DNA of 64,000 nucleotides from a virus (taxonomy: Duplodnaviria > Caudoviricetes), in the IMG/VR virus record IMGVR_UViG_3300017911_001939, positions 1 to 64,000 of that record, one strand, 5' to 3'. This document shows, piece after piece, positions 1 to 64,000 of this stretch. The position numbers and the translations under genes are program-made. Within the stretch, counting starts at the first letter, position 1. Each line of letters opens with the position of its first letter. The notes beneath the pieces were generated by a model. It saw only the letters and a program-made list of their open reading frames with translations. It ran no database searches and was not told the DNA's origin.

Positions 1-1
1 A

Positions 2-364
2 AATTCAAACCTCAACGGTGTCGAAGAAGAGAATGATGTCGAGGAGGAACTATCAGTTACAGGCCGTCGCAAATTAGCACGCGCCACCAAACGCAGAAAG
101 ACCATGCTTAAAATTGCTCGTAAAAGAGCATTAAAAAAGATGGCAAATAAACAGACATTATCCAAAAGAGCAAGGCGTTCTGCACGTGGTCAGTTCGCTG
201 ATAAATTAGCAGGTAAGGGTAATAAAAAGTCTGATGTATCTGTGGCAAAAAAGAAACAAATTGAAAAGCGCCTAAGTCAAGGTGGGTGGCAACAACGTAT
301 TGCTATCCTACAGAGACGTATGATGCCACAAAAGCGCAAACAGGAGATTATGCGTAAGCGATGA
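2..364 (+). CDS. Highly basic protein, 5'-partial; possible prohead core/internal protein
   Basis: Frame is open from base 2 (NSNLNGVEEENDVEEELSVTGRRKLARATKRRK...); acidic leader then Arg/Lys-rich body; overlaps next ATG. Confidence 0.6.
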   Translation, partial: NSNLNGVEEENDVEEELSVTGRRKLARATKRRKTMLKIARKRALKKMANKQTLSKRARRSARGQFADKLAGKGNKKSDVSVAKKKQIEKRLSQGGWQQRIAILQRRMMPQKRKQEIMRKR

Positions 365-1428
365 TTAATTCATATAAATCATATTTGGTTGAGGAAGAAA
401 AGGCAATTTATTTTACCTTTGGTAGAATGAATCCGCCTACTATTGGCCATGAAAAACTTTTGAATAAGCTCGCCGCAAAAGCCGGTCGTAATCCGTATCG
501 TATCTTTTTATCGCCGTCTCAAGATAAAGAAAAGAATCCATTAGACTATAGAACAAAAGTTAAGTTTGCTCGTAAAGCATTCCCTAAATATGCTCGATCT
601 ATTATGATGAGTCCAAAGGCTCGCAATGTAATGGAAGTTGCTACAGCAATCTACAACGAAGGATTTAAAAATGTTGTCATGGTTGTTGGTTCTGATAGAG
701 TCAACGAATTTGAAGCACGACTTAATGCTGTAAATGGCAAGAAGGGTCGCCATGGCTTCTTTAATTTTCAAAAGATTTCAATTGTCAGCGCAGGTGAACG
801 AGATCCTGAGTCTGAAAGTATTACTGGAATGTCCGCATCTAAAATGCGTAAGGCTGCGTCCGATAATGATTTTACAAAGTTTTCTCAAGGTCTTCCAAAG
901 ACTATAAGAAATGCTGATGCTAAAAGTCTCTTCAATGCCGTACGTAAAGGCATGGGCCTGAAAGAAACAAAAGAGTATAAAAATCATTTAAAATTAAATC
1001 CAGTATCAGAACGTCGTGAAGATTTTGTCGAAGGGATGTTCCAGCCCGGTGACCAAGTTGTAATTAAAGAATCCGATGTAGTAGCTACTATCATCCGCAG
1101 AGGTGCAAACTATTTGATCGTTGAAGCAAATGGTATTCAAATGAGAAAGTGGTTGGAAGCTGTTGAAGTATTAGAGCGCGAAGGTAATCAATCATCTCGT
1201 CAAGATCCTGATATTAAGGATCGTAAAGGTACTCAACCTGCACCATATTTTAAAGGCTTGAAAAAGTCTACGAAGAAGGCGCGAGACGCACACTTCAAAA
1301 AACATGGTAAAAAAGCAGATAATGATCCGAGTGCATACAAGCCTGCACCAGGTGATAAGAAAGCTAAAACAAAGCCTAGCAAATATACTAAACAATTTAA
1401 ACAGATGTTTGGGGACAAGAATGATTAA
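361..1428 (+). CDS. Phage cytidyltransferase (HIGH-superfamily nucleotidyltransferase) with basic C-terminal extension
   Basis: FGRMNPPTIGHEKL (HIGH-like), VVGSDR and MSASKMR (KMSKS-like) motifs typical of T4-like marine phage cytidyltransferases. Confidence 0.85.
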   Translation: MINSYKSYLVEEEKAIYFTFGRMNPPTIGHEKLLNKLAAKAGRNPYRIFLSPSQDKEKNPLDYRTKVKFARKAFPKYARSIMMSPKARNVMEVATAIYNEGFKNVVMVVGSDRVNEFEARLNAVNGKKGRHGFFNFQKISIVSAGERDPESESITGMSASKMRKAASDNDFTKFSQGLPKTIRNADAKSLFNAVRKGMGLKETKEYKNHLKLNPVSERREDFVEGMFQPGDQVVIKESDVVATIIRRGANYLIVEANGIQMRKWLEAVEVLEREGNQSSRQDPDIKDRKGTQPAPYFKGLKKSTKKARDAHFKKHGKKADNDPSAYKPAPGDKKAKTKPSKYTKQFKQMFGDKND

Positions 1429-1660
1429 ATTTACTGATTACATTGCAGAAGATAAAGCAGGCGCATCGCTTGCCGATAAGGCCAAAAAGTCTGGTATTTC
1501 TACTGCTACACTTCGTAAGGTATATAACAGAGGAGTGGCTGCATGGAAAACTGGCCATCGTCCTGGTACAACACCTTCTCAATGGGGACATGCACGTGTT
1601 AATGCCTTTATTGTTAAGAAGAAAAAAGGTGGTCTTAACCACGATAAGGATTTAGCGTAA
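1421..1660 (+). CDS. Small basic conserved phage protein, putative internal head protein
   Basis: ATG at 1421 overlaps upstream gene; MIKFTDYIAE leader; VYNRGVAAWKTGHRPGTTPSQWGHARVN motif. Confidence 0.7.
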   Translation: MIKFTDYIAEDKAGASLADKAKKSGISTATLRKVYNRGVAAWKTGHRPGTTPSQWGHARVNAFIVKKKKGGLNHDKDLA

Positions 1661-2457
1661 TGAAAAACTTTCAGCAGATAAGAGAAGCAGTAGATTCAAC
1701 AGATACTGGTGGAAAAGAAGAAGTAAGTATGGCTACGAAGCAAATCAAAGCTATGCGACATTTTCTAGACGGGATTGAAGAGAGAGTAAAATCTGCTGGA
1801 GATATGGAAGAATGGTATCAAAATAAATTAACCAAAGCAAATGATTATTTAAAAACTTTATATTCATACGGTAAAGGTGATCAAAACGAGTCAGTTGAAG
1901 AAGGTTATGCATCAGCCGCTCAGCGTAAAGCTGTTTGGGCAGCTCGCAATGACGAGAAAGAAAAGAATAAGAAAGAAGATTCTGATGCAGTAAAAGCATT
2001 CTTGGCTAAAGGTGGTAAGATTAAGAAACTTCCGCCAGGTAAAGCACAAGGTTATCACGGCAAAGATGATCCTGGTAAAGACGTACGTGGTGTAATGGAT
2101 AAGCCTGACACGAAAGCTATTGGTACTCGTAAGAAAGTTAAATCAATGGCTAAAGAAGGTGTTAACGAAAGATCTGCCGAAAGAACTGCTGCTATCGATA
2201 AAGCCCGCGGTGGTGTTACAGGTCGTCAACATGGCGGTGCACCGGGTGTAGCACGTCAAAAAGGTATGAATCCTGATCATCAAGGTCGTGGTTTAAAAAA
2301 GACAGATGGTAAATTTGCACAGCATGGCCAAGATAAATCTAAAGACGGAAAAATTGCTGGCTATGCATTAGATAAAAAAGATCAAGCTAGAGATTCTAAG
2401 GTAAAAACACCAAAGGGTTTAGCAGATCTAAGAAGAAAGCATGGAAAGATTAACTAA
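1660..2457 (+). CDS. Lys-rich modular protein, putative internal head protein
   Basis: 265 aa ORF, TAATG-coupled; MKNFQQIRE leader and internal xxE sites. Confidence 0.65.
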   Translation: MKNFQQIREAVDSTDTGGKEEVSMATKQIKAMRHFLDGIEERVKSAGDMEEWYQNKLTKANDYLKTLYSYGKGDQNESVEEGYASAAQRKAVWAARNDEKEKNKKEDSDAVKAFLAKGGKIKKLPPGKAQGYHGKDDPGKDVRGVMDKPDTKAIGTRKKVKSMAKEGVNERSAERTAAIDKARGGVTGRQHGGAPGVARQKGMNPDHQGRGLKKTDGKFAQHGQDKSKDGKIAGYALDKKDQARDSKVKTPKGLADLRRKHGKIN

Positions 2458-2867
2458 TGCCATTAGGTAAGAACGCTGACGCTGGGGATTATATCAAAGA
2501 CTTTCGTAAGTCTAAGGCTCCTCAGTTTAAGGGTAAATCACAAGAGAAACGCCGCAAAATGGCGGTAGCTGCTTTTCTTAAATCAAGAGAAGAGCAAAGG
2601 TTACCTGATGATGGTACACCTGAAGCTAACCGTTTGGCGAGGGCAAAGACTCCTGGTCAAGTTAACGAGGAGATGATGTTCCGTGTTTCTGTTGATGGAT
2701 TGCCTGATATGATTATGTTAGGTCGTTCACCTGGTGATGTTAAAAACCAATTAAGAAAGATCGTTAAACAGCCATCGATGATTACTGACGTCGAACGTAT
2801 GTCAAAGGCAGACGTGAAGAAACGTTATCGTGATATGGCCAAAGGAGATATCGATGGAGACGTTTAA
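2457..2867 (+). CDS. Hypothetical basic protein
   Basis: 136 aa ORF, translationally coupled. Confidence 0.65.
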   Translation: MPLGKNADAGDYIKDFRKSKAPQFKGKSQEKRRKMAVAAFLKSREEQRLPDDGTPEANRLARAKTPGQVNEEMMFRVSVDGLPDMIMLGRSPGDVKNQLRKIVKQPSMITDVERMSKADVKKRYRDMAKGDIDGDV

Positions 2868-3123
2868 GACTTTTGTCGAAAAGAAAAAGTTGACAGGCAA
2901 AGACGCTAAAGGTCATTTTAGAGCCACTGAAAAGGGTGCTGGTATGACACAAAAAGGTGTTGATGCAGTCAATCGCAAAACTGGTGGCAACTTACAAACT
3001 GCGGTGACAGGTAAAGTCAAGCGTGGTAGTAAAGATGCTAAAAGACGTAAGTCGTTCTGTGCTCGTTCGCGGAGTTGGACGAGTGAAAGAGGAAAGGCGG
3101 CGCGTCGACGCTGGAAATGCTAA
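2854..3123 (+). CDS. Small basic protein, putative internal head protein
   Basis: AAGGAG RBS then ATG 2854; METFKTFVE leader; RRKSFCAR...RRRWKC motif. Confidence 0.7.
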   Translation: METFKTFVEKKKLTGKDAKGHFRATEKGAGMTQKGVDAVNRKTGGNLQTAVTGKVKRGSKDAKRRKSFCARSRSWTSERGKAARRRWKC

Positions 3124-3404
3124 TGGCAGATAACGATAATAATTACCAAAGACTCGATCGTATCGAAGCAAAGCTAGACAAGTTGGCTGATGCAATGGTA
3201 GCGATGGCTCGTGCCGAAGAAAAAATTAGTTCTTTACAGGATGATCACGATAAGATGTATGAACGCATCAATCGTCTTTCTGTAAAATTAGATGATATAG
3301 AACGTAAAGTCGATGAAAACTCGAGAACAGTTGCATTGATAAATAAAATCGTAATTGCGGCAGTAATCGCCGCTGTTGGCTCATTAGTGGCCCAATGGAT
3401 GTAG
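3123..3404 (+). CDS. Coiled-coil protein with C-terminal membrane anchor
   Basis: Heptad pattern RLDRIEAKLDKL..., hydrophobic C-terminus IVIAAVIAAVGSLV. Confidence 0.7.
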   Translation: MADNDNNYQRLDRIEAKLDKLADAMVAMARAEEKISSLQDDHDKMYERINRLSVKLDDIERKVDENSRTVALINKIVIAAVIAAVGSLVAQWM

Positions 3405-3413
3405 GAGAAAACA

Positions 3414-4202
3414 ATGTTTAAAAACATTTACAGGGAGTGGGCCGCTCCAGAAGAGGCCATCGAAGAAGCTACGAAAAAAGATGAAGGCAATGCTTTCACT
3501 GCTGCCCTTATGGCTGCACGTAAAAACGGTGACTCACATTTTGTGGTTGCTGGTAAAAGATACAAGTGCGAAGACTATGATGACGAAGGCAACGTCAAAG
3601 AAGCCGTAACATCTGCAGATAAAAAGCCAGAAAATTACACTGATAAAGAAGGTAAAACAAAAACGCGGATGGTACCAATGACAAAAAAAACTGATGTCAA
3701 AAAAGAAAAAATGGATCCAGTAGGTCGTGAAGACGGCGATGTCGATAACGATGGAGATAAGGATGCATCAGATAAATATTTGTTGAAGCGTCGTAAAGCT
3801 ATTAGTAAAAATATTGCAAAAGATAAAAAGGCTGTTGGTAAAGATGATACTGCAGTTATGAATCCTAAGAAGGACGATAAAATGGCAACGAAAGAGTCAA
3901 CTATTCGCGAGAAGTTGATGTCTATTTGGGAAAAAGCTGGTGATCATGCTCAGCATACAAAAGGTGCTACAAAGCCTGATGAGCAGCCAACAGATAGAAA
4001 CGCTTCTGCTAAAAAGATGAAGGATGGTCATGGTAAACCTCAAGTAGATGATACTGAGGAAAAGGGTCATGACGATGCTTCTAAAGCTGGTCGCGCTGTT
4101 GCTTCACAAGCGAAAGCTCGTAGCAATGGTGATAACACCACAACAGGCGATCGTAACATTGTTAATAAAATTGCAGCAGCTTACAAAGGAATGCAAAAAT
4201 GA
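3414..4202 (+). CDS. Charged modular protein, putative internal head protein
   Basis: AGGAG RBS; 262 aa; DPVGREDGDVDNDGDKDASDKYLLKRRKAI module. Confidence 0.7.
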   Translation: MFKNIYREWAAPEEAIEEATKKDEGNAFTAALMAARKNGDSHFVVAGKRYKCEDYDDEGNVKEAVTSADKKPENYTDKEGKTKTRMVPMTKKTDVKKEKMDPVGREDGDVDNDGDKDASDKYLLKRRKAISKNIAKDKKAVGKDDTAVMNPKKDDKMATKESTIREKLMSIWEKAGDHAQHTKGATKPDEQPTDRNASAKKMKDGHGKPQVDDTEEKGHDDASKAGRAVASQAKARSNGDNTTTGDRNIVNKIAAAYKGMQK

Positions 4203-4525
4203 TCAAAGCCCCAGGTTGGTGCCACACTGCGGTACCTACATTACGTGGTTGGGAAGATCCTAACTCAGGTGAACTTCTTGTTTCTGGTCGTCATACGCAA
4301 GCTCAGATCGATGAATGGCATGGTGTACCTACTATGGAATTTATCCAAGAGATTGCAGAACCAGCAGTTGAAGAAGAAGTTGAATGGGTCGAGTACGATT
4401 TGCCATCAATGTCTAAGTTAGAATTAGAAGAACTTGGCAGAGAATATGGCATTGAGCTTGATCGCCGCGAAAAGAAAGAAGCACTTATTGAGCAGCTTGA
4501 AGCTGTGATGTATGAAGAAGAGTAA
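4199..4525 (+). CDS. Hypothetical protein with acidic C-terminal helical domain
   Basis: 108 aa, ATGA overlap. Confidence 0.65.
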   Translation: MIKAPGWCHTAVPTLRGWEDPNSGELLVSGRHTQAQIDEWHGVPTMEFIQEIAEPAVEEEVEWVEYDLPSMSKLELEELGREYGIELDRREKKEALIEQLEAVMYEEE

Positions 4526-4545
4526 ACTGAATATATAATCTTGTT

Positions 4546-4911
4546 ATGATATTCAATGAACTCACTGAAGAGAATCTCTTCCTTTACGCAGCAAAGCATT
4601 ATTACAAGCCTCAATTCTCCGACATCGAAGAATTTTATGAGGACTTGAAACGCTTTAAATACATCAAGCGGTTGGTGAACCGTCATCTTGATCAAGGAGA
4701 ATTGGCCGAGAGACTTATCATCAACCACTTGATTGTTATCTTTAACTCTTTTGGTATTGAGGCAGCATTAGAAATACTAAAATTAAAATTAGATGAACGC
4801 CACTGGCCAGTGATTAAACCGTTTCTAGTTTATTTAAGATATATTAGACTTGACGAATATACTGGAATACCACAGGATCAGACAGTAATTGAGGCATTAC
4901 GAAAGATATGA
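4546..4911 (+). CDS. Conserved T4-like phage hypothetical protein
   Basis: EEFYEDLKRFKYIKRL...ERLIINHLIV motif common in marine T4-like phages. Confidence 0.75.
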   Translation: MIFNELTEENLFLYAAKHYYKPQFSDIEEFYEDLKRFKYIKRLVNRHLDQGELAERLIINHLIVIFNSFGIEAALEILKLKLDERHWPVIKPFLVYLRYIRLDEYTGIPQDQTVIEALRKI

Positions 4912-5498
4912 GTATTATCAAAAGAGGTGCAGACCTAGTTTACACATTCCGATTTATTCGTATGCTTGTACTGGATTGGAAAGAATGGGATGCATATAAA
5001 CAAGGAGTCATTGACGAAAAAGGTAAACGTATCAAGAAAACCCTTCTCGATACTGATGCCAAAAAATCTTCTTATACTCCTTTTGTTAGGCTTTGTGCTA
5101 ACATCAAGCGCTTGCTCTCAAAGGTACCAGGAGGATCTTCCAGACTCGGTTCGTTCGCCGCAGCTTTGTATCTCATTAAAGAGAACAACGGCTTGGGAGA
5201 TGATCAAATCGATAAGATTATGCGAGAATCAGGTGGACCAGACGCATCAGCGTTTTTGATGGAAAGCAATGAATGGTTTGTGTGTGACGATAGACAATTG
5301 TCACCAGGCATATATAAGATTATGGAATCAAAAGTTATTAACTCGTCGTTCGAGGAACTTGTGAATCCTAAAGACAAAATTAGAGTACACGAAGAATCGT
5401 ATCCAGTTGGTAATGTATTTGGTATTGACATCTATGAGGCGACTCATTTAAACACGAATCAAAAGATTTACATTACAACAAGCGAGATTATCAAATGA
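4908..5498 (+). CDS. Conserved T4-like phage hypothetical protein
   Basis: YTFRFIRML...WDAYKQGVIDEKG...YTPFVRL motif; ATGA overlap. Confidence 0.7.
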   Translation: MSIIKRGADLVYTFRFIRMLVLDWKEWDAYKQGVIDEKGKRIKKTLLDTDAKKSSYTPFVRLCANIKRLLSKVPGGSSRLGSFAAALYLIKENNGLGDDQIDKIMRESGGPDASAFLMESNEWFVCDDRQLSPGIYKIMESKVINSSFEELVNPKDKIRVHEESYPVGNVFGIDIYEATHLNTNQKIYITTSEIIK

Positions 5499-5749
5499 GC
5501 TTATGGGATAATATCAGAAAAAGACGTGCACAAGGCAAGAGGAAACTCAAACCAGGTGATAAGAACTATCCTAAAACGTTGGATGTTCCTGAAGACGTAA
5601 CGACTGCTAATATCCCCAATCCCGCTGATACAGCAATGGGACCAAGACTCAAAACTACGACAATGCATGATCGTAGACGTAAAAAGAGTGCACGTCCAAC
5701 ATTGCTCAAACGTTTTCGTAAGTACGTAGATGAAAAAGGAATAGGTTAA
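5495..5749 (+). CDS. Small basic hypothetical protein
   Basis: 84 aa, coupled to both neighbours. Confidence 0.6.
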   Translation: MSLWDNIRKRRAQGKRKLKPGDKNYPKTLDVPEDVTTANIPNPADTAMGPRLKTTTMHDRRRKKSARPTLLKRFRKYVDEKGIG

Positions 5750-6207
5750 TGTTATCCCTTCTCGGATCTCTACTTGGTTTTGCAGGCTCTGCAGTACCAG
5801 CGGTAACAGACATTTTTAAAGATAAAGCTGACCGCAAACATGAGATCGATAAAATGAAAGCCATGGCCGAACTAAAGGCTCAAGGCTATGAACTCGATAT
5901 GAAGTTCTACGAAAAGATGGGTGCAGATAAAGAGCATGAGCGTTTGATTGCTCATGATACTGCAATCATGCAATCAACAGGTTGGACATCAGTCCTACAA
6001 AAATCGGTAAGGCCAGTAATTACATATGCATTTTTTGGTCTTTTTGCAACAATTGAAATCACATTATTGATGAACGCTATTGAAATGGGTACACCATTTA
6101 ATGAAGCAATTCAATTATTATGGGATGAAGAAACGAAAGCAATCTTTGCTGCCATTATTTCATTTTGGTTTGGTAGTAGAGCAGTAGAAAAAGCACGGAG
6201 AAAATAA
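5749..6207 (+). CDS. Holin-like membrane protein (3TM holin family)
   Basis: N-terminal hydrophobic segment, SVRPVITY helix, FWFGSR C-terminal signature. Confidence 0.65.
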   Translation: MLSLLGSLLGFAGSAVPAVTDIFKDKADRKHEIDKMKAMAELKAQGYELDMKFYEKMGADKEHERLIAHDTAIMQSTGWTSVLQKSVRPVITYAFFGLFATIEITLLMNAIEMGTPFNEAIQLLWDEETKAIFAAIISFWFGSRAVEKARRK

Positions 6208-6407
6208 TGAAAGAGCAACTGATTAAAGCAGCACGTATGCATTCCGAAGGCGAGTTAGAACGAGCTAAAACAAATATCATGGTTTACATGAATCAAAGTG
6301 TCGGGATTGGTGAGCATAGCGATATCGTTGAAGCCATTCAAGAAGAGCTTGATAAGATGGCAGCCGCAAACGATAGAATTGAAATGCTTGACAAATATTT
6401 TTCGTAA
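6207..6407 (+). CDS. Conserved hypothetical protein
   Basis: 66 aa, VGIGEHSDIVEAI motif, GGAG RBS. Confidence 0.7.
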   Translation: MKEQLIKAARMHSEGELERAKTNIMVYMNQSVGIGEHSDIVEAIQEELDKMAAANDRIEMLDKYFS

Positions 6408-6414
6408 ATAAGCA

Positions 6415-6443
6415 TTTACAAAATGTAGTATTTGATATATAAT
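6415..6443 (+). promoter_or_regulatory. Sigma70-like promoter
   Basis: TTTACA-N17-TATAAT upstream of the RNR gene. Confidence 0.7.
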
Positions 6444-6485
6444 ACTACCACTAAATCTAATCAATATACACATAGCGAGGTAGCA

Positions 6486-8702
6486 ATGGCAACAGCATCT
6501 GTTGACACGAGAAAGTTTTTGTCCGACACGAAGTTTTATGAAGGCTACTCCCGATACAAAGACGAAGACAATCGTTATGAATCATGGGATGAAGCCGTAG
6601 ATCGTGTTATCGAAATGCATAACACAACATATAATTCTAAATCAAATGAATTATCCGAATATTTAGAAGAAGCACGTCAAGCTTATAAAGAGCAGCGCGT
6701 TCTTGCAGCACAGCGTTCACTACAATTTGGTGGTGAGCAGCTAATGAAACATCAGATGCGTATGTACAATTGTACGTCATCTTATGTTGATAGACCAGAA
6801 TTTTTTGGTGAAGTATTCTATATCTTGCTTTGTGGTGCTGGTGCAGGGTTTTCTGTACAGTCACATCATGTTGCCAAGCTACCTCTTATTACGCAGCGTA
6901 CAAAGCAAGCTAAAGGATATGTAGTAGAAGACTCTATCGAAGGTTGGGCTTCTGCATTGAATGTACTGATGTCATCATATTTTGTAGATGGCGGTACACA
7001 TCCTGAATTTGCTGGTCGTCGTGTATTCTTCGACCTTTCACAAATTCGTCCAAAGGGTTCTAAAATCTCTGGTGGATTTAAAGCACCTGGTCCTGAAGGT
7101 TTACGTCGTTCTCTTGATAAGATCGAGCATTTGCTCCAAAGCTTGGTCATTGATGCAAAAGAACCTGTAGCCCTCAAGCCAATTAACGTATACGATATTA
7201 CTATGCATGCTGCTGACGCAGTATTATCAGGTGGTGTTCGTCGTTCTGCTACAATTTGTCTGTTTTCACCAGATGATGAAGAAATGATGAATGCAAAAAC
7301 TGGTAACTGGTTTGTAGATAATCCTCAGCGTGCACGTTCTAACAATTCTGCTGTTATCGTCCGTGATACTACAACCAAAGAACAGTTTGGCAAAATTATG
7401 GAATCTGTTAAACAGTTTGGTGAACCTGGTTTTGTGTTTGTCGAATCAACAGAGCACACAACAAATCCATGTGTTGAGATCGGTATGTTCCCACAGATTG
7501 ATGGCAAATCTGGTTGGCAAGGATGTAACCTTACTGAAATCAACGGTGGCATGTGTGTTACTGAAGAAGATTTCTTTAAGGCTTGTCGTGCGGCCGCGAT
7601 CTTAGGCACACTCCAAGCTGGTTACACAGATTTTAAATTCTTATCTGAAACATCAAAAGAAATTTTTGATAGAGAAGCACTGTTGGGCGTATCAATTACC
7701 GGCTGGATGAATAATCCCGATATTCTCTTCGATGCAAAGATCTTAGAGAAAGGAGCCAAGATTGTCAAAGAGATCAATAGAGAAGTTGCAGCAATTATCG
7801 GAATCAATCCAGCGGCTCGAACAACGTGTGTCAAACCAAGCGGCAATGCTTCTGTTCTTCTTCAAACTGCTTCTGGTATTCATGCTGAGCATTCTGATAT
7901 GTATATTCGTAATGTTCAAATGAACAAAGAGTCTGAGATTACACAAGCTATCATGAAATCAAATCCATATATGGTCGAAGAATCTGTTTGGTCTGCAGGC
8001 GGAACTGATGTTGTTGTTTCTTTCCCTATTGTGCCGAAAAAAGGTTCTATCTTTAAAGATGATCTAATTGGTGTCAAGCATTTGGATCTAGTTGCAAAAG
8101 CTCAAAAGCATTGGGTTAATGCAGGTACAAACGAAGATCTTTGTGCAGACAAAGGTGTAAGGCATAACGTTTCTAATACTATTCTCGTCGATGACTGGGA
8201 CGAAGTAGAAGAATATGTATTTAAGAATCGCCACTCATTTGCAGGCATTTCATTCTTGTCAATGATGGGTGATAAAGACTTTAACCAAGCACCAAATACT
8301 GCAGTTATTACTGCAAAAGAAATGGTAAAGAAATATAGTGAAGGTGCAATCTTTGCATCAGGTATGGTTGTCGATGCCCTTAAAGTATTCCCTAATTTGT
8401 GGGATGCATGTGCTACTGCACAGGGTTACGGCCTCGATATCTCGCTCGAGTCATCTGAAAACTCTGCACGTCAAGATTGGGTACGTCGCTTTGAAAACTT
8501 TGCCAATAACTACACTAAAGGCGATGTAAAACAAGCCGAATACTGTTTGAAGGATTCATACCTTCTTCATAAGTGGAATAAAATCCAAAAGAATCTGCAA
8601 ACAGTTGATTGGGAGGAAGACTTGACAGAAAAGAAATATACTGACGTTGATACACTTGGCGCAGCAGCATGTGCAGGTGGAGCTTGTGAGATTGATTTCT
8701 AA
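6486..8702 (+). CDS. nrdJ: Ribonucleotide reductase catalytic subunit, resembling monomeric class II (B12-dependent RTPR)
   Basis: YNC, TNPCVEI finger-loop, GCNLTEI, TTCVKPSGNAS, C-terminal CAGGAC redox pair; no beta subunit adjacent; GAGG RBS before ATG 6486. RNR is secure, class less so. Confidence 0.8.
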   Translation: MATASVDTRKFLSDTKFYEGYSRYKDEDNRYESWDEAVDRVIEMHNTTYNSKSNELSEYLEEARQAYKEQRVLAAQRSLQFGGEQLMKHQMRMYNCTSSYVDRPEFFGEVFYILLCGAGAGFSVQSHHVAKLPLITQRTKQAKGYVVEDSIEGWASALNVLMSSYFVDGGTHPEFAGRRVFFDLSQIRPKGSKISGGFKAPGPEGLRRSLDKIEHLLQSLVIDAKEPVALKPINVYDITMHAADAVLSGGVRRSATICLFSPDDEEMMNAKTGNWFVDNPQRARSNNSAVIVRDTTTKEQFGKIMESVKQFGEPGFVFVESTEHTTNPCVEIGMFPQIDGKSGWQGCNLTEINGGMCVTEEDFFKACRAAAILGTLQAGYTDFKFLSETSKEIFDREALLGVSITGWMNNPDILFDAKILEKGAKIVKEINREVAAIIGINPAARTTCVKPSGNASVLLQTASGIHAEHSDMYIRNVQMNKESEITQAIMKSNPYMVEESVWSAGGTDVVVSFPIVPKKGSIFKDDLIGVKHLDLVAKAQKHWVNAGTNEDLCADKGVRHNVSNTILVDDWDEVEEYVFKNRHSFAGISFLSMMGDKDFNQAPNTAVITAKEMVKKYSEGAIFASGMVVDALKVFPNLWDACATAQGYGLDISLESSENSARQDWVRRFENFANNYTKGDVKQAEYCLKDSYLLHKWNKIQKNLQTVDWEEDLTEKKYTDVDTLGAAACAGGACEIDF

Positions 8703-8878
8703 TGACAATGTACCGTATCGAATGTGAAGAATGTGATACAGTAAGTATCGTTGAAACTTTTGATAAGGCTAAATACTGCCCGGCGTGTGGCCGTCGGGCA
8801 GAAGCCGAACCGTTGAGAGAAGGTTTAGAGAATCTTGATCAAGTAGGTTGGGATCCGCATGAGGAATTTGATGAATAG
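8702..8878 (+). CDS. Small Zn-ribbon protein (58 aa, not in ORF track)
   Basis: MTMYRIECEECDTVSIVETFDKAKYCPACGRRAE...; two CxxC; TAATG-coupled to RNR. Confidence 0.7.
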   Translation: MTMYRIECEECDTVSIVETFDKAKYCPACGRRAEAEPLREGLENLDQVGWDPHEEFDE

Positions 8879-8886
8879 ATACCTGT

Positions 8887-9288
8887 ATGTGGTATTACAA
8901 TAATGAACCTTACGACTCAACACCAGAAGATTTCCAAGGCTTTGTCTACGTTATCACCGAACTGGACACCAACAAAAAATATATTGGAAAAAAGAATTTC
9001 TGGAAACCAAAAATATTACCCGTCACGAAGACACGTAAGAGACGTGTACGAACGCGTGTCGAGTCTGACTGGCGGGAATATTATGGATCGTCAAAAGAAG
9101 TCATGTCCCTCGTAGAGTCTAAAGGTAATAATAATTACAAACGAGAGATACTCAGACTTTGCAAAACTAAAGGTGAGATGTCATATTTTGAAGCTAAGTT
9201 ACAATTTGAGAATGATGTGCTGCTTAGCGACGAATATTATAATGAATTTATAGGATGTAAAATTCATTCAAGACATCTGAAGATATAA
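8887..9288 (+). CDS. GIY-YIG-like nuclease-domain protein
   Basis: GFVY-x9-KYIGKK; ESDWREYYGSS; conserved Glu and YYN. Confidence 0.7.
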   Translation: MWYYNNEPYDSTPEDFQGFVYVITELDTNKKYIGKKNFWKPKILPVTKTRKRRVRTRVESDWREYYGSSKEVMSLVESKGNNNYKREILRLCKTKGEMSYFEAKLQFENDVLLSDEYYNEFIGCKIHSRHLKI

Positions 9289-9291
9289 ATA
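9284..9291 (+). promoter_or_regulatory. T4-type late promoter
   Basis: TATAAATA 15 nt before ATG 9307. Confidence 0.6.
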
Positions 9292-9306
9292 ATTTCAGAG
9301 GTTAAT

Positions 9307-9720
9307 ATGAAGTACGTACATGAAATTCTTGAAGAAGTTCAAAAAACCAAAACTAAGGCCGACAAAATTAAGATCTTGCGACAGCATGACGACAATTGGG
9401 GCCTGAAAGATTATCTACTCGGCTCGTTTAGTGAGAAGATCAAATGGAATCTTCCCGCCGGTAATCCTCCTTACACTCCTTGTGAGGAGCATAACGCGCC
9501 AACTCATTTAGCAAAAAAGAATAAAGACTTTCGCTTCTTCGTCAAGGGTGGACCGGGAGACCGCATGCCTGCATTTAAACGCGAAAGTATCTTCATCGGT
9601 TTGATTGAAGCGATCCATCCTAAGGAAGCGCTTCTTGTTTTGGGTATGATCAATAAGGAAAAGCCAAAAGGCATTACAAAAACAGTAGTGGAGGAGGCTT
9701 ATCCTGGAATTTTCGATTAA
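9307..9720 (+). CDS. Conserved T4-like phage hypothetical protein
   Basis: LPAGNPPY...KRESIFIGLIEAIHPKEA motif; GAGG RBS. Confidence 0.7.
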   Translation: MKYVHEILEEVQKTKTKADKIKILRQHDDNWGLKDYLLGSFSEKIKWNLPAGNPPYTPCEEHNAPTHLAKKNKDFRFFVKGGPGDRMPAFKRESIFIGLIEAIHPKEALLVLGMINKEKPKGITKTVVEEAYPGIFD

Positions 9721-9738
9721 CTACGGAGAAAACACCTG

Positions 9739-9891
9739 ATGACTGCAACTCAGCTCGAAAGATTAAAACAAGATTCTCAAGACCTCGGCGATTACGCTGC
9801 AAAACTGCAAAAGAAGGGACTGGTAGAAAGAGTAACGAAGATCTTAGAGAAACGAGCGTTTATCGATAAACGTATTGCAGAAGCCACTTAA
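9739..9891 (+). CDS. Small helical hypothetical protein (50 aa)
   Basis: GGAG RBS; MTATQLERLKQDSQDL...IAEAT fills the gap. Confidence 0.6.
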   Translation: MTATQLERLKQDSQDLGDYAAKLQKKGLVERVTKILEKRAFIDKRIAEAT

Positions 9892-9900
9892 ATTTAGGAG

Positions 9901-9929
9901 TTTACAAATCCCCTGTAATTTGGTATAAT
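9901..9929 (+). promoter_or_regulatory. Sigma70-like promoter embedded in an inverted repeat
   Basis: TTTACA-N17-TATAAT; arms 9910-9921 and 9942-9953. Confidence 0.7.
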
Positions 9930-9962
9930 AGTACATATGCTAAGTTACAGGGGTTTTTTATT

Positions 9963-10532
9963 ATGAATGTTTTTGTCCTTGACACTTGTCCTATTGTATC
10001 TGCCATGTGGCAGTGTGACAAGCACGTCCCTAAAATGATTGTCGAATCGGCTCAAATGTTGTCGACGGCACATCGTATGCTTGATGGTACTGTAGAACGC
10101 AGACCATCCAAATCTGGTAAAACCATGGTCAAGTACTACAAGCTTGACAACCAGTTCGAAGATCTTATCTACAAAGCCGTGCACTTCAATCATCCTTGTA
10201 CCGTATGGACAATGGAGAGTGCAGCTAACTATGATTGGCATTGGCAGCATTTCTCTGCTCTGTGCCAAGAATATACGTTTCGCTATGGCAAAGTACATAA
10301 GACAGATCGTGAATTGCGGGAAGTGCTCGAAGCAAAACCGCTAAATATACCATATCGTAATGGCGAGATGACACCGTTCAAGCTTGCTATGAAATCTAAC
10401 CCTGAATGTATTGCGCTTGGCGATCCAGTCGAAGCGTATCGTGCATTCTACCAAACCAAACAAGATCGTTTTAAAATGGTTTGGACAAGACGCGAGAAGC
10501 CAGATTGGTTTCAATATAGGAGTGCAGTATGA
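9963..10532 (+). CDS. Pyrimidine-dimer DNA glycosylase / endonuclease V-like protein
   Basis: MNVFVLD...CDKHVPKMIVESAQMLSTAH, HFNHPCTVW, EYTFRYGKVH motifs. Confidence 0.7.
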   Translation: MNVFVLDTCPIVSAMWQCDKHVPKMIVESAQMLSTAHRMLDGTVERRPSKSGKTMVKYYKLDNQFEDLIYKAVHFNHPCTVWTMESAANYDWHWQHFSALCQEYTFRYGKVHKTDRELREVLEAKPLNIPYRNGEMTPFKLAMKSNPECIALGDPVEAYRAFYQTKQDRFKMVWTRREKPDWFQYRSAV

Positions 10533-10702
10533 GTAAAGTAAATCCTCTCGACTATTTGTTGGTACTTCAAGAAGAAGTTGCTTATCAAAAGTCTCAGCTA
10601 CAACCACATGATACGGGTCATATACATACTACCATTGGTGTGCTAGAACAGCGCATTGCAGAAATCGAGGAAAAGATCCGTGCCAACTTACACAGTGCGT
10701 AA
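10529..10702 (+). CDS. Small hypothetical protein (57 aa)
   Basis: GGAG RBS, ATGA overlap; QPHDTGHIHTTIGVL motif. Confidence 0.65.
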   Translation: MSKVNPLDYLLVLQEEVAYQKSQLQPHDTGHIHTTIGVLEQRIAEIEEKIRANLHSA

Positions 10703-10916
10703 AAAAGATTCCGATAGTGACCACGAATGGGACATTACATGCTCTTATACCGAGTTTGTAGAGACGTGTGAAGAATATAATCTCGAAAGAGTATTTAAAC
10801 CTATGTCGTTCATTACTGGTAAAGATGGTTCTACTATGAAAGCTGCTGGCAATGAGTGGAATAATCGACTAACTAAAATTAAAAACGACCATCCTGGGAG
10901 TAAAATTAGAACATGA
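10680..10916 (+). CDS. FmdB-like small protein
   Basis: GTG start after GAGG; MPTYT N-terminus and C-terminal KIKNDHPGS, typical of the gene before phoH. Confidence 0.6.
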   Translation: MPTYTVRKKDSDSDHEWDITCSYTEFVETCEEYNLERVFKPMSFITGKDGSTMKAAGNEWNNRLTKIKNDHPGSKIRT

Positions 10917-11593
10917 GTTCTTCTTCAAAAGTACGCTACGACGATTTGCTTGAATTTGAGCCAATTACTGGAAACCAAGACAAAGCATTTAAATTGTGGG
11001 ATGAAGGTGAAAACCTTATTCTTGCTGGTTCTGCCGGAACTGGTAAGACATTTCTTGGTATGTACTTGGCTCTTGAAAGTATCTTAGAGCGAGATACACC
11101 ATACGATAAGCTGATTATTCTTCGTTCTGTAGTAGCAGTACGAGAAGTTGGTTACTTACCAGGAAAACTAGAAGAAAAGACTGACGTCTTTCAGGCTCCA
11201 TATCGGGGCATTGCTGAAGAATTGTTTGAAGATAAGGCAGCATATAATAAATGCGTATCTAATCATATCATTCAATTCGAATCTACCTCTTTTATCAGAG
11301 GTAAAACATATGATAGAGCTATCATTCTTGTTGATGAAATGCAAAACTTAAATTTCCATGAACTAGACTCTGTCATGACACGGGCTGGAGAAAACACTCG
11401 TATGATTTTCTGCGGTGATTATTTGCAGTCCGACTTCCATCATGAGGGGGAAAGAAACGGCTTAGCTAAGTTTCTTAATGTAATGGAAAGAATGAAGAAC
11501 TTCTCAACTGTGCAATTTGGTTGGGATGATATTGTGCGGTCAGGCATTGTGCGTGACTATATTATGACAAAAGAAATGATGGGGATACGATGA
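10913..11593 (+). CDS. phoH: PhoH-family ATPase
   Basis: GSAGTGKT Walker A, GYLPG, FIRG, DEMQN, GDYLQSD, DIVRSG. Confidence 0.95.
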   Translation: MSSSSKVRYDDLLEFEPITGNQDKAFKLWDEGENLILAGSAGTGKTFLGMYLALESILERDTPYDKLIILRSVVAVREVGYLPGKLEEKTDVFQAPYRGIAEELFEDKAAYNKCVSNHIIQFESTSFIRGKTYDRAIILVDEMQNLNFHELDSVMTRAGENTRMIFCGDYLQSDFHHEGERNGLAKFLNVMERMKNFSTVQFGWDDIVRSGIVRDYIMTKEMMGIR

Positions 11594-11594
11594 A

Positions 11595-11951
11595 ATGAAA
11601 CGTATTTTGGCCAGTGCGGCCATGCTTTTATTCGCGAGTTGCTCGCCAGTACTAGCTCAAGAAAACAATCCAACTGGAGCTCCGCTCTATTCTAAACCAG
11701 TACCATGCGGTGATTTGCCTGGTTTGATTGTAGAATTTGACAAATCAAATATGTACCCATTAATGGGACTCGGTGGTTTTTCATGGATGGATGATGGTAC
11801 TACACAAGCATCAGTAGTTATTGTTGTCGTTGATGAAACTGGTCGTTTCGCGGTTGTAGAGAAAAATGCATCATTTTACTGTTTACTTGCGACAGGAAAT
11901 GTGGTAGAATATAGCTCTGACAATTTAAAAGAACTTATGGAATGGAAATAA
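11595..11951 (+). CDS. Hypothetical exported protein
   Basis: Signal peptide-like N-terminus MKRILASAAMLLFASC. Confidence 0.65.
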   Translation: MKRILASAAMLLFASCSPVLAQENNPTGAPLYSKPVPCGDLPGLIVEFDKSNMYPLMGLGGFSWMDDGTTQASVVIVVVDETGRFAVVEKNASFYCLLATGNVVEYSSDNLKELMEWK

Positions 11952-11952
11952 T

Positions 11953-12624
11953 ATGGAGTTTATCCATGAAAAAATTGATCTCGGCTATGAAGACTTGGAT
12001 CGTGCTGAACATTCAGATGGTCGCAGGTATGTTAGCCCTACTGGGAATGCTTATCCTAGCGTTACTACAGTCCTCAGTCTTGTAAACGAAGCAAAGATTG
12101 CAGCATGGCGTAAACGCGTCGGTGAAGAAGAAGCCAATAAAGTTGGCCAACGCGCAGCTAATCGTGGTACACAAGTGCATAGCATCATCGAGAAATATCT
12201 TCATGGTGAAGACACCTCTGAATTCCTTCCACACATTCAACAATCATTGCAAAATCTTAAGCCATTGATTGACAAGCATGTGACTAAAGTATTTGCTACT
12301 GAAGTACCACTTTATAGTGACCATCTTCAGTTAGCAGGTACTTGTGATGCTGTCGTAGAATGGGATGGCAAGCCAACGATTGTTGATTGGAAAACAAGTC
12401 GTAGACCAAAGAAAAAGAAAGATATTCCTAATTACTTTATGCAAGGCTCAGGCTATGCAGTAATGTGGGAAGAACGTACAGGTATGCCAGTCCAAATGCT
12501 TCGTATTGTAATGGACGTAGACGACTGGCATCCTGTTATGTACATCGAAAAGCGAGATGATTGGATTGACCAACTCATTCATTGGCGTGATGAATATAAC
12601 CGTAGACAAATGTTCCATGGATAA
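11953..12624 (+). CDS. PD-(D/E)XK exonuclease (Cas4/RecB-like)
   Basis: YPSVTTVL, RGTQVH, E-x-AGTCD-x-IVDWKTS, Q-x3-Y. Confidence 0.85.
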   Translation: MEFIHEKIDLGYEDLDRAEHSDGRRYVSPTGNAYPSVTTVLSLVNEAKIAAWRKRVGEEEANKVGQRAANRGTQVHSIIEKYLHGEDTSEFLPHIQQSLQNLKPLIDKHVTKVFATEVPLYSDHLQLAGTCDAVVEWDGKPTIVDWKTSRRPKKKKDIPNYFMQGSGYAVMWEERTGMPVQMLRIVMDVDDWHPVMYIEKRDDWIDQLIHWRDEYNRRQMFHG

Positions 12625-12775
12625 AGACTCAAAGAAAGCAGATCGGCTTCATCGATCAACCACAGCTAGAAGGAAGCGTAGATCTCTTAAAGAGGTACGT
12701 TTCTTTCGAGAAGTAACACGATTCGCTAGACTCAGAGCATTACGAAAAAAACGTAAAAAAATTAAAAATAATTAA
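12617..12775 (+). CDS. Small Arg-rich protein
   Basis: 52 aa ORF overlapping exonuclease stop. Confidence 0.45.
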   Translation: MDKDSKKADRLHRSTTARRKRRSLKEVRFFREVTRFARLRALRKKRKKIKNN

Positions 12776-12784
12776 AAAAAAGCA

Positions 12785-12813
12785 TGTACAATCCTGGATC
12801 TTTAGGGTATAAT
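12785..12813 (+). promoter_or_regulatory. Phage early promoter
   Basis: TGTACA-N17-TATAAT with upstream A-tract and downstream GAGGAG RBS; near-copies at 23313 and 24507. Confidence 0.8.
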
Positions 12814-12845
12814 AGACCTATAATTAGAGATGAGGAGAATACATC

Positions 12846-13094
12846 ATGTTTCACAAAGAGCTTTTTTCAAACGATGGTCCATACCTTCGCTACGATGGCG
12901 AGATTATGGCTCGTTTTAAATATTCGAATGGTCCTTTTACTAAGGCGAAGTTTAAGAAGTTTCTGATCAAGTCTGGTCTTACACCAAAGACTTATCGCGA
13001 AATGCGTCAAGAAGGTATTGCACCACTCGACGTTTGGGAACAACTTAACCCTTCATCATATAATGCAACTATTGAAGCTTGGAGAAACAAATAA
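12846..13094 (+). CDS. Hypothetical early protein
   Basis: Strong RBS after early promoter; 82 aa. Confidence 0.75.
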   Translation: MFHKELFSNDGPYLRYDGEIMARFKYSNGPFTKAKFKKFLIKSGLTPKTYREMRQEGIAPLDVWEQLNPSSYNATIEAWRNK

Positions 13095-13516
13095 TGTGGA
13101 TGGAACGTACTTGCTCAGATCTTGAAAATGTGATTGATCAACTTTTCGAACGTGTACCTGCACAAGGTCGTTGTGAATTCCCCAACTCTAAAAACAAAAA
13201 GCTTGATCGCTTTCGTAGAGCACTGAATGTTATTCATGATTTGTTTAACAACGGTCTTGGCAATCGTCGTGACCAGTGGGTTTACACCATGAAAATGCCA
13301 GTTCCTATTGCTACACATATGGAAGTTTACCGCTATGGTATTCGCCAAGATGAAAAATACTGGAACAACATCGAAGATCATGTTGCACCAGCATTTCGTG
13401 AGATTGTAATGGAAGCTGTGCTCGAACAGTTTGGTAAAGATGTATGGTTGAAGGTTATGCATAACCATTCATCAAAAATTATTAATGATGCAATTGCAAA
13501 AGGAGAAGTAGCATGA
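13094..13516 (+). CDS. Hypothetical early protein
   Basis: GGAG RBS, TAATG coupling; DLFNNGLGN motif. Confidence 0.7.
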   Translation: MWMERTCSDLENVIDQLFERVPAQGRCEFPNSKNKKLDRFRRALNVIHDLFNNGLGNRRDQWVYTMKMPVPIATHMEVYRYGIRQDEKYWNNIEDHVAPAFREIVMEAVLEQFGKDVWLKVMHNHSSKIINDAIAKGEVA

Positions 13517-14010
13517 CAGTATACCTAGATATGGATGGCGTAATCGCCGACTTCTTTGGTGAAGTAGAACGTATGTACAAGGTTGACCATTGGAAGTCAA
13601 TTCAGCATCGTGACGGCATCTTCGTCGAGCTACGTAATACAGACTTCTTCAATCGTATCGAAAAGTTCCCTGAAACAGATGCTATTGTAAAGTATGTTCA
13701 AGAAGTTTCAGGTGGAGATTGGGGCATTTGCTCATCACCTCTTCGCGGTGACGAATACAACTCAGCATATTGGAAACGTGTATGGCTAGAACGCCATGGC
13801 TTTATGCCTGAAGTTGAGAAGTGTATCTTCACTAGCAATAAACATAAGTATGCTTACAATCAACTTACTCGTCTTCCTAATATTCTTATCGATGATAAAC
13901 CTGAAAATATCAAACGTTGGGAAGAAGCTGGAGGTGAAGGTATTCTTTTCCAGTGCAACGAAGACGATGCTGAAGAATACTTATTTGCTGAACTAAGGAG
14001 AATGCTTTAA
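13513..14010 (+). CDS. HAD-family 5'(3')-deoxyribonucleotidase
   Basis: YLDMDGVIADF motif I, K-x2-W, ILIDD motif IV. Confidence 0.85.
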   Translation: MTVYLDMDGVIADFFGEVERMYKVDHWKSIQHRDGIFVELRNTDFFNRIEKFPETDAIVKYVQEVSGGDWGICSSPLRGDEYNSAYWKRVWLERHGFMPEVEKCIFTSNKHKYAYNQLTRLPNILIDDKPENIKRWEEAGGEGILFQCNEDDAEEYLFAELRRML

Positions 14011-14156
14011 TGCTAGATAAAATTGGTCGTAGACTTGGATTGAAGGATGATACTGGCTGGGATGATCCTTCAGTATTTGGCTTCATTGTAATTTGGAGTA
14101 TTTTTGGTTATGGTTTCTATGTTGTGATTGGAGAATTGTATGCAAAATTTCTTTGA
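14010..14156 (+). CDS. Small single-pass membrane protein (48 aa)
   Basis: AGGAG RBS; hydrophobic span VFGFIVIWSIFGYGFYVVIG. Confidence 0.6.
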   Translation: MLDKIGRRLGLKDDTGWDDPSVFGFIVIWSIFGYGFYVVIGELYAKFL

Positions 14157-14382
14157 GCTGTTTAATCTTCGTTTCGAATTTGAAGAGATTACTAAGGACT
14201 ACTCAATGTCTGTTGAAGGTAGCGATATAGATACTATTGAGTGGTTTTTAGAGAACGGCCATCGGTCGAACTCACTTCGTAATGGTTTCGAACGTGCGAA
14301 AGAAATCGCACTCGCAATCAAGGAGATCGCAGATGGCTGCGCAAAAGAAACTAGAGCCGAACTCGGAGTACGAGAAGTATGA
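14140..14382 (+). CDS. Hypothetical protein
   Basis: GGAG RBS, 80 aa. Confidence 0.65.
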   Translation: MQNFFELFNLRFEFEEITKDYSMSVEGSDIDTIEWFLENGHRSNSLRNGFERAKEIALAIKEIADGCAKETRAELGVREV

Positions 14383-14704
14383 TTTAGATGGGGACGGCAT
14401 CGTAACTGATGATGAGTTAGATATGGACGAACGCTTAATGCGTATCGAAAATGAAGACAAGAAGCAGGATGCGCAGCGGAATATGGCATGGTTTGCCTTA
14501 TTCGGCATGTTGCTTTATCCTGCTCTTGTAGTATTATCGATATGGTTTGAATTACCAAAGGCTGCAGATGTGTTAGGTGATATGGCACCTACATATTTTG
14601 TATCTGTTGCTGCAATCGTTGCAGCATTCTATGGCAAAGAAGCTTTGTCGGCTCGTAAGAATGATTCAGTGAAAGTGTCACAAAGGAAGATTGATGTCAA
14701 ATAA
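14333..14704 (+). CDS. Membrane protein with EF-hand-like loop and two TM helices (holin-like)
   Basis: AGGAG RBS; DLDGDGIVTDDE loop; two hydrophobic spans. Confidence 0.65.
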   Translation: MAAQKKLEPNSEYEKYDLDGDGIVTDDELDMDERLMRIENEDKKQDAQRNMAWFALFGMLLYPALVVLSIWFELPKAADVLGDMAPTYFVSVAAIVAAFYGKEALSARKNDSVKVSQRKIDVK

Positions 14705-15476
14705 ATTGATTTATCAAGTGTACGTTGGAAAGCGTTCACGATTATATGATCATTGTACAAAGTCTGCCGAAGAATATGCTGAAAAGATTGGCGCTGATTA
14801 TATTTGTCAGCGTCAACCTATTCTTCGAATTAAACCAGACATTTTTAGCACAAATCGTAGTAAAGAGTCCTACGAAAAACATGGTGGCTTTCTCCCAATT
14901 TATGAGAAAGAGAATGCATTTGACTACTTCGACAAGTATGATCAGATTGCTATTATCGATTCAGATATTTGGATTCGTCCTACAGCACCAGACATTTTTG
15001 AAGATCTCGATCCAGAGTATGACTTTGGTGGTGTAGTCGAAGCAGAAATGAGTATCGAACCGTGGTATGTTCAAAAGATTGCAAACTATTCACGCATGCA
15101 ATATGGTTCATTGAAGATTGATTGGACATATAACGACCGTACAGGTTTTCCATTCATGAATATGGGTTTAATGGTTATGAATAAGTCATTCCAAAAATAT
15201 CTAAATGGTCAAACAGCACGAGAGTTTTTAAATCGACAAGAATTTAAAATGTTTATCGATGGCATGGGTGCATGGAAATGGTCGACAGACCAAACACTCT
15301 TGAATTATTGGATTCGAAAAGAAAAGATGAACATCAAAAAGATGGATCCAAAATGGAATGGATTATTTACTGCGGTGAATAATATTCATGAATGCCATTT
15401 TGTCCATTTTTTCCTCAAAGATAAACTACCGCAGAGAGGTGAGAACGTAGAACAACTCATGCATAAGGTGATGTAA
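14694..15476 (+). CDS. Glycosyltransferase (GT-A fold, GT8/GT34-like)
   Basis: IIDSDI DxD motif, MNMGLMV, TDQTLLN, FVHF. Confidence 0.8.
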   Translation: MSNKLIYQVYVGKRSRLYDHCTKSAEEYAEKIGADYICQRQPILRIKPDIFSTNRSKESYEKHGGFLPIYEKENAFDYFDKYDQIAIIDSDIWIRPTAPDIFEDLDPEYDFGGVVEAEMSIEPWYVQKIANYSRMQYGSLKIDWTYNDRTGFPFMNMGLMVMNKSFQKYLNGQTAREFLNRQEFKMFIDGMGAWKWSTDQTLLNYWIRKEKMNIKKMDPKWNGLFTAVNNIHECHFVHFFLKDKLPQRGENVEQLMHKVM

Positions 15477-16174
15477 TGAGTTTTTGGGATTCTGAACCAA
15501 ATCGTTTAGTCGTAGACTTTAACAATAAGCCTGATAGTTATCTCGCATCTGGATCATTTATGCGTGCATTCTCTGGTATTCATGTTCGTAATCTAATGGA
15601 TGCAATTAAAAATGATCCGTATATTGAGAAAGTCAAAGATCCTAAAATTGGTGGACCAAAGCTGCATGGCAAAATTAGCCAATCAACAGCTCGGTCTATT
15701 TTGTATATCCGAGAGATCGAAAAGTATTTTGATCCAAATAAAATTAAATGGCTAACAGATTTTGGTGCAGGATATGGAAATTTTGTGCGCGTATGGCATC
15801 GTTTATTTGAAACTGATTTCTATCAGTTAGTAGATCTTGAGCCATTGCATCAAATTCAACAATCGTATTTAAATGCTCAAGGTATTCATGCCAATTGGCG
15901 GACACACAATTCTCAACTCAAACCAAGTGGCCAGAGTGGTCCTTCACTCTTTTTTGCTTCTCATAGTTTGAATGAATGTTCTATGGAAGTGCGTGATGTC
16001 GTAGAGGAATATTTGCCTCTTTACGATTACATATATATTTCATATAACGAAGATTTTGATGGTATTAATAATGTAGACTACTTTAAACAATTGGGTGGTC
16101 GGCTCGAAACTAAATTCACAGTCGAACATACATTTGATAAAGTGACAGGCAAGCGGAGACTTATTGCTAAATGA
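15476..16174 (+). CDS. Putative sugar O-methyltransferase
   Basis: DFGAGYGN SAM motif, LVDL, ASHSLNE. Confidence 0.7.
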   Translation: MSFWDSEPNRLVVDFNNKPDSYLASGSFMRAFSGIHVRNLMDAIKNDPYIEKVKDPKIGGPKLHGKISQSTARSILYIREIEKYFDPNKIKWLTDFGAGYGNFVRVWHRLFETDFYQLVDLEPLHQIQQSYLNAQGIHANWRTHNSQLKPSGQSGPSLFFASHSLNECSMEVRDVVEEYLPLYDYIYISYNEDFDGINNVDYFKQLGGRLETKFTVEHTFDKVTGKRRLIAK

Positions 16175-17025
16175 AGGCAGTGATTTATCAGTACTGGGAG
16201 GGGAAACTCTCACCAGGCAATGAAGCTGGTGTGAAGATGATGAAAGAATACGCAGACGCTATTGGCGTTGATCATGTATTCGAATTGAATCCATCTTGGC
16301 CAGAAGAAGCACGTATCCAACGAAAGAATTTAGGTTCGTATCAACCACATTTTGGTGCATTCAAACCTTTGTTCGATAAGGCATACGACAACTATGATTA
16401 TATTCTTTTCTGTGATACAGACATTATTCCTATTACACATAGTCGAGAAAGACCACGTAGGAATATTTTTGCAGATTTTATGGGTCGGCGCCATGAAATG
16501 GCCGAAAAAAATCTGTATCCTGTAGATGTTTGGATCTCAGAAGAATATATGCAGCCTCAGATTAGAACCAAACATAATATTGGTGGTATCTGTAATGCGA
16601 ACGATGAGCGTTGGGTAAAACTAATCGAAAGCACATATCAAGTAAAAATGCCTCGTACTGCAGGTAATTTACCAAAAGTGTTTAATTCTGGCGTGGTAAT
16701 GTATTCGGCCAATGCAAGAATGCAGGCTCAAAGCAATTTTGTAGATTTTAAGAAATACGTAGAGATGACCAAACAACATGGTCTACCACCTTTCTATAGT
16801 TGCGATCAACCATATCTACACGCGATGCTTGAGTTCTGTAATTTTAACTGGGAAATTATGCCATATATATGGAATAGCCAGCTGCATCATACGCCTGGTA
16901 CGAGAGGTCAAGAACCACGTCCTATCTCGGATTATCGTACTAAGCAAACGCAGTTTGTACATATGCAACTGAATGGTGCAGACCACTATTCATATGAAGA
17001 AACGAAAAGAATAGCAAATGATTAA
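16171..17025 (+). CDS. Glycosyltransferase (GT-A fold)
   Basis: FCDTDI, FNSGVV, CDQPYLH, FVH. Confidence 0.8.
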   Translation: MKAVIYQYWEGKLSPGNEAGVKMMKEYADAIGVDHVFELNPSWPEEARIQRKNLGSYQPHFGAFKPLFDKAYDNYDYILFCDTDIIPITHSRERPRRNIFADFMGRRHEMAEKNLYPVDVWISEEYMQPQIRTKHNIGGICNANDERWVKLIESTYQVKMPRTAGNLPKVFNSGVVMYSANARMQAQSNFVDFKKYVEMTKQHGLPPFYSCDQPYLHAMLEFCNFNWEIMPYIWNSQLHHTPGTRGQEPRPISDYRTKQTQFVHMQLNGADHYSYEETKRIAND

Positions 17026-17587
17026 TGTTGATTTGAAACACGTCAAAGACGTAGTCGAGTTTTATACTGATATTCGTGCGGGTCAAGAAGAAGAACATGG
17101 CCATGATTATTGTGAGCAGCATGATGCAATCCAAAAATATGCACCAGAATGTAAGACATATGCAGAACTCGGTGTACACCAAGGCGGTACACTTGCCAAT
17201 GCTCTTCTCGCAGGATTTAAATACGTAGAAGGCATTGATATCGATATGCATCGATACAATAAATTCCTTAAACCTCTTGCAGAGGAATATGCAAAGGAAA
17301 ATAAAATTGTACTAAAAATTAAAGAAGTAGATTCGACATCGATGGATTCAATTGGTCCGTCTGTTGATATGTTGCTTATTGATTCTTATCATCGTGCATT
17401 CCATATGCAAAAAGAATTGCAAATGCATGGCAAACGAGTAAAGAAATATATTGTAGCACACGATACATGGTCAGTGCCTGAACTACATACATGCTTGGAA
17501 GAATTTTGTTTTAATAACCCAGGATGGAAGGTGCTGGAACGTGGCACTACAAATGTAGGCTACACAGTATTAAAGAAAGATGGTTAA
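17018..17587 (+). CDS. Class I SAM-dependent methyltransferase
   Basis: ELGVHQGGT, GIDID, LLIDSYH, IVAHDT. Confidence 0.75.
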   Translation: MINVDLKHVKDVVEFYTDIRAGQEEEHGHDYCEQHDAIQKYAPECKTYAELGVHQGGTLANALLAGFKYVEGIDIDMHRYNKFLKPLAEEYAKENKIVLKIKEVDSTSMDSIGPSVDMLLIDSYHRAFHMQKELQMHGKRVKKYIVAHDTWSVPELHTCLEEFCFNNPGWKVLERGTTNVGYTVLKKDG

Positions 17588-18143
17588 AGTATACGAATAT
17601 AAAGACTACGACGAATATGTAAATATTCAGACTCGTGAAAATAAAAAAAAAGTTTCATGGGTCTATGCGCGAGAAGTTGGCATGAAAGGTATCACAGAAG
17701 ATAAAGGTACCGCAGAAAGTGTTATTTGCCATGGTACTCGCAATGGTAAAGAGATGACATTCTTCGCTAGGTATTGGCCAAATGCTCGATACGTTGGTAC
17801 TGAAATCTCTGATAATGCACATGAGTTTAAACATACTGTGCAATGGGATATGCAAGAACCAAACGAAGAATGGATCGGTCAGTTTGATGTAGTCTATTCG
17901 AATGCTTATGATCATGTAATTAAACCTGAATACACACTACAAACATGGAAAGATCAGCTAAAAGAAGGTGGTACACTCTACCTCGAATATGCTGAAGCAC
18001 AAAGTATTGGTAATGAAAATGATCCTCTCGATGCTACACTTAAAGAAGTAATTCAAATGGTTATCGATGCTGGATTTAAAAATGTTGCATGTCTCGACAC
18101 TGTTGTAGCACATGCAGGAAAGATTATTAGAGGCGATAAATGA
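17580..18143 (+). CDS. Class I SAM-dependent methyltransferase
   Basis: ICHGTRNGKE, GTEIS, FDVVYSNAYDH, LKEGG. Confidence 0.75.
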   Translation: MVKVYEYKDYDEYVNIQTRENKKKVSWVYAREVGMKGITEDKGTAESVICHGTRNGKEMTFFARYWPNARYVGTEISDNAHEFKHTVQWDMQEPNEEWIGQFDVVYSNAYDHVIKPEYTLQTWKDQLKEGGTLYLEYAEAQSIGNENDPLDATLKEVIQMVIDAGFKNVACLDTVVAHAGKIIRGDK

Positions 18144-18826
18144 CAAATCTTATCCTTCAGCACTTCGACGGCGAATTACGTCAGCTTGATAAACTATCAA
18201 TGGCAAACATTCAAGAATATGCCGAAATGGTTGGAGCTGACTATCGCCTTATTACTGGAAAACCTTTAGACAAAAGACTTACATCTCCTTGTCAAAAGGT
18301 TTATATGATCCATCCAGAGTTTGATGAATATGATCAAGTTCTTATGTTGGATATTGATATGTTTGCACCGAAAGGTATGACCGAAAACGTCTTTGACGTG
18401 AAAGGTTGTGGCATGTATAACAATGTTCAGCAGATGTTACACCGCAAACTATGCGAACAGTATAAAGCACAGACTGATATTAGTAAACCATATTGGGGTG
18501 GTGCAATCTATAAGTTCGATCGTGCTACACGTCAAAGATTTTGGAATGTGTGGGATAAAGATCCTGATACATACTTGTGGACTCGTAATTACAATCAGCC
18601 TTATCATTTTGAGGATGAAGGTATTTTCCATACACTAACAGTATTTGGTTCTATGTGGTTTGATGAAAAAAGCAGATACATTGATAATAAATGGTGTCAA
18701 TGTTCTTTTCTTCCAAATCCTGAAAAAGCTGGCTTTATACATATTCGTACGAAGGTTACACCACAAGGACCAAAGCGTGAGAAGATGGAAAACTATCTTG
18801 CTTTGGTAGATAAGGGTATTTTATGA
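18140..18826 (+). CDS. Glycosyltransferase (GT-A fold)
   Basis: MLDIDM DxD, WGGAIY, EDEG, FIH. Confidence 0.7.
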   Translation: MTNLILQHFDGELRQLDKLSMANIQEYAEMVGADYRLITGKPLDKRLTSPCQKVYMIHPEFDEYDQVLMLDIDMFAPKGMTENVFDVKGCGMYNNVQQMLHRKLCEQYKAQTDISKPYWGGAIYKFDRATRQRFWNVWDKDPDTYLWTRNYNQPYHFEDEGIFHTLTVFGSMWFDEKSRYIDNKWCQCSFLPNPEKAGFIHIRTKVTPQGPKREKMENYLALVDKGIL

Positions 18827-19515
18827 TTAATGCATATGTGATTACAATTCCGGCAGACGAGTTGTGTGATAGAGCTTTTCGTAGATGCGAAAGATCTGCA
18901 CCGGGCAATGTCAAAATTAATAGATTTGATGCTATCACTCCGGGCTCTGTCGAAAGATTAATGAAAAAACATAAACTCAAATGGACATATCCATGGGAAA
19001 GTCAAGAGTTTCATTTTCAAACCGGTCTTATTCTAAATCCGTATCAAACTAAAAACCGTGGTGCGAGAATGGGATGTTTTCTTTCTCACTATATGTTATG
19101 GGAAAGATGCATTAAGCATGATGTGCCTATTGTAATTAATGAACATGATGCAATTTATACTGGTGACGAATTACCTTTAGAAAAATTAAACAATTCAAAA
19201 TATGATATTATTGGTTTAAACAATCCGATCGGTGCTACCCGATTAGCAAAGGCGTATGATAGAATAGTTCAAGAAAATCCACATAATATTACTCGAGCTC
19301 CTCTTATCGACGAGCATACTGTTCCTCAAGGAATTGCTGGGAATTCTTCATACTATATTAGACCATCTGGTGCACAAATAATGTTAGATCTTGTAAAAGA
19401 ATACGGCTGTTGGCCTAATGATGCTATCATGAATCGTCAACTTATTCCTACACTGGGACAGACTAAACATTATTATACATATGTTCAAGGATTAAGGAGT
19501 ACTACTACGCTATGA
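18823..19515 (+). CDS. Glycosyltransferase family 25
   Basis: GCFLSHYMLW, INEHDA, GNSSYYIRPSGA. Confidence 0.8.
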   Translation: MINAYVITIPADELCDRAFRRCERSAPGNVKINRFDAITPGSVERLMKKHKLKWTYPWESQEFHFQTGLILNPYQTKNRGARMGCFLSHYMLWERCIKHDVPIVINEHDAIYTGDELPLEKLNNSKYDIIGLNNPIGATRLAKAYDRIVQENPHNITRAPLIDEHTVPQGIAGNSSYYIRPSGAQIMLDLVKEYGCWPNDAIMNRQLIPTLGQTKHYYTYVQGLRSTTTL

Positions 19516-20165
19516 AATTAGAAGCTTATGTAATTACAATTAGAGATAATCCAGATTCAATTGAAGCTGCTAAAAGATGTATTGACTCTGGAAAAAAGTA
19601 CGGCATTCCTGTTAAACATTTTTGGGCATATACTCCAAAGAATACTGACTTAAAAGCACACTTTGCTCATTATAATTTACCAGAAGTTAATTTCCATGAA
19701 AAATATTCTCGGTTAGAAAATTGTATGGCAGCATTTTCTTCGCATCATGCATTATGGAGAATGGCAAAAAATGAGAAAAAGCCTATTCTAGTTCTTGAGC
19801 ACGATGCAGTATTTGTTGATGCCTTGCCTAAAACCATTTTCGGCCATGTTGTATCATTTGGTAAACCTTCGTATGGAAAATATAATGAATCACCGACTTT
19901 AGGTGAACAACCATTATTTTCTAAAAGATATTTTCCCGGTGCACATGCATATATGGTTACACCACTCGGTGCAGCACAGCTATTAAAAAGGGCAGAGATT
20001 GACGCAGCACCTACAGATGTATTTTTACATCTTGACAAATTTGACAGAATACTAAGAGAATTTTATCCGTGGCCAATTGAAGCACATGATTATTTCACAA
20101 CGATACAAAATGAAAACGGTTGCTATGCAAAACACAACTTTGACGAAAACTATCAAATCATTTAA
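19512..20165 (+). CDS. Glycosyltransferase family 25
   Basis: AAFSSHHALW, LVLEHDA, GAHAYMVTPLGA. Confidence 0.8.
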   Translation: MKLEAYVITIRDNPDSIEAAKRCIDSGKKYGIPVKHFWAYTPKNTDLKAHFAHYNLPEVNFHEKYSRLENCMAAFSSHHALWRMAKNEKKPILVLEHDAVFVDALPKTIFGHVVSFGKPSYGKYNESPTLGEQPLFSKRYFPGAHAYMVTPLGAAQLLKRAEIDAAPTDVFLHLDKFDRILREFYPWPIEAHDYFTTIQNENGCYAKHNFDENYQII

Positions 20166-20796
20166 AAAAGCTTTCATCACTGGCGCAGATAGCAACACCG
20201 AATGGATGTTACCGTGGTTCTTCGAAAATTACAAGAAGCACAATAAGACACCAATCCTTCTTGCAGACTTTGGCATGAAAAACCCAAAGAAATACAAGAA
20301 GTATGTGCATGCTATTATTGACATGACACATATTCAAGAAGAAGGTTGGTTTAAAAAGCCGAAGGCAATCATTTATTCTCCTGCTGAAATGACAGTATGG
20401 ATCGATACTGATTGTGAAGTGCTTAAACCAATTGATGACATCTTTGATCGCTTAGAACCAAACAAACTGAATATGGTAAAAGATAAGCCATGGTCAAAAC
20501 GATTTGGTATGGAGATGTATAACTCTGGGATTGTGGGTGTTATTAAGAAGCCTAATATTCTTTACGATTGGGCCAAACAAGTACAAGAAAATCCTGCACG
20601 TGGAGATCAAGAGACTCTTGCTCAGATGCTCGATGATCCTCTCAAAACTCTCACATATATAAATCCAATACCGAACGAATATAATTGGCTTCGTGTACAG
20701 GTTGCAAATGATAGGCAAAATAGCCCACATAAAAAAGTAATGCACTGGACTGGAGCTAAAGGTAAGGACAAAATCAAGGAGAAGATGCGTGCCTAG
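20140..20796 (+). CDS. Glycosyltransferase (GT-A fold, GT8-like); start uncertain
   Basis: GWFKKP, WIDTDC, YNSGIV, GDQETL, YNWL, MHWTG. Confidence 0.75.
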   Translation: MTKTIKSFKKAFITGADSNTEWMLPWFFENYKKHNKTPILLADFGMKNPKKYKKYVHAIIDMTHIQEEGWFKKPKAIIYSPAEMTVWIDTDCEVLKPIDDIFDRLEPNKLNMVKDKPWSKRFGMEMYNSGIVGVIKKPNILYDWAKQVQENPARGDQETLAQMLDDPLKTLTYINPIPNEYNWLRVQVANDRQNSPHKKVMHWTGAKGKDKIKEKMRA

Positions 20797-21466
20797 AGTA
20801 GTTCATGTAATTGGTAATGGTGATAAGGCCGAACTGTTTCAGCGTAAACCTCGTAAAGGTTTAAAAATCGCATGTAACCAAACACCATTTCCTATTGAAG
20901 ACAAATACGCAACAGCAATGGTCGACTTCAAGTTTATGAATGCTATGAAGAGTGGATCAGTTGTAATTGATGGTAAATGGATTTGCGGGTTTAGACCACA
21001 GAAATGGTGTAACGATAATCCATCTTATCATATGAAATGGGCTCAACAAATTCGTGAGTTCTATACAGAATTACCTAAATACGCGTTGATGCCAGGTGAT
21101 GGTGTTGGTCAAGGCTATACTAATTTTAACTGTGGTCATTTAGCAGTACATTATGCATGTAATAGACTAAAGGCAGATGAAGTGCATATGTATGGTTTCG
21201 ATTCTATTTTTGATTGGAATCCACGTAGCTTCTCAGATCTTGTTCTTAATTCTGACCGTGGTAATACCAATAGTCATCGTTTGATCGGCAATTGGCGTCC
21301 AATCTGGACAGGTATGTTTCTCGAGTTTAAAGATACTAAGTTTGTTCTACATCATACTCACGACAAATTTAAAATTAAAGTAAGTGATAATGTGTATGCA
21401 GAAGTATATGGACCTGAGAAAAAAGAAGCTGCACCACTAGATCCTAACGAATTTTCTTCGGCATAG
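20789..21466 (+). CDS. Putative glycosyltransferase (sialyltransferase/DUF115-like fold)
   Basis: HVIGNG, IACN, NCGHLAV, MYGFD motifs. Confidence 0.55.
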   Translation: MPRVVHVIGNGDKAELFQRKPRKGLKIACNQTPFPIEDKYATAMVDFKFMNAMKSGSVVIDGKWICGFRPQKWCNDNPSYHMKWAQQIREFYTELPKYALMPGDGVGQGYTNFNCGHLAVHYACNRLKADEVHMYGFDSIFDWNPRSFSDLVLNSDRGNTNSHRLIGNWRPIWTGMFLEFKDTKFVLHHTHDKFKIKVSDNVYAEVYGPEKKEAAPLDPNEFSSA

Positions 21467-21469
21467 CTA

Positions 21470-21498
21470 TTTACAAATGCTCTATTACTTGGTATAAT
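21470..21498 (+). promoter_or_regulatory. Sigma70-like promoter
   Basis: TTTACA-N17-TATAAT, GGAG RBS downstream. Confidence 0.75.
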
Positions 21499-21522
21499 AA
21501 TACAAATAATGGAGTAAACGAT

Positions 21523-21954
21523 ATGCTAAGTATTAACGTCATAGGTGGCACTCAAGCCGAAAGGTCCTTAGTCGTGGATGCATTTGATTTTGCATGCAAA
21601 GAACTGATGCCTCGTAAACAAAACCTTGACGTTGAAGTTATGCTCACTGATATCGAAGGCGATGCAGATGGATTTCATCTTTGTGTAGATACTAATGAAC
21701 ATGAAATCGAACTGCAACGTGGTCTCATCGAAGAAGACTTAGCAACCGCACTCTTTCACGAAATGGTACATGTACGTCAGCACTGTCGCGGCAGACTAAA
21801 AGATAACGGAGTCATCAAAGTCTGGGATGGCGTCGAGTACCTCTCGCTTTATTCCACTGTAGAAGAATATATGGCATTGCCATGGGAGGAAGAAGCGTAT
21901 AGACTCCAAGAGGAACTATATACAAAATGGAATACTCTTTCGGAATCCCACTAA
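21523..21954 (+). CDS. HExxH metallopeptidase-like protein
   Basis: LFHEMVHVRQ and PWEEEAY. Confidence 0.75.
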   Translation: MLSINVIGGTQAERSLVVDAFDFACKELMPRKQNLDVEVMLTDIEGDADGFHLCVDTNEHEIELQRGLIEEDLATALFHEMVHVRQHCRGRLKDNGVIKVWDGVEYLSLYSTVEEYMALPWEEEAYRLQEELYTKWNTLSESH

Positions 21955-22109
21955 ATAAAAAACCACTTAACGCTGAAGAAACTAATGATCTTATGAAGCG
22001 TAATGTGTACGAATTGCAGCAGTCACTGCAATCAGCGTATGTTCGTATTAAAGAACTGCGCGAAGAAAATGACGAACTCAAAGCAAAACTTAATCAATTA
22101 GAAAATTAA
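21927..22109 (+). CDS. Small coiled-coil protein
   Basis: GAGG RBS; heptad C-terminus. Confidence 0.55.
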   Translation: MEYSFGIPLNKKPLNAEETNDLMKRNVYELQQSLQSAYVRIKELREENDELKAKLNQLEN

Positions 22110-22110
22110 A

Positions 22111-22143
22111 ATATTACAGTTTTGTTAGGTTTATTTTTATAAT
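22111..22143 (+). promoter_or_regulatory. Candidate Pho box plus -10 element
   Basis: ATATTAC-AGTT-TTGTTAG 11-bp-spaced degenerate repeat 9 nt upstream of TATAAT, directly before pstS. Confidence 0.35.
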
Positions 22144-22199
22144 AGTAAATAATAATGGATGGCGCGTTGAGTGGCCATCTGTTATTCATAGGAGAAAAC

Positions 22200-23255
22200 A
22201 TGAAAAAACTAATCGCAACCATTGCTCTTGTAGCAGCGGCCTCAACTGCGCATGCTCGAGAGTATGTTTCAATCGCAGGTTCATCTACTGTCCTGCCTTT
22301 TGCCACCATTGTAGCCGAACAGGCTGGTGGTAATCCAAATATGAAAACACCCGTTGTAGAGTCTGGTGGCTCTTCGGTTGGTAAAAAAGGCGTGTGCGAA
22401 GGTATCGGTACACAATTCATTGACATCGGTAACGCATCTTCGCGGATGAAAGTAAAAGAACTGGCTTATTGTGACGAAAACAATGTTGCAGTAACAGAAA
22501 TTAAAGTAGGTTACGACGGTATTGTTGTGGCCCACTCAAGAGAAGGAACTCCCTTGAACATCACTAAGGCAGAACTTGGTATGGCGCTGACTGCAGAAAT
22601 TCCTGCATGCTATGAAGGTTCCGGTCGTAACTTTAACTGTGATGCATGGATTCCAAACCCATTTAAAAAGTGGAGCGACATTAACCCTAATCTTCCTGAT
22701 ATTGCTATCAGAGTCATGGGACCCCCAACAACATCTGGTACTCGCGCATCTTACGTAGAGATGGTAAACCAGAAAGGTTATTGTGCAAAGGATCCTATTG
22801 CTAAGGCAGCATCAAAAGCTCGTGGAGATAAAAAAGGTAAGAAGTGCCGCGCAATGCGTACCGATGGTGCCTACATCGAAGCAGGCGAACAAGATAATCT
22901 AATTGTGCAAAAGCTTCAAGAGGACACTGGTACATATGGTATCTTTGGTTTCTCCTATCTTGATCAGAACTCTGACACTCTTATGGGTGCAGTGATTTCT
23001 GGAACAAACCCAACATTTGAAAATATTGCTGCTGGTGACTATGCAGTATCACGCGCCCTTTACTTTTATGTAAAGCACTCACATATTGGTGTTGTTCCTG
23101 GGATTGATGCATATATGAATGAGTGGAAAAAACACTGGGGTGAAGATGGCATGCTTGCAGATGCAGGTATGATTCCAATGCCTCAAGCAGAACGTGATGA
23201 AATGGCATTACGTATGGAAAATCTTCCAAAGTTAACTGCAGACGATCTCAAATAA
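22200..23255 (+). CDS. pstS: Phosphate ABC transporter substrate-binding protein
   Basis: Signal peptide; IAGSSTVLP, DIGNASSR, GYDGIV, PTTSGTR, GIFGFSY, YAVSRALYFY. Confidence 0.9.
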   Translation: MKKLIATIALVAAASTAHAREYVSIAGSSTVLPFATIVAEQAGGNPNMKTPVVESGGSSVGKKGVCEGIGTQFIDIGNASSRMKVKELAYCDENNVAVTEIKVGYDGIVVAHSREGTPLNITKAELGMALTAEIPACYEGSGRNFNCDAWIPNPFKKWSDINPNLPDIAIRVMGPPTTSGTRASYVEMVNQKGYCAKDPIAKAASKARGDKKGKKCRAMRTDGAYIEAGEQDNLIVQKLQEDTGTYGIFGFSYLDQNSDTLMGAVISGTNPTFENIAAGDYAVSRALYFYVKHSHIGVVPGIDAYMNEWKKHWGEDGMLADAGMIPMPQAERDEMALRMENLPKLTADDLK

Positions 23256-23281
23256 AAAATAAAAAAAATCACAAACTATTG

Positions 23282-23311
23282 AAAACGTACCGTTTTTCGG
23301 TGCGTTTTTTT
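23282..23311 (+). terminator. Rho-independent terminator after pstS
   Basis: AAAACGTACCG-TTTTT-CGGTGCGTTTT followed by T-run. Confidence 0.7.
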
Positions 23312-23312
23312 A

Positions 23313-23341
23313 TGTACAAATCCAGAAGAACAGGGTATAAT
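23313..23341 (+). promoter_or_regulatory. Phage early promoter
   Basis: TGTACA-N17-TATAAT; GAGGAG RBS. Confidence 0.8.
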
Positions 23342-23370
23342 AATCCTATAATCAAAGAGGAGAGAAGATT

Positions 23371-23679
23371 ATGTACATCATGGAAAAAGCCCTTCGTGAC
23401 TACATCAACGATCAGCGTAAAGAAGCTGAAGAGTTTTCTAAAAAGCCTGGTTGTTGGATGGGTAAGATGGTCGATCCTGACGATACAGAGTATTGGTCAG
23501 AGCGTGCACCGTGTGGTACCCTTAAAGGGTTTCAGCGCATCGAACTTATCGAAGATGCGTACTACATCACGGCAGATCGGACTAGCAAGTCCTATGCCAG
23601 GTCGTTGGACTTTGCTAACTGGTCCGACAAAAATCTTATACGCCACATCGAGCGTATGGGTGAAAGGGAGTGTTCATAA
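23371..23679 (+). CDS. Hypothetical early protein
   Basis: Strong RBS, 102 aa. Confidence 0.75.
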   Translation: MYIMEKALRDYINDQRKEAEEFSKKPGCWMGKMVDPDDTEYWSERAPCGTLKGFQRIELIEDAYYITADRTSKSYARSLDFANWSDKNLIRHIERMGERECS

Positions 23680-23948
23680 TGGATAGTGTATTCTTTCTTG
23701 ACGAAGGCGATTGGATCATCCTTGAGCCTAAAACCAAACATGCGAAGGATCGTATTGCCCAACATGGTGATTGTTGGTTGGTTACCGATCTGAAAGAAGG
23801 TAAAGCCATCCTTCGGTCACAACATCGAACCTTCTCTGTTCGTACACGTGACGCAGCTAAGACCGAAGAGTGGACCACACACAAGATCCATGATGGTCGT
23901 TGGATTGATCTGCACAATGATAGAGATTTTACTTGGAGGAGAGTGTAA
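23679..23948 (+). CDS. Hypothetical early protein
   Basis: GGGAG RBS, TAATG coupling. Confidence 0.7.
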   Translation: MDSVFFLDEGDWIILEPKTKHAKDRIAQHGDCWLVTDLKEGKAILRSQHRTFSVRTRDAAKTEEWTTHKIHDGRWIDLHNDRDFTWRRV

Positions 23949-24196
23949 TGCAATTAGATTTATTTACAGATTCGGCTGATCAAGCCAATATCGCAGTTGA
24001 TGGTTTGCCAAAGCACGGTTCACCACAAGATCGTGGTTCTGCAGATCGCTATTATGGTCGTCAATGGTCTCCGCACTATTATCCTGAAGGAACTTATGTT
24101 GGTTCTCGTATCGGTGTCGAAGATATGACACCTGCTCAAATCGTTGAATATAACTACGGTTGGGAAAACGAAGATGATCGAAAGGATTGGGGTTAA
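23948..24196 (+). CDS. Hypothetical early protein
   Basis: GGAGGAG RBS; HGSPQDRGSADRYYGR motif. Confidence 0.75.
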   Translation: MQLDLFTDSADQANIAVDGLPKHGSPQDRGSADRYYGRQWSPHYYPEGTYVGSRIGVEDMTPAQIVEYNYGWENEDDRKDWG

Positions 24197-24351
24197 TGTA
24201 TACCTACACTTATCGTGACAACCGTCACATGATGATTCGCACTGGCGATGGTGTTGAATTTTATCTTAATGCTTATGCAGACCATTTTGGTCCGCTGTCA
24301 GTAAACGAACAGAATGAGCTTGCAAAGATATGGAACGGATCGAAGTCTTAA
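24196..24351 (+). CDS. Small hypothetical protein (51 aa)
   Basis: TAATG-coupled ORF MYTYTYRDNRH... Confidence 0.55.
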   Translation: MYTYTYRDNRHMMIRTGDGVEFYLNAYADHFGPLSVNEQNELAKIWNGSKS

Positions 24352-24497
24352 TCTTGCAACTCATGACAGTTGAGCCCGCAGCATTGGCGCTTTTTCTCCT
24401 CTCCTCTCTAGCGCTGCTGTGGGTTCTCCGCATTATTTTGTTTATGAAAGTCTGGGTTTTTCTTGCTATTATTATCACTTTTTTTTACTTTTTTTAA
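24330..24497 (+). CDS. Small, very hydrophobic membrane protein (55 aa)
   Basis: MERIEVLILQLMTVEPAALALFLLSSLALLWVLRIILFMKVWVFLAIIITFFYFF. Confidence 0.5.
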   Translation: MERIEVLILQLMTVEPAALALFLLSSLALLWVLRIILFMKVWVFLAIIITFFYFF

Positions 24498-24506
24498 AAA
24501 AAAGCA

Positions 24507-24535
24507 TGTACAAAGCAGGGAAAACAGGGTAGAAT
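24507..24535 (+). promoter_or_regulatory. Phage early promoter
   Basis: TGTACA-N17-TAGAAT; A-tract upstream; GAGGAG RBS. Confidence 0.8.
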
Positions 24536-24565
24536 ATACCTATAATTGATGATGAGGAGAAAATC

Positions 24566-24820
24566 ATGAAATATGCAATCACTAAAGACATGACCACTGC
24601 TGAACGTTTAGCTGTTATCAAAAAGCATGCAGACAAGTTCAACAAAAAGGTCAAGCGCAACCATCGTGTTAAGCGCACCGAAACTTCTGTTATGGATCGT
24701 CAGTACGACGATAACATGAATATCAATGCATACACAGATGCACCTAAATATGTCGACGAACATTATGGCGATCGTTTCCGCGATCAGCAGTCTTATGAAT
24801 CATACGAAGGATGGAACTAA
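24566..24820 (+). CDS. Hypothetical early protein
   Basis: Strong RBS, 84 aa. Confidence 0.75.
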   Translation: MKYAITKDMTTAERLAVIKKHADKFNKKVKRNHRVKRTETSVMDRQYDDNMNINAYTDAPKYVDEHYGDRFRDQQSYESYEGWN

Positions 24821-24984
24821 TGCAAGGTTTTGAATTTGAAGGTATGTGGATCGAAGATCCAACCATGTCACCATGTGGCCGTTTCGAAGTCGATCCAGTA
24901 GAATACTATGGTTTCGATTACCTTGTAACCACCAGCGTAGGAGATAAGTCAGATGACAATGCATCTTGTCCGCGGAATGACTAG
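24820..24984 (+). CDS. Small hypothetical protein (54 aa)
   Basis: TAATG-coupled; SPCGRFEVDPVEYYG. Confidence 0.55.
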   Translation: MQGFEFEGMWIEDPTMSPCGRFEVDPVEYYGFDYLVTTSVGDKSDDNASCPRND

Positions 24985-25312
24985 CATAAATAGTCGCAAG
25001 CGCCGTGTCAATAAAAAACCTGGTCATGCTGAAGCACAAGCCAAGCATGACAAGTGGCTTCGCAAAATGGGTGTTCACCCAGACCAGTTGAAAGGGAAAA
25101 AGAAAGATGCGGGCAACGCGATTCCAGACTATGCAGCGACTAAACCAGCAATCCCGACGTCGGACAGGATCTGCGGAATCGCTGGACGTAAAGAAGCGCA
25201 GCAATACACTGGTACCCTTATCAAAGGTATTGCAACAATGCATAAGTCCAACATGGTCCCAATCATCAGCAAAGATGATGCTAAAGAAGTCGCACGGATG
25301 AGGAGAGGATAA
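24953..25312 (+). CDS. Conserved hypothetical protein
   Basis: AGGAG RBS; YTGTLIKGIATMHKSNMVPI motif. Confidence 0.75.
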   Translation: MTMHLVRGMTSINSRKRRVNKKPGHAEAQAKHDKWLRKMGVHPDQLKGKKKDAGNAIPDYAATKPAIPTSDRICGIAGRKEAQQYTGTLIKGIATMHKSNMVPIISKDDAKEVARMRRG

Positions 25313-25758
25313 TGATAGCTGAAGCAATTGTTTGTTTGGCTTTGAATGTTTATTTCGAAGCACGCAATCAACCATTGACTGGTCAGATTGCAGTAACTCA
25401 AGTCGTTATGAATCGTGTTGAGTCTGAGTATTTTCCAGACACTGTATGTGAAGTTGTTTATCAAGGACCAACACGTCCACAATGGAGTAATCCTGATTTG
25501 GATATTCCAGTACGTCATCGTTGCCAGTTTAGTTGGTATTGCGATGGCAAATCAGATGAGCCAAAAGATCAAGAAGCATGGGAGATGGCAGTACAAGTAG
25601 CGTGGGGTGTTTACCATGATCAAGTATACGATCTCGTCGATGGTTCTCTTTGGTATCATGCTGACTATGTAACACCAGGTTGGGCTTCTCAAAAGACTGA
25701 ACGAGCCAGAATTGGTGACCACATATTCTATGGGTGGAAAGGTTATGAAACTAATTGA
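25312..25758 (+). CDS. Cell wall hydrolase, SleB/Hydrolase_2 family
   Basis: CLALNVYFEARNQ, VVMNRV, CQFSWYCDG, IGDHIFY. Confidence 0.9.
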   Translation: MIAEAIVCLALNVYFEARNQPLTGQIAVTQVVMNRVESEYFPDTVCEVVYQGPTRPQWSNPDLDIPVRHRCQFSWYCDGKSDEPKDQEAWEMAVQVAWGVYHDQVYDLVDGSLWYHADYVTPGWASQKTERARIGDHIFYGWKGYETN

Positions 25759-26253
25759 TTTGGTAAAAGTGTATCGTGGTGCATTCTCACCAGAACACTG
25801 TGAAGCGTTGATAGATATCTTCGAACATAATGCATCGAAGAGTTTTGAAACAGACATCATGAAGTTTGATCAATGCACACTCATGAATAATAATCCGCCA
25901 ACTATGGCAGCCGTACAAAATTTTCTAAATCATTTTGACGGTTACCGTAAATGGCTCAACAGTCGAGGGCAGAAATATCTGCCTGAGGCTGTAGAACTCG
26001 AACAGCTGAGAATTAAGAAATATCCAATCGATGGTTATTTCCGTGAACATATTGATGCTGCTGATAGACAATCGTCTAAACGATTCCTTTCGGCGTTTGT
26101 GTATTTAAATGATAGTGGAGGAACTAAGTTCTTTGACAAAACGATAAAGGCAGAAACAGGTACAATGGTCATCTTCCCTCCACAGTGGATGTTTCCTCAT
26201 ACTGGACTTGTTGGTAAAAAGCCTAAATACTTTTTGTCTACGTATTTACATTT

Positions 26254-26263
<10 letters not shown>
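25745..26263 (+). CDS. 2OG-Fe(II) oxygenase
   Basis: HID iron motif, VYLND-GGT-F, FPPQWMFPH, KY. Confidence 0.85.
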
Positions 26264-26330
<67 letters not shown>

Positions 26331-26348
26331 AACCTTTGGAGAATAATT

Positions 26349-26543
26349 ATGGGTTTACTCGTCGTAGTTGGTATGATGCTGTTTAGTGCAGATAATGCCG
26401 AATTTATTGAAACTTCTGTAGCACAGCAAGAAGCTGGTTACGAATGGAATTATGTTGGTGTACAAGAACCATCAGGCACACCTGCTCTTGTAGCAGAAGG
26501 TGGCAATGGTAATAAATACATTTTGTTTCGACTAGAAAAATAA
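26349..26543 (+). CDS. Small exported/membrane protein between tRNAs
   Basis: GGAG RBS, hydrophobic N-terminus. Confidence 0.65.
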   Translation: MGLLVVVGMMLFSADNAEFIETSVAQQEAGYEWNYVGVQEPSGTPALVAEGGNGNKYILFRLEK

Positions 26544-26549
26544 GGGATT

Positions 26550-26625
<76 letters not shown>

Positions 26626-26632
26626 TTACTAT

Positions 26633-27061
26633 ATGATCAAAATTATCGATAGCGAATTTAATCTTTTTAAGGATGATCCAGTCCGACCACATCTATCCGC
26701 AGAATTTAGAACAACGGAGAACCGTAAGGCATTTGCTCTTATGGACGAGGACGGATATAATGTAAGAGCAGTCGTATGCGTTGCCTTTACAGATAAGGTT
26801 GCAACTACAGAGGAAGAACTTATCTCACCTGGTGCAATCGCAATGTTCTACACAGTATGGTCATATAACAAAGGTGCAGGTCGTGAGATTATTTTTGAGA
26901 CGGTAGAATGGATCAAAGAAAACTTGCCACTTATTGAGAGATTTGTAACTCTTAGCCCTCAAACAAATATGGCTTACAAATTCCATACGAGAAATGGTGC
27001 AGAGATTATCTCTGTGAATGATACGAGTATTAATTACGAATATGCCTCTGTGGTGGAATAG
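26633..27061 (+). CDS. GNAT-like fold protein
   Basis: FYTVWSYNKGAGREII, RFVTLSP, FHTRNGA motifs. Confidence 0.55.
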   Translation: MIKIIDSEFNLFKDDPVRPHLSAEFRTTENRKAFALMDEDGYNVRAVVCVAFTDKVATTEEELISPGAIAMFYTVWSYNKGAGREIIFETVEWIKENLPLIERFVTLSPQTNMAYKFHTRNGAEIISVNDTSINYEYASVVE

Positions 27062-27128
27062 GTAGACACAACGGACTTAAAATCCGTCGGCTTTGGCCGT
27101 GCGAGTTCGAGTCTCGCCGGAGGCACCA
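27044..27128 (+). tRNA. tRNA-Leu(TAA)
   Basis: Acceptor GCCTCTG/CGGAGGC, ACGGA-CT-TAA-AA-TCCGT, long variable arm, CCA. Confidence 0.95.
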
Positions 27129-27131
27129 TAA

Positions 27132-27208
<77 letters not shown>

Positions 27209-27237
27209 TTTTTTTTGAAAAAAGTGCATTTTAGGCA

Positions 27238-27266
27238 TGTACAACGCCTGCATAATGTGGTAGAAT
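27238..27266 (+). promoter_or_regulatory. Phage early promoter
   Basis: TGTACA-N17-TAGAAT; AAGGAG RBS. Confidence 0.75.
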
Positions 27267-27297
27267 AGGATAGAAAATTGGAAAAGGAGAGAGTTCC

Positions 27298-28425
27298 ATG
27301 CCACTCGCTAAACGTAAAAAGAAAAATGTCCCTATCCGCCGCCGTACTGGTATGGCTGGCGTACCTGTAGATAAGGGCTTCGAAGTAACACAAATTTATT
27401 TTCAGAATGAAGTGTCTCGTAAAGATGCAGTTGATCAGATCAAGACCTTTATTAAGAATAACTTCAGCAAGTCTGAAGCAAAGTTTATTCTTGCCAATCC
27501 AGAATGGAAGGTGATGAGTAGCTACTATCATGCTGCTACTGCCTTTTGGTATAATGCTGGAATGGAAGAATGTGAGAGATCATTGTACTGGAAACAGGCA
27601 ATGGTGAAGAGGCAGTCTGAGCTTGTCGAATCAGGCAAAGACTTATATTATGAGAAGTTGCAGGCGAAGCAAGACTCCGATAAGGTAGTCAGTCTCTCTC
27701 CTCAGCAACGTCTGCAACAAAAGATCTCGAACACTATCATGCAAGATCTTCTTGAACTTGAAGATAAGTGGATCGAGGGAGATAAAGCCTCTATTGACGT
27801 TTACGGTCTTTTCCGTAAACATGGGTTGAGTGGATCCGCCACCATCCCAGTACGTAAGGTGATTGAGGGCTGGTTGTTAGATTATGAAGATGCTTACCAT
27901 AAGCGTTGTGATCAAGCCGTCGAGGGCTATTCACATCTGAAACGACCAGAACTCAATCGCCGCATCAAAGAATGCAATGCTATGCTTGCAGATCTTGACA
28001 GAATTAAGAGTGCTGCTAAAGCTACACGTACTATTCGTGTTAAGAAGCCTCAGTCGATTGATAAACAAGTCGCTAAAGTCAAGTATCGTAAAGACGATAA
28101 AGACTTCAAGATTGTGTCTATCAATCCAGCTCAAGTAATTGGAAAGATGCGCTTGATCGTATTCAATGTCAAATATCGTAGATTGACAGAATATGTAACC
28201 AGCGATCCGAAAGGTTTCATTATCAAAGGTACTACTATTCAAAACTTTGACAAAGAGATCTCTCGTACACTTACACTTCGTAAACCGATGGATATACTTC
28301 CAATGGTATCGACTAAGACACCAAAGCAGTTTACGAAAATCCTTGATGGCATTAAGACAAAGCCATCTATACCAAATGGCCGTATCAATGAAGATACAGT
28401 ATTACTGAGAGCGGAGGCAAAATAA
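27298..28425 (+). CDS. Conserved T4-like phage hypothetical protein
   Basis: 375 aa; C-terminal TLRKP...PNGRINEDTVLL motif; precedes gp33. Confidence 0.75.
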   Translation: MPLAKRKKKNVPIRRRTGMAGVPVDKGFEVTQIYFQNEVSRKDAVDQIKTFIKNNFSKSEAKFILANPEWKVMSSYYHAATAFWYNAGMEECERSLYWKQAMVKRQSELVESGKDLYYEKLQAKQDSDKVVSLSPQQRLQQKISNTIMQDLLELEDKWIEGDKASIDVYGLFRKHGLSGSATIPVRKVIEGWLLDYEDAYHKRCDQAVEGYSHLKRPELNRRIKECNAMLADLDRIKSAAKATRTIRVKKPQSIDKQVAKVKYRKDDKDFKIVSINPAQVIGKMRLIVFNVKYRRLTEYVTSDPKGFIIKGTTIQNFDKEISRTLTLRKPMDILPMVSTKTPKQFTKILDGIKTKPSIPNGRINEDTVLLRAEAK

Positions 28426-28682
28426 TGACTGCAGGTGTAGGACCAATTGAAAACCAATTTTTGACTAAGAGTAAATTTACAAAGCTCATTGAGTCAACTG
28501 TTACAGAATTACGTATCCCATATATGGAGGCTGTTCTTCATGTATGTGAGAAAAACCAAATCGAACCCGAAGATGTCAAGAAGTTTATCTCTCCTGTCAT
28601 CAAGGACAAGATCGAAGCTGAGGCTATGAACCTCAACTTCTTGCCGAAAGGCAATACTCTTGATTCGGCTTTTGCTGAATAA
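28425..28682 (+). CDS. gp33: Late promoter transcription coactivator gp33
   Basis: F-x3-IE, YMEAVLHVCEKNQIEPE, KIEAEAMNLNFL. Confidence 0.85.
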   Translation: MTAGVGPIENQFLTKSKFTKLIESTVTELRIPYMEAVLHVCEKNQIEPEDVKKFISPVIKDKIEAEAMNLNFLPKGNTLDSAFAE

Positions 28683-28685
28683 AGG

Positions 28686-28727
28686 TATAAATAAAGCATG
28701 TACCAAGACGCATGAACTTGGTATAAT
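28686..28727 (+). promoter_or_regulatory. Tandem late (TATAAATA) and early-type (TGTACC-N17-TATAAT) promoters of gp32
   Basis: TATAAATA 28686-28693; TGTACC 28699, TATAAT 28722. Confidence 0.7.
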
Positions 28728-28762
28728 ACTACAGTTAATATTTCAGATATACGAGGTAATAT

Positions 28763-29653
28763 ATGTCATTCGAAAATCTAAAACGCAATCGCGATCAAAT
28801 CTCCAAACTCATTCAAGCAGCAGAAGCTACCAGCGGTGGTGGCGAAAAGAAGTCATATGCTGATGAACGGATTTGGAAGCCAACTGTCGATAAAGCTGGC
28901 AACGGTTATGCCGTACTTCGATTCCTCCCTGCAACTGAAGGTCAAGAACTTCCGTGGGTCCGTTATTGGGACCATGGCTTCAAAGGCCCAACTGGTTTGT
29001 GGTACATCGAAAACAGCCTGACTTCTATTGGTCAACCTGATCCAGTTGGTGAACTTAACTCTCGCTTGTGGAATAGTGGTATCGAAGACGACAAAGAAAA
29101 GGCACGTACACAAAAGCGTCGCTTGCATTATGTAACTAATGTTCTTGTTGTTTCAGATCCATCTAATCCTGCAAACGAAGGTAAAGTATTCCTTTACAAG
29201 TTTGGTAAGAAAATCTTCGATAAGATTATGGACCTGATGCAACCTCAGTTCCAAGATGAAGAGCCTGTAAATCCATTTGACTTTTGGGAAGGCGCAGACT
29301 TTAAGCTAAAAATTCGTAATGTTGAAGGATACCGTAATTATGATAAGTCCGAGTTTGCAAGCCCATCTGCGCTCTTTGATGCAGACGAATCCAAGTTGGA
29401 AGCAACCTATAACCAACTACATGACCTCAGTGAGTTCACCGATCCAAAGAACTACAAAACGTACGATGAGCTCAAAGCAAAACTCGCACGTGTTCTTGGA
29501 GAAGAAGCGAGCGTAGGTGCTCCAACTATGGCACAAGAACGAGTTATGAACGAGCCTGCGGCTCCAGCTCCGATGCCATCTGTTGAAGAGATTCCTCAAG
29601 CGGAAGATGATGACACTATGTCATACTTCTCTCGCTTGGCGAATGAAGGTTAA
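28763..29653 (+). CDS. gp32: Single-stranded DNA-binding protein gp32
   Basis: DERIWKPTVDKAGNGYAVLRFLP, WYIENSL, YKFGKKIFDKI, NPFDFWEGADFKLKI, acidic tail. Confidence 0.97.
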   Translation: MSFENLKRNRDQISKLIQAAEATSGGGEKKSYADERIWKPTVDKAGNGYAVLRFLPATEGQELPWVRYWDHGFKGPTGLWYIENSLTSIGQPDPVGELNSRLWNSGIEDDKEKARTQKRRLHYVTNVLVVSDPSNPANEGKVFLYKFGKKIFDKIMDLMQPQFQDEEPVNPFDFWEGADFKLKIRNVEGYRNYDKSEFASPSALFDADESKLEATYNQLHDLSEFTDPKNYKTYDELKAKLARVLGEEASVGAPTMAQERVMNEPAAPAPMPSVEEIPQAEDDDTMSYFSRLANEG

Positions 29654-29740
29654 CCAACCCATAAAGCCTTGTCGCTGAATAAGATTCGGACGAAAGTTGG
29701 TGTAACTAGAAAGGAGAGACTACTTCGGTAGTCGGGAATT

Positions 29741-29764
29741 GGGGAGCTTCGGCTCCCCTTTTCT
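29741..29764 (+). terminator. Rho-independent terminator
   Basis: GGGGAGC-TTCG-GCTCCCC-TTTTCT. Confidence 0.85.
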
Positions 29765-31645
29765 TTATCTGCCTGCTGGATTAATAGCAGATACTTGACC
29801 AGAATTAAGAACAGTATTTGAAGTAGTTACGCTTGATCTATTATCGGTAGGTGCATTAACTACATTCATGGCTGATGCAGCTGCAGTAGCTTCTCTATTA
29901 ATAGCTGCTACTGCGCTTCGTGCTTCATTGAGTTGATTGATACCTAATCCTTCGTATACTTTACCAACACTTGCCTTTAATCCTTCAATGTCGACATCTT
30001 GAATTGCAGCATCGATGCCGCCTTCTGGGAAATAAATATATCTTCTAGCACCAGTTTTGCCAAAATAATCTTTAGCATCGATGCGATTTTCGCCGTCTCT
30101 ACCTTTACCAGTTTGTAGACCTATCATTGCTTCAGACGCAAATGATATTCCTCTTACTGTGCTTTCTATACCTTTACCAAAATTTTCTATATCGATTTCG
30201 CCTAATCCTTTAAAAGCATTAGTCATTTCTTGCAGTTTAACTGGCAATATTGTCATATTGTCAATTAATTTAGGATCTAAATCTTTAATAGGTTCTAAAG
30301 ATTCGATTAATTCTTCGATAGGACCTTTTTGTGCATCTTTTCTATAATTTGTTCCAAAAAAGAAATCTACAATTCCGAGAAACGCGTCTCTAACTGGACC
30401 TATTAAATCGCTTCCTTGCTGAAGCAATTGAGATCCAAAGAATGACATGAGTGCAGAAGAAATACCATCTAATGCAGGACCAAGATTTTCATCGAATGTA
30501 AGACCGCTGAAAGATTTAAGTCCTTCAGACACATTCTTTAACATGTCACCGAACCCTTTACCTGGTTCAGATCCTGTTAGTTTTGAAATTGCTTGAATAC
30601 CTGCATCGCCAGCTGCAATACCTGCAAAGAATAATCCTATACCTGTACCAACCGCTGCAAGACCAACAGTTGCACCAGCTGCAGTTGCTGGACCAAACAT
30701 GCCAATAATAGCTGATGCACCTAAAAGAGCACCAAATGATTCTAGTGTGCCGTCTCTATTAAGTGAATCTAATAATCCTACAAATACGTCGATGATAGGT
30801 TTAATCGCTTCACCATCGGCCTGCATCATTGCAATGGTTTTATCACCAACTGCAAAACCACTAAAGAATAACCCAATACCGGCACCAATAGATGCAAGAC
30901 CAAATGCACCTTTGGCCATAGCCTTAGGTCCAAATAATGCACCGAATGCCGCAGAAGCACCAAATAATGAACCTATTGCTAATAAACTATCATCGTCAAG
31001 TGCGCCTAAAGCATCCGCAAAACTAATAATAATTTGCTTAATTGATTCACCGCTGGCCTGCATAGCCTCAATAGCCATATCACCAGCCGCAAATGCTGAG
31101 AAGAATGCGGCGATACCCACACCCATAGCACCGATACCAATACCAGCTCCAACTCCACTCAAGCCTGGAACAGCGCCAAATAATGCACCTGTACCAAGTA
31201 AAGCACCAAGAGCCACAAGATCTCGAGTGCTAAATGCTGCTAAACCTTCTGCTAGATTTGTTAATAGATTTTTAAGATTATCGCCACTACCAAATTTTGC
31301 CATAATAGATTCGGCACCTGCCAAACCCATAAAGAATGCACCGAGTCCAGCTCCAGCTGCACCGATGCCGATACCTGCTCCGCCTAAACCAAACCCGCCA
31401 AGTAATCTACTTAAAGGACCACCGCCTCCCGCGCCTGACCCGCCGGCCGGGGTGGGAGTCTGAGGCTTAACACCTCGTCCTTGTTTTCTTTCTCTCTCTT
31501 TTTCTAAGTCGTCAAGCTTTTTGCCTTTAGAGTCTTTAAAGAAAGCAATGAAAGACGCATTGAGTTGAGAGACCTCATGAGCTACATCGTGTGTAGCATC
31601 TGTCCCTTGTTTTAACTCATCGATTACTTCTGCGAGTGTTGCCAT
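29765..31645 (-). CDS. Probable tail tape-measure protein (gp29-like)
   Basis: 626 aa, four Gly/Ala-rich hydrophobic repeats, C-terminal VNAPTDNRSSVT; lies downstream of gp26/gp51. Confidence 0.65.
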   Translation of the reverse strand: MATLAEVIDELKQGTDATHDVAHEVSQLNASFIAFFKDSKGKKLDDLEKERERKQGRGVKPQTPTPAGGSGAGGGGPLSRLLGGFGLGGAGIGIGAAGAGLGAFFMGLAGAESIMAKFGSGDNLKNLLTNLAEGLAAFSTRDLVALGALLGTGALFGAVPGLSGVGAGIGIGAMGVGIAAFFSAFAAGDMAIEAMQASGESIKQIIISFADALGALDDDSLLAIGSLFGASAAFGALFGPKAMAKGAFGLASIGAGIGLFFSGFAVGDKTIAMMQADGEAIKPIIDVFVGLLDSLNRDGTLESFGALLGASAIIGMFGPATAAGATVGLAAVGTGIGLFFAGIAAGDAGIQAISKLTGSEPGKGFGDMLKNVSEGLKSFSGLTFDENLGPALDGISSALMSFFGSQLLQQGSDLIGPVRDAFLGIVDFFFGTNYRKDAQKGPIEELIESLEPIKDLDPKLIDNMTILPVKLQEMTNAFKGLGEIDIENFGKGIESTVRGISFASEAMIGLQTGKGRDGENRIDAKDYFGKTGARRYIYFPEGGIDAAIQDVDIEGLKASVGKVYEGLGINQLNEARSAVAAINREATAAASAMNVVNAPTDNRSSVTTSNTVLNSGQVSAINPAGR

Positions 31646-31824
31646 TGTTCGGCCTTTACTTTCTCTTCTTTTAAGAAACTAATTAACATACTAACATATA
31701 CGTCTTTTTCCCAAGGTATCATGCTGTCTATCTCATCGAGAGAGTACTTATGATGTTGCATTAAATCAAAATTGGTCTGATAATACACCTGTAAATTACT
31801 GTGAGATAGACCTATGAGAAAAAA
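31624..31824 (-). CDS. gp51: gp51-like baseplate hub assembly chaperone domain, probably reached by -1 frameshift from gp26
   Basis: Open -1 frame FFLIGLSHSNLQVYYQTNFDLMQHHKYSLDEIDSMIPWEKDVYV...; not in ORF track; first ATG at 31761 is mid-motif. Confidence 0.75.
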   Translation of the reverse strand, partial: FFLIGLSHSNLQVYYQTNFDLMQHHKYSLDEIDSMIPWEKDVYVSMLISFLKEEKVKAEQWQHSQK

Positions 31825-32525
31825 CTTTGCAGTCCTTCAAGTTTAGTTTCGTTCTCCGTTCCACAATTAGTACATGTAAACTTGAGATTATGTGTCAGCT
31901 TAGGTAAACCTTCGACATATCCACGAATCTTTCCAAACTGCTCTGCAGACATAGACTCAAGAAACTCTGTAAACTCTTCTAATGATTCTTCTTTTACCAT
32001 AATGCGTTCATCATCGGTTACGACAGAGATACATGCTTCTTTGATAAGTGCAAAGATTGCATCAGTCGCAGTCGCTGCTTCTGATAAATCGATGTTTTGC
32101 ATATCGACAAACTTTGGCACTGCCATTTCAATATGAATGCTATCCGTCAATTCTAATGTCTTTTTTGGATATACGCCATTCATTTCGATATCGTCAATTG
32201 CAATTTGCACATCATTTGCTGTATCACAGTTATAACACTTATATGACAAATCAATTGTTTCACCGACACTTTTTGATCTGATCTTCAAGAACAAATATTC
32301 TACATCAGCGCCAGTTAATTTTGTTGTATCAAATCCTTCTTCAATGCAAGATTTAATAATATCAAGTACTGCATGTGAAATTTGCTTTGGCTCTTCAGAT
32401 TCCAATGCAATTAACAGTACCTTCTCTTCTTTGACTAAGAACGGTCGAAACCGTGTTTCTTCGCCAGTCGAAGGGATAGTGACGTCGTACTTTGGTACGG
32501 CACCACTCAGTTTTGGTAAAGCCAT
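31812..32525 (-). CDS. gp26: Baseplate hub assembly protein gp26
   Basis: MALPKL...IPSTG...RPFLVKEEKVLL, YLFLKIRSKSVGE, two CxxC, LEGLQSFF end. Confidence 0.9.
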   Translation of the reverse strand: MALPKLSGAVPKYDVTIPSTGEETRFRPFLVKEEKVLLIALESEEPKQISHAVLDIIKSCIEEGFDTTKLTGADVEYLFLKIRSKSVGETIDLSYKCYNCDTANDVQIAIDDIEMNGVYPKKTLELTDSIHIEMAVPKFVDMQNIDLSEAATATDAIFALIKEACISVVTDDERIMVKEESLEEFTEFLESMSAEQFGKIRGYVEGLPKLTHNLKFTCTNCGTENETKLEGLQSFFS

Positions 32526-32534
32526 AATTTACTC

Positions 32535-33134
32535 CTAAAAATTAAAACCAAACGACAACCCGCCTTTGGCTGTCTCCCAATTTGTATAAGACAACTGAAC
32601 TGTCGTCTCTACATATGCATCCTGTTCATTGTTAAATTCAACCGAATTAATCGTAGTAGGAAATGCATCAATCAGATTTACTACGTACACTGATTGTGCT
32701 ATATCAATTCCGCCAACTCTACTTGCAATTGCACCAATTGGTAGTGGCATTGCGAGCTGATGGATCTGTACATCTTTTGCGTAATCTTTTTTGTATTTTG
32801 CCGTTTCTGTTTCTTCGTCGATAATAAGAGATCTCCACGTATCAAAATACTTTCGAATTGGATATGTACCTGTTTCCATAAAGGTAATCGATACATCATC
32901 GATTGCATAACCATATGCAACCTTTTCGAATTCCATACCAATACGTCTATCAACTGTGGTGATCTGTTTGCCTGGTAATGTAGCAGATCGACAAAGAATA
33001 TCCATATTTCTTTGACCAAGAAAACCTGCGATACCTCCACCGCCAAGAGAAGGCAATGTTACCTTAAACCGATTGGTACGAGCTAAGCCACCGCCAAACG
33101 TAATAGATGTTTTAAGCTCAGAAATTGTACTCAT
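32535..33134 (-). CDS. Tail tube initiator / gp19-gp54 family protein
   Basis: GGLARTNRFKV, LCRSATLPG, LIDAFPTTI tube-fold motifs. Confidence 0.75.
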   Translation of the reverse strand: MSTISELKTSITFGGGLARTNRFKVTLPSLGGGGIAGFLGQRNMDILCRSATLPGKQITTVDRRIGMEFEKVAYGYAIDDVSITFMETGTYPIRKYFDTWRSLIIDEETETAKYKKDYAKDVQIHQLAMPLPIGAIASRVGGIDIAQSVYVVNLIDAFPTTINSVEFNNEQDAYVETTVQLSYTNWETAKGGLSFGFNF

Positions 33135-33691
33135 ACCATTTTCCTTGTATCTCTATAGACCTGATTAGCACTTGCTTTATTCCAATCTGCTGTCGGAAGG
33201 AATGTTGCAATCTCCCATTCAGGTTTATCAACCAAAGCAAATCTACTTCTAACATGTTTAAACAAATAGTGTTTCATTGCTGGAGCGATAAACTTCTTTG
33301 GTATTGCACCTTCTTGTGCTAATACTGCATCGAGTACACGAGCTCTCATAACCTGTGGTAGATAATGTAGATTTAAACCATAGAATCCACCAGGTGCAGG
33401 ACCCATCATGATGATGAGTGGAAAGCCATCATAATATGGTAGAGTTTCTTTATGTTTAGGGTCATAGAAGTACATGTACATATTACCTACAGGACCACCG
33501 GTCGTAATAGGTTTGTTACGTAATTCAAGCGATGGATCTTTCATAATCTCATTGCGGCTTTTGACCACACGACCACGATACATCTCTCTCGCTTTTGTTC
33601 TAAACCACTCAATAGACTGCTTTGTCCGCGGTGTGATCCCAGCGCGGAATGCTTCAATCTCGAGTTCTCTAAATAAACTTTCTCCAGCCAT
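33131..33691 (-). CDS. gp2: DNA end protector gp2
   Basis: YFYDPKHKETLPYYDGFPL, GLNLHYLP, KHYL. Confidence 0.9.
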   Translation of the reverse strand: MAGESLFRELEIEAFRAGITPRTKQSIEWFRTKAREMYRGRVVKSRNEIMKDPSLELRNKPITTGGPVGNMYMYFYDPKHKETLPYYDGFPLIIMMGPAPGGFYGLNLHYLPQVMRARVLDAVLAQEGAIPKKFIAPAMKHYLFKHVRSRFALVDKPEWEIATFLPTADWNKASANQVYRDTRKMV

Positions 33692-33696
33692 GAGAC

Positions 33697-33704
33697 TATT
33701 TATA
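33697..33704 (-). promoter_or_regulatory. T4-type late promoter
   Basis: TATAAATA on minus strand just upstream of gp2 ATG. Confidence 0.65.
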
Positions 33705-33705
33705 A

Positions 33706-34203
33706 TTATTTTCTACGCTTTTTGCGATATGGCTTGAGAGGCTTGAGTTTACCTGGTACCTTCTTCAATGGCTTAGTCATAATACCCATCGAATACAATG
33801 TTTCTTCGGTCCAAATCTGAAACTCCCACTTACGGTCTTTGCAAAAACTATTAGCAGCTTCCCACTTATTCATATTCTTGACATAAGTCAAGCCTTCGTT
33901 GATATACTGTTTGGTTTTTCTTGCGCCTTTTGGTGGTTCTGTTTCTTTTTTGGGTTTGATTTCGACGAGGATTGTTTTGTCTTCAAAGACAATTTTGAGG
34001 TCGGGATAATAGCGGTGATAGCGTTTGTCAACTTCATAGAGGTATGGTATCACGATCTCTTCTGAAGACCATGCTTTTACTTTCGGGTTAGAATCGCACC
34101 ACTTAAACGTGTCCCGTTCCCACAGAGAACGGAAGATTACGTTCGTATGATCGCCTTTGTACTTCTTCGGATTGAGTACAGTGTATCGTCCAGAATATGC
34201 CAT
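33706..34203 (-). CDS. gp4: Head completion nuclease gp4
   Basis: YSGRY..NPKKYKGD, RSLWE, WSSEE, HRYYPD, VEIKP, NMNKWEAA. Confidence 0.92.
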   Translation of the reverse strand: MAYSGRYTVLNPKKYKGDHTNVIFRSLWERDTFKWCDSNPKVKAWSSEEIVIPYLYEVDKRYHRYYPDLKIVFEDKTILVEIKPKKETEPPKGARKTKQYINEGLTYVKNMNKWEAANSFCKDRKWEFQIWTEETLYSMGIMTKPLKKVPGKLKPLKPYRKKRRK

Positions 34204-34209
34204 TTTGTA

Positions 34210-34217
34210 TATAAATA
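34210..34217 (+). promoter_or_regulatory. T4-type late promoter
   Basis: TATAAATA in the gp4/gp48 divergent spacer. Confidence 0.7.
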
Positions 34218-34252
34218 GTTCCAAATTACTTTATATCTATAAGGATAAAAAC

Positions 34253-35344
34253 ATGACTATGGGTAAAAGCGGAAGAGGGAATTATAAATTTCCTATAGAT
34301 CTTGATAGTAAACAAAAAGGTTCTCGCATTTCGTTTCAAGCAATTCATGTTGAAGCGCCATCTATTACTGCCCGTTTTCTATCTAAAAAAGAATATGAGC
34401 AAAGACGTGCAGAAATTGCCGAGCTCGGCGCAAGCGGTGATAGAGCTTTAGCAAGTGCAGCATCAGCGCAATTAGAAAAAGACAATCAAGGATCTGGATT
34501 CCAAGGTGGTGTACAATCTACTAAATTTCATCGCATTGCTGGTGAAATATGTAATCTATATTTACCGGTATCTTTTCAAGTAAACGATGGCTTTGGTTAT
34601 CAACAAGCAAACCTAAATAATATTGGTGCTGCAGCTGCTGGTGCTCTTAATTCTGGTGAAAGCGTATTAGGTGCTACATTAGAAAATGCTATGCAAACAG
34701 GACAATCTGTATTAGATTTCTTTACAGGTGCAGCTGCTAGTGGTGAAGCCGCAAGACTTGCAGCAGTAAGAGGTATTACGGCTATTCCGCTTGTCGTTCC
34801 TCAAGAAGTAAAATCAGCAGTACAGGTAACAGCTCGTGTTGCTATGAATCCAAATATTCGTACGATGTTTAACGGTGTTGCGGTAAGAGAATTTAACTTT
34901 CAATTTAAATTTATTCCAACATCTGCACAAGAAGCTCAAGAGATTAAAAACATTGTAAACTTCTTTAGATACCATGCATATCCAGAAGAAATTGGTAAAA
35001 CTAAAAACTTTTCTTTGGCATACAACTATCCTAATATGTTTAAAATTGCATTGAAAGCAAAAGGTGCAAATGGTGAAGTAGATATTGGTACACCGATTAA
35101 ATTATGTTATCTTAAATCTATTTCTACTGTTTACAATCCACAGTCTCCAGTGTTACATGAAGATGGATCACCAACAGAAACAGATATCAATTTAACATTC
35201 ACTGAATACAAAGCTCTTAGCAGAACAGATGTGGTCAATCAACATAATCCAATATTGTTTGATCATGAATTGCAGACACCTGCTTCTGAAAAATATTCTA
35301 AAGAGAATGTACAAGGTGTAAGACCAGGCGCGACAGGATTTTAA
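34253..35344 (+). CDS. gp48: Baseplate tail tube cap gp48
   Basis: LYLP, NPNIRTMFNGVAVREFNFQFKFIP, CYLKSISTVY, LTFTE. Confidence 0.85.
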   Translation: MTMGKSGRGNYKFPIDLDSKQKGSRISFQAIHVEAPSITARFLSKKEYEQRRAEIAELGASGDRALASAASAQLEKDNQGSGFQGGVQSTKFHRIAGEICNLYLPVSFQVNDGFGYQQANLNNIGAAAAGALNSGESVLGATLENAMQTGQSVLDFFTGAAASGEAARLAAVRGITAIPLVVPQEVKSAVQVTARVAMNPNIRTMFNGVAVREFNFQFKFIPTSAQEAQEIKNIVNFFRYHAYPEEIGKTKNFSLAYNYPNMFKIALKAKGANGEVDIGTPIKLCYLKSISTVYNPQSPVLHEDGSPTETDINLTFTEYKALSRTDVVNQHNPILFDHELQTPASEKYSKENVQGVRPGATGF

Positions 35345-36076
35345 ATGTCTAATTATTTTGCTCCATTCCCTCGGGTATTATACAATTTTGGTGAAGAAAC
35401 AGATCCAGTTGGATTTGAAAATATTGCCGTATATGCTGACACAGTTGATCAAATTCGTGATGCTGTAACTGCATATCAAAATTATTATATCAGACCAGAT
35501 CAAAGACCTGATCAGGTATCAACAGAATTGTATGGCACACCGATTTATCATTGGACATTTTATCTGATGAATGAACATTTGCGTGAAAGAGGTTGGCCGC
35601 TTTCCGATGGTGCCGCATTTGAGAAAGCCAAAAAAGATTATCACTATCGTGTGCTTACTACAAGAACAAAACTAACAGATCGATTTAAAGTAAATCAAAC
35701 TGTAACTGGTCTCGGTTCTGGTGCTACTGGTAAAATTATTCATAGAAATTTAGATTTAGGCCAATTGTTTATCGATGATGTGGTTGGCACATTTACTGCT
35801 GGCGAATCGATTCAGTCGACAAAGAGTGATGGTACATTAGAAACTATTTCGTTGCATTCTACCGAACTGCAATACAATGCCGCGCATCATTACGAGAATG
35901 CAGATAAAGAGGTTGTTGATATCGATCCGACTGTTGGACCAGGCGCACAACTAACAGAAGTTACGTTTCTCGATGAGCTAATCAAACAAAATAACGTGAT
36001 GAAGCAAATTCGTGTTATTAGAAACGAAATTATTGTAGACGTAGCTGATTCATTTAAGAGAGCGATTGAAGGTTAA
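35345..36076 (+). CDS. gp53: Baseplate wedge protein gp53
   Basis: MSNYFAPFP, RPDQVSTELYG..YHW (LysM-like), WPL. Confidence 0.85.
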   Translation: MSNYFAPFPRVLYNFGEETDPVGFENIAVYADTVDQIRDAVTAYQNYYIRPDQRPDQVSTELYGTPIYHWTFYLMNEHLRERGWPLSDGAAFEKAKKDYHYRVLTTRTKLTDRFKVNQTVTGLGSGATGKIIHRNLDLGQLFIDDVVGTFTAGESIQSTKSDGTLETISLHSTELQYNAAHHYENADKEVVDIDPTVGPGAQLTEVTFLDELIKQNNVMKQIRVIRNEIIVDVADSFKRAIEG

Positions 36077-37401
36077 TGAATACCTCAGACTATCAACTTA
36101 AAGAAGTACTATTGATTTCTGAAAGACTTGGTAATGATATCGAGTTAAAGAACAATGTGACTGATTTAGACATCTACGAAAGTATGGATAAACCATATTT
36201 GACTGGCCGTCTTTTACTTATGGATAATGAGTTTTTGTATGAGGATGGTGGCATTCTTGGTGGTGAAAGAATGCAAATCACCATCGAAAGTTTAAGAGGC
36301 GAGCAAGGTGAAACTGGTGTTGATGTTAAACCAATTACAAAAGTATTTTATATCGATAGAATTACAAATAATATTAAAGTACAAGATGATACATCAGTAT
36401 TGGTAATCGAACTTATCGAAGATGTATATTATCATTCTAGCTTACAAAATATCAATCGCTTTTATCAAGGTAAAATAACAGATATCGCTACAAAGATTTC
36501 TGATAATTTTTTGAATAAAACTTTAGAATCGTCTGTATCTTCTCGAGAGAATTATAAATTAATCGTACCAAATATGCATCCGCTTGATGCATTGACTTGG
36601 CTTTGTCATAGAGCACAAACTACTGAAGGATTTTTCCCTTTCTATTTGTTCTCTACATTTGCTAAAGAAGAATTGTTTATGATGGATTTAGAGACGATGC
36701 TTACTGCAGGTCCAATCAATCCCGATGATCCATTTGCATATGGCTCATTTGCAGAACAAGAAGCAGCTTCGTTTGGTAAAAAAAGAAATATCAAAGCATT
36801 TTCTTTGGCCGAAGCCGATGATATGTTGACTAAAATTAGAAAAGGTATCGTAGGATCTAACTATCAATATATCGATGCTGCTGACGAATCTGTTAATGAA
36901 TTTGAATTCGATGTAAAAATAGATATGTTCGATAGATTAAAAAATGATTATGATTTGATTAAAGAACCTAATTATTCTTCAAGATACGAATACGAAAACA
37001 AATCTTTTAATCAACATCGCGCGCGCTTGATTTCACAAATCGGTGGTGCATATGCATATCGTGAAAGTGATGCCGAAGATTTCGATTTGTCTCTTGGTGA
37101 ATCTCGTAGTTTGGCAGAATATAAAACTAAGATTAGCTCAAGATCTATGGATAATTTTCTTAAATCAAACTCATTATCGTTTGTTGTAGATGGTGTAGAT
37201 TTTATTGATGGTAATAAGCATTCTACTATTGGTACATTACTACAACTTATTATTCCTTCGACATCACCTGGCCATGAGACACACCACGTCGATGAAAGAT
37301 TGAGCGGTGATTATTTGATTTACAATGCAAAACATAGTTTCTCAAAAGAAGCATATGTACTTACACTTAACGGTGTAAAGATAAATGGATATAGCGCATG
37401 A
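36076..37401 (+). CDS. Baseplate hub protein (gp27-like)
   Basis: IYESMDKPYLTG, LGGE, IVPNMHP, LSGDYLI..KH; lies between gp53 and gp5. Confidence 0.65.
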   Translation: MNTSDYQLKEVLLISERLGNDIELKNNVTDLDIYESMDKPYLTGRLLLMDNEFLYEDGGILGGERMQITIESLRGEQGETGVDVKPITKVFYIDRITNNIKVQDDTSVLVIELIEDVYYHSSLQNINRFYQGKITDIATKISDNFLNKTLESSVSSRENYKLIVPNMHPLDALTWLCHRAQTTEGFFPFYLFSTFAKEELFMMDLETMLTAGPINPDDPFAYGSFAEQEAASFGKKRNIKAFSLAEADDMLTKIRKGIVGSNYQYIDAADESVNEFEFDVKIDMFDRLKNDYDLIKEPNYSSRYEYENKSFNQHRARLISQIGGAYAYRESDAEDFDLSLGESRSLAEYKTKISSRSMDNFLKSNSLSFVVDGVDFIDGNKHSTIGTLLQLIIPSTSPGHETHHVDERLSGDYLIYNAKHSFSKEAYVLTLNGVKINGYSA

Positions 37402-38174
37402 CACCCGAACAATATCAAGATTTTTATGGAGATCAAACTCGTTGGTTTATCGGTAAAGTAGTAAGTATCGAAGATCCGATGCAGTTAGGCCGTATTCGTG
37501 TAAGGATTCATGGTATTCATACCGATAATACTCAGGAAATTCCTGATGACGGTTTACCATGGGCCCAAACTATAGTACCAATTACAGAAGGAGGTACAAA
37601 TGGACTTGGAAATATTACAGGCATTCAACCAAATGCACGCGTATTTGGCATCTTCCTCGATGGAGCCAACAGCCAACTCCCACTCATTCTTGGAAGCTTG
37701 CCAAAACTTGAAGAATCATCTGCCGGAGGCAGAAGTACGGATCAGCGAATTCGTGGCGGCGATGATGGAAAAAATTCACTCACCATTACTAAAAAACCAA
37801 ATTCAAACATTGGGGAACCAGATGACCCATATGCTGCAGTCTATCCAAACAATGCAGTGCATCGAACCCCAAGTGGCCACGTAATTGAATTAGACGATAC
37901 AGAAGACGCAGAACGTATTCACATCTATCATAGATCAGGTACACATATAGAAATGCATCCAAACGGTGATGTTGTGACCCATCATAAGAATGGATTTCGT
38001 ACTGTAACCGGTAATGATAAGTTAGAAGTAACAGAGAATATGGAAATCAAAGTTGGTAAGGATCTTAAGATTACAGTTGGTGGTAACATGACTCAGACCG
38101 TGACAGGAAATGAAACTGTCACTGTTGGTAAAGATCAGACAGTCACAACTGGAGGCAAGATCTTCTTGAACTAA
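37398..38174 (+). CDS. gp5: Baseplate central spike gp5 (OB fold + short beta-helix, no lysozyme)
   Basis: WFIGKV..DPMQLGRIRVRIHG, LPWA, YPNN..TPSGHVIELDDT, VxGN repeats. Confidence 0.9.
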   Translation: MTPEQYQDFYGDQTRWFIGKVVSIEDPMQLGRIRVRIHGIHTDNTQEIPDDGLPWAQTIVPITEGGTNGLGNITGIQPNARVFGIFLDGANSQLPLILGSLPKLEESSAGGRSTDQRIRGGDDGKNSLTITKKPNSNIGEPDDPYAAVYPNNAVHRTPSGHVIELDDTEDAERIHIYHRSGTHIEMHPNGDVVTHHKNGFRTVTGNDKLEVTENMEIKVGKDLKITVGGNMTQTVTGNETVTVGKDQTVTTGGKIFLN

Positions 38175-38175
38175 T

Positions 38176-39183
38176 ATGCCAGGTGTAACACGTAAGGGAA
38201 CAGATTCACATGTAGGGCATGCAAGTCCAACACCTAATCCATTTCATAAGACTGCTTATGCTGCTGGATCAGGCAATGTGATAGTCAATGATGCAAGTGC
38301 AGTTCGTGTTGGTGATGCTACCTCGTGTGGTGATCCTGCCGTTGCAGGTTCTGCCAAAGTTGTAGTCAATGGAAAAAATGTGCACCGTAAAGGTGATGCA
38401 ACGGGTGGTCATGCATCATGGGTACCAAATTCATCTGCAGGTGGTTCAAGTAATGTAATTGCTGGTGATGGTAAAGCGCTCTCGTTTGGTGAGAACGAAG
38501 TCTATAATTCTCCTGCTGTCACATATCCTACTCGTATCTTACCTAAACTAACTGCAGCAGAAGTTCCACCAGAACATCCACGTAATTCAGAACAACAAGA
38601 TCCTGCTACAGAATCAGAGCCAACACCTCAATGCGGTGAGATTCCACAAAGAAATCCCTATGATGTGGCAGCCGAAGCATTGTCTTTAGGTGATGCCGCA
38701 TGGAGAGAAACAGGTTCGAATCCAAATATTACTGCATTATGGGACGAGATTGGATATCAAGGTTCTGCATATGCCGATGAAACTGCATGGTGTGCAGTTT
38801 TTGTTGGTGCAGTATTAAAACGAAGCGGCAATGAATTTATTCAGACAGCATCATCACAAGCATATCGTGGTTATGGTAAAGAAGTACAAATTGAAGATAT
38901 GCAGAAAGGTGACATCATTGTATTTTATCGTAAAGGCAGAAATTCTGGTTATGGTCATGTTGGCTTTGCAACCGGTGGATATACGTCTTCTACTATCGAA
39001 GTACTAGGCGGAAATCAAAGTAATAGTCTAAACGTAAAAACATTTCAGCGTAGAAACGATGCCAAAGGATGGGGTATCAGAACTATACGCAGAGCAATAT
39101 CTTGTGAAGACGGAGATACAGCACCTCCAGAGGCAACAGGTGCAACATTATCTTCGGTTGGAGCGGGTGATCAGGTCACATAA
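38176..39183 (+). CDS. PAAR spike-tip protein (gp5.4-like) fused to TIGR02594/CHAP-like peptidoglycan amidase
   Basis: N-terminal PAAR (RKGTD-H, RVGD..CG, RKGD..GH); C-terminal AWCAVFVG...GHVGF...LGGNQ. Confidence 0.85.
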   Translation: MPGVTRKGTDSHVGHASPTPNPFHKTAYAAGSGNVIVNDASAVRVGDATSCGDPAVAGSAKVVVNGKNVHRKGDATGGHASWVPNSSAGGSSNVIAGDGKALSFGENEVYNSPAVTYPTRILPKLTAAEVPPEHPRNSEQQDPATESEPTPQCGEIPQRNPYDVAAEALSLGDAAWRETGSNPNITALWDEIGYQGSAYADETAWCAVFVGAVLKRSGNEFIQTASSQAYRGYGKEVQIEDMQKGDIIVFYRKGRNSGYGHVGFATGGYTSSTIEVLGGNQSNSLNVKTFQRRNDAKGWGIRTIRRAISCEDGDTAPPEATGATLSSVGAGDQVT

Positions 39184-39187
39184 GTGG

Positions 39188-39195
39188 TATAAATA
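39188..39195 (+). promoter_or_regulatory. T4-type late promoter
   Basis: TATAAATA 5 nt before gp25 ATG. Confidence 0.65.
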
Positions 39196-39200
39196 AGAGC

Positions 39201-39641
39201 ATGGCAAGAGTATTTTCACAAGAAGACGGGAATCTAAATACAGCTCCCATTATTACGTCAAGAAAGGTAGCATATTCTGACGTAGACTTGACATTTGCGA
39301 AAAAGTCGAGTGGAGATGTATTTAAAAAATCTGATGCGGCATCTGTAAAGCAAGCCGTAAAGAATTTACTATTAACTAATAATGGAGAAAAACCATTTCA
39401 GCCACTTTTTGGTGGTGATTTAAATAGATTTTTATTTGATTTAGATACAGAATTTGACGAGTCAGAAATCGTTGACCAAATTGGCACAACTATTGCTAAC
39501 TATGAACCACGTGCCTTGTTTATGGGTGCCAAAGCTAAATTAAATCCTGATCAAAATAGTGTTGCTATTACTGTTAGATTTCAAGTAGTAAGCACGTTCG
39601 AAGTAGTAGACTTAAATGTTTCATTAACGAGGTTGAGATAA
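39201..39641 (+). CDS. gp25: Baseplate wedge subunit gp25
   Basis: YSDVDLTF, VKQAVKNLLLTNNGEKPFQPLFG, NYEPR. Confidence 0.92.
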   Translation: MARVFSQEDGNLNTAPIITSRKVAYSDVDLTFAKKSSGDVFKKSDAASVKQAVKNLLLTNNGEKPFQPLFGGDLNRFLFDLDTEFDESEIVDQIGTTIANYEPRALFMGAKAKLNPDQNSVAITVRFQVVSTFEVVDLNVSLTRLR

Positions 39642-41473
39642 TGGCAGTCATTAAATCATCTGATCTTGATTTTGACAATATCAAGACCAATTTAAAAACG
39701 TATTTAAAGCAAAGTTCTGAGTTTGCCGATTATGATTTTGAGGCTTCAGGCTTATCAAATATTCTCGACGTATTGGCATATAATACGCACATTAACGGCC
39801 TCATTGCAAATATGGCTATTAATGAATCGTTTTTAAGTTCGGCACAATTAAGATCTTCTGCAGTATCTCATGCCGAAACGCTTGGTTATTATCCTCGTTC
39901 TAAAACAGGTTCTACGGCAACTGTTACGCTAAAAGCTGCAACCTCTGATACAACCACTGTGTCAGCAACTCTTCCTGCATATTCTTCATTTACCGCTAAT
40001 GTTGATGACGTATCTTATACATTCCAAACTACCGAAGCTTATACTGCATCAAATGATGGTAGTGGTAACTTTACATTTAAAACTACGGCAGGTAGTGACA
40101 ATATTATTATTAAAGAAGGTTCGCTTAAAACTAAAAACTTTATTGTGGGTGATACAGCAGATAATCAGGTCTATGTGATTCCTGATGAAAATATCGACAC
40201 ATCTACGATTGTTGTAAAAGTTTACGATACTACAACTAGTTCAACATTTACAACATACACAGATATTCAAAAGCAAGTTCGAATCAATACTACTTCGACA
40301 GTATTCATTGTGCGTGAAGTACCAAATGGCTATTTCGAACTGACATTCTCTGATGGTAATGTTCTTGGTAAATCGCCAGTTGCTGGCAATAAAATCGAAG
40401 TAACATATCTTCAAGTAAAAGGTGCAGTAGCTAATAATGCTACATCATTTGTGGCTGATAATAAAGTTACAGTTGGTGGCGTACAATATACACTGACTAC
40501 CACAAAAGTTGCTAACTCTGGTGGTGGCGCAGACAAAGAAACAATCTCGTCTATTAAGGCGAATGCACCTGTTGCCTTTGCTACTCAACAGCGTCTGGTA
40601 ACAGCTGAAGATTATAAAGCTTTGATCCTACAAAGATACTCATCGACAGTAGAAGATGTGATTGCATGGGGTGGTAACGATAATGTTCCTGCTACATATG
40701 GTAATGTATACGTCGCATTGAAGTTCAAAACAGGTGTTACAGCTGCTACACAGACTACCGTAAAAGATTCAATTAAATCAAATTTAGCAAATAACCTTGG
40801 TATCATGTCAATCGATACAATATTTTCTGATCCTCTCGATACATTCCTTGAGATTGCTACAACATTTAACTTTGATCCAGATTTGACGGGCGATACGGTT
40901 GATACTACACAGACAAATGCCCAAAATACTGTAAACAACTTCTTTACAGATAACCTTAATAAGTTTGGTGCAATCTTTAGAAAATCTCAATTGCTTACAA
41001 AAATTGATGCACTTTCTCCTGCGATTTTGAATACACAGCAATCGATTAAAGTACAACAAAGATTTAAGCCTACTCTTAATTCAAACACAAACGCAGATGT
41101 TAATTTCCCTGTCACATTGGCTACAGCAGATGATGTAAATTATCGAGTGACTACGACTAACTTCACTATGCTGGCTCAGAAGTGTTTTATTAGAAACACG
41201 CTAAAGAGTACGAAACTTGAGCTAATCAATGCAGAAACAAATGATGTAATTAGAGATAACATTGGATCGTATAATCCTGCGACAGGTGTTATTAGTTTTG
41301 TTGGGTTGAATGTAAGTGCATTCGAGGGTGAAAATATTAAAGTATCGGTAACACCTGCCGATGAAAATACAATCAAGCCATTAAGAAATTATATTCTGAA
41401 GGTTGATACTTCTAAGTCGTCTGCAAACGGCGTTACTGACTTCCAGAACACAGCGGTTACATTGAGCACATAA
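39641..41473 (+). CDS. gp6: Baseplate wedge subunit gp6
   Basis: LDFDNIKTNLK, DYDFEASGLSNILDVLAYNTH, QQRLVTAEDY. Confidence 0.95.
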   Translation: MAVIKSSDLDFDNIKTNLKTYLKQSSEFADYDFEASGLSNILDVLAYNTHINGLIANMAINESFLSSAQLRSSAVSHAETLGYYPRSKTGSTATVTLKAATSDTTTVSATLPAYSSFTANVDDVSYTFQTTEAYTASNDGSGNFTFKTTAGSDNIIIKEGSLKTKNFIVGDTADNQVYVIPDENIDTSTIVVKVYDTTTSSTFTTYTDIQKQVRINTTSTVFIVREVPNGYFELTFSDGNVLGKSPVAGNKIEVTYLQVKGAVANNATSFVADNKVTVGGVQYTLTTTKVANSGGGADKETISSIKANAPVAFATQQRLVTAEDYKALILQRYSSTVEDVIAWGGNDNVPATYGNVYVALKFKTGVTAATQTTVKDSIKSNLANNLGIMSIDTIFSDPLDTFLEIATTFNFDPDLTGDTVDTTQTNAQNTVNNFFTDNLNKFGAIFRKSQLLTKIDALSPAILNTQQSIKVQQRFKPTLNSNTNADVNFPVTLATADDVNYRVTTTNFTMLAQKCFIRNTLKSTKLELINAETNDVIRDNIGSYNPATGVISFVGLNVSAFEGENIKVSVTPADENTIKPLRNYILKVDTSKSSANGVTDFQNTAVTLST

Positions 41474-42498
41474 TGCCTAAACATTTTACATCCAACGGAA
41501 GACGAGATCTAGTACTTACCACGTCCAAAACTGGTGAAGTATTACCTCAATATTATGAAAATGATAATTCTAAACTTATCAAATTACTTGATGAGTATTA
41601 TGATTTTTTGGATTCCGATGGATCTCAGGCATTTTCCGATACAATTAAAGAGATTGTATATGCTCGTGATACTGCCGAAACGAAGACAGAATTTCTTGAC
41701 GAATTAGTAAAAGAAATCGGTGATGGATTGCAGGTTTCTACATTCTTCCATCAACCAAGACTTATGGCTAAATTACTTGGTGGATTCTATAGATCAAAAG
41801 GTTCTATTGTATCGGCCGAAGGTTTCTTCCGCGGATTCTTTAATGAAGAAGTTACGGTCGAATATCCGAAGAAAGACATCTTTACGGTTGGCGAATCTCA
41901 AATTGGATTTGATTCGCAAAAGTTTATTCAGAATAACGGGATCTATCAGATTTTTTCTGTATTGCTTAAAGTTGGTATTTCTACACAAGACTACGAAACA
42001 CTTTATAAAAAGTTTGTACATCCTGCAGGATTTCACTTTGCTGGTGAGGTTACATCTGTTGAAGAAGGTGCGTTAACACTTTCAGGTCAAGGTCTAAATC
42101 CTCTCGATTCAGCAGCTGGTATTTCTACTCTTGCGTCTGAAGCAAATGTTATCTTCTCTACACCGTTCAGCGAACTTACCGCGTTCCTCGATTCTGGCGC
42201 AGATGAAGAAAGATATCGTGTTACTGTCGATCAACCAGTATCCGACTTCCAGGCTCTTACAGCAAATGAGATCTCGAAATTCTACCCAACGATTACAGCT
42301 CTTGTCGATCCAAACTCTTTCACATTCGACGACAGCGATACAACTGGCCGTCCAGACTTCTCACTGGCTGCCGAAACTATGGACAACGATCTCTACAGAA
42401 GAGATTTACCAACATTAACTCGATTCTTTATGTCTAACACTAATATCACATTCGATGATATCACAGAGACATTTGATGATGGTGGTGCTGGAAACTAG
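41473..42498 (+). CDS. Baseplate wedge protein (gp7-like)
   Basis: FYRSKGS..FFR..F, YQIFSVL, FVHPAGFHF; follows gp6. Confidence 0.7.
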   Translation: MPKHFTSNGRRDLVLTTSKTGEVLPQYYENDNSKLIKLLDEYYDFLDSDGSQAFSDTIKEIVYARDTAETKTEFLDELVKEIGDGLQVSTFFHQPRLMAKLLGGFYRSKGSIVSAEGFFRGFFNEEVTVEYPKKDIFTVGESQIGFDSQKFIQNNGIYQIFSVLLKVGISTQDYETLYKKFVHPAGFHFAGEVTSVEEGALTLSGQGLNPLDSAAGISTLASEANVIFSTPFSELTAFLDSGADEERYRVTVDQPVSDFQALTANEISKFYPTITALVDPNSFTFDDSDTTGRPDFSLAAETMDNDLYRRDLPTLTRFFMSNTNITFDDITETFDDGGAGN

Positions 42499-42499
42499 A

Positions 42500-42507
42500 T
42501 ATAAATA
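42500..42507 (+). promoter_or_regulatory. T4-type late promoter
   Basis: TATAAATA upstream of 42540. Confidence 0.7.
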
Positions 42508-42539
42508 AAGTAAACCTTATTTTACAGAGGAATTAAAAA

Positions 42540-43361
42540 ATGGCAAGACAAAACATTGGTGTCGGCGCCTCCGCCAATGATGGTACTGGTGATACACTGC
42601 GCAGTGCAGGTACTAAGATCAATGATACCTTCGTTGAAATTTACCGTATGCTGGGTGGCGGAGACTCTGATAACCTTTCATCCCAAATCTCACTTGAAGA
42701 TAGTGCAATTGTATTCGAAGGCGCTTCTATCGATGCATTTGAAACTCGTCTGACAGTAGTAGATGCTACAGCCGATAGACAAATTCAATTACCTGATGCA
42801 GCTGGTATTGTTACGCTTAATGATGCTACACAGACATTAAGTAATAAGACTATTCAGGCTCCACAAATTAATTCACCAAAAATTGGTGCTGCGATCAACG
42901 ATTCAAATGGTAGCGAGTTAATTAGCTTTACATCTAATTCAACTGCGATTAACCAAATCAATATTGCAAATGCGGCAACAACAAATGCTCCTGTTCTTTC
43001 AGTAATTGGTACTGATGCGAATATCAATATGACAGTGAATTCAAAAGGTACTGGTTCGGTTGAGATTCGTAAAGCAGCATACACATCTTCTGAGATTACT
43101 GCAAACGGTGCAGCTTCTGCTAACGCTACTTACATCATCTGTAATAAAGCGACAGCATTGGCAATCTCTCTCGCTGATGGTACAACAACGGGTGAATACA
43201 AAATCTTTACGAACAAAGGTGCTGGTCTGGCAACAGTTACTCCTGCTAACTTCTCGGCTGGTTCATCTTTTGCAATCGCACAGAACGAAGCCGCTCAGTG
43301 TGTATGGGACGGAGCAAATTGGTTCCTTATCGGTAACCAAAGCGTCTGTACGGTAGTATAA
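42540..43361 (+). CDS. Baseplate wedge/tail fibre connector (gp9/gp10-like N-terminus)
   Basis: MARQNIGVGASANDGTGDTLRSAGTKINDTFVEIY. Confidence 0.75.
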   Translation: MARQNIGVGASANDGTGDTLRSAGTKINDTFVEIYRMLGGGDSDNLSSQISLEDSAIVFEGASIDAFETRLTVVDATADRQIQLPDAAGIVTLNDATQTLSNKTIQAPQINSPKIGAAINDSNGSELISFTSNSTAINQINIANAATTNAPVLSVIGTDANINMTVNSKGTGSVEIRKAAYTSSEITANGAASANATYIICNKATALAISLADGTTTGEYKIFTNKGAGLATVTPANFSAGSSFAIAQNEAAQCVWDGANWFLIGNQSVCTVV

Positions 43362-43371
43362 GAGGTAAGTC

Positions 43372-44739
43372 ATGGTAGCAATTGTAACTGATCCACTGAA
43401 ACTAAAGTTCGCTGAATTTATTTTCAACGAAGCGACAAGCACTTCTGACAGTCATGAGTATTATATCGGTATCGGTAAGGCTGATACCTATGATAGCTCG
43501 GATACTGTTGCTACACCTGTTCGCACACTTCAAGAAGAAAGAGAAGCACGTAATAACCTACAATCTGTAAAGAAAGTAACTGGTACATCGTTCGTTATTC
43601 CACGATATAACTGGTCATCTGGTTCTACGTATTCTCCATGGCAAGATAATCAAACAGGTATTCCATCAAATACTTACTATGTAATGACAGAAGATAACGA
43701 AGTTTATATCTGTTTACAACAAGGTAAGTCTGCAACTGGTACATCGAATGCTTCTACTGTAAAGCCATCGTATACTGATGCTGGTGTGGCAGAAACGCAA
43801 GCCTTTGAAACATCTGATGGTTATCGCTGGAAGTTAATGTATGCGCTATCTGCATCGAGAGCAAATACATTCCTTTCTTCTGGTTTTATTCCATGTCAAA
43901 ATGTAACAATTGATTCTGGTTCGGCTAACGCATTTGAATTACAGCAGTTAAATATTCAAAACACCTCATTGCCTGGTGCAATTCTTGGTGTAGAAATTGT
44001 AGATGCTGGTACAGGTTATACATCTGCTCCTACTATTACATTCAAAGGCAACGGATCCGGTGCGACAGCAACTGCCACAATTTCTGGTGGTGCTATTGTA
44101 AAGGTTGAGATGGATAACGAATCTGCAGGTATGGGTTCTGGTTATGATTATGCTTCGGCCACTGTAACTGGTAACGCATCACTTCGACCAATCCTTGCAC
44201 CTCAAAAAGGTATTGGTAACGACGCTCGAGCAGATCTTAAATCATCTTCGATTATGTTTAACATTAAGCCGTCTGGTACTGAGAACGATACGTTCAATAT
44301 TACTAACGACTTTAGACAAATCTTATTGCTAAGAAATCTTGACGAAATGGATAGTGCACAAGATGGCAACCGCTATACAGGTACATCATCTAAAGCACAA
44401 AGATTCTTAACAATTACTGGTACAGTATCGGCATCAAACTTTGTTGTCGATGAAAAAATTACAGGCGGCACATCAGGTGTAACAGCGTTTGTTGACGAAC
44501 TCGATTCAAACTCTGGTAACAAGATTTTCTTCCATCAAAACAGCAATAATATTGCTGGTAACTTTACTGATGGAGAAACAATCACGGGTTCTGGTTCTGG
44601 TTCAGCAACTGTAGATAGTGGTGATAAACACACTGCGGTCGATAATCACTCTGGTGAAGTCTTATACATAGAGAACAGAGCACGTGTTATCCGCTCGAAC
44701 ACACAAACTGAAGATATTAAAGTAATTATTACGGTGTAA
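43372..44739 (+). CDS. gp8: Baseplate wedge subunit gp8
   Basis: YIGIGK, VIPRYNWSSG, YYVMTEDNEVYICL, DGYRWKLMY, GEVLYIENR..EDIKVII. Confidence 0.88.
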   Translation: MVAIVTDPLKLKFAEFIFNEATSTSDSHEYYIGIGKADTYDSSDTVATPVRTLQEEREARNNLQSVKKVTGTSFVIPRYNWSSGSTYSPWQDNQTGIPSNTYYVMTEDNEVYICLQQGKSATGTSNASTVKPSYTDAGVAETQAFETSDGYRWKLMYALSASRANTFLSSGFIPCQNVTIDSGSANAFELQQLNIQNTSLPGAILGVEIVDAGTGYTSAPTITFKGNGSGATATATISGGAIVKVEMDNESAGMGSGYDYASATVTGNASLRPILAPQKGIGNDARADLKSSSIMFNIKPSGTENDTFNITNDFRQILLLRNLDEMDSAQDGNRYTGTSSKAQRFLTITGTVSASNFVVDEKITGGTSGVTAFVDELDSNSGNKIFFHQNSNNIAGNFTDGETITGSGSGSATVDSGDKHTAVDNHSGEVLYIENRARVIRSNTQTEDIKVIITV

Positions 44740-44742
44740 AGA

Positions 44743-47700
44743 ATGGCAACAACACTTACCAATACTACGTTCTCCACTACCTATAAGGACGACTATAAAG
44801 ACTCCGATAATTTTCATCGGATTCTCTTTAATAGTGGTAAGGCGTTGCAAGCTCGCGAACTTACGCAGATGCAAACTATTATCCAAAACGAGATTCAACG
44901 TTTTGGTTCTAACATCTTCGTAGATGGCGGGGTTGTACAGCCTGGTGGCTTAACAGTTAACAACAAACTAGAATATATTAGACTTGCAGCTTCACAGCTG
45001 CCAGTAAATCTTGACGATATTATTGGTAAGACATTTACTGTAAAATCTCCTGACCCTGCACTAAGAGTAAAAGTTCTCAAAGCGGTTAGAGCAGATGGTT
45101 CTGATCCTGATACATTATATGTAGAATACGTATCTACTTCTGCTGGTACATCTTCATCTGCACCCGTTCGCGTAGGTGCATCTCAAGTTCTTGAGAATAC
45201 AGATCTTGGCTCATCATATGATATGACAATTGCATCATCGAATGCGGTTGGTCAAGGCACAGAAGTTTCTATCGCTAAAGGTAGTTTCTTTGTACAAGGT
45301 CACTTTGTATTCTGCGCCAAACAATCTATTTTCGCCGAAAAGTATTCTACAAATGCTAACAAAGATGTTGGCCTTAAAGTAGAAGAAGAAATCATTGGTG
45401 CAACAGATGATGATGGTCTATACGATAACCAAGGTGCAACTCCAAACTTAGCAGCTCCTGGTGCCGATCGTTATAGAATTAAGTTAACTCTTACAACTCG
45501 TGACGCAATCGATTCTACTGACAACTTTGTATATCTTGCAAAGGTAAGTTCTGGTAAAATCGTAGACGAATCACGTACAGATAATTCTTACAATGTTCTT
45601 AACGATGTATTAGCATTGAGAACAAAAGAAGAATCTGGTAACTATATCGTTAAGCCGTTTAATGCACAGTTTAACTCAAAGAATGATTCGAATCTTGAGC
45701 TTGAAATTAGTGATGGTATTGTATATGTAGATGGTTATCGTTTGAATGCAGACGGTAAGAAAATCAACGTACCAAAAGCACAAGATACAATTACAATTAA
45801 TAATGAAACGATTGTTGTCCAGTATGGTAACTATATCATGGGCAGCAACAGCACATCTAAAGGTTTGCCTGAAATTGACACATTGGCAAAACTAACACTA
45901 AGATCTGCAGCTACATTCGGTGGCGATGATCTTGGCACATGTCGCTGTCGTTTCGTCGAAGAAGATAATAGTGGTGATTCTCGCTTCTATCTCTTTGACA
46001 TCCAAATGAGACCTGGCAAAAACTTCAGCTCAGTTCGTTCTTTCGGTACTAGCACATCTGACTATATCGATGTCGTACTCGAAGGTGGTGTTGCCGTATT
46101 GAAAAATACTGGCAATAACGATCTACTGATGCCTCTGCCGAGAACACGTCCTACGAATACTGGTATTACGCATGATACTATTACTTTCTTGAAGAAGTAT
46201 TCGATGACGACTAACACAAGCGGTAACTCTACTGCTAATATCGCGGCTGGCGCTGGTCTCACATTTACGAATCTAAACGCATGGATTGCTGCGGCTGATG
46301 ATAGTGCCATTGACGGTTCTATTAATCTACAGCTCGATGGTACACAAGAAAACTTCTTCGTTAACGATGGTTCTGGTGTAGCAAGTAAGACATACGAAGT
46401 ATTGGCATACGTAACTAAAGGTTCTCCATCAAAGAGAACAAAGTCACTTAACAATACAACAATTACTAAAGCATGGCCTGGTGATGTAGAATCCGATGGT
46501 ACAGGTGCAGGCATTGAATTCCTTGCACTCGATAAGGCTGATATTTTTGAAGTCGAAGCAATTAAGATTGAAGACTCTGATGGTGCCGATATCACGACTA
46601 ACTTCAACATCGATAACGGTCAAAGAGATAACTACTATGGCATTGGTCGTATTGTCAAGAAAGCTGGCTCTACGATTCCAACTGGTGACATCTTTGTAAG
46701 ATACAAGTACTTTACACACGGCAATGGTGATTTCTTCGATATCACTTCATATCCTACTGCTTCAGTACCATACGACAAAGTTCCATCACATACACAAAAT
46801 GACGGTACAGTTGTATCGCTGAGAGATGTGATTGATTTCAGACCAGTTGCTGTACGAGATGCAGACAATGCTGATTCATCTATCTTATCATTTAACTTTG
46901 ATTCAAACGGTGCTGGTGGTAATCCAATTATTCAGTCTCTGCCTCAGTCAACTGACACATTTACGGCAGACATCGTATATTATATGCCAAGAGCCGATCG
47001 CCTTGTAGCTACGTTCCTCAACGAGAAAGGTGAACGCCTTCCGCGCGGTCAGGTTAAAGTAGTACAAGGTGTATCTTCTCTTGATCCTCAGCTTCCTGCT
47101 ATTCCGACAGGATCGATGCCGCTTTACAATATGAACCTGAATCCATTCACGTTGAATGAGTCAGATTTGACAACAGCATTTATTCCTGCCAAGAGATTTA
47201 CGATGGCAGATATTGCTGAGTTAGAACAGCGTATCGATACATTACAAGAATTGACCACACTGTCACTGCTTGAGGTTGATACTTCTAACCTTACAGTTCT
47301 TGACTCTGCTGGTAACGAAAGAACAAAAGCTGGTTTCTTAGTTGATAACTTTAAAGACTTTGCATTCTCTGCTGTTGGTCGTGATGAGTATCGTGCAGGT
47401 GTTGATGAGCTTGCGGGTTTACTTGAGCCATTACAAGAAGCACACAATACTCGCCTTATCTTCGATTCTGCAGATGCAAACTCTACTGTAATTCGTAAAG
47501 GTGATAACTTATATCTGCCTATCGATTCAGATGTTATGATGATCAATCAGGCTCTTGCAACAGAAACTGAGAATATTAACCCATTCGCAGTGATTGTTTC
47601 TCAAGGTCATATGGAATTATCTCCTTCTTCTGACGAATGGGTAGAAACTCGCTATGCACCTGATAACATTGTACAAGGTGAAACAGTAACAGAAAGATTG

Positions 47701-49845
47701 GCTACACGTAGAATTGCTCGTATTCGCCAAAGACTTTCTGCATTCCGTGATCGCTGGATTGGTAACCCAACTGGTTCTCGAGTCCTTGTTCGTGGTGATG
47801 TAAGATCTCGCCGTGAAACAATTGCTGATCGCGTTATCGATGTATCGTTTATCCCATTCATGAGAGCACGTAAGATCTTCTTCCGTGTACAAGGTTTGCG
47901 TAGAGATACTAAGCACTTCCTCTTCTTTGGTGGTCAAGATATTTCAGATTATGCAAGAGAAGAAACAGTATTCGAAAGATTCGCTGCTCGCTCTGATAAT
48001 CCTGGCAGCATCTTTACAAATCATACTGCACACCCAAATGGTACTTCGGCTCTGACATCAGATTCTGCAGGTAAGTTAGTTGGTTCATTTATTATTCCAT
48101 CTAACAATGCTCTGAAGTTTAGAACAGGTGCACAAAGAGTTGAGCTGATGGATGTCACATCTGGTAATGCAGACGATGCTATCTCTAAAGCACAGACAAC
48201 ATTCCAATCAACTGGTATTCTAAACACTCGTCAAAGAACAGTCAGAAATACAAGAATTGAGACTGAGTTCTTTGTACAAGAATATGATCCATTAGCACAA
48301 ACATTCCGTGTTGATGCACAAGAAGATCCAAACGGTATCTACATTACAAAGTGTGATATTTTCTTCTCTACAAAAGAAGATAATTTTGGTGTTCCTGTAC
48401 AAATGCAAATCAGACCAGTTGAAAATGGTATTCCAACGTCTGCTCCGATTCCAGGTGCTGTTAAGTTCTTGAATCCACAAGATGTTAATATTCCATCTAA
48501 CTTAAATAGCTTGTCTACTATTCAGGCAACGCCAACAACATTTGAGTTTGATGAGCCTGTATATCTTGAGCCACAAAGAGATTATGCGATTGTTCTCCTT
48601 GCAGATACAACTGCATATAACGTGCATGTCGCTAAGACTTATGACTTCCTGATTGGTTCTACTGAACAGCGTGTTACTAAACAGCCAACGCTTGGTTCGA
48701 TGTTTATCTCTCAGAATGGTATTACTTGGACGCCTGATCAAGAACGTGATCTGATGTTCAGATTATATAGAGCACAGTTCGCTACTTCTGGTAAAGCTAT
48801 CCTTAATAACTCTGAGACAGAAAAACGTCTACTTGAGAATAATCCGCTTCTAACAGATTCTGCAGATCCTAGCAAGCTTCGTGTATTCCATGAAGGTCAT
48901 GGTTTTGCTAAGAACGATTATGTTACAATTAGTGGACTTGACTCAAGCACAACATATGCAGGTGTTATCGGTACAGACATTATGGGTTCAAGACAGATTA
49001 CCTCTGTCGACCATACTGGTTATACATTTACTATGGATTCATCTGCAAATGCAGCATTAAGACTTGGTGGTAACGGTGTCATCGCAACGCAAAATGCTAT
49101 GTATGATGCCTTTGTTCCTCAAATTCAAATCTTACAGCCTGATGATACAACTATCTCTGCTAAGATTAAACAAACTGAAGGATCTTCGTTTGGTAATCAA
49201 AGAAATACTGTATTCTCTCAAGCTGGTAAGCAATCTACATATACAGATATTACACTAAATGAATTTAACTTCAATGAGACACCTAAAGTTATCTTTAGCG
49301 ATTCAAACGAAACAGCAAATATTTCAAGTGCAAAATCTATGACAATGGAAATTACGCTTGGCACATCTGATAATAAGGTTTCACCAATTATCGATTTGCA
49401 ACGTGCGTCGATTGCATCGTTTGAAAATACGATTGATAGTGGTGGTTCTCATGCTATCACAACGATTGGTGAAACTGATCCTACTGAAGGTACCGCGGCT
49501 GCTAAGCATATCACAAAAGCAGTTACGCTTGAAGAGCCTGCGGTTGGTTTGAAGATCTTGTTTGCAGCTAACAGACCAGCTGCTGCAGGATTTAAGGTGT
49601 TTATTAAGACTGCGACATCTGATGAAACCTTAGATGATGTTGCATATGTAGAAATCACCGAAGAAACAAACAATCCAGCGGACGAAAACAAAGATCGCTT
49701 TAGACAATACGAATATCTTGCTGGTGGACAAGTTGGTAACCTCAACTCATTCACTCAGTTCCAAGTTAAGCTCGTAATGACAAGTACTAATACTTCTAAG
49801 ATCCCAACAGTAAAAGATCTGAGAGTAATTGCATTGGTGACATAA
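44743..49845 (+). CDS. Large virion structural protein (DUF4815/VrlC-like)
   Basis: DDY..NFHRILF..QARELTQMQT, APGADRY, RTKEESGNY, DPLAQTF; 1700 aa. Confidence 0.8.
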   Translation: MATTLTNTTFSTTYKDDYKDSDNFHRILFNSGKALQARELTQMQTIIQNEIQRFGSNIFVDGGVVQPGGLTVNNKLEYIRLAASQLPVNLDDIIGKTFTVKSPDPALRVKVLKAVRADGSDPDTLYVEYVSTSAGTSSSAPVRVGASQVLENTDLGSSYDMTIASSNAVGQGTEVSIAKGSFFVQGHFVFCAKQSIFAEKYSTNANKDVGLKVEEEIIGATDDDGLYDNQGATPNLAAPGADRYRIKLTLTTRDAIDSTDNFVYLAKVSSGKIVDESRTDNSYNVLNDVLALRTKEESGNYIVKPFNAQFNSKNDSNLELEISDGIVYVDGYRLNADGKKINVPKAQDTITINNETIVVQYGNYIMGSNSTSKGLPEIDTLAKLTLRSAATFGGDDLGTCRCRFVEEDNSGDSRFYLFDIQMRPGKNFSSVRSFGTSTSDYIDVVLEGGVAVLKNTGNNDLLMPLPRTRPTNTGITHDTITFLKKYSMTTNTSGNSTANIAAGAGLTFTNLNAWIAAADDSAIDGSINLQLDGTQENFFVNDGSGVASKTYEVLAYVTKGSPSKRTKSLNNTTITKAWPGDVESDGTGAGIEFLALDKADIFEVEAIKIEDSDGADITTNFNIDNGQRDNYYGIGRIVKKAGSTIPTGDIFVRYKYFTHGNGDFFDITSYPTASVPYDKVPSHTQNDGTVVSLRDVIDFRPVAVRDADNADSSILSFNFDSNGAGGNPIIQSLPQSTDTFTADIVYYMPRADRLVATFLNEKGERLPRGQVKVVQGVSSLDPQLPAIPTGSMPLYNMNLNPFTLNESDLTTAFIPAKRFTMADIAELEQRIDTLQELTTLSLLEVDTSNLTVLDSAGNERTKAGFLVDNFKDFAFSAVGRDEYRAGVDELAGLLEPLQEAHNTRLIFDSADANSTVIRKGDNLYLPIDSDVMMINQALATETENINPFAVIVSQGHMELSPSSDEWVETRYAPDNIVQGETVTERLATRRIARIRQRLSAFRDRWIGNPTGSRVLVRGDVRSRRETIADRVIDVSFIPFMRARKIFFRVQGLRRDTKHFLFFGGQDISDYAREETVFERFAARSDNPGSIFTNHTAHPNGTSALTSDSAGKLVGSFIIPSNNALKFRTGAQRVELMDVTSGNADDAISKAQTTFQSTGILNTRQRTVRNTRIETEFFVQEYDPLAQTFRVDAQEDPNGIYITKCDIFFSTKEDNFGVPVQMQIRPVENGIPTSAPIPGAVKFLNPQDVNIPSNLNSLSTIQATPTTFEFDEPVYLEPQRDYAIVLLADTTAYNVHVAKTYDFLIGSTEQRVTKQPTLGSMFISQNGITWTPDQERDLMFRLYRAQFATSGKAILNNSETEKRLLENNPLLTDSADPSKLRVFHEGHGFAKNDYVTISGLDSSTTYAGVIGTDIMGSRQITSVDHTGYTFTMDSSANAALRLGGNGVIATQNAMYDAFVPQIQILQPDDTTISAKIKQTEGSSFGNQRNTVFSQAGKQSTYTDITLNEFNFNETPKVIFSDSNETANISSAKSMTMEITLGTSDNKVSPIIDLQRASIASFENTIDSGGSHAITTIGETDPTEGTAAAKHITKAVTLEEPAVGLKILFAANRPAAAGFKVFIKTATSDETLDDVAYVEITEETNNPADENKDRFRQYEYLAGGQVGNLNSFTQFQVKLVMTSTNTSKIPTVKDLRVIALVT

Positions 49846-50069
49846 TGGATAAATACATAAATGTAGAAGGAAAAGCTGGTTTAGTAAGAAGTAAAGCTTC
49901 AGGCGCAATCATCAATGTGAATAGCAATGAGATGTCTCAAGCCAGACATAGAAAAAAAATCTGGAAAGATCAACAAGAAGAATTGCAAACTTTAAAAAAT
50001 GATGTAGCCGTGATGAAGGATTTGCTCTTACAACTAGTAGAGGAAAAGAATGGCCGTAACAACAATTAA
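49845..50069 (+). CDS. Small conserved virion-associated protein
   Basis: VEGKAGLVRSKASGAIIN + coiled coil. Confidence 0.7.
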   Translation: MDKYINVEGKAGLVRSKASGAIINVNSNEMSQARHRKKIWKDQQEELQTLKNDVAVMKDLLLQLVEEKNGRNNN

Positions 50070-50580
50070 TCTGTCGGATCCAGTTTCTACCTGGGTTAAC
50101 AAGACTAATACAATCGCCACTAATGTTGGTGATTTGGCTACGCTATCGACATCCGATACAGCGAGTCTTGTTGCTGCCATTAACGAAATTAATGGTCTGA
50201 TAAATACAAATTTAAATGACTCAAACGAAATTAAAGGGATGTTCGTATCATCTACTTCTATTGAGTTTGATTCATCTGCCGGATCATTTAGCATTATTGA
50301 TTCAGCAGTTACTGGGGCAATGATAGATAATGATGCAATTGTAGAAAGGCATATTGCTGCAGCTTCAATTGTAAATAGTCATCTTTCACCTGGTGCGGTT
50401 GACACATTAGCACTTGCTGATGGAAATGTAACGAATGCTAAATTAGCTGATTCCTCTATCGGCTTCTCAAAAATTCAAGCTGGCGCAATTAAGTCAGTGA
50501 ATTTTGTTAATACAACTACGCTGTTGATTAAAGATTCTGCAGCTACAACATTGAAAACATTATATAGTCCTGGAAGTTAA
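50050..50580 (+). CDS. Fibre-like structural protein
   Basis: WVNKTN..VGDL..L..ASLVAAINE; 10-aa AVT..KI/L repeats. Confidence 0.7.
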   Translation: MAVTTINLSDPVSTWVNKTNTIATNVGDLATLSTSDTASLVAAINEINGLINTNLNDSNEIKGMFVSSTSIEFDSSAGSFSIIDSAVTGAMIDNDAIVERHIAAASIVNSHLSPGAVDTLALADGNVTNAKLADSSIGFSKIQAGAIKSVNFVNTTTLLIKDSAATTLKTLYSPGS

Positions 50581-50582
50581 TT

Positions 50583-51539
50583 ATGGCAGTTAGAAATCCT
50601 CTTTATTATTCGTCTGGTGATTTGCAAAAAATGACTGGTGCACAGATTAGTGCTATGATTGATATGGTAATCTATCAATATGGTTCTGATCCATCCGTTA
50701 CACTTACACAAGTTGGCAGTTCTGGTAATCTTGATGCAATGAGTGATACTCGTTTGCAAGCTGGTTCATATATTACTCGCGTAGATAGATATGCGACTGA
50801 AGCTGAAACAGCAGAACCATCAACGGTAACAGTAAGTTATGATCGTATCAATCAAACAAATGCAACCGTAGCACAACTTACATCTGGCGATACAGTTTCA
50901 GGTGCAGGCGAAGGTTCATTTCCATTCTACTATGATGGTGATGATCTAAGAACAATGACGCATACAGATATGCTTGACACGTTTATTCGTCCTGCTATCA
51001 CAAAGCTTACAACTGGTTCAACTGGTACAGATCAAGCTGGTACGTATAGAATTCACACGGCAACATCACTATCAGGCAATACACTAATTAGTTCAACGCC
51101 TGTCTTTATTGATACTCGTGCTAACACGGGTGCATATACGGCTGGTGGTATTCCTGAAACTCTTGATCAGCCTACGACTATTTCTAATTTCTATTTGATG
51201 AGAATTAATCAGGCATCTTCTGCACCAACCGTTGTAAATATGCTAAGACAGACATCGTCGAATGACTTGCAAGAATATACCGATACAGAACAAAACAATA
51301 TGCTTAAGAACATGGTTCGTTGGGCTGCTGTTAATGATACTGGTAATCGAATCCAATATCGTGTTGCTACATCTGGTACAGGAAATGCTCGTGGATCTGG
51401 TATGACAGATACAAAACTAAATGGTTCAGGTAACTATCAAACGCGCTTCGTTAATGCGAACGACTATCGTGCACAGGAATTTCCGAATGGTTCGGCTGTG
51501 ACGCAGAATACATATTATTTAAGAATCTATACAAACTAA
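50583..51539 (+). CDS. Virion structural protein with threefold internal repeat
   Basis: Repeated DLQ/DLR..M..I...DTR/DTK...Y units; Thr/Ser/Gly-rich. Confidence 0.65.
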   Translation: MAVRNPLYYSSGDLQKMTGAQISAMIDMVIYQYGSDPSVTLTQVGSSGNLDAMSDTRLQAGSYITRVDRYATEAETAEPSTVTVSYDRINQTNATVAQLTSGDTVSGAGEGSFPFYYDGDDLRTMTHTDMLDTFIRPAITKLTTGSTGTDQAGTYRIHTATSLSGNTLISSTPVFIDTRANTGAYTAGGIPETLDQPTTISNFYLMRINQASSAPTVVNMLRQTSSNDLQEYTDTEQNNMLKNMVRWAAVNDTGNRIQYRVATSGTGNARGSGMTDTKLNGSGNYQTRFVNANDYRAQEFPNGSAVTQNTYYLRIYTN

Positions 51540-51551
51540 AGGAATTGAAGA

Positions 51552-52085
51552 ATGGCTTTTCACTGGGAAGAAGGAATTGAATACGCCCGTTATATTGATG
51601 AAGATCGTCAAAATATCGAGGTAATGCATATTATTGAAGACGATGAAAATATTCATGGTCGTTCAGCCAAATTGCATGTATTACCTGCTGATGATAACGA
51701 TGTGCAATTCAAAGCTTTACTCGAGCATTTCACATATGATGATATTATGGAAATGACATATAGCTATAATCAAAATGCAGAACGTGCATTCGAAGAGCAA
51801 GTTATAGCAATCGCCCAAAAATCTGGAGTACTAGCTACTCTAGATGTTGACGTTGTTTCTTATGAATATGTCGATAAGCTTATCGATATTCTCTTCTTAG
51901 AAAAAGGTATTAAAGATAAAGAACTAAAAGAACTTATCTTTAAAACCAAACTTAGATTATTTGAAACTGATTTGGTTAAAAATAATAATAATAAAGAACT
52001 TAAAAGTTCATTACGCAAATCATCGTCACTAAAAGATATTTTTTATATTATGATGCAGATTGAGGAAGATACTCCTCAAACCTAG
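51552..52085 (+). CDS. Hypothetical protein, possible tail fibre chaperone
   Basis: AGGA RBS; acidic 177 aa protein after fibre-like genes. Confidence 0.55.
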   Translation: MAFHWEEGIEYARYIDEDRQNIEVMHIIEDDENIHGRSAKLHVLPADDNDVQFKALLEHFTYDDIMEMTYSYNQNAERAFEEQVIAIAQKSGVLATLDVDVVSYEYVDKLIDILFLEKGIKDKELKELIFKTKLRLFETDLVKNNNNKELKSSLRKSSSLKDIFYIMMQIEEDTPQT

Positions 52086-52848
52086 AAAAATCTTTATTAA
52101 CCACATGATGAAGACTTGCGCCTAAATGCTTAGTCGAAAATGTGTTATCAATTATCCAATTCCAACTTAGTCCAATAGGATTAATTGGTATTTTATAAAA
52201 TTCTTTTATAAAAGAAAAATAGACCTCATTGTTCCTAGAGAATGATGAGGCTATTTCTTTTGGATAGATGTTATCAACTAGTGCTTCATCAAAAATAGTA
52301 TCTGCATAATCCAATCTTTCACTTAATCTAAAATCTTCAATAGCGTTTTTATTGCCAATTAACACGCCGGTGTTAGCAATTTGGTTATTACCGCTGATAC
52401 CTTCTAATAGTAACATTGCATTTTTGCAACATGCCTTTACTACCATATTCATTTTATCAAAATCAATTGTATCAATCCACCAATCACCATATACCCGTTC
52501 TCCCCAATTAGGCTTAGTATCGATAAAATGTGCACCTACATATTTGTGAGTAGCATGTTTATCAAAAATATTTTGAGCGCTTGTGGGTATTACGTCTAAG
52601 TCTAAATAAACTACTTCATCATATTCGTTTGCTAAGTCTTCAAACCTATATAATTTTTCAAACTGTAGGTCATCATAATCTGGAATAGAAGGAGTAAAAC
52701 AATGATATTCTGCATTACACAGATTAGCATAATCTTTGTGAGCAGATATTAATCGATCTTTATATTTTGCAAACGCATCTTTCTTTTCTTGTGGAGATGA
52801 AGTGTGCCTATGAACATCTGCCCAAATACTATAGATAATTCTTTTCAT
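52048..52848 (-). CDS. Glycosyltransferase (GT-A fold)
   Basis: YDEVVYLDLDV, NTGVL, NNE, HVVNK; paralog of upstream gene. Confidence 0.75.
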   Translation of the reverse strand: MKRIIYSIWADVHRHTSSPQEKKDAFAKYKDRLISAHKDYANLCNAEYHCFTPSIPDYDDLQFEKLYRFEDLANEYDEVVYLDLDVIPTSAQNIFDKHATHKYVGAHFIDTKPNWGERVYGDWWIDTIDFDKMNMVVKACCKNAMLLLEGISGNNQIANTGVLIGNKNAIEDFRLSERLDYADTIFDEALVDNIYPKEIASSFSRNNEVYFSFIKEFYKIPINPIGLSWNWIIDNTFSTKHLGASLHHVVNKDFSRFEEYLPQSAS

Positions 52849-53698
52849 AAAAATCAAAAACCTCTTTGAATTTTTTATTGATAACATGTACGAATTTGCT
52901 TTTGCGTGGAACTACTTTATACCTATCATAAAACATATGCCATGGCCAATCCAACCATTGAATAGGTATATTTCTAGTTTTAACTAAGTAAGACCATATC
53001 GTTTCATTATCCCATCCAAACATTTCTCTAATATCTTCAGGATACATTTCGTCGTTTTTTAGATTATCCATATCTTTAATTACGGCATCTAAATTATCGA
53101 AATATGCTAATTGCTTCATATGCTCTGACGATACTCCCACAATGCCTGTATTAAATACATCATTATCGGTGTTATATCCGTTCGATTCTAATAATGCAAA
53201 GCAATTCCAATATTTTGCAGTTGGGCTTCTATTAGATTCGACAGGCCGATTACGCAATTCTCTTAGAGTTTTCTTCGCTAGATTGTTATTATCTTTAATC
53301 GCGATGCCTTTAGATAAGTCGTGCACTTCAAAGAAATTTTCTTGAGTCATAGGAACTACGTCAAAATCTAAATAAAGAATTTCGTCGTAATGACGAGATA
53401 GCTCGTGTATGATTTGTAGCTTATAGAAATTTACTATATTATATTCGGTTATTTGCGGATATGTTTCGTTAAACCATTTTTTATATAATTTAAAATCTTC
53501 ATCATACTCGTACATCAAGAACGTTACACCAATATCATTGGCATATTTTTGTTTACATGCTAATAATTTATCATAATACTTTTGAAATTCTATTTTAGTT
53601 CTTTCGGTTTTAGGTATATCATCACCATAGTAAGGTGCTTGATAATCCAAATCTTCTTTTGGAATATCGATATACAAACTATAAATTACTCTACGCAT
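52829..53698 (-). CDS. Glycosyltransferase (GT-A fold)
   Basis: YDEILYLDFDVVP, FNTGIV, DNET, HVINK. Confidence 0.78.
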   Translation of the reverse strand: MRRVIYSLYIDIPKEDLDYQAPYYGDDIPKTERTKIEFQKYYDKLLACKQKYANDIGVTFLMYEYDEDFKLYKKWFNETYPQITEYNIVNFYKLQIIHELSRHYDEILYLDFDVVPMTQENFFEVHDLSKGIAIKDNNNLAKKTLRELRNRPVESNRSPTAKYWNCFALLESNGYNTDNDVFNTGIVGVSSEHMKQLAYFDNLDAVIKDMDNLKNDEMYPEDIREMFGWDNETIWSYLVKTRNIPIQWLDWPWHMFYDRYKVVPRKSKFVHVINKKFKEVFDFYEKNYL

Positions 53699-54341
53699 AA
53701 CCAATTACCATATATCTTTCATAACCGTTTGACATTTTTAATTTGCCAGAATATTTAATGTTAGATAATCCGCATTTATCTTCAAGTTCCCATCTTGAAT
53801 TTACACAATTGCTGTGGTCATCAATATGAAACATATTATTGCTTTGAATTGCAAATAATGGTATTTCATAATTACGTCTATGAAAAAATGGTTCGATATA
53901 CTTTTTTCGAATAATATTTTTCATGTCTGGCATATGTTCTGATGACGTGTTAATTATTAGATTAGCTTTTTCATCTAAAGGACCATTTTCTTGAACATCC
54001 CCGCATCGCTCAGCATAAGCATAGTTTTTTAATTTCATATAACGTCTAAAAACATTTAATGATTTAATATCTAAATCAATATTTTCTACAAAGGAAATAT
54101 CTAATGTAGAGTTTAATAATGCCACAATGGGAAAGCCTATCCATCCTCCAAATAGTTGAACATGAATATCGTCTTTTTCTAAAAGATGCGGTATAATTTT
54201 ATCTACTAGCCATACTTTCGATTCAATTTGATGTGGTGACATAGAATCAAGTAAATGTTTTATGTCATACTTTTCGCTTTCTGTATTTTCCCATAAAATT
54301 TGCCAAATATCTGGATCAATTCCAATAGTGTTCAAATCCAT
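53691..54341 (-). CDS. SAM-dependent methyltransferase-like protein
   Basis: SKVWL, LFGGWIG, NIDLD, IINTSSEHM, QSNN. Confidence 0.65.
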   Translation of the reverse strand: MDLNTIGIDPDIWQILWENTESEKYDIKHLLDSMSPHQIESKVWLVDKIIPHLLEKDDIHVQLFGGWIGFPIVALLNSTLDISFVENIDLDIKSLNVFRRYMKLKNYAYAERCGDVQENGPLDEKANLIINTSSEHMPDMKNIIRKKYIEPFFHRRNYEIPLFAIQSNNMFHIDDHSNCVNSRWELEDKCGLSNIKYSGKLKMSNGYERYMVIGYA

Positions 54342-55023
54342 CATAGCCCTCATCATCTAACAAATATTTGCCATTAATATATTCGGTATTCCGTCTCCAT
54401 CCGTTAAATATGCAGACAGGATATGTATCATCTTTAAAAAGAGGTTTAGATTTTGTGCCAGCTTTAAAGTAATTGTTTTCATCAATACCGTATAACCGGG
54501 AATAGATTTCACCTTTCGGAAATACATTAAGCTTATCGTAATGGTGATAATATAGATATGAATCTATACCATTATATTTTACCATATAATAATCAGGATC
54601 TTTCATAAATTCTGACCATATAGATGTTAGATCACCGTGCCATATCATAACAGACGAGTTATAGTTCATATCGGTACCAGTCAATTCGTATGGTTTCCAA
54701 TATGCCTCGATAAGTCTTAGCTTACTCTTCTCGCAATAATCTTTGAAGTGTGTAATGTCATTTTGCAGTACGACATCTAAGTCAAAGAACATTTCAGGAA
54801 CTACAGCTGGTTCTTTAAATAACCGTAGTTTCCACCACCAGTTTTCTAAATCATATTCTTGTTCGAGAGGTTTTCTTAGAATATATGGATGCAAACCGCG
54901 AGGATCATCAGTATAGCAAACGAATCTAAATGATTCGTTAAACTGTTTTGTGCACATAGCATATAATCGATTTACATGCTCGTACGAAAACTTATCACCC
55001 CATTTTACGCAAGATATAATCAT
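54316..55023 (-). CDS. Glycosyltransferase (GT-A fold)
   Basis: CVKWGDKF, CYTD, WWWKL, FFDLDVV, YNSSVM. Confidence 0.8.
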   Translation of the reverse strand: MIISCVKWGDKFSYEHVNRLYAMCTKQFNESFRFVCYTDDPRGLHPYILRKPLEQEYDLENWWWKLRLFKEPAVVPEMFFDLDVVLQNDITHFKDYCEKSKLRLIEAYWKPYELTGTDMNYNSSVMIWHGDLTSIWSEFMKDPDYYMVKYNGIDSYLYYHHYDKLNVFPKGEIYSRLYGIDENNYFKAGTKSKPLFKDDTYPVCIFNGWRRNTEYINGKYLLDDEGYDGFEHYWN

Positions 55024-56545
55024 TAATAACCAATAAATCTAATTCTGTTTTTTCAAATGTAGCTATAGCATCTTCAGGCGTTTCAACGATAGGTTCTTTA
55101 CAATTAAAACTAGTATTCAATAGCATTGGAATTCCAGTAATTTTATAGAACTCGTTAATAAGATCGTAATATTTGCGATTCTGTTTACGATTTAGTGTTT
55201 GAATGCGCGCAGTACCATCTACGTGCGTAACACCTGGAATTTTATCAGAAATAACAGGCATAATTCTAGACATATATGGACTCGGTTGATTAGTATCAAA
55301 ATATTCTTTGTAATGTTCTTCCATAACAGAAGGAGCAAATGGTCTAAAATCTTCTCGCTGTTTAATTGTATGATTAATTCTATCTTTAATATGAGGATCA
55401 CGAGGATCAGCTAAAATACTACGATTACCAAGAGCTCTATTACCCGATTCGCATTTTCCTTGATACCAACCAACTACTGCGCCATCGGCTATAGCTTGTG
55501 CTACTTCTTTATAGTCTACCCTTTCAGTGCCAATATATTTGTATTCTTTACCAGAATAAACTGTAGGCCTATGTCGATTTTTATTAAGAGTATAATCGGC
55601 ATGGATGTATGTGCCAATAGATTGACCCTCATCTCCAGGTGCCGGAGGTACATGAACCTTTTTATATGTTTTAGTAAATTCCTCATTCATATAACCGTTA
55701 TATGCTACACCTCCAGCAACGCATAGATTGTTGCAAGATTTTAAAGGTAACACATGCTCATCAATTAATTCTTGTGTTGCATATTGTAATGTATATGCAA
55801 CATCTTCTATCTTAGTATGATCTAAAGTTTTTTCTATATCTTCTGGAAATGGATCAATCTTTACATTGTATTCTCCACGTCTATTCTTTTTTAGCTCCAT
55901 TTTGTGCTTAAAAATATTTTTATTATATTCATCAATTATCATATGGATTTTTAAATTATATTCTCCATATCCAGCAAGACCCATAAGTTTACCAGCACCT
56001 AAATGTCCGAATCCCAATTGTTTCGAAAAATAATTCCATAGAATGCCGATATTCATTTTATCTGAAAGATCGGTCATACGCCCATCTTTATCAAAGAACA
56101 CACAGTTATAGTGCCAACCTCTACCATCAATGGCTAAAATATCAGACTTTCTAAATCCTGAATCCATATATGCATATGCGGCGTGTGATTGATGATGGTC
56201 AATGTAATATACATTATCAATCATAGCATAGTCCCATAAATTCTTTGGTTTAAAACCAAAGAACTCATAATATAATTCTCTATCAGCTAATAAGCTAACT
56301 CCACCTTTAGTGGTAGTAAAAGCAAAAACTTCATGTTCTTCTGGCTTATGATATTCATCATAAAATTTTAACATAAATTCATCATCATCTTGATTCATGC
56401 TAATTAGTTCTGATTGATGCGAATACACATCCACATGCCATGGAATATTATGTTTACGTCTGCTGTATCTTTCTATTTGATTGTGCAAAACACCATCATA
56501 AGTATTTTGGTCATGTGGACTTAGTGCGATACTAAAGATTTTCAT
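54995..56545 (-). CDS. O-carbamoyltransferase (CmcH/NodU family)
   Basis: DHHQSHA, IDGRG, GKLMGLAGYG, AGGVAYN, GNRALGNRSIL, REDFRPFAP, HVDGTARIQ, LLNTSFN. Confidence 0.92.
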   Translation of the reverse strand: MKIFSIALSPHDQNTYDGVLHNQIERYSRRKHNIPWHVDVYSHQSELISMNQDDDEFMLKFYDEYHKPEEHEVFAFTTTKGGVSLLADRELYYEFFGFKPKNLWDYAMIDNVYYIDHHQSHAAYAYMDSGFRKSDILAIDGRGWHYNCVFFDKDGRMTDLSDKMNIGILWNYFSKQLGFGHLGAGKLMGLAGYGEYNLKIHMIIDEYNKNIFKHKMELKKNRRGEYNVKIDPFPEDIEKTLDHTKIEDVAYTLQYATQELIDEHVLPLKSCNNLCVAGGVAYNGYMNEEFTKTYKKVHVPPAPGDEGQSIGTYIHADYTLNKNRHRPTVYSGKEYKYIGTERVDYKEVAQAIADGAVVGWYQGKCESGNRALGNRSILADPRDPHIKDRINHTIKQREDFRPFAPSVMEEHYKEYFDTNQPSPYMSRIMPVISDKIPGVTHVDGTARIQTLNRKQNRKYYDLINEFYKITGIPMLLNTSFNCKEPIVETPEDAIATFEKTELDLLVINDYILRKMG

Positions 56546-57326
56546 AGATATAATCCGCTAATATTTTTTGGCCTTCTGCATTTGGGTGAGCATCTTCTTC
56601 TGATATTCTATATTTTTTATAATCATCAACTTCGTGTGATATAACGTAAAATGGTTTTTCTTTATTTTTATGATCTATACCTATAAAATCGATAGGAGAT
56701 AATCTTTTATAATAAGGAGAGTTTAATATAACACTAAGAGCTGCTTCATCAAAATCTGCTCGGTCTTCGAATTTAAAGTGATTCCACCACCTAGATGCAC
56801 CCCATCTTTCTTGTGATGCTGGCAATCCGCCGGAATTGCCAAACTGTTGTTTGAAATAATGGCTATATAATTGTATCATTTGGAATTGTTTTAATGGGAT
56901 TCTTTGACTAGCACAAATAGTTTGTATGCTATAAAAATATCTTAAGCTTTCTTTTATCCATCCAAGAATGTTTCCTTGAGGTTTTACTCTTTCGTTACGC
57001 CAAGTAAATTGATACTCTGTCATATTTCTATATCTATTATGGGCTTTATAAACGCTTTCGAAATCATATCTTTGAGCCTGTGACCATGCCAACATAACAT
57101 AGCCAATATCTTTAGGATCATACTCTTGCATAGCATCTAATACAGAACTATAAATCATATGATTTCCTTGTCCGCATTTGCCGACATTTACAACTTCCAT
57201 CCCTAATTTACTACCCACAAGCTCTGGCCATTTAGGCCAACTCGTATCTAATTTAGGATGGTAATCAGATGTGAAATTTTCATCTGTCCAACTATCACCG
57301 CCTGCTATTAGTATTTTTCTAGCCAT
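56532..57326 (-). CDS. SGNH/GDSL hydrolase or acyltransferase
   Basis: GGDSWT block I, NVGKCGQGN, DAHPN. Confidence 0.75.
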   Translation of the reverse strand: MARKILIAGGDSWTDENFTSDYHPKLDTSWPKWPELVGSKLGMEVVNVGKCGQGNHMIYSSVLDAMQEYDPKDIGYVMLAWSQAQRYDFESVYKAHNRYRNMTEYQFTWRNERVKPQGNILGWIKESLRYFYSIQTICASQRIPLKQFQMIQLYSHYFKQQFGNSGGLPASQERWGASRWWNHFKFEDRADFDEAALSVILNSPYYKRLSPIDFIGIDHKNKEKPFYVISHEVDDYKKYRISEEDAHPNAEGQKILADYIYENL

Positions 57327-57735
57327 GTAATTTTTTCCATTGCTTATTAAACGTAAGCATTCTTTCTTCTACTGATGGATAATACATATACGAATCTAAA
57401 TCTACCATATAAGGCTTCTTCGTATTTTCACATACGATATAATTTTGTCTATGGAAATCGTTGAATGTATAATCTGATTTATGATTTACAATATCCTCTA
57501 TTACTGTATTAGGTTCTGTAAAATAAAAACCTTTTATATAATCAATTATAATAGTAATCGTCTTATCTTCAATAGAATACTCATAATTAGGAATTAGTAT
57601 TCTATTAAAATTTTCACTTCTCAATCTAGTTAAATTATCATATACAATTTTTGCATAATCTACGGTTTGATATTCAATTACTTTAGTAAGAGTAAATGTT
57701 TTTATATTCGTTCTAAGCGAATCCACATAATACAT
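57319..57735 (-). CDS. Minimal protein-kinase-like fold protein
   Basis: IDYIKG, DFHRQNYIV catalytic loop, MVDLD. Confidence 0.55.
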   Translation of the reverse strand: MYYVDSLRTNIKTFTLTKVIEYQTVDYAKIVYDNLTRLRSENFNRILIPNYEYSIEDKTITIIIDYIKGFYFTEPNTVIEDIVNHKSDYTFNDFHRQNYIVCENTKKPYMVDLDSYMYYPSVEERMLTFNKQWKKLHG

Positions 57736-57738
57736 ATT

Positions 57739-58563
57739 TTAAAATCCTAGTGTTCTATCATTTAGTGCCACGATAAGATTATCTAAAGTATGTTCTCCTT
57801 GTTCAGAAAGTTGCTCAGTGCATATTTTACAATATTCTTCATACTGAAATAAATCGAAATTCATCATCTTCTCGATGTTCTTTTTTGTTACATCAAATGT
57901 CTTAGAACCATTAATTACTTTTTTACTGCAGTGCCTTATTTTTTGCATTTCAAAGTCAATGACTGGAACTGAAGGATATTTGGCACAAAGCTTTCTAGTA
58001 ATTTCAGAAGCTTGCATATCTACATCATAAAACGGTGATCTTGCATTAAATTTTTTAAACATAGTATTATCATGATCTATATGTGATAAGTCATAATTTT
58101 CTCTAAATTTAAAATAATTAGGAGTTTGAATAATAACGTTATAGTTGTTATTATCATTTTGCTCTAAAAAATCATAGTTACCTAGTTTTTCAATGCGATC
58201 TTCATGAAAGTCTAGTACTAGGTGTTCGACATAATAAATTGAAGGATCTTCTAATATATGTGGATAACGCTTGCGCACAAACGAATTAGACAATACTGAA
58301 GGAATAAGAGTAGGATATTTTTTAATTTCAGCAATGACTTCATCCAAATTTTTTACTAGGCCTGGTTCTCCACCTAGCAAATTAATTTTTGCTTTGTATC
58401 TAGAAAGATATTTTAATGTTTTACTTAGAAAATCCATATCTACTTCTAGATTTCTCATTTCCAATGTCCATGCTGTACAGTAATGGCATGACTTATTGCA
58501 AGATTTTGTTAAATAAAAATCAATACCAAAATATCCATTCGCTTTTAAATCTTTATAATTCAT
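57739..58563 (-). CDS. Radical SAM enzyme
   Basis: CNKSCHYC, LLGGEP, SN; C-terminal Cys cluster (C..HC..CKIC). Confidence 0.85.
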   Translation of the reverse strand: MNYKDLKANGYFGIDFYLTKSCNKSCHYCTAWTLEMRNLEVDMDFLSKTLKYLSRYKAKINLLGGEPGLVKNLDEVIAEIKKYPTLIPSVLSNSFVRKRYPHILEDPSIYYVEHLVLDFHEDRIEKLGNYDFLEQNDNNNYNVIIQTPNYFKFRENYDLSHIDHDNTMFKKFNARSPFYDVDMQASEITRKLCAKYPSVPVIDFEMQKIRHCSKKVINGSKTFDVTKKNIEKMMNFDLFQYEEYCKICTEQLSEQGEHTLDNLIVALNDRTLGF

Positions 58564-58919
58564 GTTGAATCCACTTTTTCGGGTTTGCCATCTGCTGACA
58601 AAACGATTTGCTTTTTATGGCTATCAGTTTCTCTCTTTTTACAGATATGATGGCATATGCCAAAACCTTTACCTTCTTTTAAATCTTCAAAAAACTTAAC
58701 CCATTCATCTTGTAAAATAATTTCATCTAAAGATTCGTAATCATCAATTTTACTGACAGCTAATAAATCTTTATACCTAGGTTCTTTTCTAGTATGCTGA
58801 TTATCACACCAACAACACGGAATAAGTTCTCCCAAATTTGTAACAGCAAACGCGTTTTGTTGATTATTAAAACATTTAGGCTCTATTTCATGTCGAGAAT
58901 CATATTTGTCTAATTCCAT
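58560..58919 (-). CDS. Stand-alone SPASM/twitch-like Fe-S domain
   Basis: PKC...AVTNLGELIPCCWC...ICHHIC. Confidence 0.65.
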   Translation of the reverse strand: MELDKYDSRHEIEPKCFNNQQNAFAVTNLGELIPCCWCDNQHTRKEPRYKDLLAVSKIDDYESLDEIILQDEWVKFFEDLKEGKGFGICHHICKKRETDSHKKQIVLSADGKPEKVDST

Positions 58920-58922
58920 AAT

Positions 58923-59573
58923 TTAATTTCTCCTCAGTGAAAGAGCCATCTCTTTATTTTTTGGTTTCAATGGATCATTTTTTCCTTCCCATCGAGAAGA
59001 ATATAATAGTCTAAATTTGATATTAGGAAGGTCTGCAATTAAACTTCTAGCTTCTTCTATATGATGTTCATTATAACTAAATACAATATATTGCCAATCT
59101 GCGCGATCTAAATATTTAGCAGATTCCCTAATAAGTCTAAGCATCTTATGACCGTCTTGATTTTTTCGGTATTTGTCGCTTTCATCAGGTAATCCGTCTA
59201 ATCCAAAAAACCATACTGCATGTGGATTTGCTTTCCAAGCTTTAGGATACCAACTTTCTGGTTTAGCCGCAGATGCGTGGTGTACTGTTACAGAATTTCC
59301 ATTTTTGTATGCCATTTCTAGCATTTCTATAAACTTGGGATGGTGCACTGGATCTGATACTTGACCACAAAAATTAATATGATAAAAATGATTTAAAATT
59401 TTTTCATATCTATCCAAAGGCATATCTTCTCCAGTTACTTTTAATCCCTTAGAAGTAAATGAAGTGTATCTTTGGCATCTTAAACATTCTAACGGACATC
59501 TATGCGTGATATCAATATTACACGCTGGTCTGTGATGAAATGTATTTGGATCTACTGGTAATTTTTCTCCCAT
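58923..59573 (-). CDS. Radical SAM enzyme (core only)
   Basis: CPLECLRC, FCGQVSDP, FGLDG, WQYIVFSYNEH. Confidence 0.85.
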   Translation of the reverse strand: MGEKLPVDPNTFHHRPACNIDITHRCPLECLRCQRYTSFTSKGLKVTGEDMPLDRYEKILNHFYHINFCGQVSDPVHHPKFIEMLEMAYKNGNSVTVHHASAAKPESWYPKAWKANPHAVWFFGLDGLPDESDKYRKNQDGHKMLRLIRESAKYLDRADWQYIVFSYNEHHIEEARSLIADLPNIKFRLLYSSRWEGKNDPLKPKNKEMALSLRRN

Positions 59574-59580
59574 ATAATCC

Positions 59581-59940
59581 TCACATATAATTAATTTTGT
59601 CTATAGACTTATTAAGAGAAGTTTCACACCATATTTTAAATTGTTTATTTAAAGCAGTTAGAAGATTATATTCTACTATATGATTGAAATGTTCTATAAA
59701 ATATTTAGCATTTGCATTGTTAAAAGATAAGTAAGTCTTTTCGACTATTAAATCATAAATTTCTGGACATACACCTTTAGTATATTCTTCATTAATTATA
59801 AATTCTTCATAACAATGTTCACTAAAAATTTTATGCAGATGTACTTCTTTTTTAAGTCTATCAGACACATCTATTAAATTAAAGTTTTCGTCAAGAATAC
59901 AAAATTTATCTATTTCTTTGTCAATTAATAATTCTACCAT
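59581..59940 (-). CDS. Hypothetical protein
   Basis: 119 aa ORF filling the operon gap. Confidence 0.55.
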   Translation of the reverse strand: MVELLIDKEIDKFCILDENFNLIDVSDRLKKEVHLHKIFSEHCYEEFIINEEYTKGVCPEIYDLIVEKTYLSFNNANAKYFIEHFNHIVEYNLLTALNKQFKIWCETSLNKSIDKINYM

Positions 59941-59941
59941 A

Positions 59942-61006
59942 TCAGACTCTTAATGCAACTGTGTTGATGACATGTTCAATTTCCTCATCTTTTAACCAAG
60001 CATGAATAGGTAACGAAAGTACGGTGTCTGCAGTATGCCGTGCTACTGCACAATATCCGCTACGATATTGGATATGGTTGTACATTGAATTATCGGGAAT
60101 AACTCGCTCATAATGTACTGATCCACCTAAAGCTTTCTTTACTTCGTTACGCGTTTCTTTATCCTCGAATTGTATTACGTATTTATGATAGTTGTGGTTG
60201 TCATGTTTTTGCGGAGTCTTTACAAGACCATCGAATTCATAATCATATTCTTTTGCAATTTCTTGTCTACGCTTTTGCCATTGTTCCATAAACTGAAAGC
60301 GATGTAGAATAACATCTGCATTAAAGTTATACATCTTTGAGTTGTAGCCCAACATAGCAAAGTCTTTATCTTTACCATGCTTAGCAAGCATACGTACTGT
60401 CTTGGCAATCTGATCGTCATCTGTCATAAACATGCCACCGCCTGAGATACCAGCAATGACTTTATTACCATTAAAGCTGTACGAACTACAATCACCAATT
60501 GTACCAGCCTTGCGGCCATTTAGACTTACACCTAATGACTGAGCCGCATCTTCAATAAAGACAATATCATTTTCTTTACAATAGTTCTCAATCTCGGTAG
60601 TATCGGTCATATTACCAAAAAGGTGTGTATAGATGAGAGCGCAGTTACCATCACGCTTCATCTTTTTTACAGACTCAAGTGTCATATGATAAGAGTCAGG
60701 ATCAATATCACAAAAGACTGGCATTGCACCCGCCATAGAGATACAACTTGCTGATGAGATCCATGAAAAACCAGTCACAAAGACTTGCCAACCTGGACCA
60801 ATGCCATGTGCTTTCAAAGAAAAATACAATGCATCGGTTGCACTACTTACAGGCACACAGTGTTTACGACCTGTATAATCTCTGAACGCTTGCTCTAGCT
60901 CTTCGGTTGGCCCTTCTGGTTCTTTTGCCATAGCCTTGTCAAAGAGTTCATAATATAGTTCTTTATTCTCGAGATATTCTCTATCCCAACCGTTGTAGTT
61001 CATCAT
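59942..61006 (-). CDS. DegT/DnrJ/EryC1/StrS PLP-dependent sugar aminotransferase
   Basis: SSATDAL, IEDAAQSLG, SYSFNGNK (PLP Lys), GYNSKM, LSLPIH. Confidence 0.92.
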   Translation of the reverse strand: MMNYNGWDREYLENKELYYELFDKAMAKEPEGPTEELEQAFRDYTGRKHCVPVSSATDALYFSLKAHGIGPGWQVFVTGFSWISSASCISMAGAMPVFCDIDPDSYHMTLESVKKMKRDGNCALIYTHLFGNMTDTTEIENYCKENDIVFIEDAAQSLGVSLNGRKAGTIGDCSSYSFNGNKVIAGISGGGMFMTDDDQIAKTVRMLAKHGKDKDFAMLGYNSKMYNFNADVILHRFQFMEQWQKRRQEIAKEYDYEFDGLVKTPQKHDNHNYHKYVIQFEDKETRNEVKKALGGSVHYERVIPDNSMYNHIQYRSGYCAVARHTADTVLSLPIHAWLKDEEIEHVINTVALRV

Positions 61007-61826
61007 ATGCTTTCATAATAGGTTCAATATTGGGCTTTTCTATAGAACGTCGACTATAAACCCAACCGCCATCTCTAATTTTTGTAGATCTATTATACTC
61101 TATTTTCTTATCGAAGTACATGCATTCTTGCAAAATTCTTGGCGCAGGATCAAATTGCTCTTTCGCATACACATACGTATTAAACATGCCTAATAAATTA
61201 TCTACAGGTGCGAAAATATTTTGTAAAAGGGGGTTTACAAACGCTTCTTTATATGTTATAATAAAGTATGACTTGTAGGAGGGAGCCAGTATACCCGCCC
61301 TTTCGTAGTACTGTTTTCCAGTCCCTAAAAACATATGTTCTGCTTTTAGATCTGGAACAGGATCTTTGTAAATATCAAAATTAATTCTTTTTTCGAAGTG
61401 ATCACCTACACCATTCACATACACATCAGTGTCACATAGATCATATACATGTCGTGGTCTAAAATAGTCTAAAGCATAATTATACTCTATAGGATGATTT
61501 TCAGAATATACTGATATTAGTTTGTGCGAAAACGCATCTATTAGAGAGAATAGTTGGTCATGACTATACTTATCTTTTAATTTCCACGCGTGAGTAAGCA
61601 TACTTCTACCCATAATAAGGGTAACATCGGTTTCTTCATAGAAATATTCGAATGATACATTTTTACAATGTACATACTTTTTTTCTAAAGAAGTGATATA
61701 ATCATTTACTTTGAAATCTGGATGTGGTATAATAATAAGTCGAGCATCGAGTAAAGATGCATATTCATAACTATAATATAACAAACCATCGCACGGCTTA
61801 CTCGTACATAGAATGTTCAATCTCAT
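60981..61826 (-). CDS. Hypothetical protein, possible GT-B-type glycosyltransferase
   Basis: 281 aa; C-terminal FDPAPRILQEC resembles the GT-B nucleotide-binding helix. Confidence 0.45.
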   Translation of the reverse strand: MRLNILCTSKPCDGLLYYSYEYASLLDARLIIIPHPDFKVNDYITSLEKKYVHCKNVSFEYFYEETDVTLIMGRSMLTHAWKLKDKYSHDQLFSLIDAFSHKLISVYSENHPIEYNYALDYFRPRHVYDLCDTDVYVNGVGDHFEKRINFDIYKDPVPDLKAEHMFLGTGKQYYERAGILAPSYKSYFIITYKEAFVNPLLQNIFAPVDNLLGMFNTYVYAKEQFDPAPRILQECMYFDKKIEYNRSTKIRDGGWVYSRRSIEKPNIEPIMKAYDELQRLG

Positions 61827-62563
61827 TGCGAATCAAATGCCCATTTCTTTTCATAACACCAAAAACAATGACCACACTCTTTTGCAAAATAATCTGTTTC
61901 TCTTGCTGTACCCACGCACGAACCAGTAATTGGATAAAGAGTTTTCATTAAGCCTTCTTCTTTATAAACACCTGCTACAAATTTTTTATCAACATTTATA
62001 TATGGCCTATATTCATCACCTTTTCCTGCCCAATTTTCTTGTGTATACGATCTTCTTTTTTCAGCAAGGTGATCAAAACCAATATTTTTCATAATATCTT
62101 GTGGCGGATTTTTTGTTATACCAGTGACGATTAAACACTCGTGCATTTTTTCGCAAATTTCTAAATGTTTTTGTTTTTCTAAAACTTTTACTAGACCTTC
62201 AATGTTATTACATCTATCAACATATTGGCCATCTATTAATACGCGTTCATCATTCCAACGCTCTTTAGCATATTCTTGCAATTCTTGATCATAAATGTCG
62301 AATTCATAGATATAGTGTTGACCGATTTTATGATTTGGAAATGTATCTTTCATAAATTCTACAATATCTAATGAGCAGAGCGCATCAAATGGAGCAGTCA
62401 AATCTTTTCCCGTAAAAGGAATAATTTCGACATTTGGAAAATGTTTACAGATTAAGTATAACAGAGATGCCGAATCAAGTCCTCCAGATAGCGATAAGAT
62501 AATTTTATCAGGAACATACTTATCGAATAGATCTATCGTTTGGTTTCCATAACTAATTTTCAT
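61823..62563 (-). CDS. QueC-like PP-loop ATPase
   Basis: LSLSGGLDS PP-loop; C-terminal SC...CGHCFWC Zn site. Confidence 0.75.
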   Translation of the reverse strand: MKISYGNQTIDLFDKYVPDKIILSLSGGLDSASLLYLICKHFPNVEIIPFTGKDLTAPFDALCSLDIVEFMKDTFPNHKIGQHYIYEFDIYDQELQEYAKERWNDERVLIDGQYVDRCNNIEGLVKVLEKQKHLEICEKMHECLIVTGITKNPPQDIMKNIGFDHLAEKRRSYTQENWAGKGDEYRPYINVDKKFVAGVYKEEGLMKTLYPITGSCVGTARETDYFAKECGHCFWCYEKKWAFDSQ

Positions 62564-62583
62564 TATTAAAACTCCATTTTATA

Positions 62584-63219
62584 TCATTTTATCCAATTGA
62601 TAACTTCGTCATAATCAGGCTTATGTTCTCCTGCATTTTTTATATATTTTTGCGGATAACGTCCAGAATGTTTATATCCGAATTGCATAGAAAATATTAC
62701 TTTTTCGTTATCAAGAAATTTCAATTCTTTTTGTAACATTTCGGATTTATAGCATAGCAAATAAGAAACTTGTAAACCGGCTTCAATACAAAGGCCAGAT
62801 AATATGGTAGAAAACATTCCAATTTCTATAGCATTTTCTCTCATTTGAGTATCACCATTGTATCTCTGTGGATCTACACAATAATGCTCAAATACTCTTT
62901 TTCTTTGAAATATACGTAACACAGAATCATTAGGAAAGGTTAGCCTAGAAGTAAAAAGAAGAACATAAGGAGCATATACATTTTTATTGATAAAGGTGCC
63001 ATTATGTGTAGATGCCTCATACAAGATTTCTTTTTCTTTTTTGTGTTTAGGCTGCAATACGTGAACTGTGTATGGCATTAAAGATTGTTTAGACGGTACT
63101 AATTCGTACGTTTTTTTAAGCAATTCTTCTACTAATTCTTGAGGTGGTTCTTCTCGGCCGTAATATCGAATTTGAGTCCTTTTACTAAATACGTCTTCTA
63201 TCGGCATCTTTCTCTCCAT
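62584..63219 (-). CDS. Nitroreductase-family flavoprotein
   Basis: KRTQIRYY, PSKQSLMPY, EIGMF..L..GL..S. Confidence 0.75.
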   Translation of the reverse strand: MERKMPIEDVFSKRTQIRYYGREEPPQELVEELLKKTYELVPSKQSLMPYTVHVLQPKHKKEKEILYEASTHNGTFINKNVYAPYVLLFTSRLTFPNDSVLRIFQRKRVFEHYCVDPQRYNGDTQMRENAIEIGMFSTILSGLCIEAGLQVSYLLCYKSEMLQKELKFLDNEKVIFSMQFGYKHSGRYPQKYIKNAGEHKPDYDEVINWIK

Positions 63220-63280
63220 ATAAATACCATCACCAATTTATTTATATGTATAAATAGGTCTGTATGGTTTTGTATAAATA
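63219..63280. promoter_or_regulatory. Divergent cluster of T4-type late promoters
   Basis: TATAAATA at + 63219, 63249, 63273 and - 63246..63239. Confidence 0.7.
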
Positions 63281-63309
63281 TAGACAAACAACGTAAAGAG
63301 TATTTGTGA

Positions 63310-63660
63310 ATGGCCCAATACGAAGAAATTACAATTGATCAAGGTGCGGATGCATCTATTGAACTACATCTTGTGAATACAGATGGCTCTAAGAAAAATC
63401 TTACGAACCACACCGTCACAGCGAAAATGAAAAAGAATTATACGAGCGACAGTTCAGACACAACCGATTTTGTGTCAACAATCGCAAATGCTCTTGACGG
63501 TATTGCAACTATTTCATTAACAAATCTACAAACAGATGCCCTTAAAGCAGGTCGATACGTTTATGATGTTGAGCTATCATTTCAAGATAGCGATGGTGAT
63601 ACGATTATTGAAAGGGTGTTAGAAGGTAAAATTACAATCACGCCGTCTGTAACGAGGTAA
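63310..63660 (+). CDS. Virion structural protein (Ig-like/BppU N-like)
   Basis: ITIDQGAD, KMKKNY, GRYVYDVE, RVLEGKITITPSVT. Confidence 0.7.
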   Translation: MAQYEEITIDQGADASIELHLVNTDGSKKNLTNHTVTAKMKKNYTSDSSDTTDFVSTIANALDGIATISLTNLQTDALKAGRYVYDVELSFQDSDGDTIIERVLEGKITITPSVTR

Positions 63661-63663
63661 GTC

Positions 63664-63924
63664 ATGGCAATAAGAGTCGGTACAGGTCAGACTACTCAAA
63701 TAAAGACGGTTAGAGGCGTTGGTCAAACAACACAAGTTCGAAAGGTTGTTGTTGGTCGACCAGTAAGAAACGTTAGTTCGGGTGCTACAGATATTAATAA
63801 CCTTTTAGGTGTTGATACTTCAGGCAGAGTTGATGGCGCTATCTTACAGTTTGACGCGGCTCTTGGTGTATTTGTGGCAAATGCCGAACTAACAAAACAG
63901 GACATTAACGGAGGCAATTATTAA
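63664..63924 (+). CDS. Small virion/tail fibre-associated protein
   Basis: GAGG RBS; L..VD....DGAILQFD repeat-type motif; INGGNY end. Confidence 0.65.
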   Translation: MAIRVGTGQTTQIKTVRGVGQTTQVRKVVVGRPVRNVSSGATDINNLLGVDTSGRVDGAILQFDAALGVFVANAELTKQDINGGNY

Positions 63925-64000
63925 TGGCCACTATTATTAGAATCAAAAGATCGACGGGTACCAGCGCTCCAGGGTCATTAAAATCAGGCGAACTCGCCTA
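63924..64000 (+). CDS. Tail fibre protein, 3'-partial
   Basis: MATIIRIKRSTGTSAPGSLKSGELA, a common fibre N-terminus. Confidence 0.65.
   Translation, partial: MATIIRIKRSTGTSAPGSLKSGELA

Follow-up and report, generated by a model that had tools for sequence, protein, structure and literature searches.

An Asp-Ser-(small residue) motif over-represented in exterior virion proteins of an uncultured marine T4-like phage lineage: a possible signal for serine modification

RESULTS

Genes at the locus

The window (the whole stretch of DNA that was analysed, 64,000 nucleotides) is part of a 123-kb contig from a lineage of uncultured marine T4-like phages of the Kyanoviridae type. The genes relevant here are listed below, with the number of Asp-Ser (DS) dipeptides in the structural proteins. 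Small followers are Ala, Asp, Ser, Gly or Asn immediately after DS, and GT denotes glycosyltransferase.

14691..21954, + strand: second GT-rich cluster, with GT8-like genes at 14691-15476 and 18140-18826 and a GT25 gene at 18823-19515
17580-18143 and 20077-21954, + strand: rest of that cluster, methyltransferase-like and unknowns, respectively
39641..41473, + strand: gp6 inner baseplate wedge protein, 610 aa, the internal negative control; one DS (DSI)
41473..42498, + strand: gp7-like/baseplate wedge protein, 341 aa (PF23786, phrog_17744); five DS, four with a small follower
42540..43361, + strand: gp9/10-like baseplate-fibre connector, 273 aa (PF07880, phrog_677); three DS, with followers Asp, Ala and Asn
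43372..44739, + strand: gp8 baseplate wedge protein, 455 aa (phrog_438); six DS, five with a small follower
44743..49845, + strand: VrlC-like giant baseplate protein (DUF4815), 1700 aa (PF16075, phrog_358); 17 DS, 15 with a small follower
50050..50580, + strand: small fibre protein, 176 aa (tail-fibre PHROGs); five DS, all followed by Asn, Ser or Ala
52048..55023, - strand: four GT-like ORFs immediately following the fibre genes and encoding candidate modifying enzymes (phrog_1962, GT8-like leads)
63310..63660, + strand: tail-fibre assembly-like protein, 116 aa (phrog_1084, phrog_3304); two DS (DSS, DSD)

Over-representation of Asp-Ser

The earlier note had counted 38 DS dipeptides in the six motif-bearing proteins listed, 34 of them with a small follower, and a single DS in the equally Asp- and Ser-rich gp6. 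Both counts proved exact; gp6, with 41 Asp and 52 Ser residues, would be expected to contain 3.5. When the residues of each whole protein were shuffled, 19.9 DS and 7.7 DS-(small) triplets (SD 2.7) were expected, and the observed values were reached in none of 20000 shuffles. Shuffling within windows of 10 or 20 residues, which preserves local composition, raised the expectations to 21.4 and 8.8, and none of 1000 shuffles attained the observed values; an artefact of local composition was thereby eliminated. As a look-elsewhere control, the best five followers were picked post hoc for each of the 400 dipeptides. DS ranked first, at 34, while the maximum over all dipeptides averaged 21.1 and peaked at 32 in 2000 shuffles, and this maximum-statistic test disposes of post hoc motif choice.

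The bias had originally been placed at 41473-50580. It is indeed found there, but that extent is too narrow, as the late ORFs concerned occupy 41-96 kb of the contig. The 54 late ORFs contain 177 DS against 90.3 expected, making DS the most over-represented of the 400 dipeptides (z = 9.1; next dipeptide, 4.3), and 150 of the 177 (85%) precede a small follower, for which the background is 39%. The remaining 119 ORFs of the contig have no excess (87 DS against 99 expected, 29% with a small follower). Removal of repeat-containing and paralogous proteins left 126 DS against 72 expected, with 80% small followers, so that repeats and paralogy were rejected as the source. The DS enrichment is thus real.

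Properties of the motif

The residues following the 177 late DS were Ala (47), Asp (44), Ser (25), Gly (22), Asn (12), Thr (11), Val (3), Ile (2), Leu (1) and Met (1). Ala is therefore the commonest third residue and DSD the second commonest triplet; Leu, Ile, Val or Met follow in 7/177 cases, and Asp, Gly or Asn in 78/177. The position before Asp is typically hydrophobic, that after Ser is small or polar (Asp, Ala, Gly or Ser), and the next is often Gly or Asp. Such a context fits turn and helix N-cap propensities. Its resemblance to ordinary Asx/type-I turns and helix N-caps is an observation that speaks against a modification.

The motif is Ser-specific. Asp-Thr is not enriched in the late proteins (94 against 96 expected), and its followers are unbiased, 26% of them being small. 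Likewise, the dipeptides DT, NS, ES, DG, DA, DN, SS, TS and GS in the same proteins lack the follower bias (fractions of 0.26-0.52, compared with 0.85 for DS). The Ser codons in DS (76% TCN, 24% AGY) match those of all Ser residues (75% and 25%), so that selection acts at the protein level and not on a GANTC-type DNA motif. A DNA-level cause, in which GAYTCN would reflect the CcrM-type site GANTC, was discarded on the same grounds, both Ser and Asp codon use in DS being that of the background. Nine DS sites come from copies of a DS[AD]Y[VI]xxR module, and a number of others from a duplicated LADSAADSAA segment; long Ser-Asp runs were absent among the DS contexts listed, in which the sites are isolated.

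Location on the virion

The signature is carried by the outer baseplate proteins (gp7-like, gp8 and gp9-like), VrlC, the fibres, the neck proteins gp14 and gp15 and the outer domains of the sheath, where the sites are internal to the polypeptides. No DS bias was detected in the enzymes or in the interior virion proteins (gp6, hub, tube, portal and major capsid protein, MCP) of the same genomes; the MCP contains two DS and the tube one. The motif is confined to exterior virion proteins. The MCP presents the largest exposed surface, and its having only two DS is a side observation unfavourable to a modification.

In the sheath, four of the six sites fall in a variable insert that cannot be aligned to T4 gp18, and sites 280 and 318 align to non-DS residues in T4. 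In an AF2 model of gp8 (pLDDT 64.7) the sites are mostly in loops or at strand ends, with site 415 inside a predicted strand. A single-sequence AF2 model covering the DS repeats in the 532-aa fibre, with a pLDDT of 32.6, was not taken as evidence.

Conservation and distribution

Ser in DS is conserved at 0.71, compared with 0.52 for other Ser (p=5e-4), and Asp at 0.72, compared with 0.61. The difference is greater in 20 orthologues of the gp7-like protein (0.83 for Asp and 0.84 for Ser in DS, 0.44 for other Asp and Ser). At conserved sites both residues were kept in 313 cases, Asp only in 20 and Ser only in 17, and both were lost in 25, where approximately five joint losses were expected. The third residue varies among Ser, Gly, Ala, Asn and Asp in orthologues while the site positions stay; in gp8, sites 327, 378 and 415 are kept throughout the clade. 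This positional stability, with no turnover, is a further observation at odds with a modification.

The signature was present in 24 of 24 loci encoding gp8 at 43-85% identity, and in contigs G001, G003 and G004; overall, the bias recurs in more than 25 related contigs. In contig G006 it was seen only in the few late proteins available (sheath GAAA, part of gp14 DIDD). Orthologues of the 176-aa fibre protein in signature-positive (DS+) loci have 3-10 DS each with the same followers, and those of gp6 have none or one in most such loci, the exception being L019 with four. The closest relatives of the lineage lack the signature. Members of the same families in the phages C48C1, Mosig, S-PM2 and T4 and in loci L027 and L028 have DS at or below expectation and 27-45% small followers. 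At the DS columns of VrlC, the C48C1, S-PM2 and L028 orthologues have DG, DD, DN, DT or unrelated residues. It is apparent that the signature is restricted to one clade and has one phylogenetic origin, and that selection in a single lineage maintains hydrophobic-Asp-Ser-(Ala/Asp/Ser/Gly/Asn) as a short linear motif.

The auxiliary PstS gene of the phage is 73-80% identical to SAR116/Puniceispirillaceae genes, an indirect hint that the host is likely a member of SAR116 (Alphaproteobacteria). A host-wide effect was rejected, as no signature was found in the SAR116 podophage HMO-2011.

Glycosyltransferase-like genes

In all DS+ loci long enough to include the region, GT-like genes adjoin those of the fibres. 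Within the group at 52048..55023, the ORF at 54316-55023 matches the glycosyltransferase family phrog_1962, and those at 52829-53704 and 52048-52887 fall in virus-only ESM Atlas clusters in which 10-25% of members have GT8. The DS followers within these four ORFs are unbiased. The island between VrlC and gp14 encodes GTs, radical-SAM enzymes, an aminotransferase and a carbamoyltransferase. The four GT-like ORFs are kept in DS+ loci and have homologues at 24-46% identity in the signature-negative (DS-) Pelagibacter phage Mosig; for the 52-63 kb island as a whole the identities with Mosig are 24-59%. The 14691..21954 cluster is common to the DS+ contigs G001 and G006. The ORFs beginning at 14691 and 18823 had no match in five DS- genomes, while early-cluster GT homologues were found at 50% and 38% identity in G005, an unrelated 183-kb DS- phage.

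No enzyme tracking the signature was found, as both GT regions have homologues in DS- phages. Because the signature arose once, a gene-trait association is untestable and common descent inflates the apparent replication. Searches of the contig with PF00535 and PF00534 gave no match, and the ORFs at 20077, 20789 and 27298, seen only in DS+ contigs, matched nothing in Pfam or PDB. The first two of these also had no PHROGs match; 20789 is a member of a large family of hypothetical proteins with a wide distribution.

DISCUSSION

Possible explanations of the motif

Judged from sequence, DS-(small) resembles a signal for attaching a modification, for instance a sugar. The best reading, tentative as it is, would be that the motif marks Ser residues as acceptors of a modification, probably O-glycosylation in the cytoplasm. 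Within it, O-glycosylation by a phage GT-A-type enzyme (GT8-like or GT25-like) is the leading putative candidate, although by itself rather doubtful; some other modification of Ser would account for the remainder. The proposal in the earlier note that the sites are acceptors for the phage GTs is favoured by the motif bias, the restriction to exterior proteins, the conservation pattern of DS, which is that of a short functional motif, and the presence of GT-like genes. The specific link to those GTs was not upheld, given their homologues in Mosig and G005.

The main rival, possible but somewhat doubtful, is purely structural: Asp-Ser-small would be a strand-end Asx/beta-turn or a helix N-cap, the lineage's preferred solution in beta-rich tail proteins, spread in part by duplication and exchange of fibre modules. 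The residues flanking DS, the placement of most gp8 sites at loops and strand ends in the model of limited confidence, the conserved site positions and the repeated and duplicated segments all accord with it, and the frequent DG, DD, DN or DT in outgroup orthologues marks the DS columns as turn positions. A fold requirement should be common to homologues, yet those in C48C1, Mosig, S-PM2, T4, L027 and L028 lack the DS excess and the follower bias, which indicates a lineage-specific reader. Nor does the structural account explain why the equivalent turn-formers NS, DG, DN and DT are unbiased, why the bias spares the interior virion proteins and the enzymes encoded in these genomes or why the excess survives removal of repeats and paralogues, and it leaves a convergent shift over dozens of unrelated families in one lineage without a reason. 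A binding site for a non-enzymatic partner, i.e. a divalent cation or a lineage-specific chaperone or decoration protein, would accommodate the clade restriction, the exterior-only distribution and the coupled conservation of Asp and Ser, but is unlikely, and no candidate partner was identified. In the cation variant, the Asp carboxylate and Ser hydroxyl would form sites on tail surfaces, for which an acidic or small third residue (Asp in 44/177) would be suitable. Cation chemistry is not lineage-specific, however, and the motif is missing from Mosig, the cyanophages and HMO-2011, which live in the same marine environment; strict preference for Ser over Thr and Ala as the top third residue are also atypical of metal sites.

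Highly improbable is the version put forward in the earlier note, a D-(S/T)-x sequon of the Bacteroidota type read by the host's general O-glycosylation system or by a phage copy of it. Asp does precede Ser, and that system tolerates Ala and Ser in third position (PMC12871550), but the analogy breaks down on two defining features and probably on a third. The third residue here is seldom Leu, Ile, Val or Met and frequently Asp, Gly or Asn; Thr is unused; and the known system is periplasmic, with exported proteins as its targets, while tail assembly in T4-type phages is cytoplasmic. The PstS similarity, moreover, points to SAR116 as the likely host. A chance or compositional artefact can be given a negligible probability. 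The motif and the protein set were picked after looking, and the proteins are rich in Asp, Ser, Gly, Asn and Ala, but global, local-window and look-elsewhere shuffles all fell short of the observed values, and the bias replicates in related contigs and is missing from controls.

Under the preferred reading, a Ser-directed modification, a trans-acting enzyme would modify Ser in the cytoplasm, either ahead of tail assembly or while it proceeds. That enzyme would have arisen, or altered its specificity, once the lineage had separated from Phage C48C1. In the glycosylation version, cytoplasmic phage GT-A enzymes would read turns of the form hydrophobic-D-S-(A/D/S/G/N). They would coat the outer surface of tail, neck and fibres, leaving the capsid bare, with an unusual and perhaps aminated or carbamoylated sugar, which the aminotransferase, radical-SAM and carbamoyltransferase enzymes of the island could tailor. 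That this T4-like lineage, with its probable SAR116 host, encodes a sequon-directed, Ser-specific system for virion O-glycosylation is a conjecture to be held with some scepticism.

Were it true, an O-glycosylation sequon would be defined for the first time outside Bacteroidota, and for the first time in a bacterial virus. A modification sequon would allow the decorated surfaces of uncultured phages to be predicted from sequence alone and would provide a defined, portable tag for cytoplasmic protein modification. The GT islands common in the host-recognition clusters of marine myophages would be reread, from modification of the host O-antigen to coating of the virion, which would bear on how hosts are recognized, defences evaded and particles kept stable at sea. 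If the motif is purely structural, it represents a clean case of a lineage-wide motif shift over dozens of unrelated proteins, for which an explanation is needed.

Comparison with known systems

Literature searches turned up no description of D-S motifs in phage virion proteins. The Bacteroidota sequon, D-(S/T)-(L/I/V/T/A/S/M), functions in the periplasm and solely on proteins outside the cytoplasm (PMC12871550, PMC8550257); in B. fragilis a Gly at +1 eliminates glycosylation, and target proteins are marked by sequon enrichment (PMC12871550). The motif described here is similar in comprising three residues, in having Asp directly before a hydroxy residue, in being enriched in a target class and in allowing Ala or Ser third. 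It differs in using Ser only, in having Ala, Asp, Ser, Gly or Asn rather than mainly Leu, Ile, Val or Thr in third position and in occurring on cytoplasmically assembled tail proteins instead of exported ones; unlike in the Bacteroidota system, no oligosaccharyltransferase or flippase was identified here.

The staphylococcal enzymes SdgA and SdgB O-glycosylate Ser in serine-aspartate repeat domains (PMC3794999, PMC8561734). They share with the present case the Asp-Ser context, including the many DSD triplets, and the specificity for Ser. Their substrates, however, are long tandem SD runs in disordered stalks, in contrast to isolated DS in folded proteins. SdgA and SdgB are, we assume, Glycos_transf_1-type transferases, a family (PF00534) without a match in this contig.

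Mycobacteriophage virions are glycosylated by phage GTs (Freeman 2023, as cited in PMC12619734). In the Che8/Corndog type, the glycans are attached at the C-terminal ends of the capsid and tail-tube subunits, with no mention of a D-S sequon (PMC12619734). Phage-encoded GT genes near structural genes are common to both cases, and cytoplasmic decoration of virion proteins is thought to occur in mycobacteriophages. In contrast, capsid and tube are nearly motif-free here, and the sites are internal, probably in loops, in proteins of the baseplate, fibres, neck and sheath.

The GTs in the host-recognition clusters of pelagimyophages have been interpreted as modifying the host O-chain, and no virion motif was reported (PMC7029224). 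That interpretation weighs against a virion modification. Although the structural proteins of the pelagimyophage Mosig lack the DS signature, the locus described here closely parallels the GT8 host-recognition cluster of pelagimyophages and cyanomyophages (PMC7029224), with VrlC, fibres and an island of GT, radical-SAM, aminotransferase and carbamoyltransferase genes before gp14.

Gene organization

A linear IMG/VR viral contig of 123,209 bp (completeness estimate 73%) supplies the window, which corresponds to its first 64 kb and encodes a T4-type baseplate.

39641-41473, baseplate protein gp6
41473-42498, gp7-like baseplate wedge protein
42540-43361, gp9/10-like baseplate connector
43372-44739, baseplate protein gp8
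44743-49845, DUF4815/VrlC-like baseplate protein of 1700 aa
3′ of the VrlC-like gene, small fibre proteins, including a 176-aa fibre (50050-50580)

The order of VrlC, fibres with an enzyme island, and gp14 is that of the 'host recognition cluster' of pelagimyophages and cyanomyophages (PMC7029224). The closest isolate is Phage C48C1 (Kyanoviridae), with 39% identity in gp8; the figure for cyanophages is approximately 25%.

Two other ORFs of the window had no homologue among the sampled relatives that lack the dipeptide bias described below. One encodes a 335-aa baseplate-tip protein (38176-39183, +), a PAAR motif fused to a CHAP/NlpC-P60 peptidase, with homologues in the larger contigs G004 (71%) and G001 (36%); the other, of 756 aa (6432-8702, +), resembles a class II (B12-dependent) ribonucleotide reductase, with weak Pfam matches. 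Among the fibre genes at contig 73186-74109 (10186-11109 of the extracted locus L001) lies a 307-aa membrane transporter-like ORF (DUF401/CitMHS, phrog_14035), adjoined by a Methyltransf_24 methyltransferase.

Excess of Asp-Ser dipeptides

An earlier note had counted 38 Asp-Ser (DS) dipeptides in six proteins (gp7-like, gp9/10-like, gp8, VrlC-like, the 176-aa fibre and the 116-aa product of 63310-63660), 34 of them followed by A, D, S, N or G (small followers). All of its figures proved exact, as did the contrast with gp6, which has one DS (DSI) in spite of 41 Asp and 52 Ser. The excess also withstood the shuffling that the note had proposed. Whole-protein shuffles gave 19.9 DS and 7.7 DS[ADSNG] (sd 2.7), the observed values being reached in none of 20000; shuffles within 10-residue windows gave 21.4 and 8.8 (none of 1000), and 20-residue windows gave the same outcome. 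As a correction for post-hoc choice, the best five followers were picked for each of the 400 dipeptides and the maximum statistic was taken over shuffles. DS was the top real dipeptide, at 34, whereas the shuffle maximum had a mean of 21.1 and a highest value of 32 over 2000 trials. Chance is thus excluded as the cause by global, window and maximum-statistic shuffles alike.

The bias had been placed at 41473-50580, where it is indeed present, but that interval is too narrow: it extends over the late ORFs between 41 and 96 kb. With ORFs called on the whole contig and the minus-strand enzyme island excluded, these late ORFs contain 177 DS against 90.3 expected; with z 9.1, DS ranks above every other dipeptide (runner-up 4.3). 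Small residues follow 150 of the 177 (A 47, D 44, S 25, G 22, N 12), against a background of 39% for these five residues, and Thr follows 11 more. The remaining 119 ORFs of the contig show no excess (87 vs 99 expected; small followers 29%), and for the control dipeptides DT, NS, ES, NT, GS, SS, TS, DG, DA and DN in the same proteins the follower fractions were just 0.26-0.52. The strongest carriers are a 532-aa fibre (23/23 sites conforming) and the C-terminal part of gp14 (12/13); two paralogous fibres (9/9 and 8/9) and the tail sheath (6/6) are also strong.

Part of the signal comes from a repeat module of approximately 21-22 residues, DSxx(I/V)xxL(V/I)-DS(A/D)Y(V/I)xxR, present in nine copies in three fibre proteins and not found in the control genomes sampled.

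Contig 65638-67236 (L001:2638-4236), fibre with the DS repeat module
Contig 67236-67676, fibre with the DS repeat module
Contig 79432-79716, fibre with the DS repeat module

With repeat and paralogous-segment proteins taken out, there were still 126 DS vs 72 expected, 80% with small followers. Two fibre paralogues (contig 63924-65585 and 88362-89378; L001:924-2585 and L002:5362-6378) share a near-identical segment, SVNDKxIxLADSAADSAAxxGAGIEV, with two DS sites.

Restriction of the signature to one clade

The signature was found in all 24 IMG/VR loci with a gp8 of 43-85% identity (small followers 64-92%) and in the larger related contigs G001, G003 and G004; in G006 it occurs only in the few late proteins of that contig (sheath, GAAA; gp14 part, DIDD). 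The most extreme carrier seen is a 1191-aa fibre of G003 (contig 47657-51232, locus L131), with 53 DS vs 13 expected, nearly all followed by A, S, T, D, G or N.

Table. DS dipeptides, observed/expected, and small followers in comparison phages
T4, structural regions: 73/70; 40%
S-PM2, structural regions: 79/79; 34%
Pelagibacter phage Mosig, structural regions: 52/74; 38%
Phage C48C1, structural regions: 76/80; 45%
L027 and L028 (loci with gp8 at 24% identity): 21/17 and 52/52; 29% and 27%
SAR116 podophage HMO-2011, structural regions: 49/39; 41%

Many of the DS of C48C1 come from one tandem-repeat protein. Its 1568-aa baseplate connector (OQ984149; 15242-19948 of locus L029) contains a tandem repeat with periodic DS followed by D, A, E or K, which raises the DS count of that protein without the small-residue rule. 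Orthologues from the outgroups carry unrelated residues, or DT, DG, DD or DN, at the DS columns of the clade. Genomes with the signature form one group, sister to C48C1, in a tree built from terminase, portal and sheath (bootstrap support 75%); the trait thus arose once, after the two had split.

Level of selection and context of the sites

A DNA-level cause was considered, since D-S encoded as GAY-TCN would make GANTC sites. The Ser codons in DS are 76% TCN and 24% AGY, against 75% and 25% for all Ser of the same genes, and the Asp codons are likewise unremarkable. This background-like usage rules out a GANTC origin and places selection on the peptide.

In gp8, between 21 and 24 of the 26 orthologues keep D-S at sites 327, 378 and 415, with the third position varying between A, S, G, N and D. 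Across four orthologous families, conservation was 0.71 for Ser in DS vs 0.52 for other Ser (p=5e-4), and 0.72 vs 0.61 for Asp (p=0.09). In DS-majority columns both residues were kept in 313 cases, D only in 20, S only in 17 and neither in 25; joint loss is five times the independence expectation, a figure inflated by relatedness and alignment error.

The position before DS is hydrophobic in 49% of cases vs 31% in the background, with L, I and F enriched; D, A, G or S follows at +1, and G and D are enriched at +2. An AF2 model of gp8 (21-sequence alignment), only moderately reliable because its pLDDT is 64.7, puts most of the six DS sites in loops or where strands end, one example being a hairpin turn that follows strand 371-378. 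The sheath can be aligned to T4 gp18 over residues 9-86 and 249-584 and has a variable insert in between. This insert contains four of its six DS sites, and at the two remaining sites T4 has residues other than DS. In T4 gp18, approximately residues 88-345 make up the outward-facing domains, with which the sheath sites would presumably coincide. Interior or enclosed proteins (gp6, gp25, hub proteins, tube, portal, scaffold and major capsid protein) have 0-2 DS with unbiased followers, and in neighbouring enzyme genes of the same loci DS precedes V, W, Y, L, C, M, K or E.

Glycosyltransferase-like genes

The sites had been proposed as acceptors for phage glycosyltransferases (GTs), giving a glycan-coated tail. 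GT-like genes do exist in the window, but none tracks the signature.

54316-55023 (-), GT-like ORF, phrog_1962 match
52829-53704 and 52048-52887 (-), GT8-like leads only (ESM Atlas neighbours, GT8 in 10-25% of members)
14802-15377 (+), GT8-like, sub-threshold match
18823-19515 (+), GT25

The enzyme island (52048-63219, -) also encodes a carbamoyltransferase, a DegT aminotransferase, radical-SAM enzymes and an SGNH-like protein; ORFs of PP-loop and nitroreductase-like type are present too, and the GC content is low (31-32%). For the majority of the island genes there is a homologue (24-59% identity) in an island of Pelagibacter phage Mosig EXVC030M (MT647606, 61-71 kb), which lacks the signature. 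The early cluster (14691-21954, +), with two GT8-like ORFs, GT25, a methyltransferase-like ORF and several unknowns, is common to the signature-bearing G001 and G006, and had no match in five genomes without the signature. Homologues of early-cluster genes, at 50% and 38% identity, occur at 139-144 kb in G005, an unrelated 183-kb phage of 59% GC without the signature. The suggested comparison of phages with and without GT islands did not bear out a link between GTs and the motif, Mosig and G005 both having homologues of GT-region genes. Because the trait has a single origin, a gene-trait association is not statistically testable. The published reading of the GTs in such islands is modification of the host O-chain (PMC7029224).

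Interpretation and comparison with known systems

The motif is real, selected at the protein level, Ser-specific and limited to exterior tail proteins and one lineage. Clade restriction is the key result of the analysis: a fold requirement would be expected in homologues and yet is not shared by them, so that the motif is read or required by something lineage-specific. The most economical explanation is a reader acting in trans, most probably a Ser-modifying enzyme, which we hold tentatively, at somewhat less than even probability; such an enzyme, specific to the lineage, would read the motif and modify its Ser. The main rival, an unmodified structural turn or N-cap motif, is somewhat less probable. 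It fits the sequence context well, but explains neither the absence from close homologues nor the restriction of the effect to DS among the turn-formers. It is quite unlikely that the motif binds an ion or a partner protein.

If a Ser-modifying enzyme is at work, putative O-glycosylation of the DS Ser is the leading candidate modification, favoured by the GT-rich surroundings and by three precedents, although as a specific claim it is doubtful; the candidate enzymes would be among the GT-like genes. No report of such a DS motif on phage virions was found in a literature search.

That the sites are Bacteroidota-type D-(S/T)-x sequons, as the earlier note proposed, is very improbable. Sequon enrichment in Bacteroidota is a precedent, but the analogy breaks down on the features that define the sequon there. 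Both Ser and Thr serve as acceptors in Bacteroidota, L, I, V, T, A, S or M is preferred in third position, Gly at this position abolishes activity in B. fragilis, and the sequon acts on non-cytoplasmic proteins only (PMC12871550, PMC8550257). Here Thr is unused, L, I, V or M follows in 7/177 cases and D, G or N in 78/177. The likely host is a mismatch as well: a PstS-type phosphate-binding gene (PF12849; 22155-23255, +) is 73-80% identical to genes of many SAR116/Puniceispirillaceae genomes, an indirect hint that the host may be an alphaproteobacterium of SAR116 and not a member of the Bacteroidota.

The other precedents are SdgA/SdgB, which act on Ser of serine-aspartate repeats (PMC3794999, PMC8561734), and mycobacteriophage virions, which are glycosylated according to Freeman 2023 as cited in PMC12619734. 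If true, the sequon reading would represent a variant on motif-directed bacterial O-glycosylation and phage virion glycosylation, both of which are already known.

Follow-up and report, generated by a model that had tools for sequence, protein, structure and literature searches.

A tightly packed operon in the tail-fibre region of an uncultured marine T4-like phage most likely builds a sugar decorated with amino, carbamoyl and methyl groups. The operon lies in a 64,000-nucleotide stretch (IMGVR_UViG_3300017911_001939:1-64000; hereafter the window) of a 123 kb contig. A virion glycan fitted best as the target, if tentatively: the operon would be late and horizontally mobile, its extensively edited sugar would be made in the cytoplasm, and the acceptor may be outer proteins of the phage's own virion (fibres and outer baseplate). 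A conserved core of five genes (g3, g4, g8, g11, and g13) was found in 56 IMG/VR contigs and, among 50,697 GenBank phage records, in Pelagibacter phage Mosig alone. In all, 57 related loci were compared.

ORF calling gave 15 packed ORFs (g1 to g15) at 52048-63219 on the minus strand, which overlapped or lay no more than 20 nt apart. An earlier note on this DNA had described a tight minus-strand operon of 14 genes; the layout was as described but the count was not, as the list in that note itself held 15 items, the same number as the ORFs. Unlike Mosig, the phage belongs to a lineage of higher GC content (0.39); that of the island was low (0.32), as if the island had been imported. On the upstream side (44743-52085, plus strand), a VrlC-like outer baseplate protein of 1700 aa is followed by four small genes (49845, 50050, 50583, and 51552). 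The large protein matched phrog_358/877 and DUF4815 and belongs to the same family as the "VrlC" of Mosig. The product of 50050-50580 (176 aa) showed weak tail-fibre PHROG matches, and the ORFs at 50583-52085 had no assignable family; the last of them (51552-52085) is convergent with g15, whose 3' end overlaps it by 38 nt. On the downstream side, the divergent plus-strand gene at 63310-63660 is fibre-assembly-like (phrog_1084 and phrog_3304, L-shaped tail fibre assembly) and is preceded by three plus-strand TATAAATA boxes at 63219, 63249, and 63273. With the VrlC-like gene and weak fibre matches on one side and the fibre-assembly-like gene on the other, the proposed location between fibre-like genes was confirmed. 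The 50583/51552 gene pair adjoined the glycosyltransferase end of the cassette in every sufficiently long locus with GT12 or GT14/15, and in an alternative class of cassette, the end lay close to a gene encoding an intramolecular-chaperone domain of fibre type.

A TATAAATA late-promoter box was present at the head of the operon (63246-63239, minus strand), 19 nt before the ATG at 63219, as the earlier note had reported. The true start of g1 is probably the ATG at 63207, which is better placed; it lies 31 nt after the box and is preceded by GGAGAG. The raw number of TATAAATA boxes in the window was not above chance (10 versus 6.7 expected). Their placement was enriched, and for this reason the box was judged to be more than a chance occurrence: on the 123 kb contig, 15 of 20 boxes were followed by a start on the same strand no more than 60 nt away, compared with 4.3% of random positions, so that TATAAATA acts here like a genuine late-promoter motif. 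The first cassette gene was likewise preceded by a (T/G)ATAAATA box in Mosig and in at least seven other distinct loci (L008/9, L026/27, L047/59, L049, L051, L018, and L007/57). This conservation, together with the positional enrichment, supports the predicted late timing. The late promoter was the only recognisable one of the operon.

Family and structure searches and synteny across relatives, a check named beforehand, showed that the core and the late box at the head of the cassette were conserved. In Mosig, 11 of the 15 genes have counterparts (Mosig_00082-00094) at 24-59% identity, with the order almost unchanged. The linkage of g3-like, g8-like, and DegT genes could be followed into very distant clusters from metagenomes, and an NDP-sugar dehydratase/epimerase was also present in one of these.

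Sugar tailoring, as proposed for these enzymes, was supported, and the families proposed for the five core genes all held. The g4 product (59942-61006) is a DegT/DnrJ/EryC1/StrS PLP aminotransferase (Pfam, 267.8 bits, 2.1e-79); NCBIfam placed it as PseC/LegC/DesI-like, under the equivalog cut-offs, its best solved relative was 7b0d (7.7e-57), and homologues occurred in 55 of the 57 loci. The g11 product (54995-56545) is a CmcH/NodU/TobZ-family carbamoyltransferase (Carbam_trans_C PF16861, 229 bits; Carbam_trans_N PF02543, 88 bits) with 59% identity to Mosig_00089, and its best solved relatives were NovN, GdmN, and TobZ (approximately 1e-49 to 1e-52). Of the two radical SAM calls, that for g8 (57739-58563) was backed by Pfam (33.2 bits versus a cut-off of 29.5) and a CxxxCxxC motif. 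C22/C26/C29 and C193/C212/C245/C248 of g8 are invariant, also in distant relatives, and the second set is a probable auxiliary 4-Cys cluster. In a model of moderate quality (pLDDT 67), the predicted fold of g8 was nearest to viperin, BtrN, SuiB, and SpeY. The most conserved core gene, g8 was found in 56 IMG/VR loci and Mosig, had only 286 matches among 1.84 billion representatives, and was directly followed by g11 in 40 of 47 gene orders. The g13 product (53691-54356) has a class I SAM-dependent methyltransferase fold: it had no Pfam match, and its profile matched spermidine synthases in the PDB most closely (1.7e-5) and also KsgA-type methyltransferases. It was present in 47 of 57 loci.

The g3 product (60981-61826), previously listed as a putative glycosyltransferase, had no match in Pfam or NCBIfam. 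Its AF2 model (pLDDT 92.3) points to a minimal GT-B fold of 281 aa, GT4-like, with the highest similarity to PimA and BshA (Z 15.2), followed by T4 alpha-glucosyltransferase (13.2) and SdgB (12.8; Foldseek, VIA). ESM Atlas placed it toward GT1/GT4 clusters, and it was present in 45 of 57 loci. These features bear on whether the operon acts on DNA, with g3 glycosylating hydroxymethyl-cytosine as the T4 glucosyltransferases do and the other enzymes editing or carbamoylating the DNA-bound group. By its model, g3 shares a fold with the alpha- and beta-glucosyltransferases of T4 (Z 13.2; TM 0.51), the contig carries a thymidylate-synthase-family gene (120747-121409), and a phage carbamoyltransferase of the same family as g11 makes 5-carbamoyloxymethylcytosine from 5hmC in DNA (Yang et al. 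2021, PMC8670742). However, GT4 enzymes outscored those of T4 when folds were compared, the promoter is late, the island lies within the fibre module, and the thymidylate-synthase-family gene is approximately 57 kb away. In the neighbourhoods of 3 kb considered in PMC8670742, DNA-modifying carbamoyltransferases co-occur with a thymidylate-synthase homologue, and those of unmodified contigs adjoin glycosyltransferases; g11 sits among glycosyltransferases, like the latter. Its closest cultured homologue is in Mosig, whose complete genome has the cassette and lacks a thymidylate-synthase-family gene, indicating that the cassette is independent of hydroxymethyl-pyrimidine DNA from such an enzyme. 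We therefore regard a DNA target as highly improbable.

Besides the core, there are add-ons that vary between loci: split pairs of radical SAM and SPASM proteins, nitroreductase and SGNH proteins, a PP-loop ATPase, and GT8-like glycosyltransferases. The nitroreductase-fold flavoprotein g1 (62584-63219) was identified as such by the match of its family profile to solved nitroreductases (E 1e-7); its own PF00881 score (22.7 bits) was just below the cut-off of 23.5, and homologues occurred in 41 of 57 loci, often in 2-4 copies. The QueC-like layout suggested for the PP-loop ATP pyrophosphatase g2 (61823-62563) was borne out by an SGGxDS motif and four conserved C-terminal cysteines (C216, C230, C233, and C236), with weak matches to QueC, TilS, and NAD synthetase limited to the PP-loop. 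In some loci the g2 family was fused to radical SAM proteins. The second radical SAM enzyme, g6 (58923-59573), showed a weak Pfam Radical_SAM match, the CxxxCxxC motif, and NCBIfam W_rSAM_matur (4.7e-7). It forms half of a split radical SAM/SPASM enzyme with g7 (58560-58919), a stand-alone SPASM (Fe-S) domain: PF13186 was matched by 19 of 20 family members (best 3.5e-7; 15.4 bits for the window copy), C16, C35, C36, C89, and C93 are invariant, and the two families were adjacent in all 38 distinct gene orders holding both. The 119-aa hypothetical protein g5 (59581-59940) had no family match in Pfam, PHROG, or NCBIfam. Its homologues were found by tblastn in 3 of 57 loci, and its blastp family had members in 9 sources including the window, usually directly after DegT.

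Some of the other earlier calls held in part, and that for g9 was not confirmed. The "kinase-like" g9 (57319-57735) is so by a DxxxxN...DLD motif only (as DFHRQN...VDLD); this orphan protein of 138 aa had no family match and no homologues in the 57 loci. For g10 (56532-57326), an SGNH/GDSL-like hydrolase or acyl-handling enzyme, the GGDSW block was present but the PF13472 match was weak (24.5 bits, below the cut-off); its blastp family occurred in 37 loci in 1-3 copies. Among the three proposed GT-A glycosyltransferases, the DxD protein g12 (54316-55023) was confirmed by phrog_1962 (8e-16), with a weak profile match to Skp1 alpha-galactosyltransferase, and was limited to a subset of loci adjoining the 51552/50583 genes. 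The other two, g14 (52829-53704) and its paralogue g15 (52048-52887; same blastp family, 25% identity), are GT8-like DxD candidates by ESM Atlas only: the nearest clusters of g14 were viral, and 14-25% of their members carried PF01501. The g14 product carries a YDEILYLDFDV motif, shares 46% identity with Mosig_00091, and had no Pfam match and no PDB profile match.

The same inventory may be read without a phage glycan, either as a biosynthetic cluster for a free aminoglycoside- or nucleoside-like compound or as side-chain maturases (radical SAM/SPASM, nitroreductase, PP-loop) whose substrate would be a peptide or the fibre proteins, with no sugar involved. With a GT4 transferase, DegT, a carbamoyltransferase like TobZ, and a radical SAM enzyme resembling BtrN/SpeY, the cassette parallels aminoglycoside and natural-product tailoring, in which the same families (BtrN/SpeY with DegT-type enzymes; TobZ, NovN, NodU) meet in one cluster; NovN, GdmN, and TobZ were nearest to g11, and BtrN and SpeY were among the top folds for g8. 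The fold of g8 resembles viperin as much as BtrN, so no particular reaction was assigned to it. The distant relatives are clusters rich in radical SAM genes, and they also hold B12-radical SAM, ATP-grasp, and asparagine-synthase-like genes. Peptide maturation commonly has SPASM partners and multiple nitroreductases, and the presence of both kinds of enzyme here counts against a sugar. In contrast to aminoglycoside clusters, this late phage operon has no resistance or export genes, and a 2-deoxy-inosose-synthase-type gene was absent from both the contig and Mosig. The gaps of at most 20 nt leave no room for a precursor peptide in the operon, the cassette keeps its place among the fibre genes, and it is hard to see what a lytic phage would gain from a diffusible product made late. 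This reading, in either form, seems quite unlikely.

Remodelling of the host envelope is somewhat unlikely as well. The operon would then make or edit a sugar entering the host lipopolysaccharide or capsule pathway, and the altered surface would exclude competing phages. Zaragoza-Solas et al. 2020 (PMC7029224) described an island between VrlC and neck genes with radical SAM cassettes and mostly GT8 glycosyltransferases, which g14 and g15 resemble, and proposed O-chain modification to avoid co-infection; similar genes have been read as host-surface modification in cyanophage papers. Some related loci hold a UDP-glucose/GDP-mannose dehydrogenase-family gene, and the tailoring enzymes vary in copy number in a way reminiscent of O-antigen diversity. 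However, exclusion functions of T4 are early, and the only promoter recognised here is late. None of the 15 proteins had a membrane helix, all thus being soluble, and family searches of the island revealed no flippase, polymerase, ligase, or phosphoglycosyltransferase/initiating transferase. For activation of a new sugar, no nucleotidyltransferase was found on the contig, and the nearest solved carbamoyltransferases act on already assembled sugars or scaffolds, not on nucleotide sugars.

For a virion glycan, g3 would move a sugar from the host nucleotide-sugar pool onto the acceptor, and g8, with its second Fe-S cluster, would oxidise or otherwise activate a sugar carbon. The DegT enzyme g4 would convert the keto group to an amine, the TobZ/NovN-type g11 would carbamoylate, and g13 would methylate. 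The product may then be extended and diversified between phages by the other enzymes: the PP-loop ATPase g2, the nitroreductase g1, the split g6/g7 pair, the SGNH protein g10, and the GT-A-type transferases g12, g14, and g15. We infer this order of reactions. No Pfam Epimerase-family (SDR) or NTP_transferase (nucleotidyltransferase) gene and no 2-deoxy-inosose-synthase-type gene was found on the contig, and the DegT keto substrate must therefore come from elsewhere, for instance from g8 or from the host. It is the timing, the position, and the missing export machinery (no exporter in the 15-gene operon) that place the glycan on virion proteins, and the phage's own outer virion proteins, as presumed acceptor, are the least supported part of the scheme. 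An Asp-Ser-small motif was strongly enriched in the outer virion proteins of this phage (for example, 23 versus 3.0 expected, and 15 versus 3.8) and not in its inner or non-structural proteins. The VrlC of Mosig showed no such enrichment (2 versus 4.6 expected) though Mosig has the cassette, indicating that the core enzymes do not use this motif as a general acceptor and that motif and core cassette are separable. Also counted against a virion glycan were the fold of g8, as close to viperin as to BtrN, the absence of the GT-A genes from most related loci, and the gene-order comparison, which showed a tighter pairing of g8 with the carbamoyltransferase than with DegT.

The island is the pelagimyophage "host recognition cluster", a type already known in outline from phages of SAR11, and is not new as a feature. 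As in the clusters of pelagimyophages and cyanomyophages (PMC7029224), it follows VrlC among fibre genes and combines hypervariable glycosyltransferases with "radical SAM cassettes". That description was in outline only and assigned the island to host O-chain modification; it did not include the five-gene core, the late promoter at the head, the all-soluble enzymes, or the lack of sugar-activating genes. Virion glycosylation in phages has a precedent in the capsid and tail-tube of mycobacteriophages (Freeman et al. 2023, PMC10527164, as cited in PMC12801897). The present island is known from its genes alone, whereas virion glycans have been shown for the mycobacteriophage and giant-virus systems. 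Giant viruses possess fibril and capsid glycan clusters, and Mimivirus encodes a DegT-type aminosugar step. The radical SAM enzymes, the carbamoyltransferase, and the PP-loop ATPase set this island apart from the described virion-glycosylation systems, with which it shares soluble glycosyltransferases encoded beside structural genes.

The contig, of whose 123 kb in IMG/VR the window is the first 64 kb, was estimated by CheckV to be 73% complete. Its gp6 protein shared 46% identity with that of uncultured phage C48C1 and 32-34% with those of Methylophilales phage Melnitz and Pelagibacter phages HTVC008M and Mosig, and the contig is assigned by its baseplate genes to the marine T4-like myoviruses. 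On the minus strand at 52048-63219, 15 ORFs encoding proteins of 119-516 aa overlap or lie no more than 20 nt apart. The packed operon described in the earlier note at 52048-63246 was confirmed, with 15 ORFs called instead of the "14-gene" of its title (its own list held 15 items). No membrane helix was found in any of the 15 proteins. The island begins 2.2 kb past the gene at 44743-49845, inside the structural module; the 1700-aa product of that gene (phrog_358/877, DUF4815) clusters with the annotated VrlC of Mosig. Fibre-like and fibre-assembly-like genes flank the island. The 3' ends of its last gene, g15, and of the convergent gene at 51552-52085 overlap by 38 nt (52048-52085). A terminator-like hairpin with an 11-bp stem is located on the plus strand at 52224-52250, within g15, and could block read-through from the fibre operon.

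The island genes, all on the minus strand, were numbered g1 to g15 from the promoter end. HMM searches confirmed the DegT aminotransferase, the CmcH/NodU carbamoyltransferase and the radical SAM enzyme that had been read from the sequence. The product of g4 (59942-61006) is a DegT/DnrJ/EryC1/StrS aminotransferase with a full-length match to PF01041 (267.8 bits over positions 34-350, 2e-79), and it scored below all NCBIfam equivalog cut-offs, which keeps its assignment at the family level. The g11 protein (54995-56545) is a CmcH/NodU/TobZ carbamoyltransferase, in which the Kae1-like N domain and the YrdC-like C domain both exceeded the Pfam cut-offs (PF02543, 88.1 bits against 24; PF16861, 229.3 bits against 27), the first ~110 positions of the N domain being unmatched. 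Among solved structures it is closest to NovN, GdmN, and TobZ, and its neighbours are SGNH, glycosyltransferase, and radical SAM genes. The radical SAM enzyme encoded by g8 (57739-58563) scored 33.2 bits against a cut-off of 29.5 and has an invariant C22-x3-C26-x2-C29 motif. Four further cysteines are invariant and are conserved in distant relatives as well; they may bind an auxiliary Fe-S cluster like that of Twitch/SPASM-type radical SAM dehydrogenases (BtrN, SpeY, anSME), and their region was modelled at pLDDT <50. The top fold matches of g8 include BtrN, SpeY and, scoring equally, viperin. Viperin carries no such auxiliary Fe-S cluster, and BtrN and SpeY perform alcohol oxidation ahead of DegT-type transamination.

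Other enzymes were assigned by profile or fold. The 281-aa product of g3 (60981-61826) had no sequence-family match in Pfam (Glycos_transf_1/Glyco_transf_4) or NCBIfam, and a profile search against solved structures returned nothing useful. Its AF2 model (pLDDT 92.3) has two Rossmann-like domains and resembles a minimal, GT4-like GT-B glycosyltransferase, with Z scores of 15.2 for PimA and BshA (rmsd 3.6-4.2 over 243-247 residues), 13.2 for T4 alpha-glucosyltransferase, and 12.8 for SdgB, the Ser-Asp-repeat GlcNAc transferase. The fold thus makes GT4-type a good prediction for g3; the E-x7-E region contains a single invariant Glu (E234). The g6 protein (58923-59573) has the CxxxCxxC motif of a radical SAM core and reached 18.8 bits, under the cut-off. 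For the SPASM protein g7 (58560-58919), 19 of 20 family members matched PF13186 at E <= 0.1 (best 3.5e-7), and the window copy scored 15.4 bits against a cut-off of 21.5. After this profile work, there are good grounds to regard g6 and g7 as a probable split radical SAM/SPASM enzyme. Family profiles gave a nitroreductase fold for g1 (62584-63219) and a class I methyltransferase fold nearest to spermidine synthases for g13 (53691-54356), and g12 (54316-55023) matches a PHROG glycosyltransferase family. Motif and profile identified g2 (61823-62563) as a PP-loop ATPase with a C-terminal four-cysteine cluster; its matches among solved structures were at the PP-loop level only.

The remaining assignments are leads. 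The g14 (52829-53704) and g15 (52048-52887) proteins are GT8-like candidates, as suggested by an invariant LDFD (DxD) motif and by their Atlas neighbours, although PF01501 occurs on only 14-25% of the members of the nearest Atlas clusters. Neither matched Pfam at E <= 0.01, and a profile search against solved structures gave nothing useful. A single family comprising g12 and g14/g15 was rejected, as the profile-profile alignment covered the DxD stretch only (probability 15%). The g10 product (56532-57326) may be SGNH-like, and g5 (59581-59940) encodes a 119-aa hypothetical protein. Most of the identities proposed earlier hold at the family or fold level with varied strength; g9 (57319-57735) is "kinase-like" by motif alone and is an orphan.

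The late-promoter box TATAAATA was read at 63246-63239 on the minus strand, ahead of g1. It matches the box of T4-type late promoters, which stands at about -10 upstream of late (structural) genes. The number of boxes within the window was not above chance; their placement was, with 15 of the 20 boxes on the contig falling within the 60 nt that precede a start on the same strand, compared with 4.3% of random positions. Boxes on the contig precede structural genes almost exclusively. In Mosig and at least seven further distinct loci, the first gene of the cassette likewise has a (T/G)ATAAATA box ahead of it, so that the late box noted upstream of the operon is both enriched in placement on this contig and conserved at the cassette head in relatives. 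No box was found inside the operon, and a sigma-70 promoter scan remained at the chance level (73 sites against 72.3 expected, none convincing). Late transcription of the operon is a well-founded prediction from these sequence signals. Of the four TATAAATA boxes in the 90-nt divergent intergenic region at 63219-63309, one faces the island and three the plus-strand fibre-assembly gene at 63310. RNA-library contigs from a relative (91-92% identical) cover much of the island at a depth like that of the neighbouring structural genes, with a gap at 54-57 kb; they also cross the divergent promoter region and may be DNA carry-over, and they are uninformative on transcript starts, timing or strand.

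At the nucleotide level, neither the island nor its flank had a match among GenBank phages. A search with g8 retrieved 56 IMG/VR contigs at 54-73% identity, and among 50,697 GenBank phage records, g8 and g3 relatives occurred in Mosig alone, where 11 of the 15 genes lie in the interval from VrlC to the tail-fibre genes. Comparison of 58 sources defined a core of g3, DegT, g8, the carbamoyltransferase, and g13, within which the carbamoyltransferase gene comes immediately after g8 in 40 of 47 gene orders. The 58 sources show 52 distinct gene orders, and the copy number of radical SAM/SPASM, nitroreductase, and SGNH genes varies. A variable set of genes surrounds the core. Where present, radical SAM/SPASM pairs number from one to three and nitroreductases from one to four; the set further includes SGNH proteins, a 467-aa radical SAM protein, and PP-loop ATPases, some of which are fused to radical SAM proteins. 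Some loci also carry a UDP-sugar dehydrogenase, Asp/Asn hydroxylases, TauD, and a desaturase; these families and the large radical SAM family are absent on this contig. GT-A genes are limited to those loci in which f50583 and f51552, the small genes beside VrlC, adjoin the cassette. The g2-family PP-loop is fused to a radical SAM core in a 458-aa protein or lies within 743-769-aa proteins in four loci (L036:8216-9592, L024:6260-8491, L039:4829-7063, and L046:7624-9909), and this gene structure hints that the PP-loop ATPase and radical SAM enzyme may act on one substrate.

A search of 1.84 billion representatives gave only 286 matches to g8 at E <= 1e-3, so the family is small. No g8 relatives were found when 185,579 species genomes were scanned twice with patterns; these scans are insensitive, so they give no argument that cells lack the family. 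Even in other habitats, distant g8 relatives are accompanied by g3-like and DegT genes and by additional radical SAM genes. Those from low-GC, probably non-marine metagenomes lie in radical-SAM-rich clusters (L064, 14.5 kb; L071, 12.5 kb; and other loci among L065-L076). L071 has at least seven radical SAM genes with DegT and an NDP-sugar dehydratase/epimerase, and L064 has B12-radical SAM, ATP-grasp, asparagine-synthase-like, and DUF6071 genes. In many relatives, among them Mosig (L002, 2551-8804), L007, L011, L018, and L049, a second, divergent oxygenase operon with a late box lies beside the cassette. It encodes Asp/Asn beta-hydroxylases, TauD, a fatty-acid-desaturase-like protein, peroxiredoxin, and FMN reductase, is absent on this contig, and is another candidate protein- or sugar-modifying set.

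The G+C content of the island stretch was 0.32, compared with 0.39 for the rest of the contig. In other higher-GC contigs, the cassette was likewise 3-9 points lower than the flank, whereas in low-GC pelagimyophage-like contigs there was no dip and the cassette had the composition of its flank. Because the dip was limited to higher-GC contigs (loci L004-L059 compared), these results suggest that the cassette was imported into the higher-GC lineage from a low-GC lineage.

No Pfam Epimerase-family (SDR), nucleotidyltransferase, or 2-deoxy-inosose-synthase-type gene was detected on the contig. As these genes are missing, sugar activation and synthesis of the customary 4-keto-6-deoxy DegT substrate both seem to lie outside the phage's own capacity. 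Since sugar-activating genes are lacking and the nearest carbamoyltransferases act on finished scaffolds, editing would take place after transfer. In the proposed pathway, g3 would attach a host-supplied sugar, g8 would activate a carbon, g4 would aminate, g11 would carbamoylate, and g13 would methylate, with the other island enzymes diversifying the product; we infer both the order and the nature of these steps.

Four observations count for virion proteins as the putative target: a late promoter, conserved placement amid fibre genes, purely soluble enzymes without lipid-carrier machinery, and, in this phage, an Asp-Ser motif confined to the outer virion proteins. The D-S-[ADGSN] motif occurs at 3- to 8-fold over the composition-based expectation in outer baseplate, fibre, and neck proteins (window 41473-50580, contig 63924-96449), for example 23 times against 3.0 expected in the protein encoded at 65638-67236 and 15 times against 3.8 in VrlC; inner structural and non-structural proteins have almost none. 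The flanks of L005, L006, L008, and L047 show the enrichment as well, whereas Mosig, HTVC008M, and Melnitz do not. A role as the acceptor signal of the core cassette was rejected, because Mosig has the cassette without the enrichment; the motif may instead be tied to lineage-specific enzymes. The sugar-tailoring set and the late timing proposed in the earlier note were upheld, and virion proteins are retained as a candidate target of its glycan.

The host envelope is a possible target too, and the authors who described the host recognition cluster (HRC) of pelagimyophages read that island as host O-chain modification against co-infection (PMC7029224). A free metabolite or a sugar-free protein maturation would also be possible. 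DNA is a less likely target. Known DNA-modifying carbamoyltransferases adjoin a thymidylate-synthase homologue (~3 kb), whereas those of unmodified contigs adjoin glycosyltransferases (PMC8670742); g11 lies beside glycosyltransferases like the latter, and its neighbourhood differs from that of the 5hmC carbamoyltransferase subgroup of that study. Mosig carries the cassette without any thymidylate-synthase-family gene (no PF00303 match), and the sole PF00303 match on this contig is at 120747-121409. This thymidylate-synthase/dCMP-hydroxymethylase-family match contains two TAA stops, which makes the limits of the gene provisional.

In its most far-reaching form, our reading with virion proteins as the target is tentative and more likely wrong than right: fibres and outer baseplate of abundant marine T4-like phages would be coated late with a phage-made glycan, edited on the protein by a radical SAM enzyme, aminotransferase, and carbamoyltransferase; amino sugars would arise without a nucleotide-sugar dehydratase; and exchange of the add-on enzymes among phages would diversify the virion surface. 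Pelagimyophage-like and cyanomyophage-like phages rank with the most common large marine phages, and their fibre islands decide host range. If their virions are decorated, host recognition, decay, grazing, and immune-like recognition would hinge on a layer of glycan that has never been sought, and the core would be a new enzymatic route to carbamoylated amino sugars. If the product goes to the host surface or DNA, a question open since the first descriptions of these islands would be settled. The target can be tested in Mosig, the only cultured carrier of the cassette, on Pelagibacter ubique HTCC1062.

Compared with known systems, the island differs from the 2-deoxystreptamine aminoglycoside pathway, whose 2-deoxy-scyllo-inosose synthase (DHQ-synthase family) has no counterpart here; PF01761 had no match on the 73% complete contig or in Mosig. 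The HRC, a large island without synteny, extends from VrlC to gp14 and contains fibre genes, numerous glycosyltransferases (GT8 for the most part), and radical SAM cassettes (PMC7029224). The present island shares the position after VrlC and likewise combines fibre genes, glycosyltransferases, and radical SAM genes that vary between relatives. In the literature, we found no assignment of a reaction or target to the core cassette. The island is therefore of a known type, and what is new is its uncharacterised, widespread, phage-restricted core pathway.
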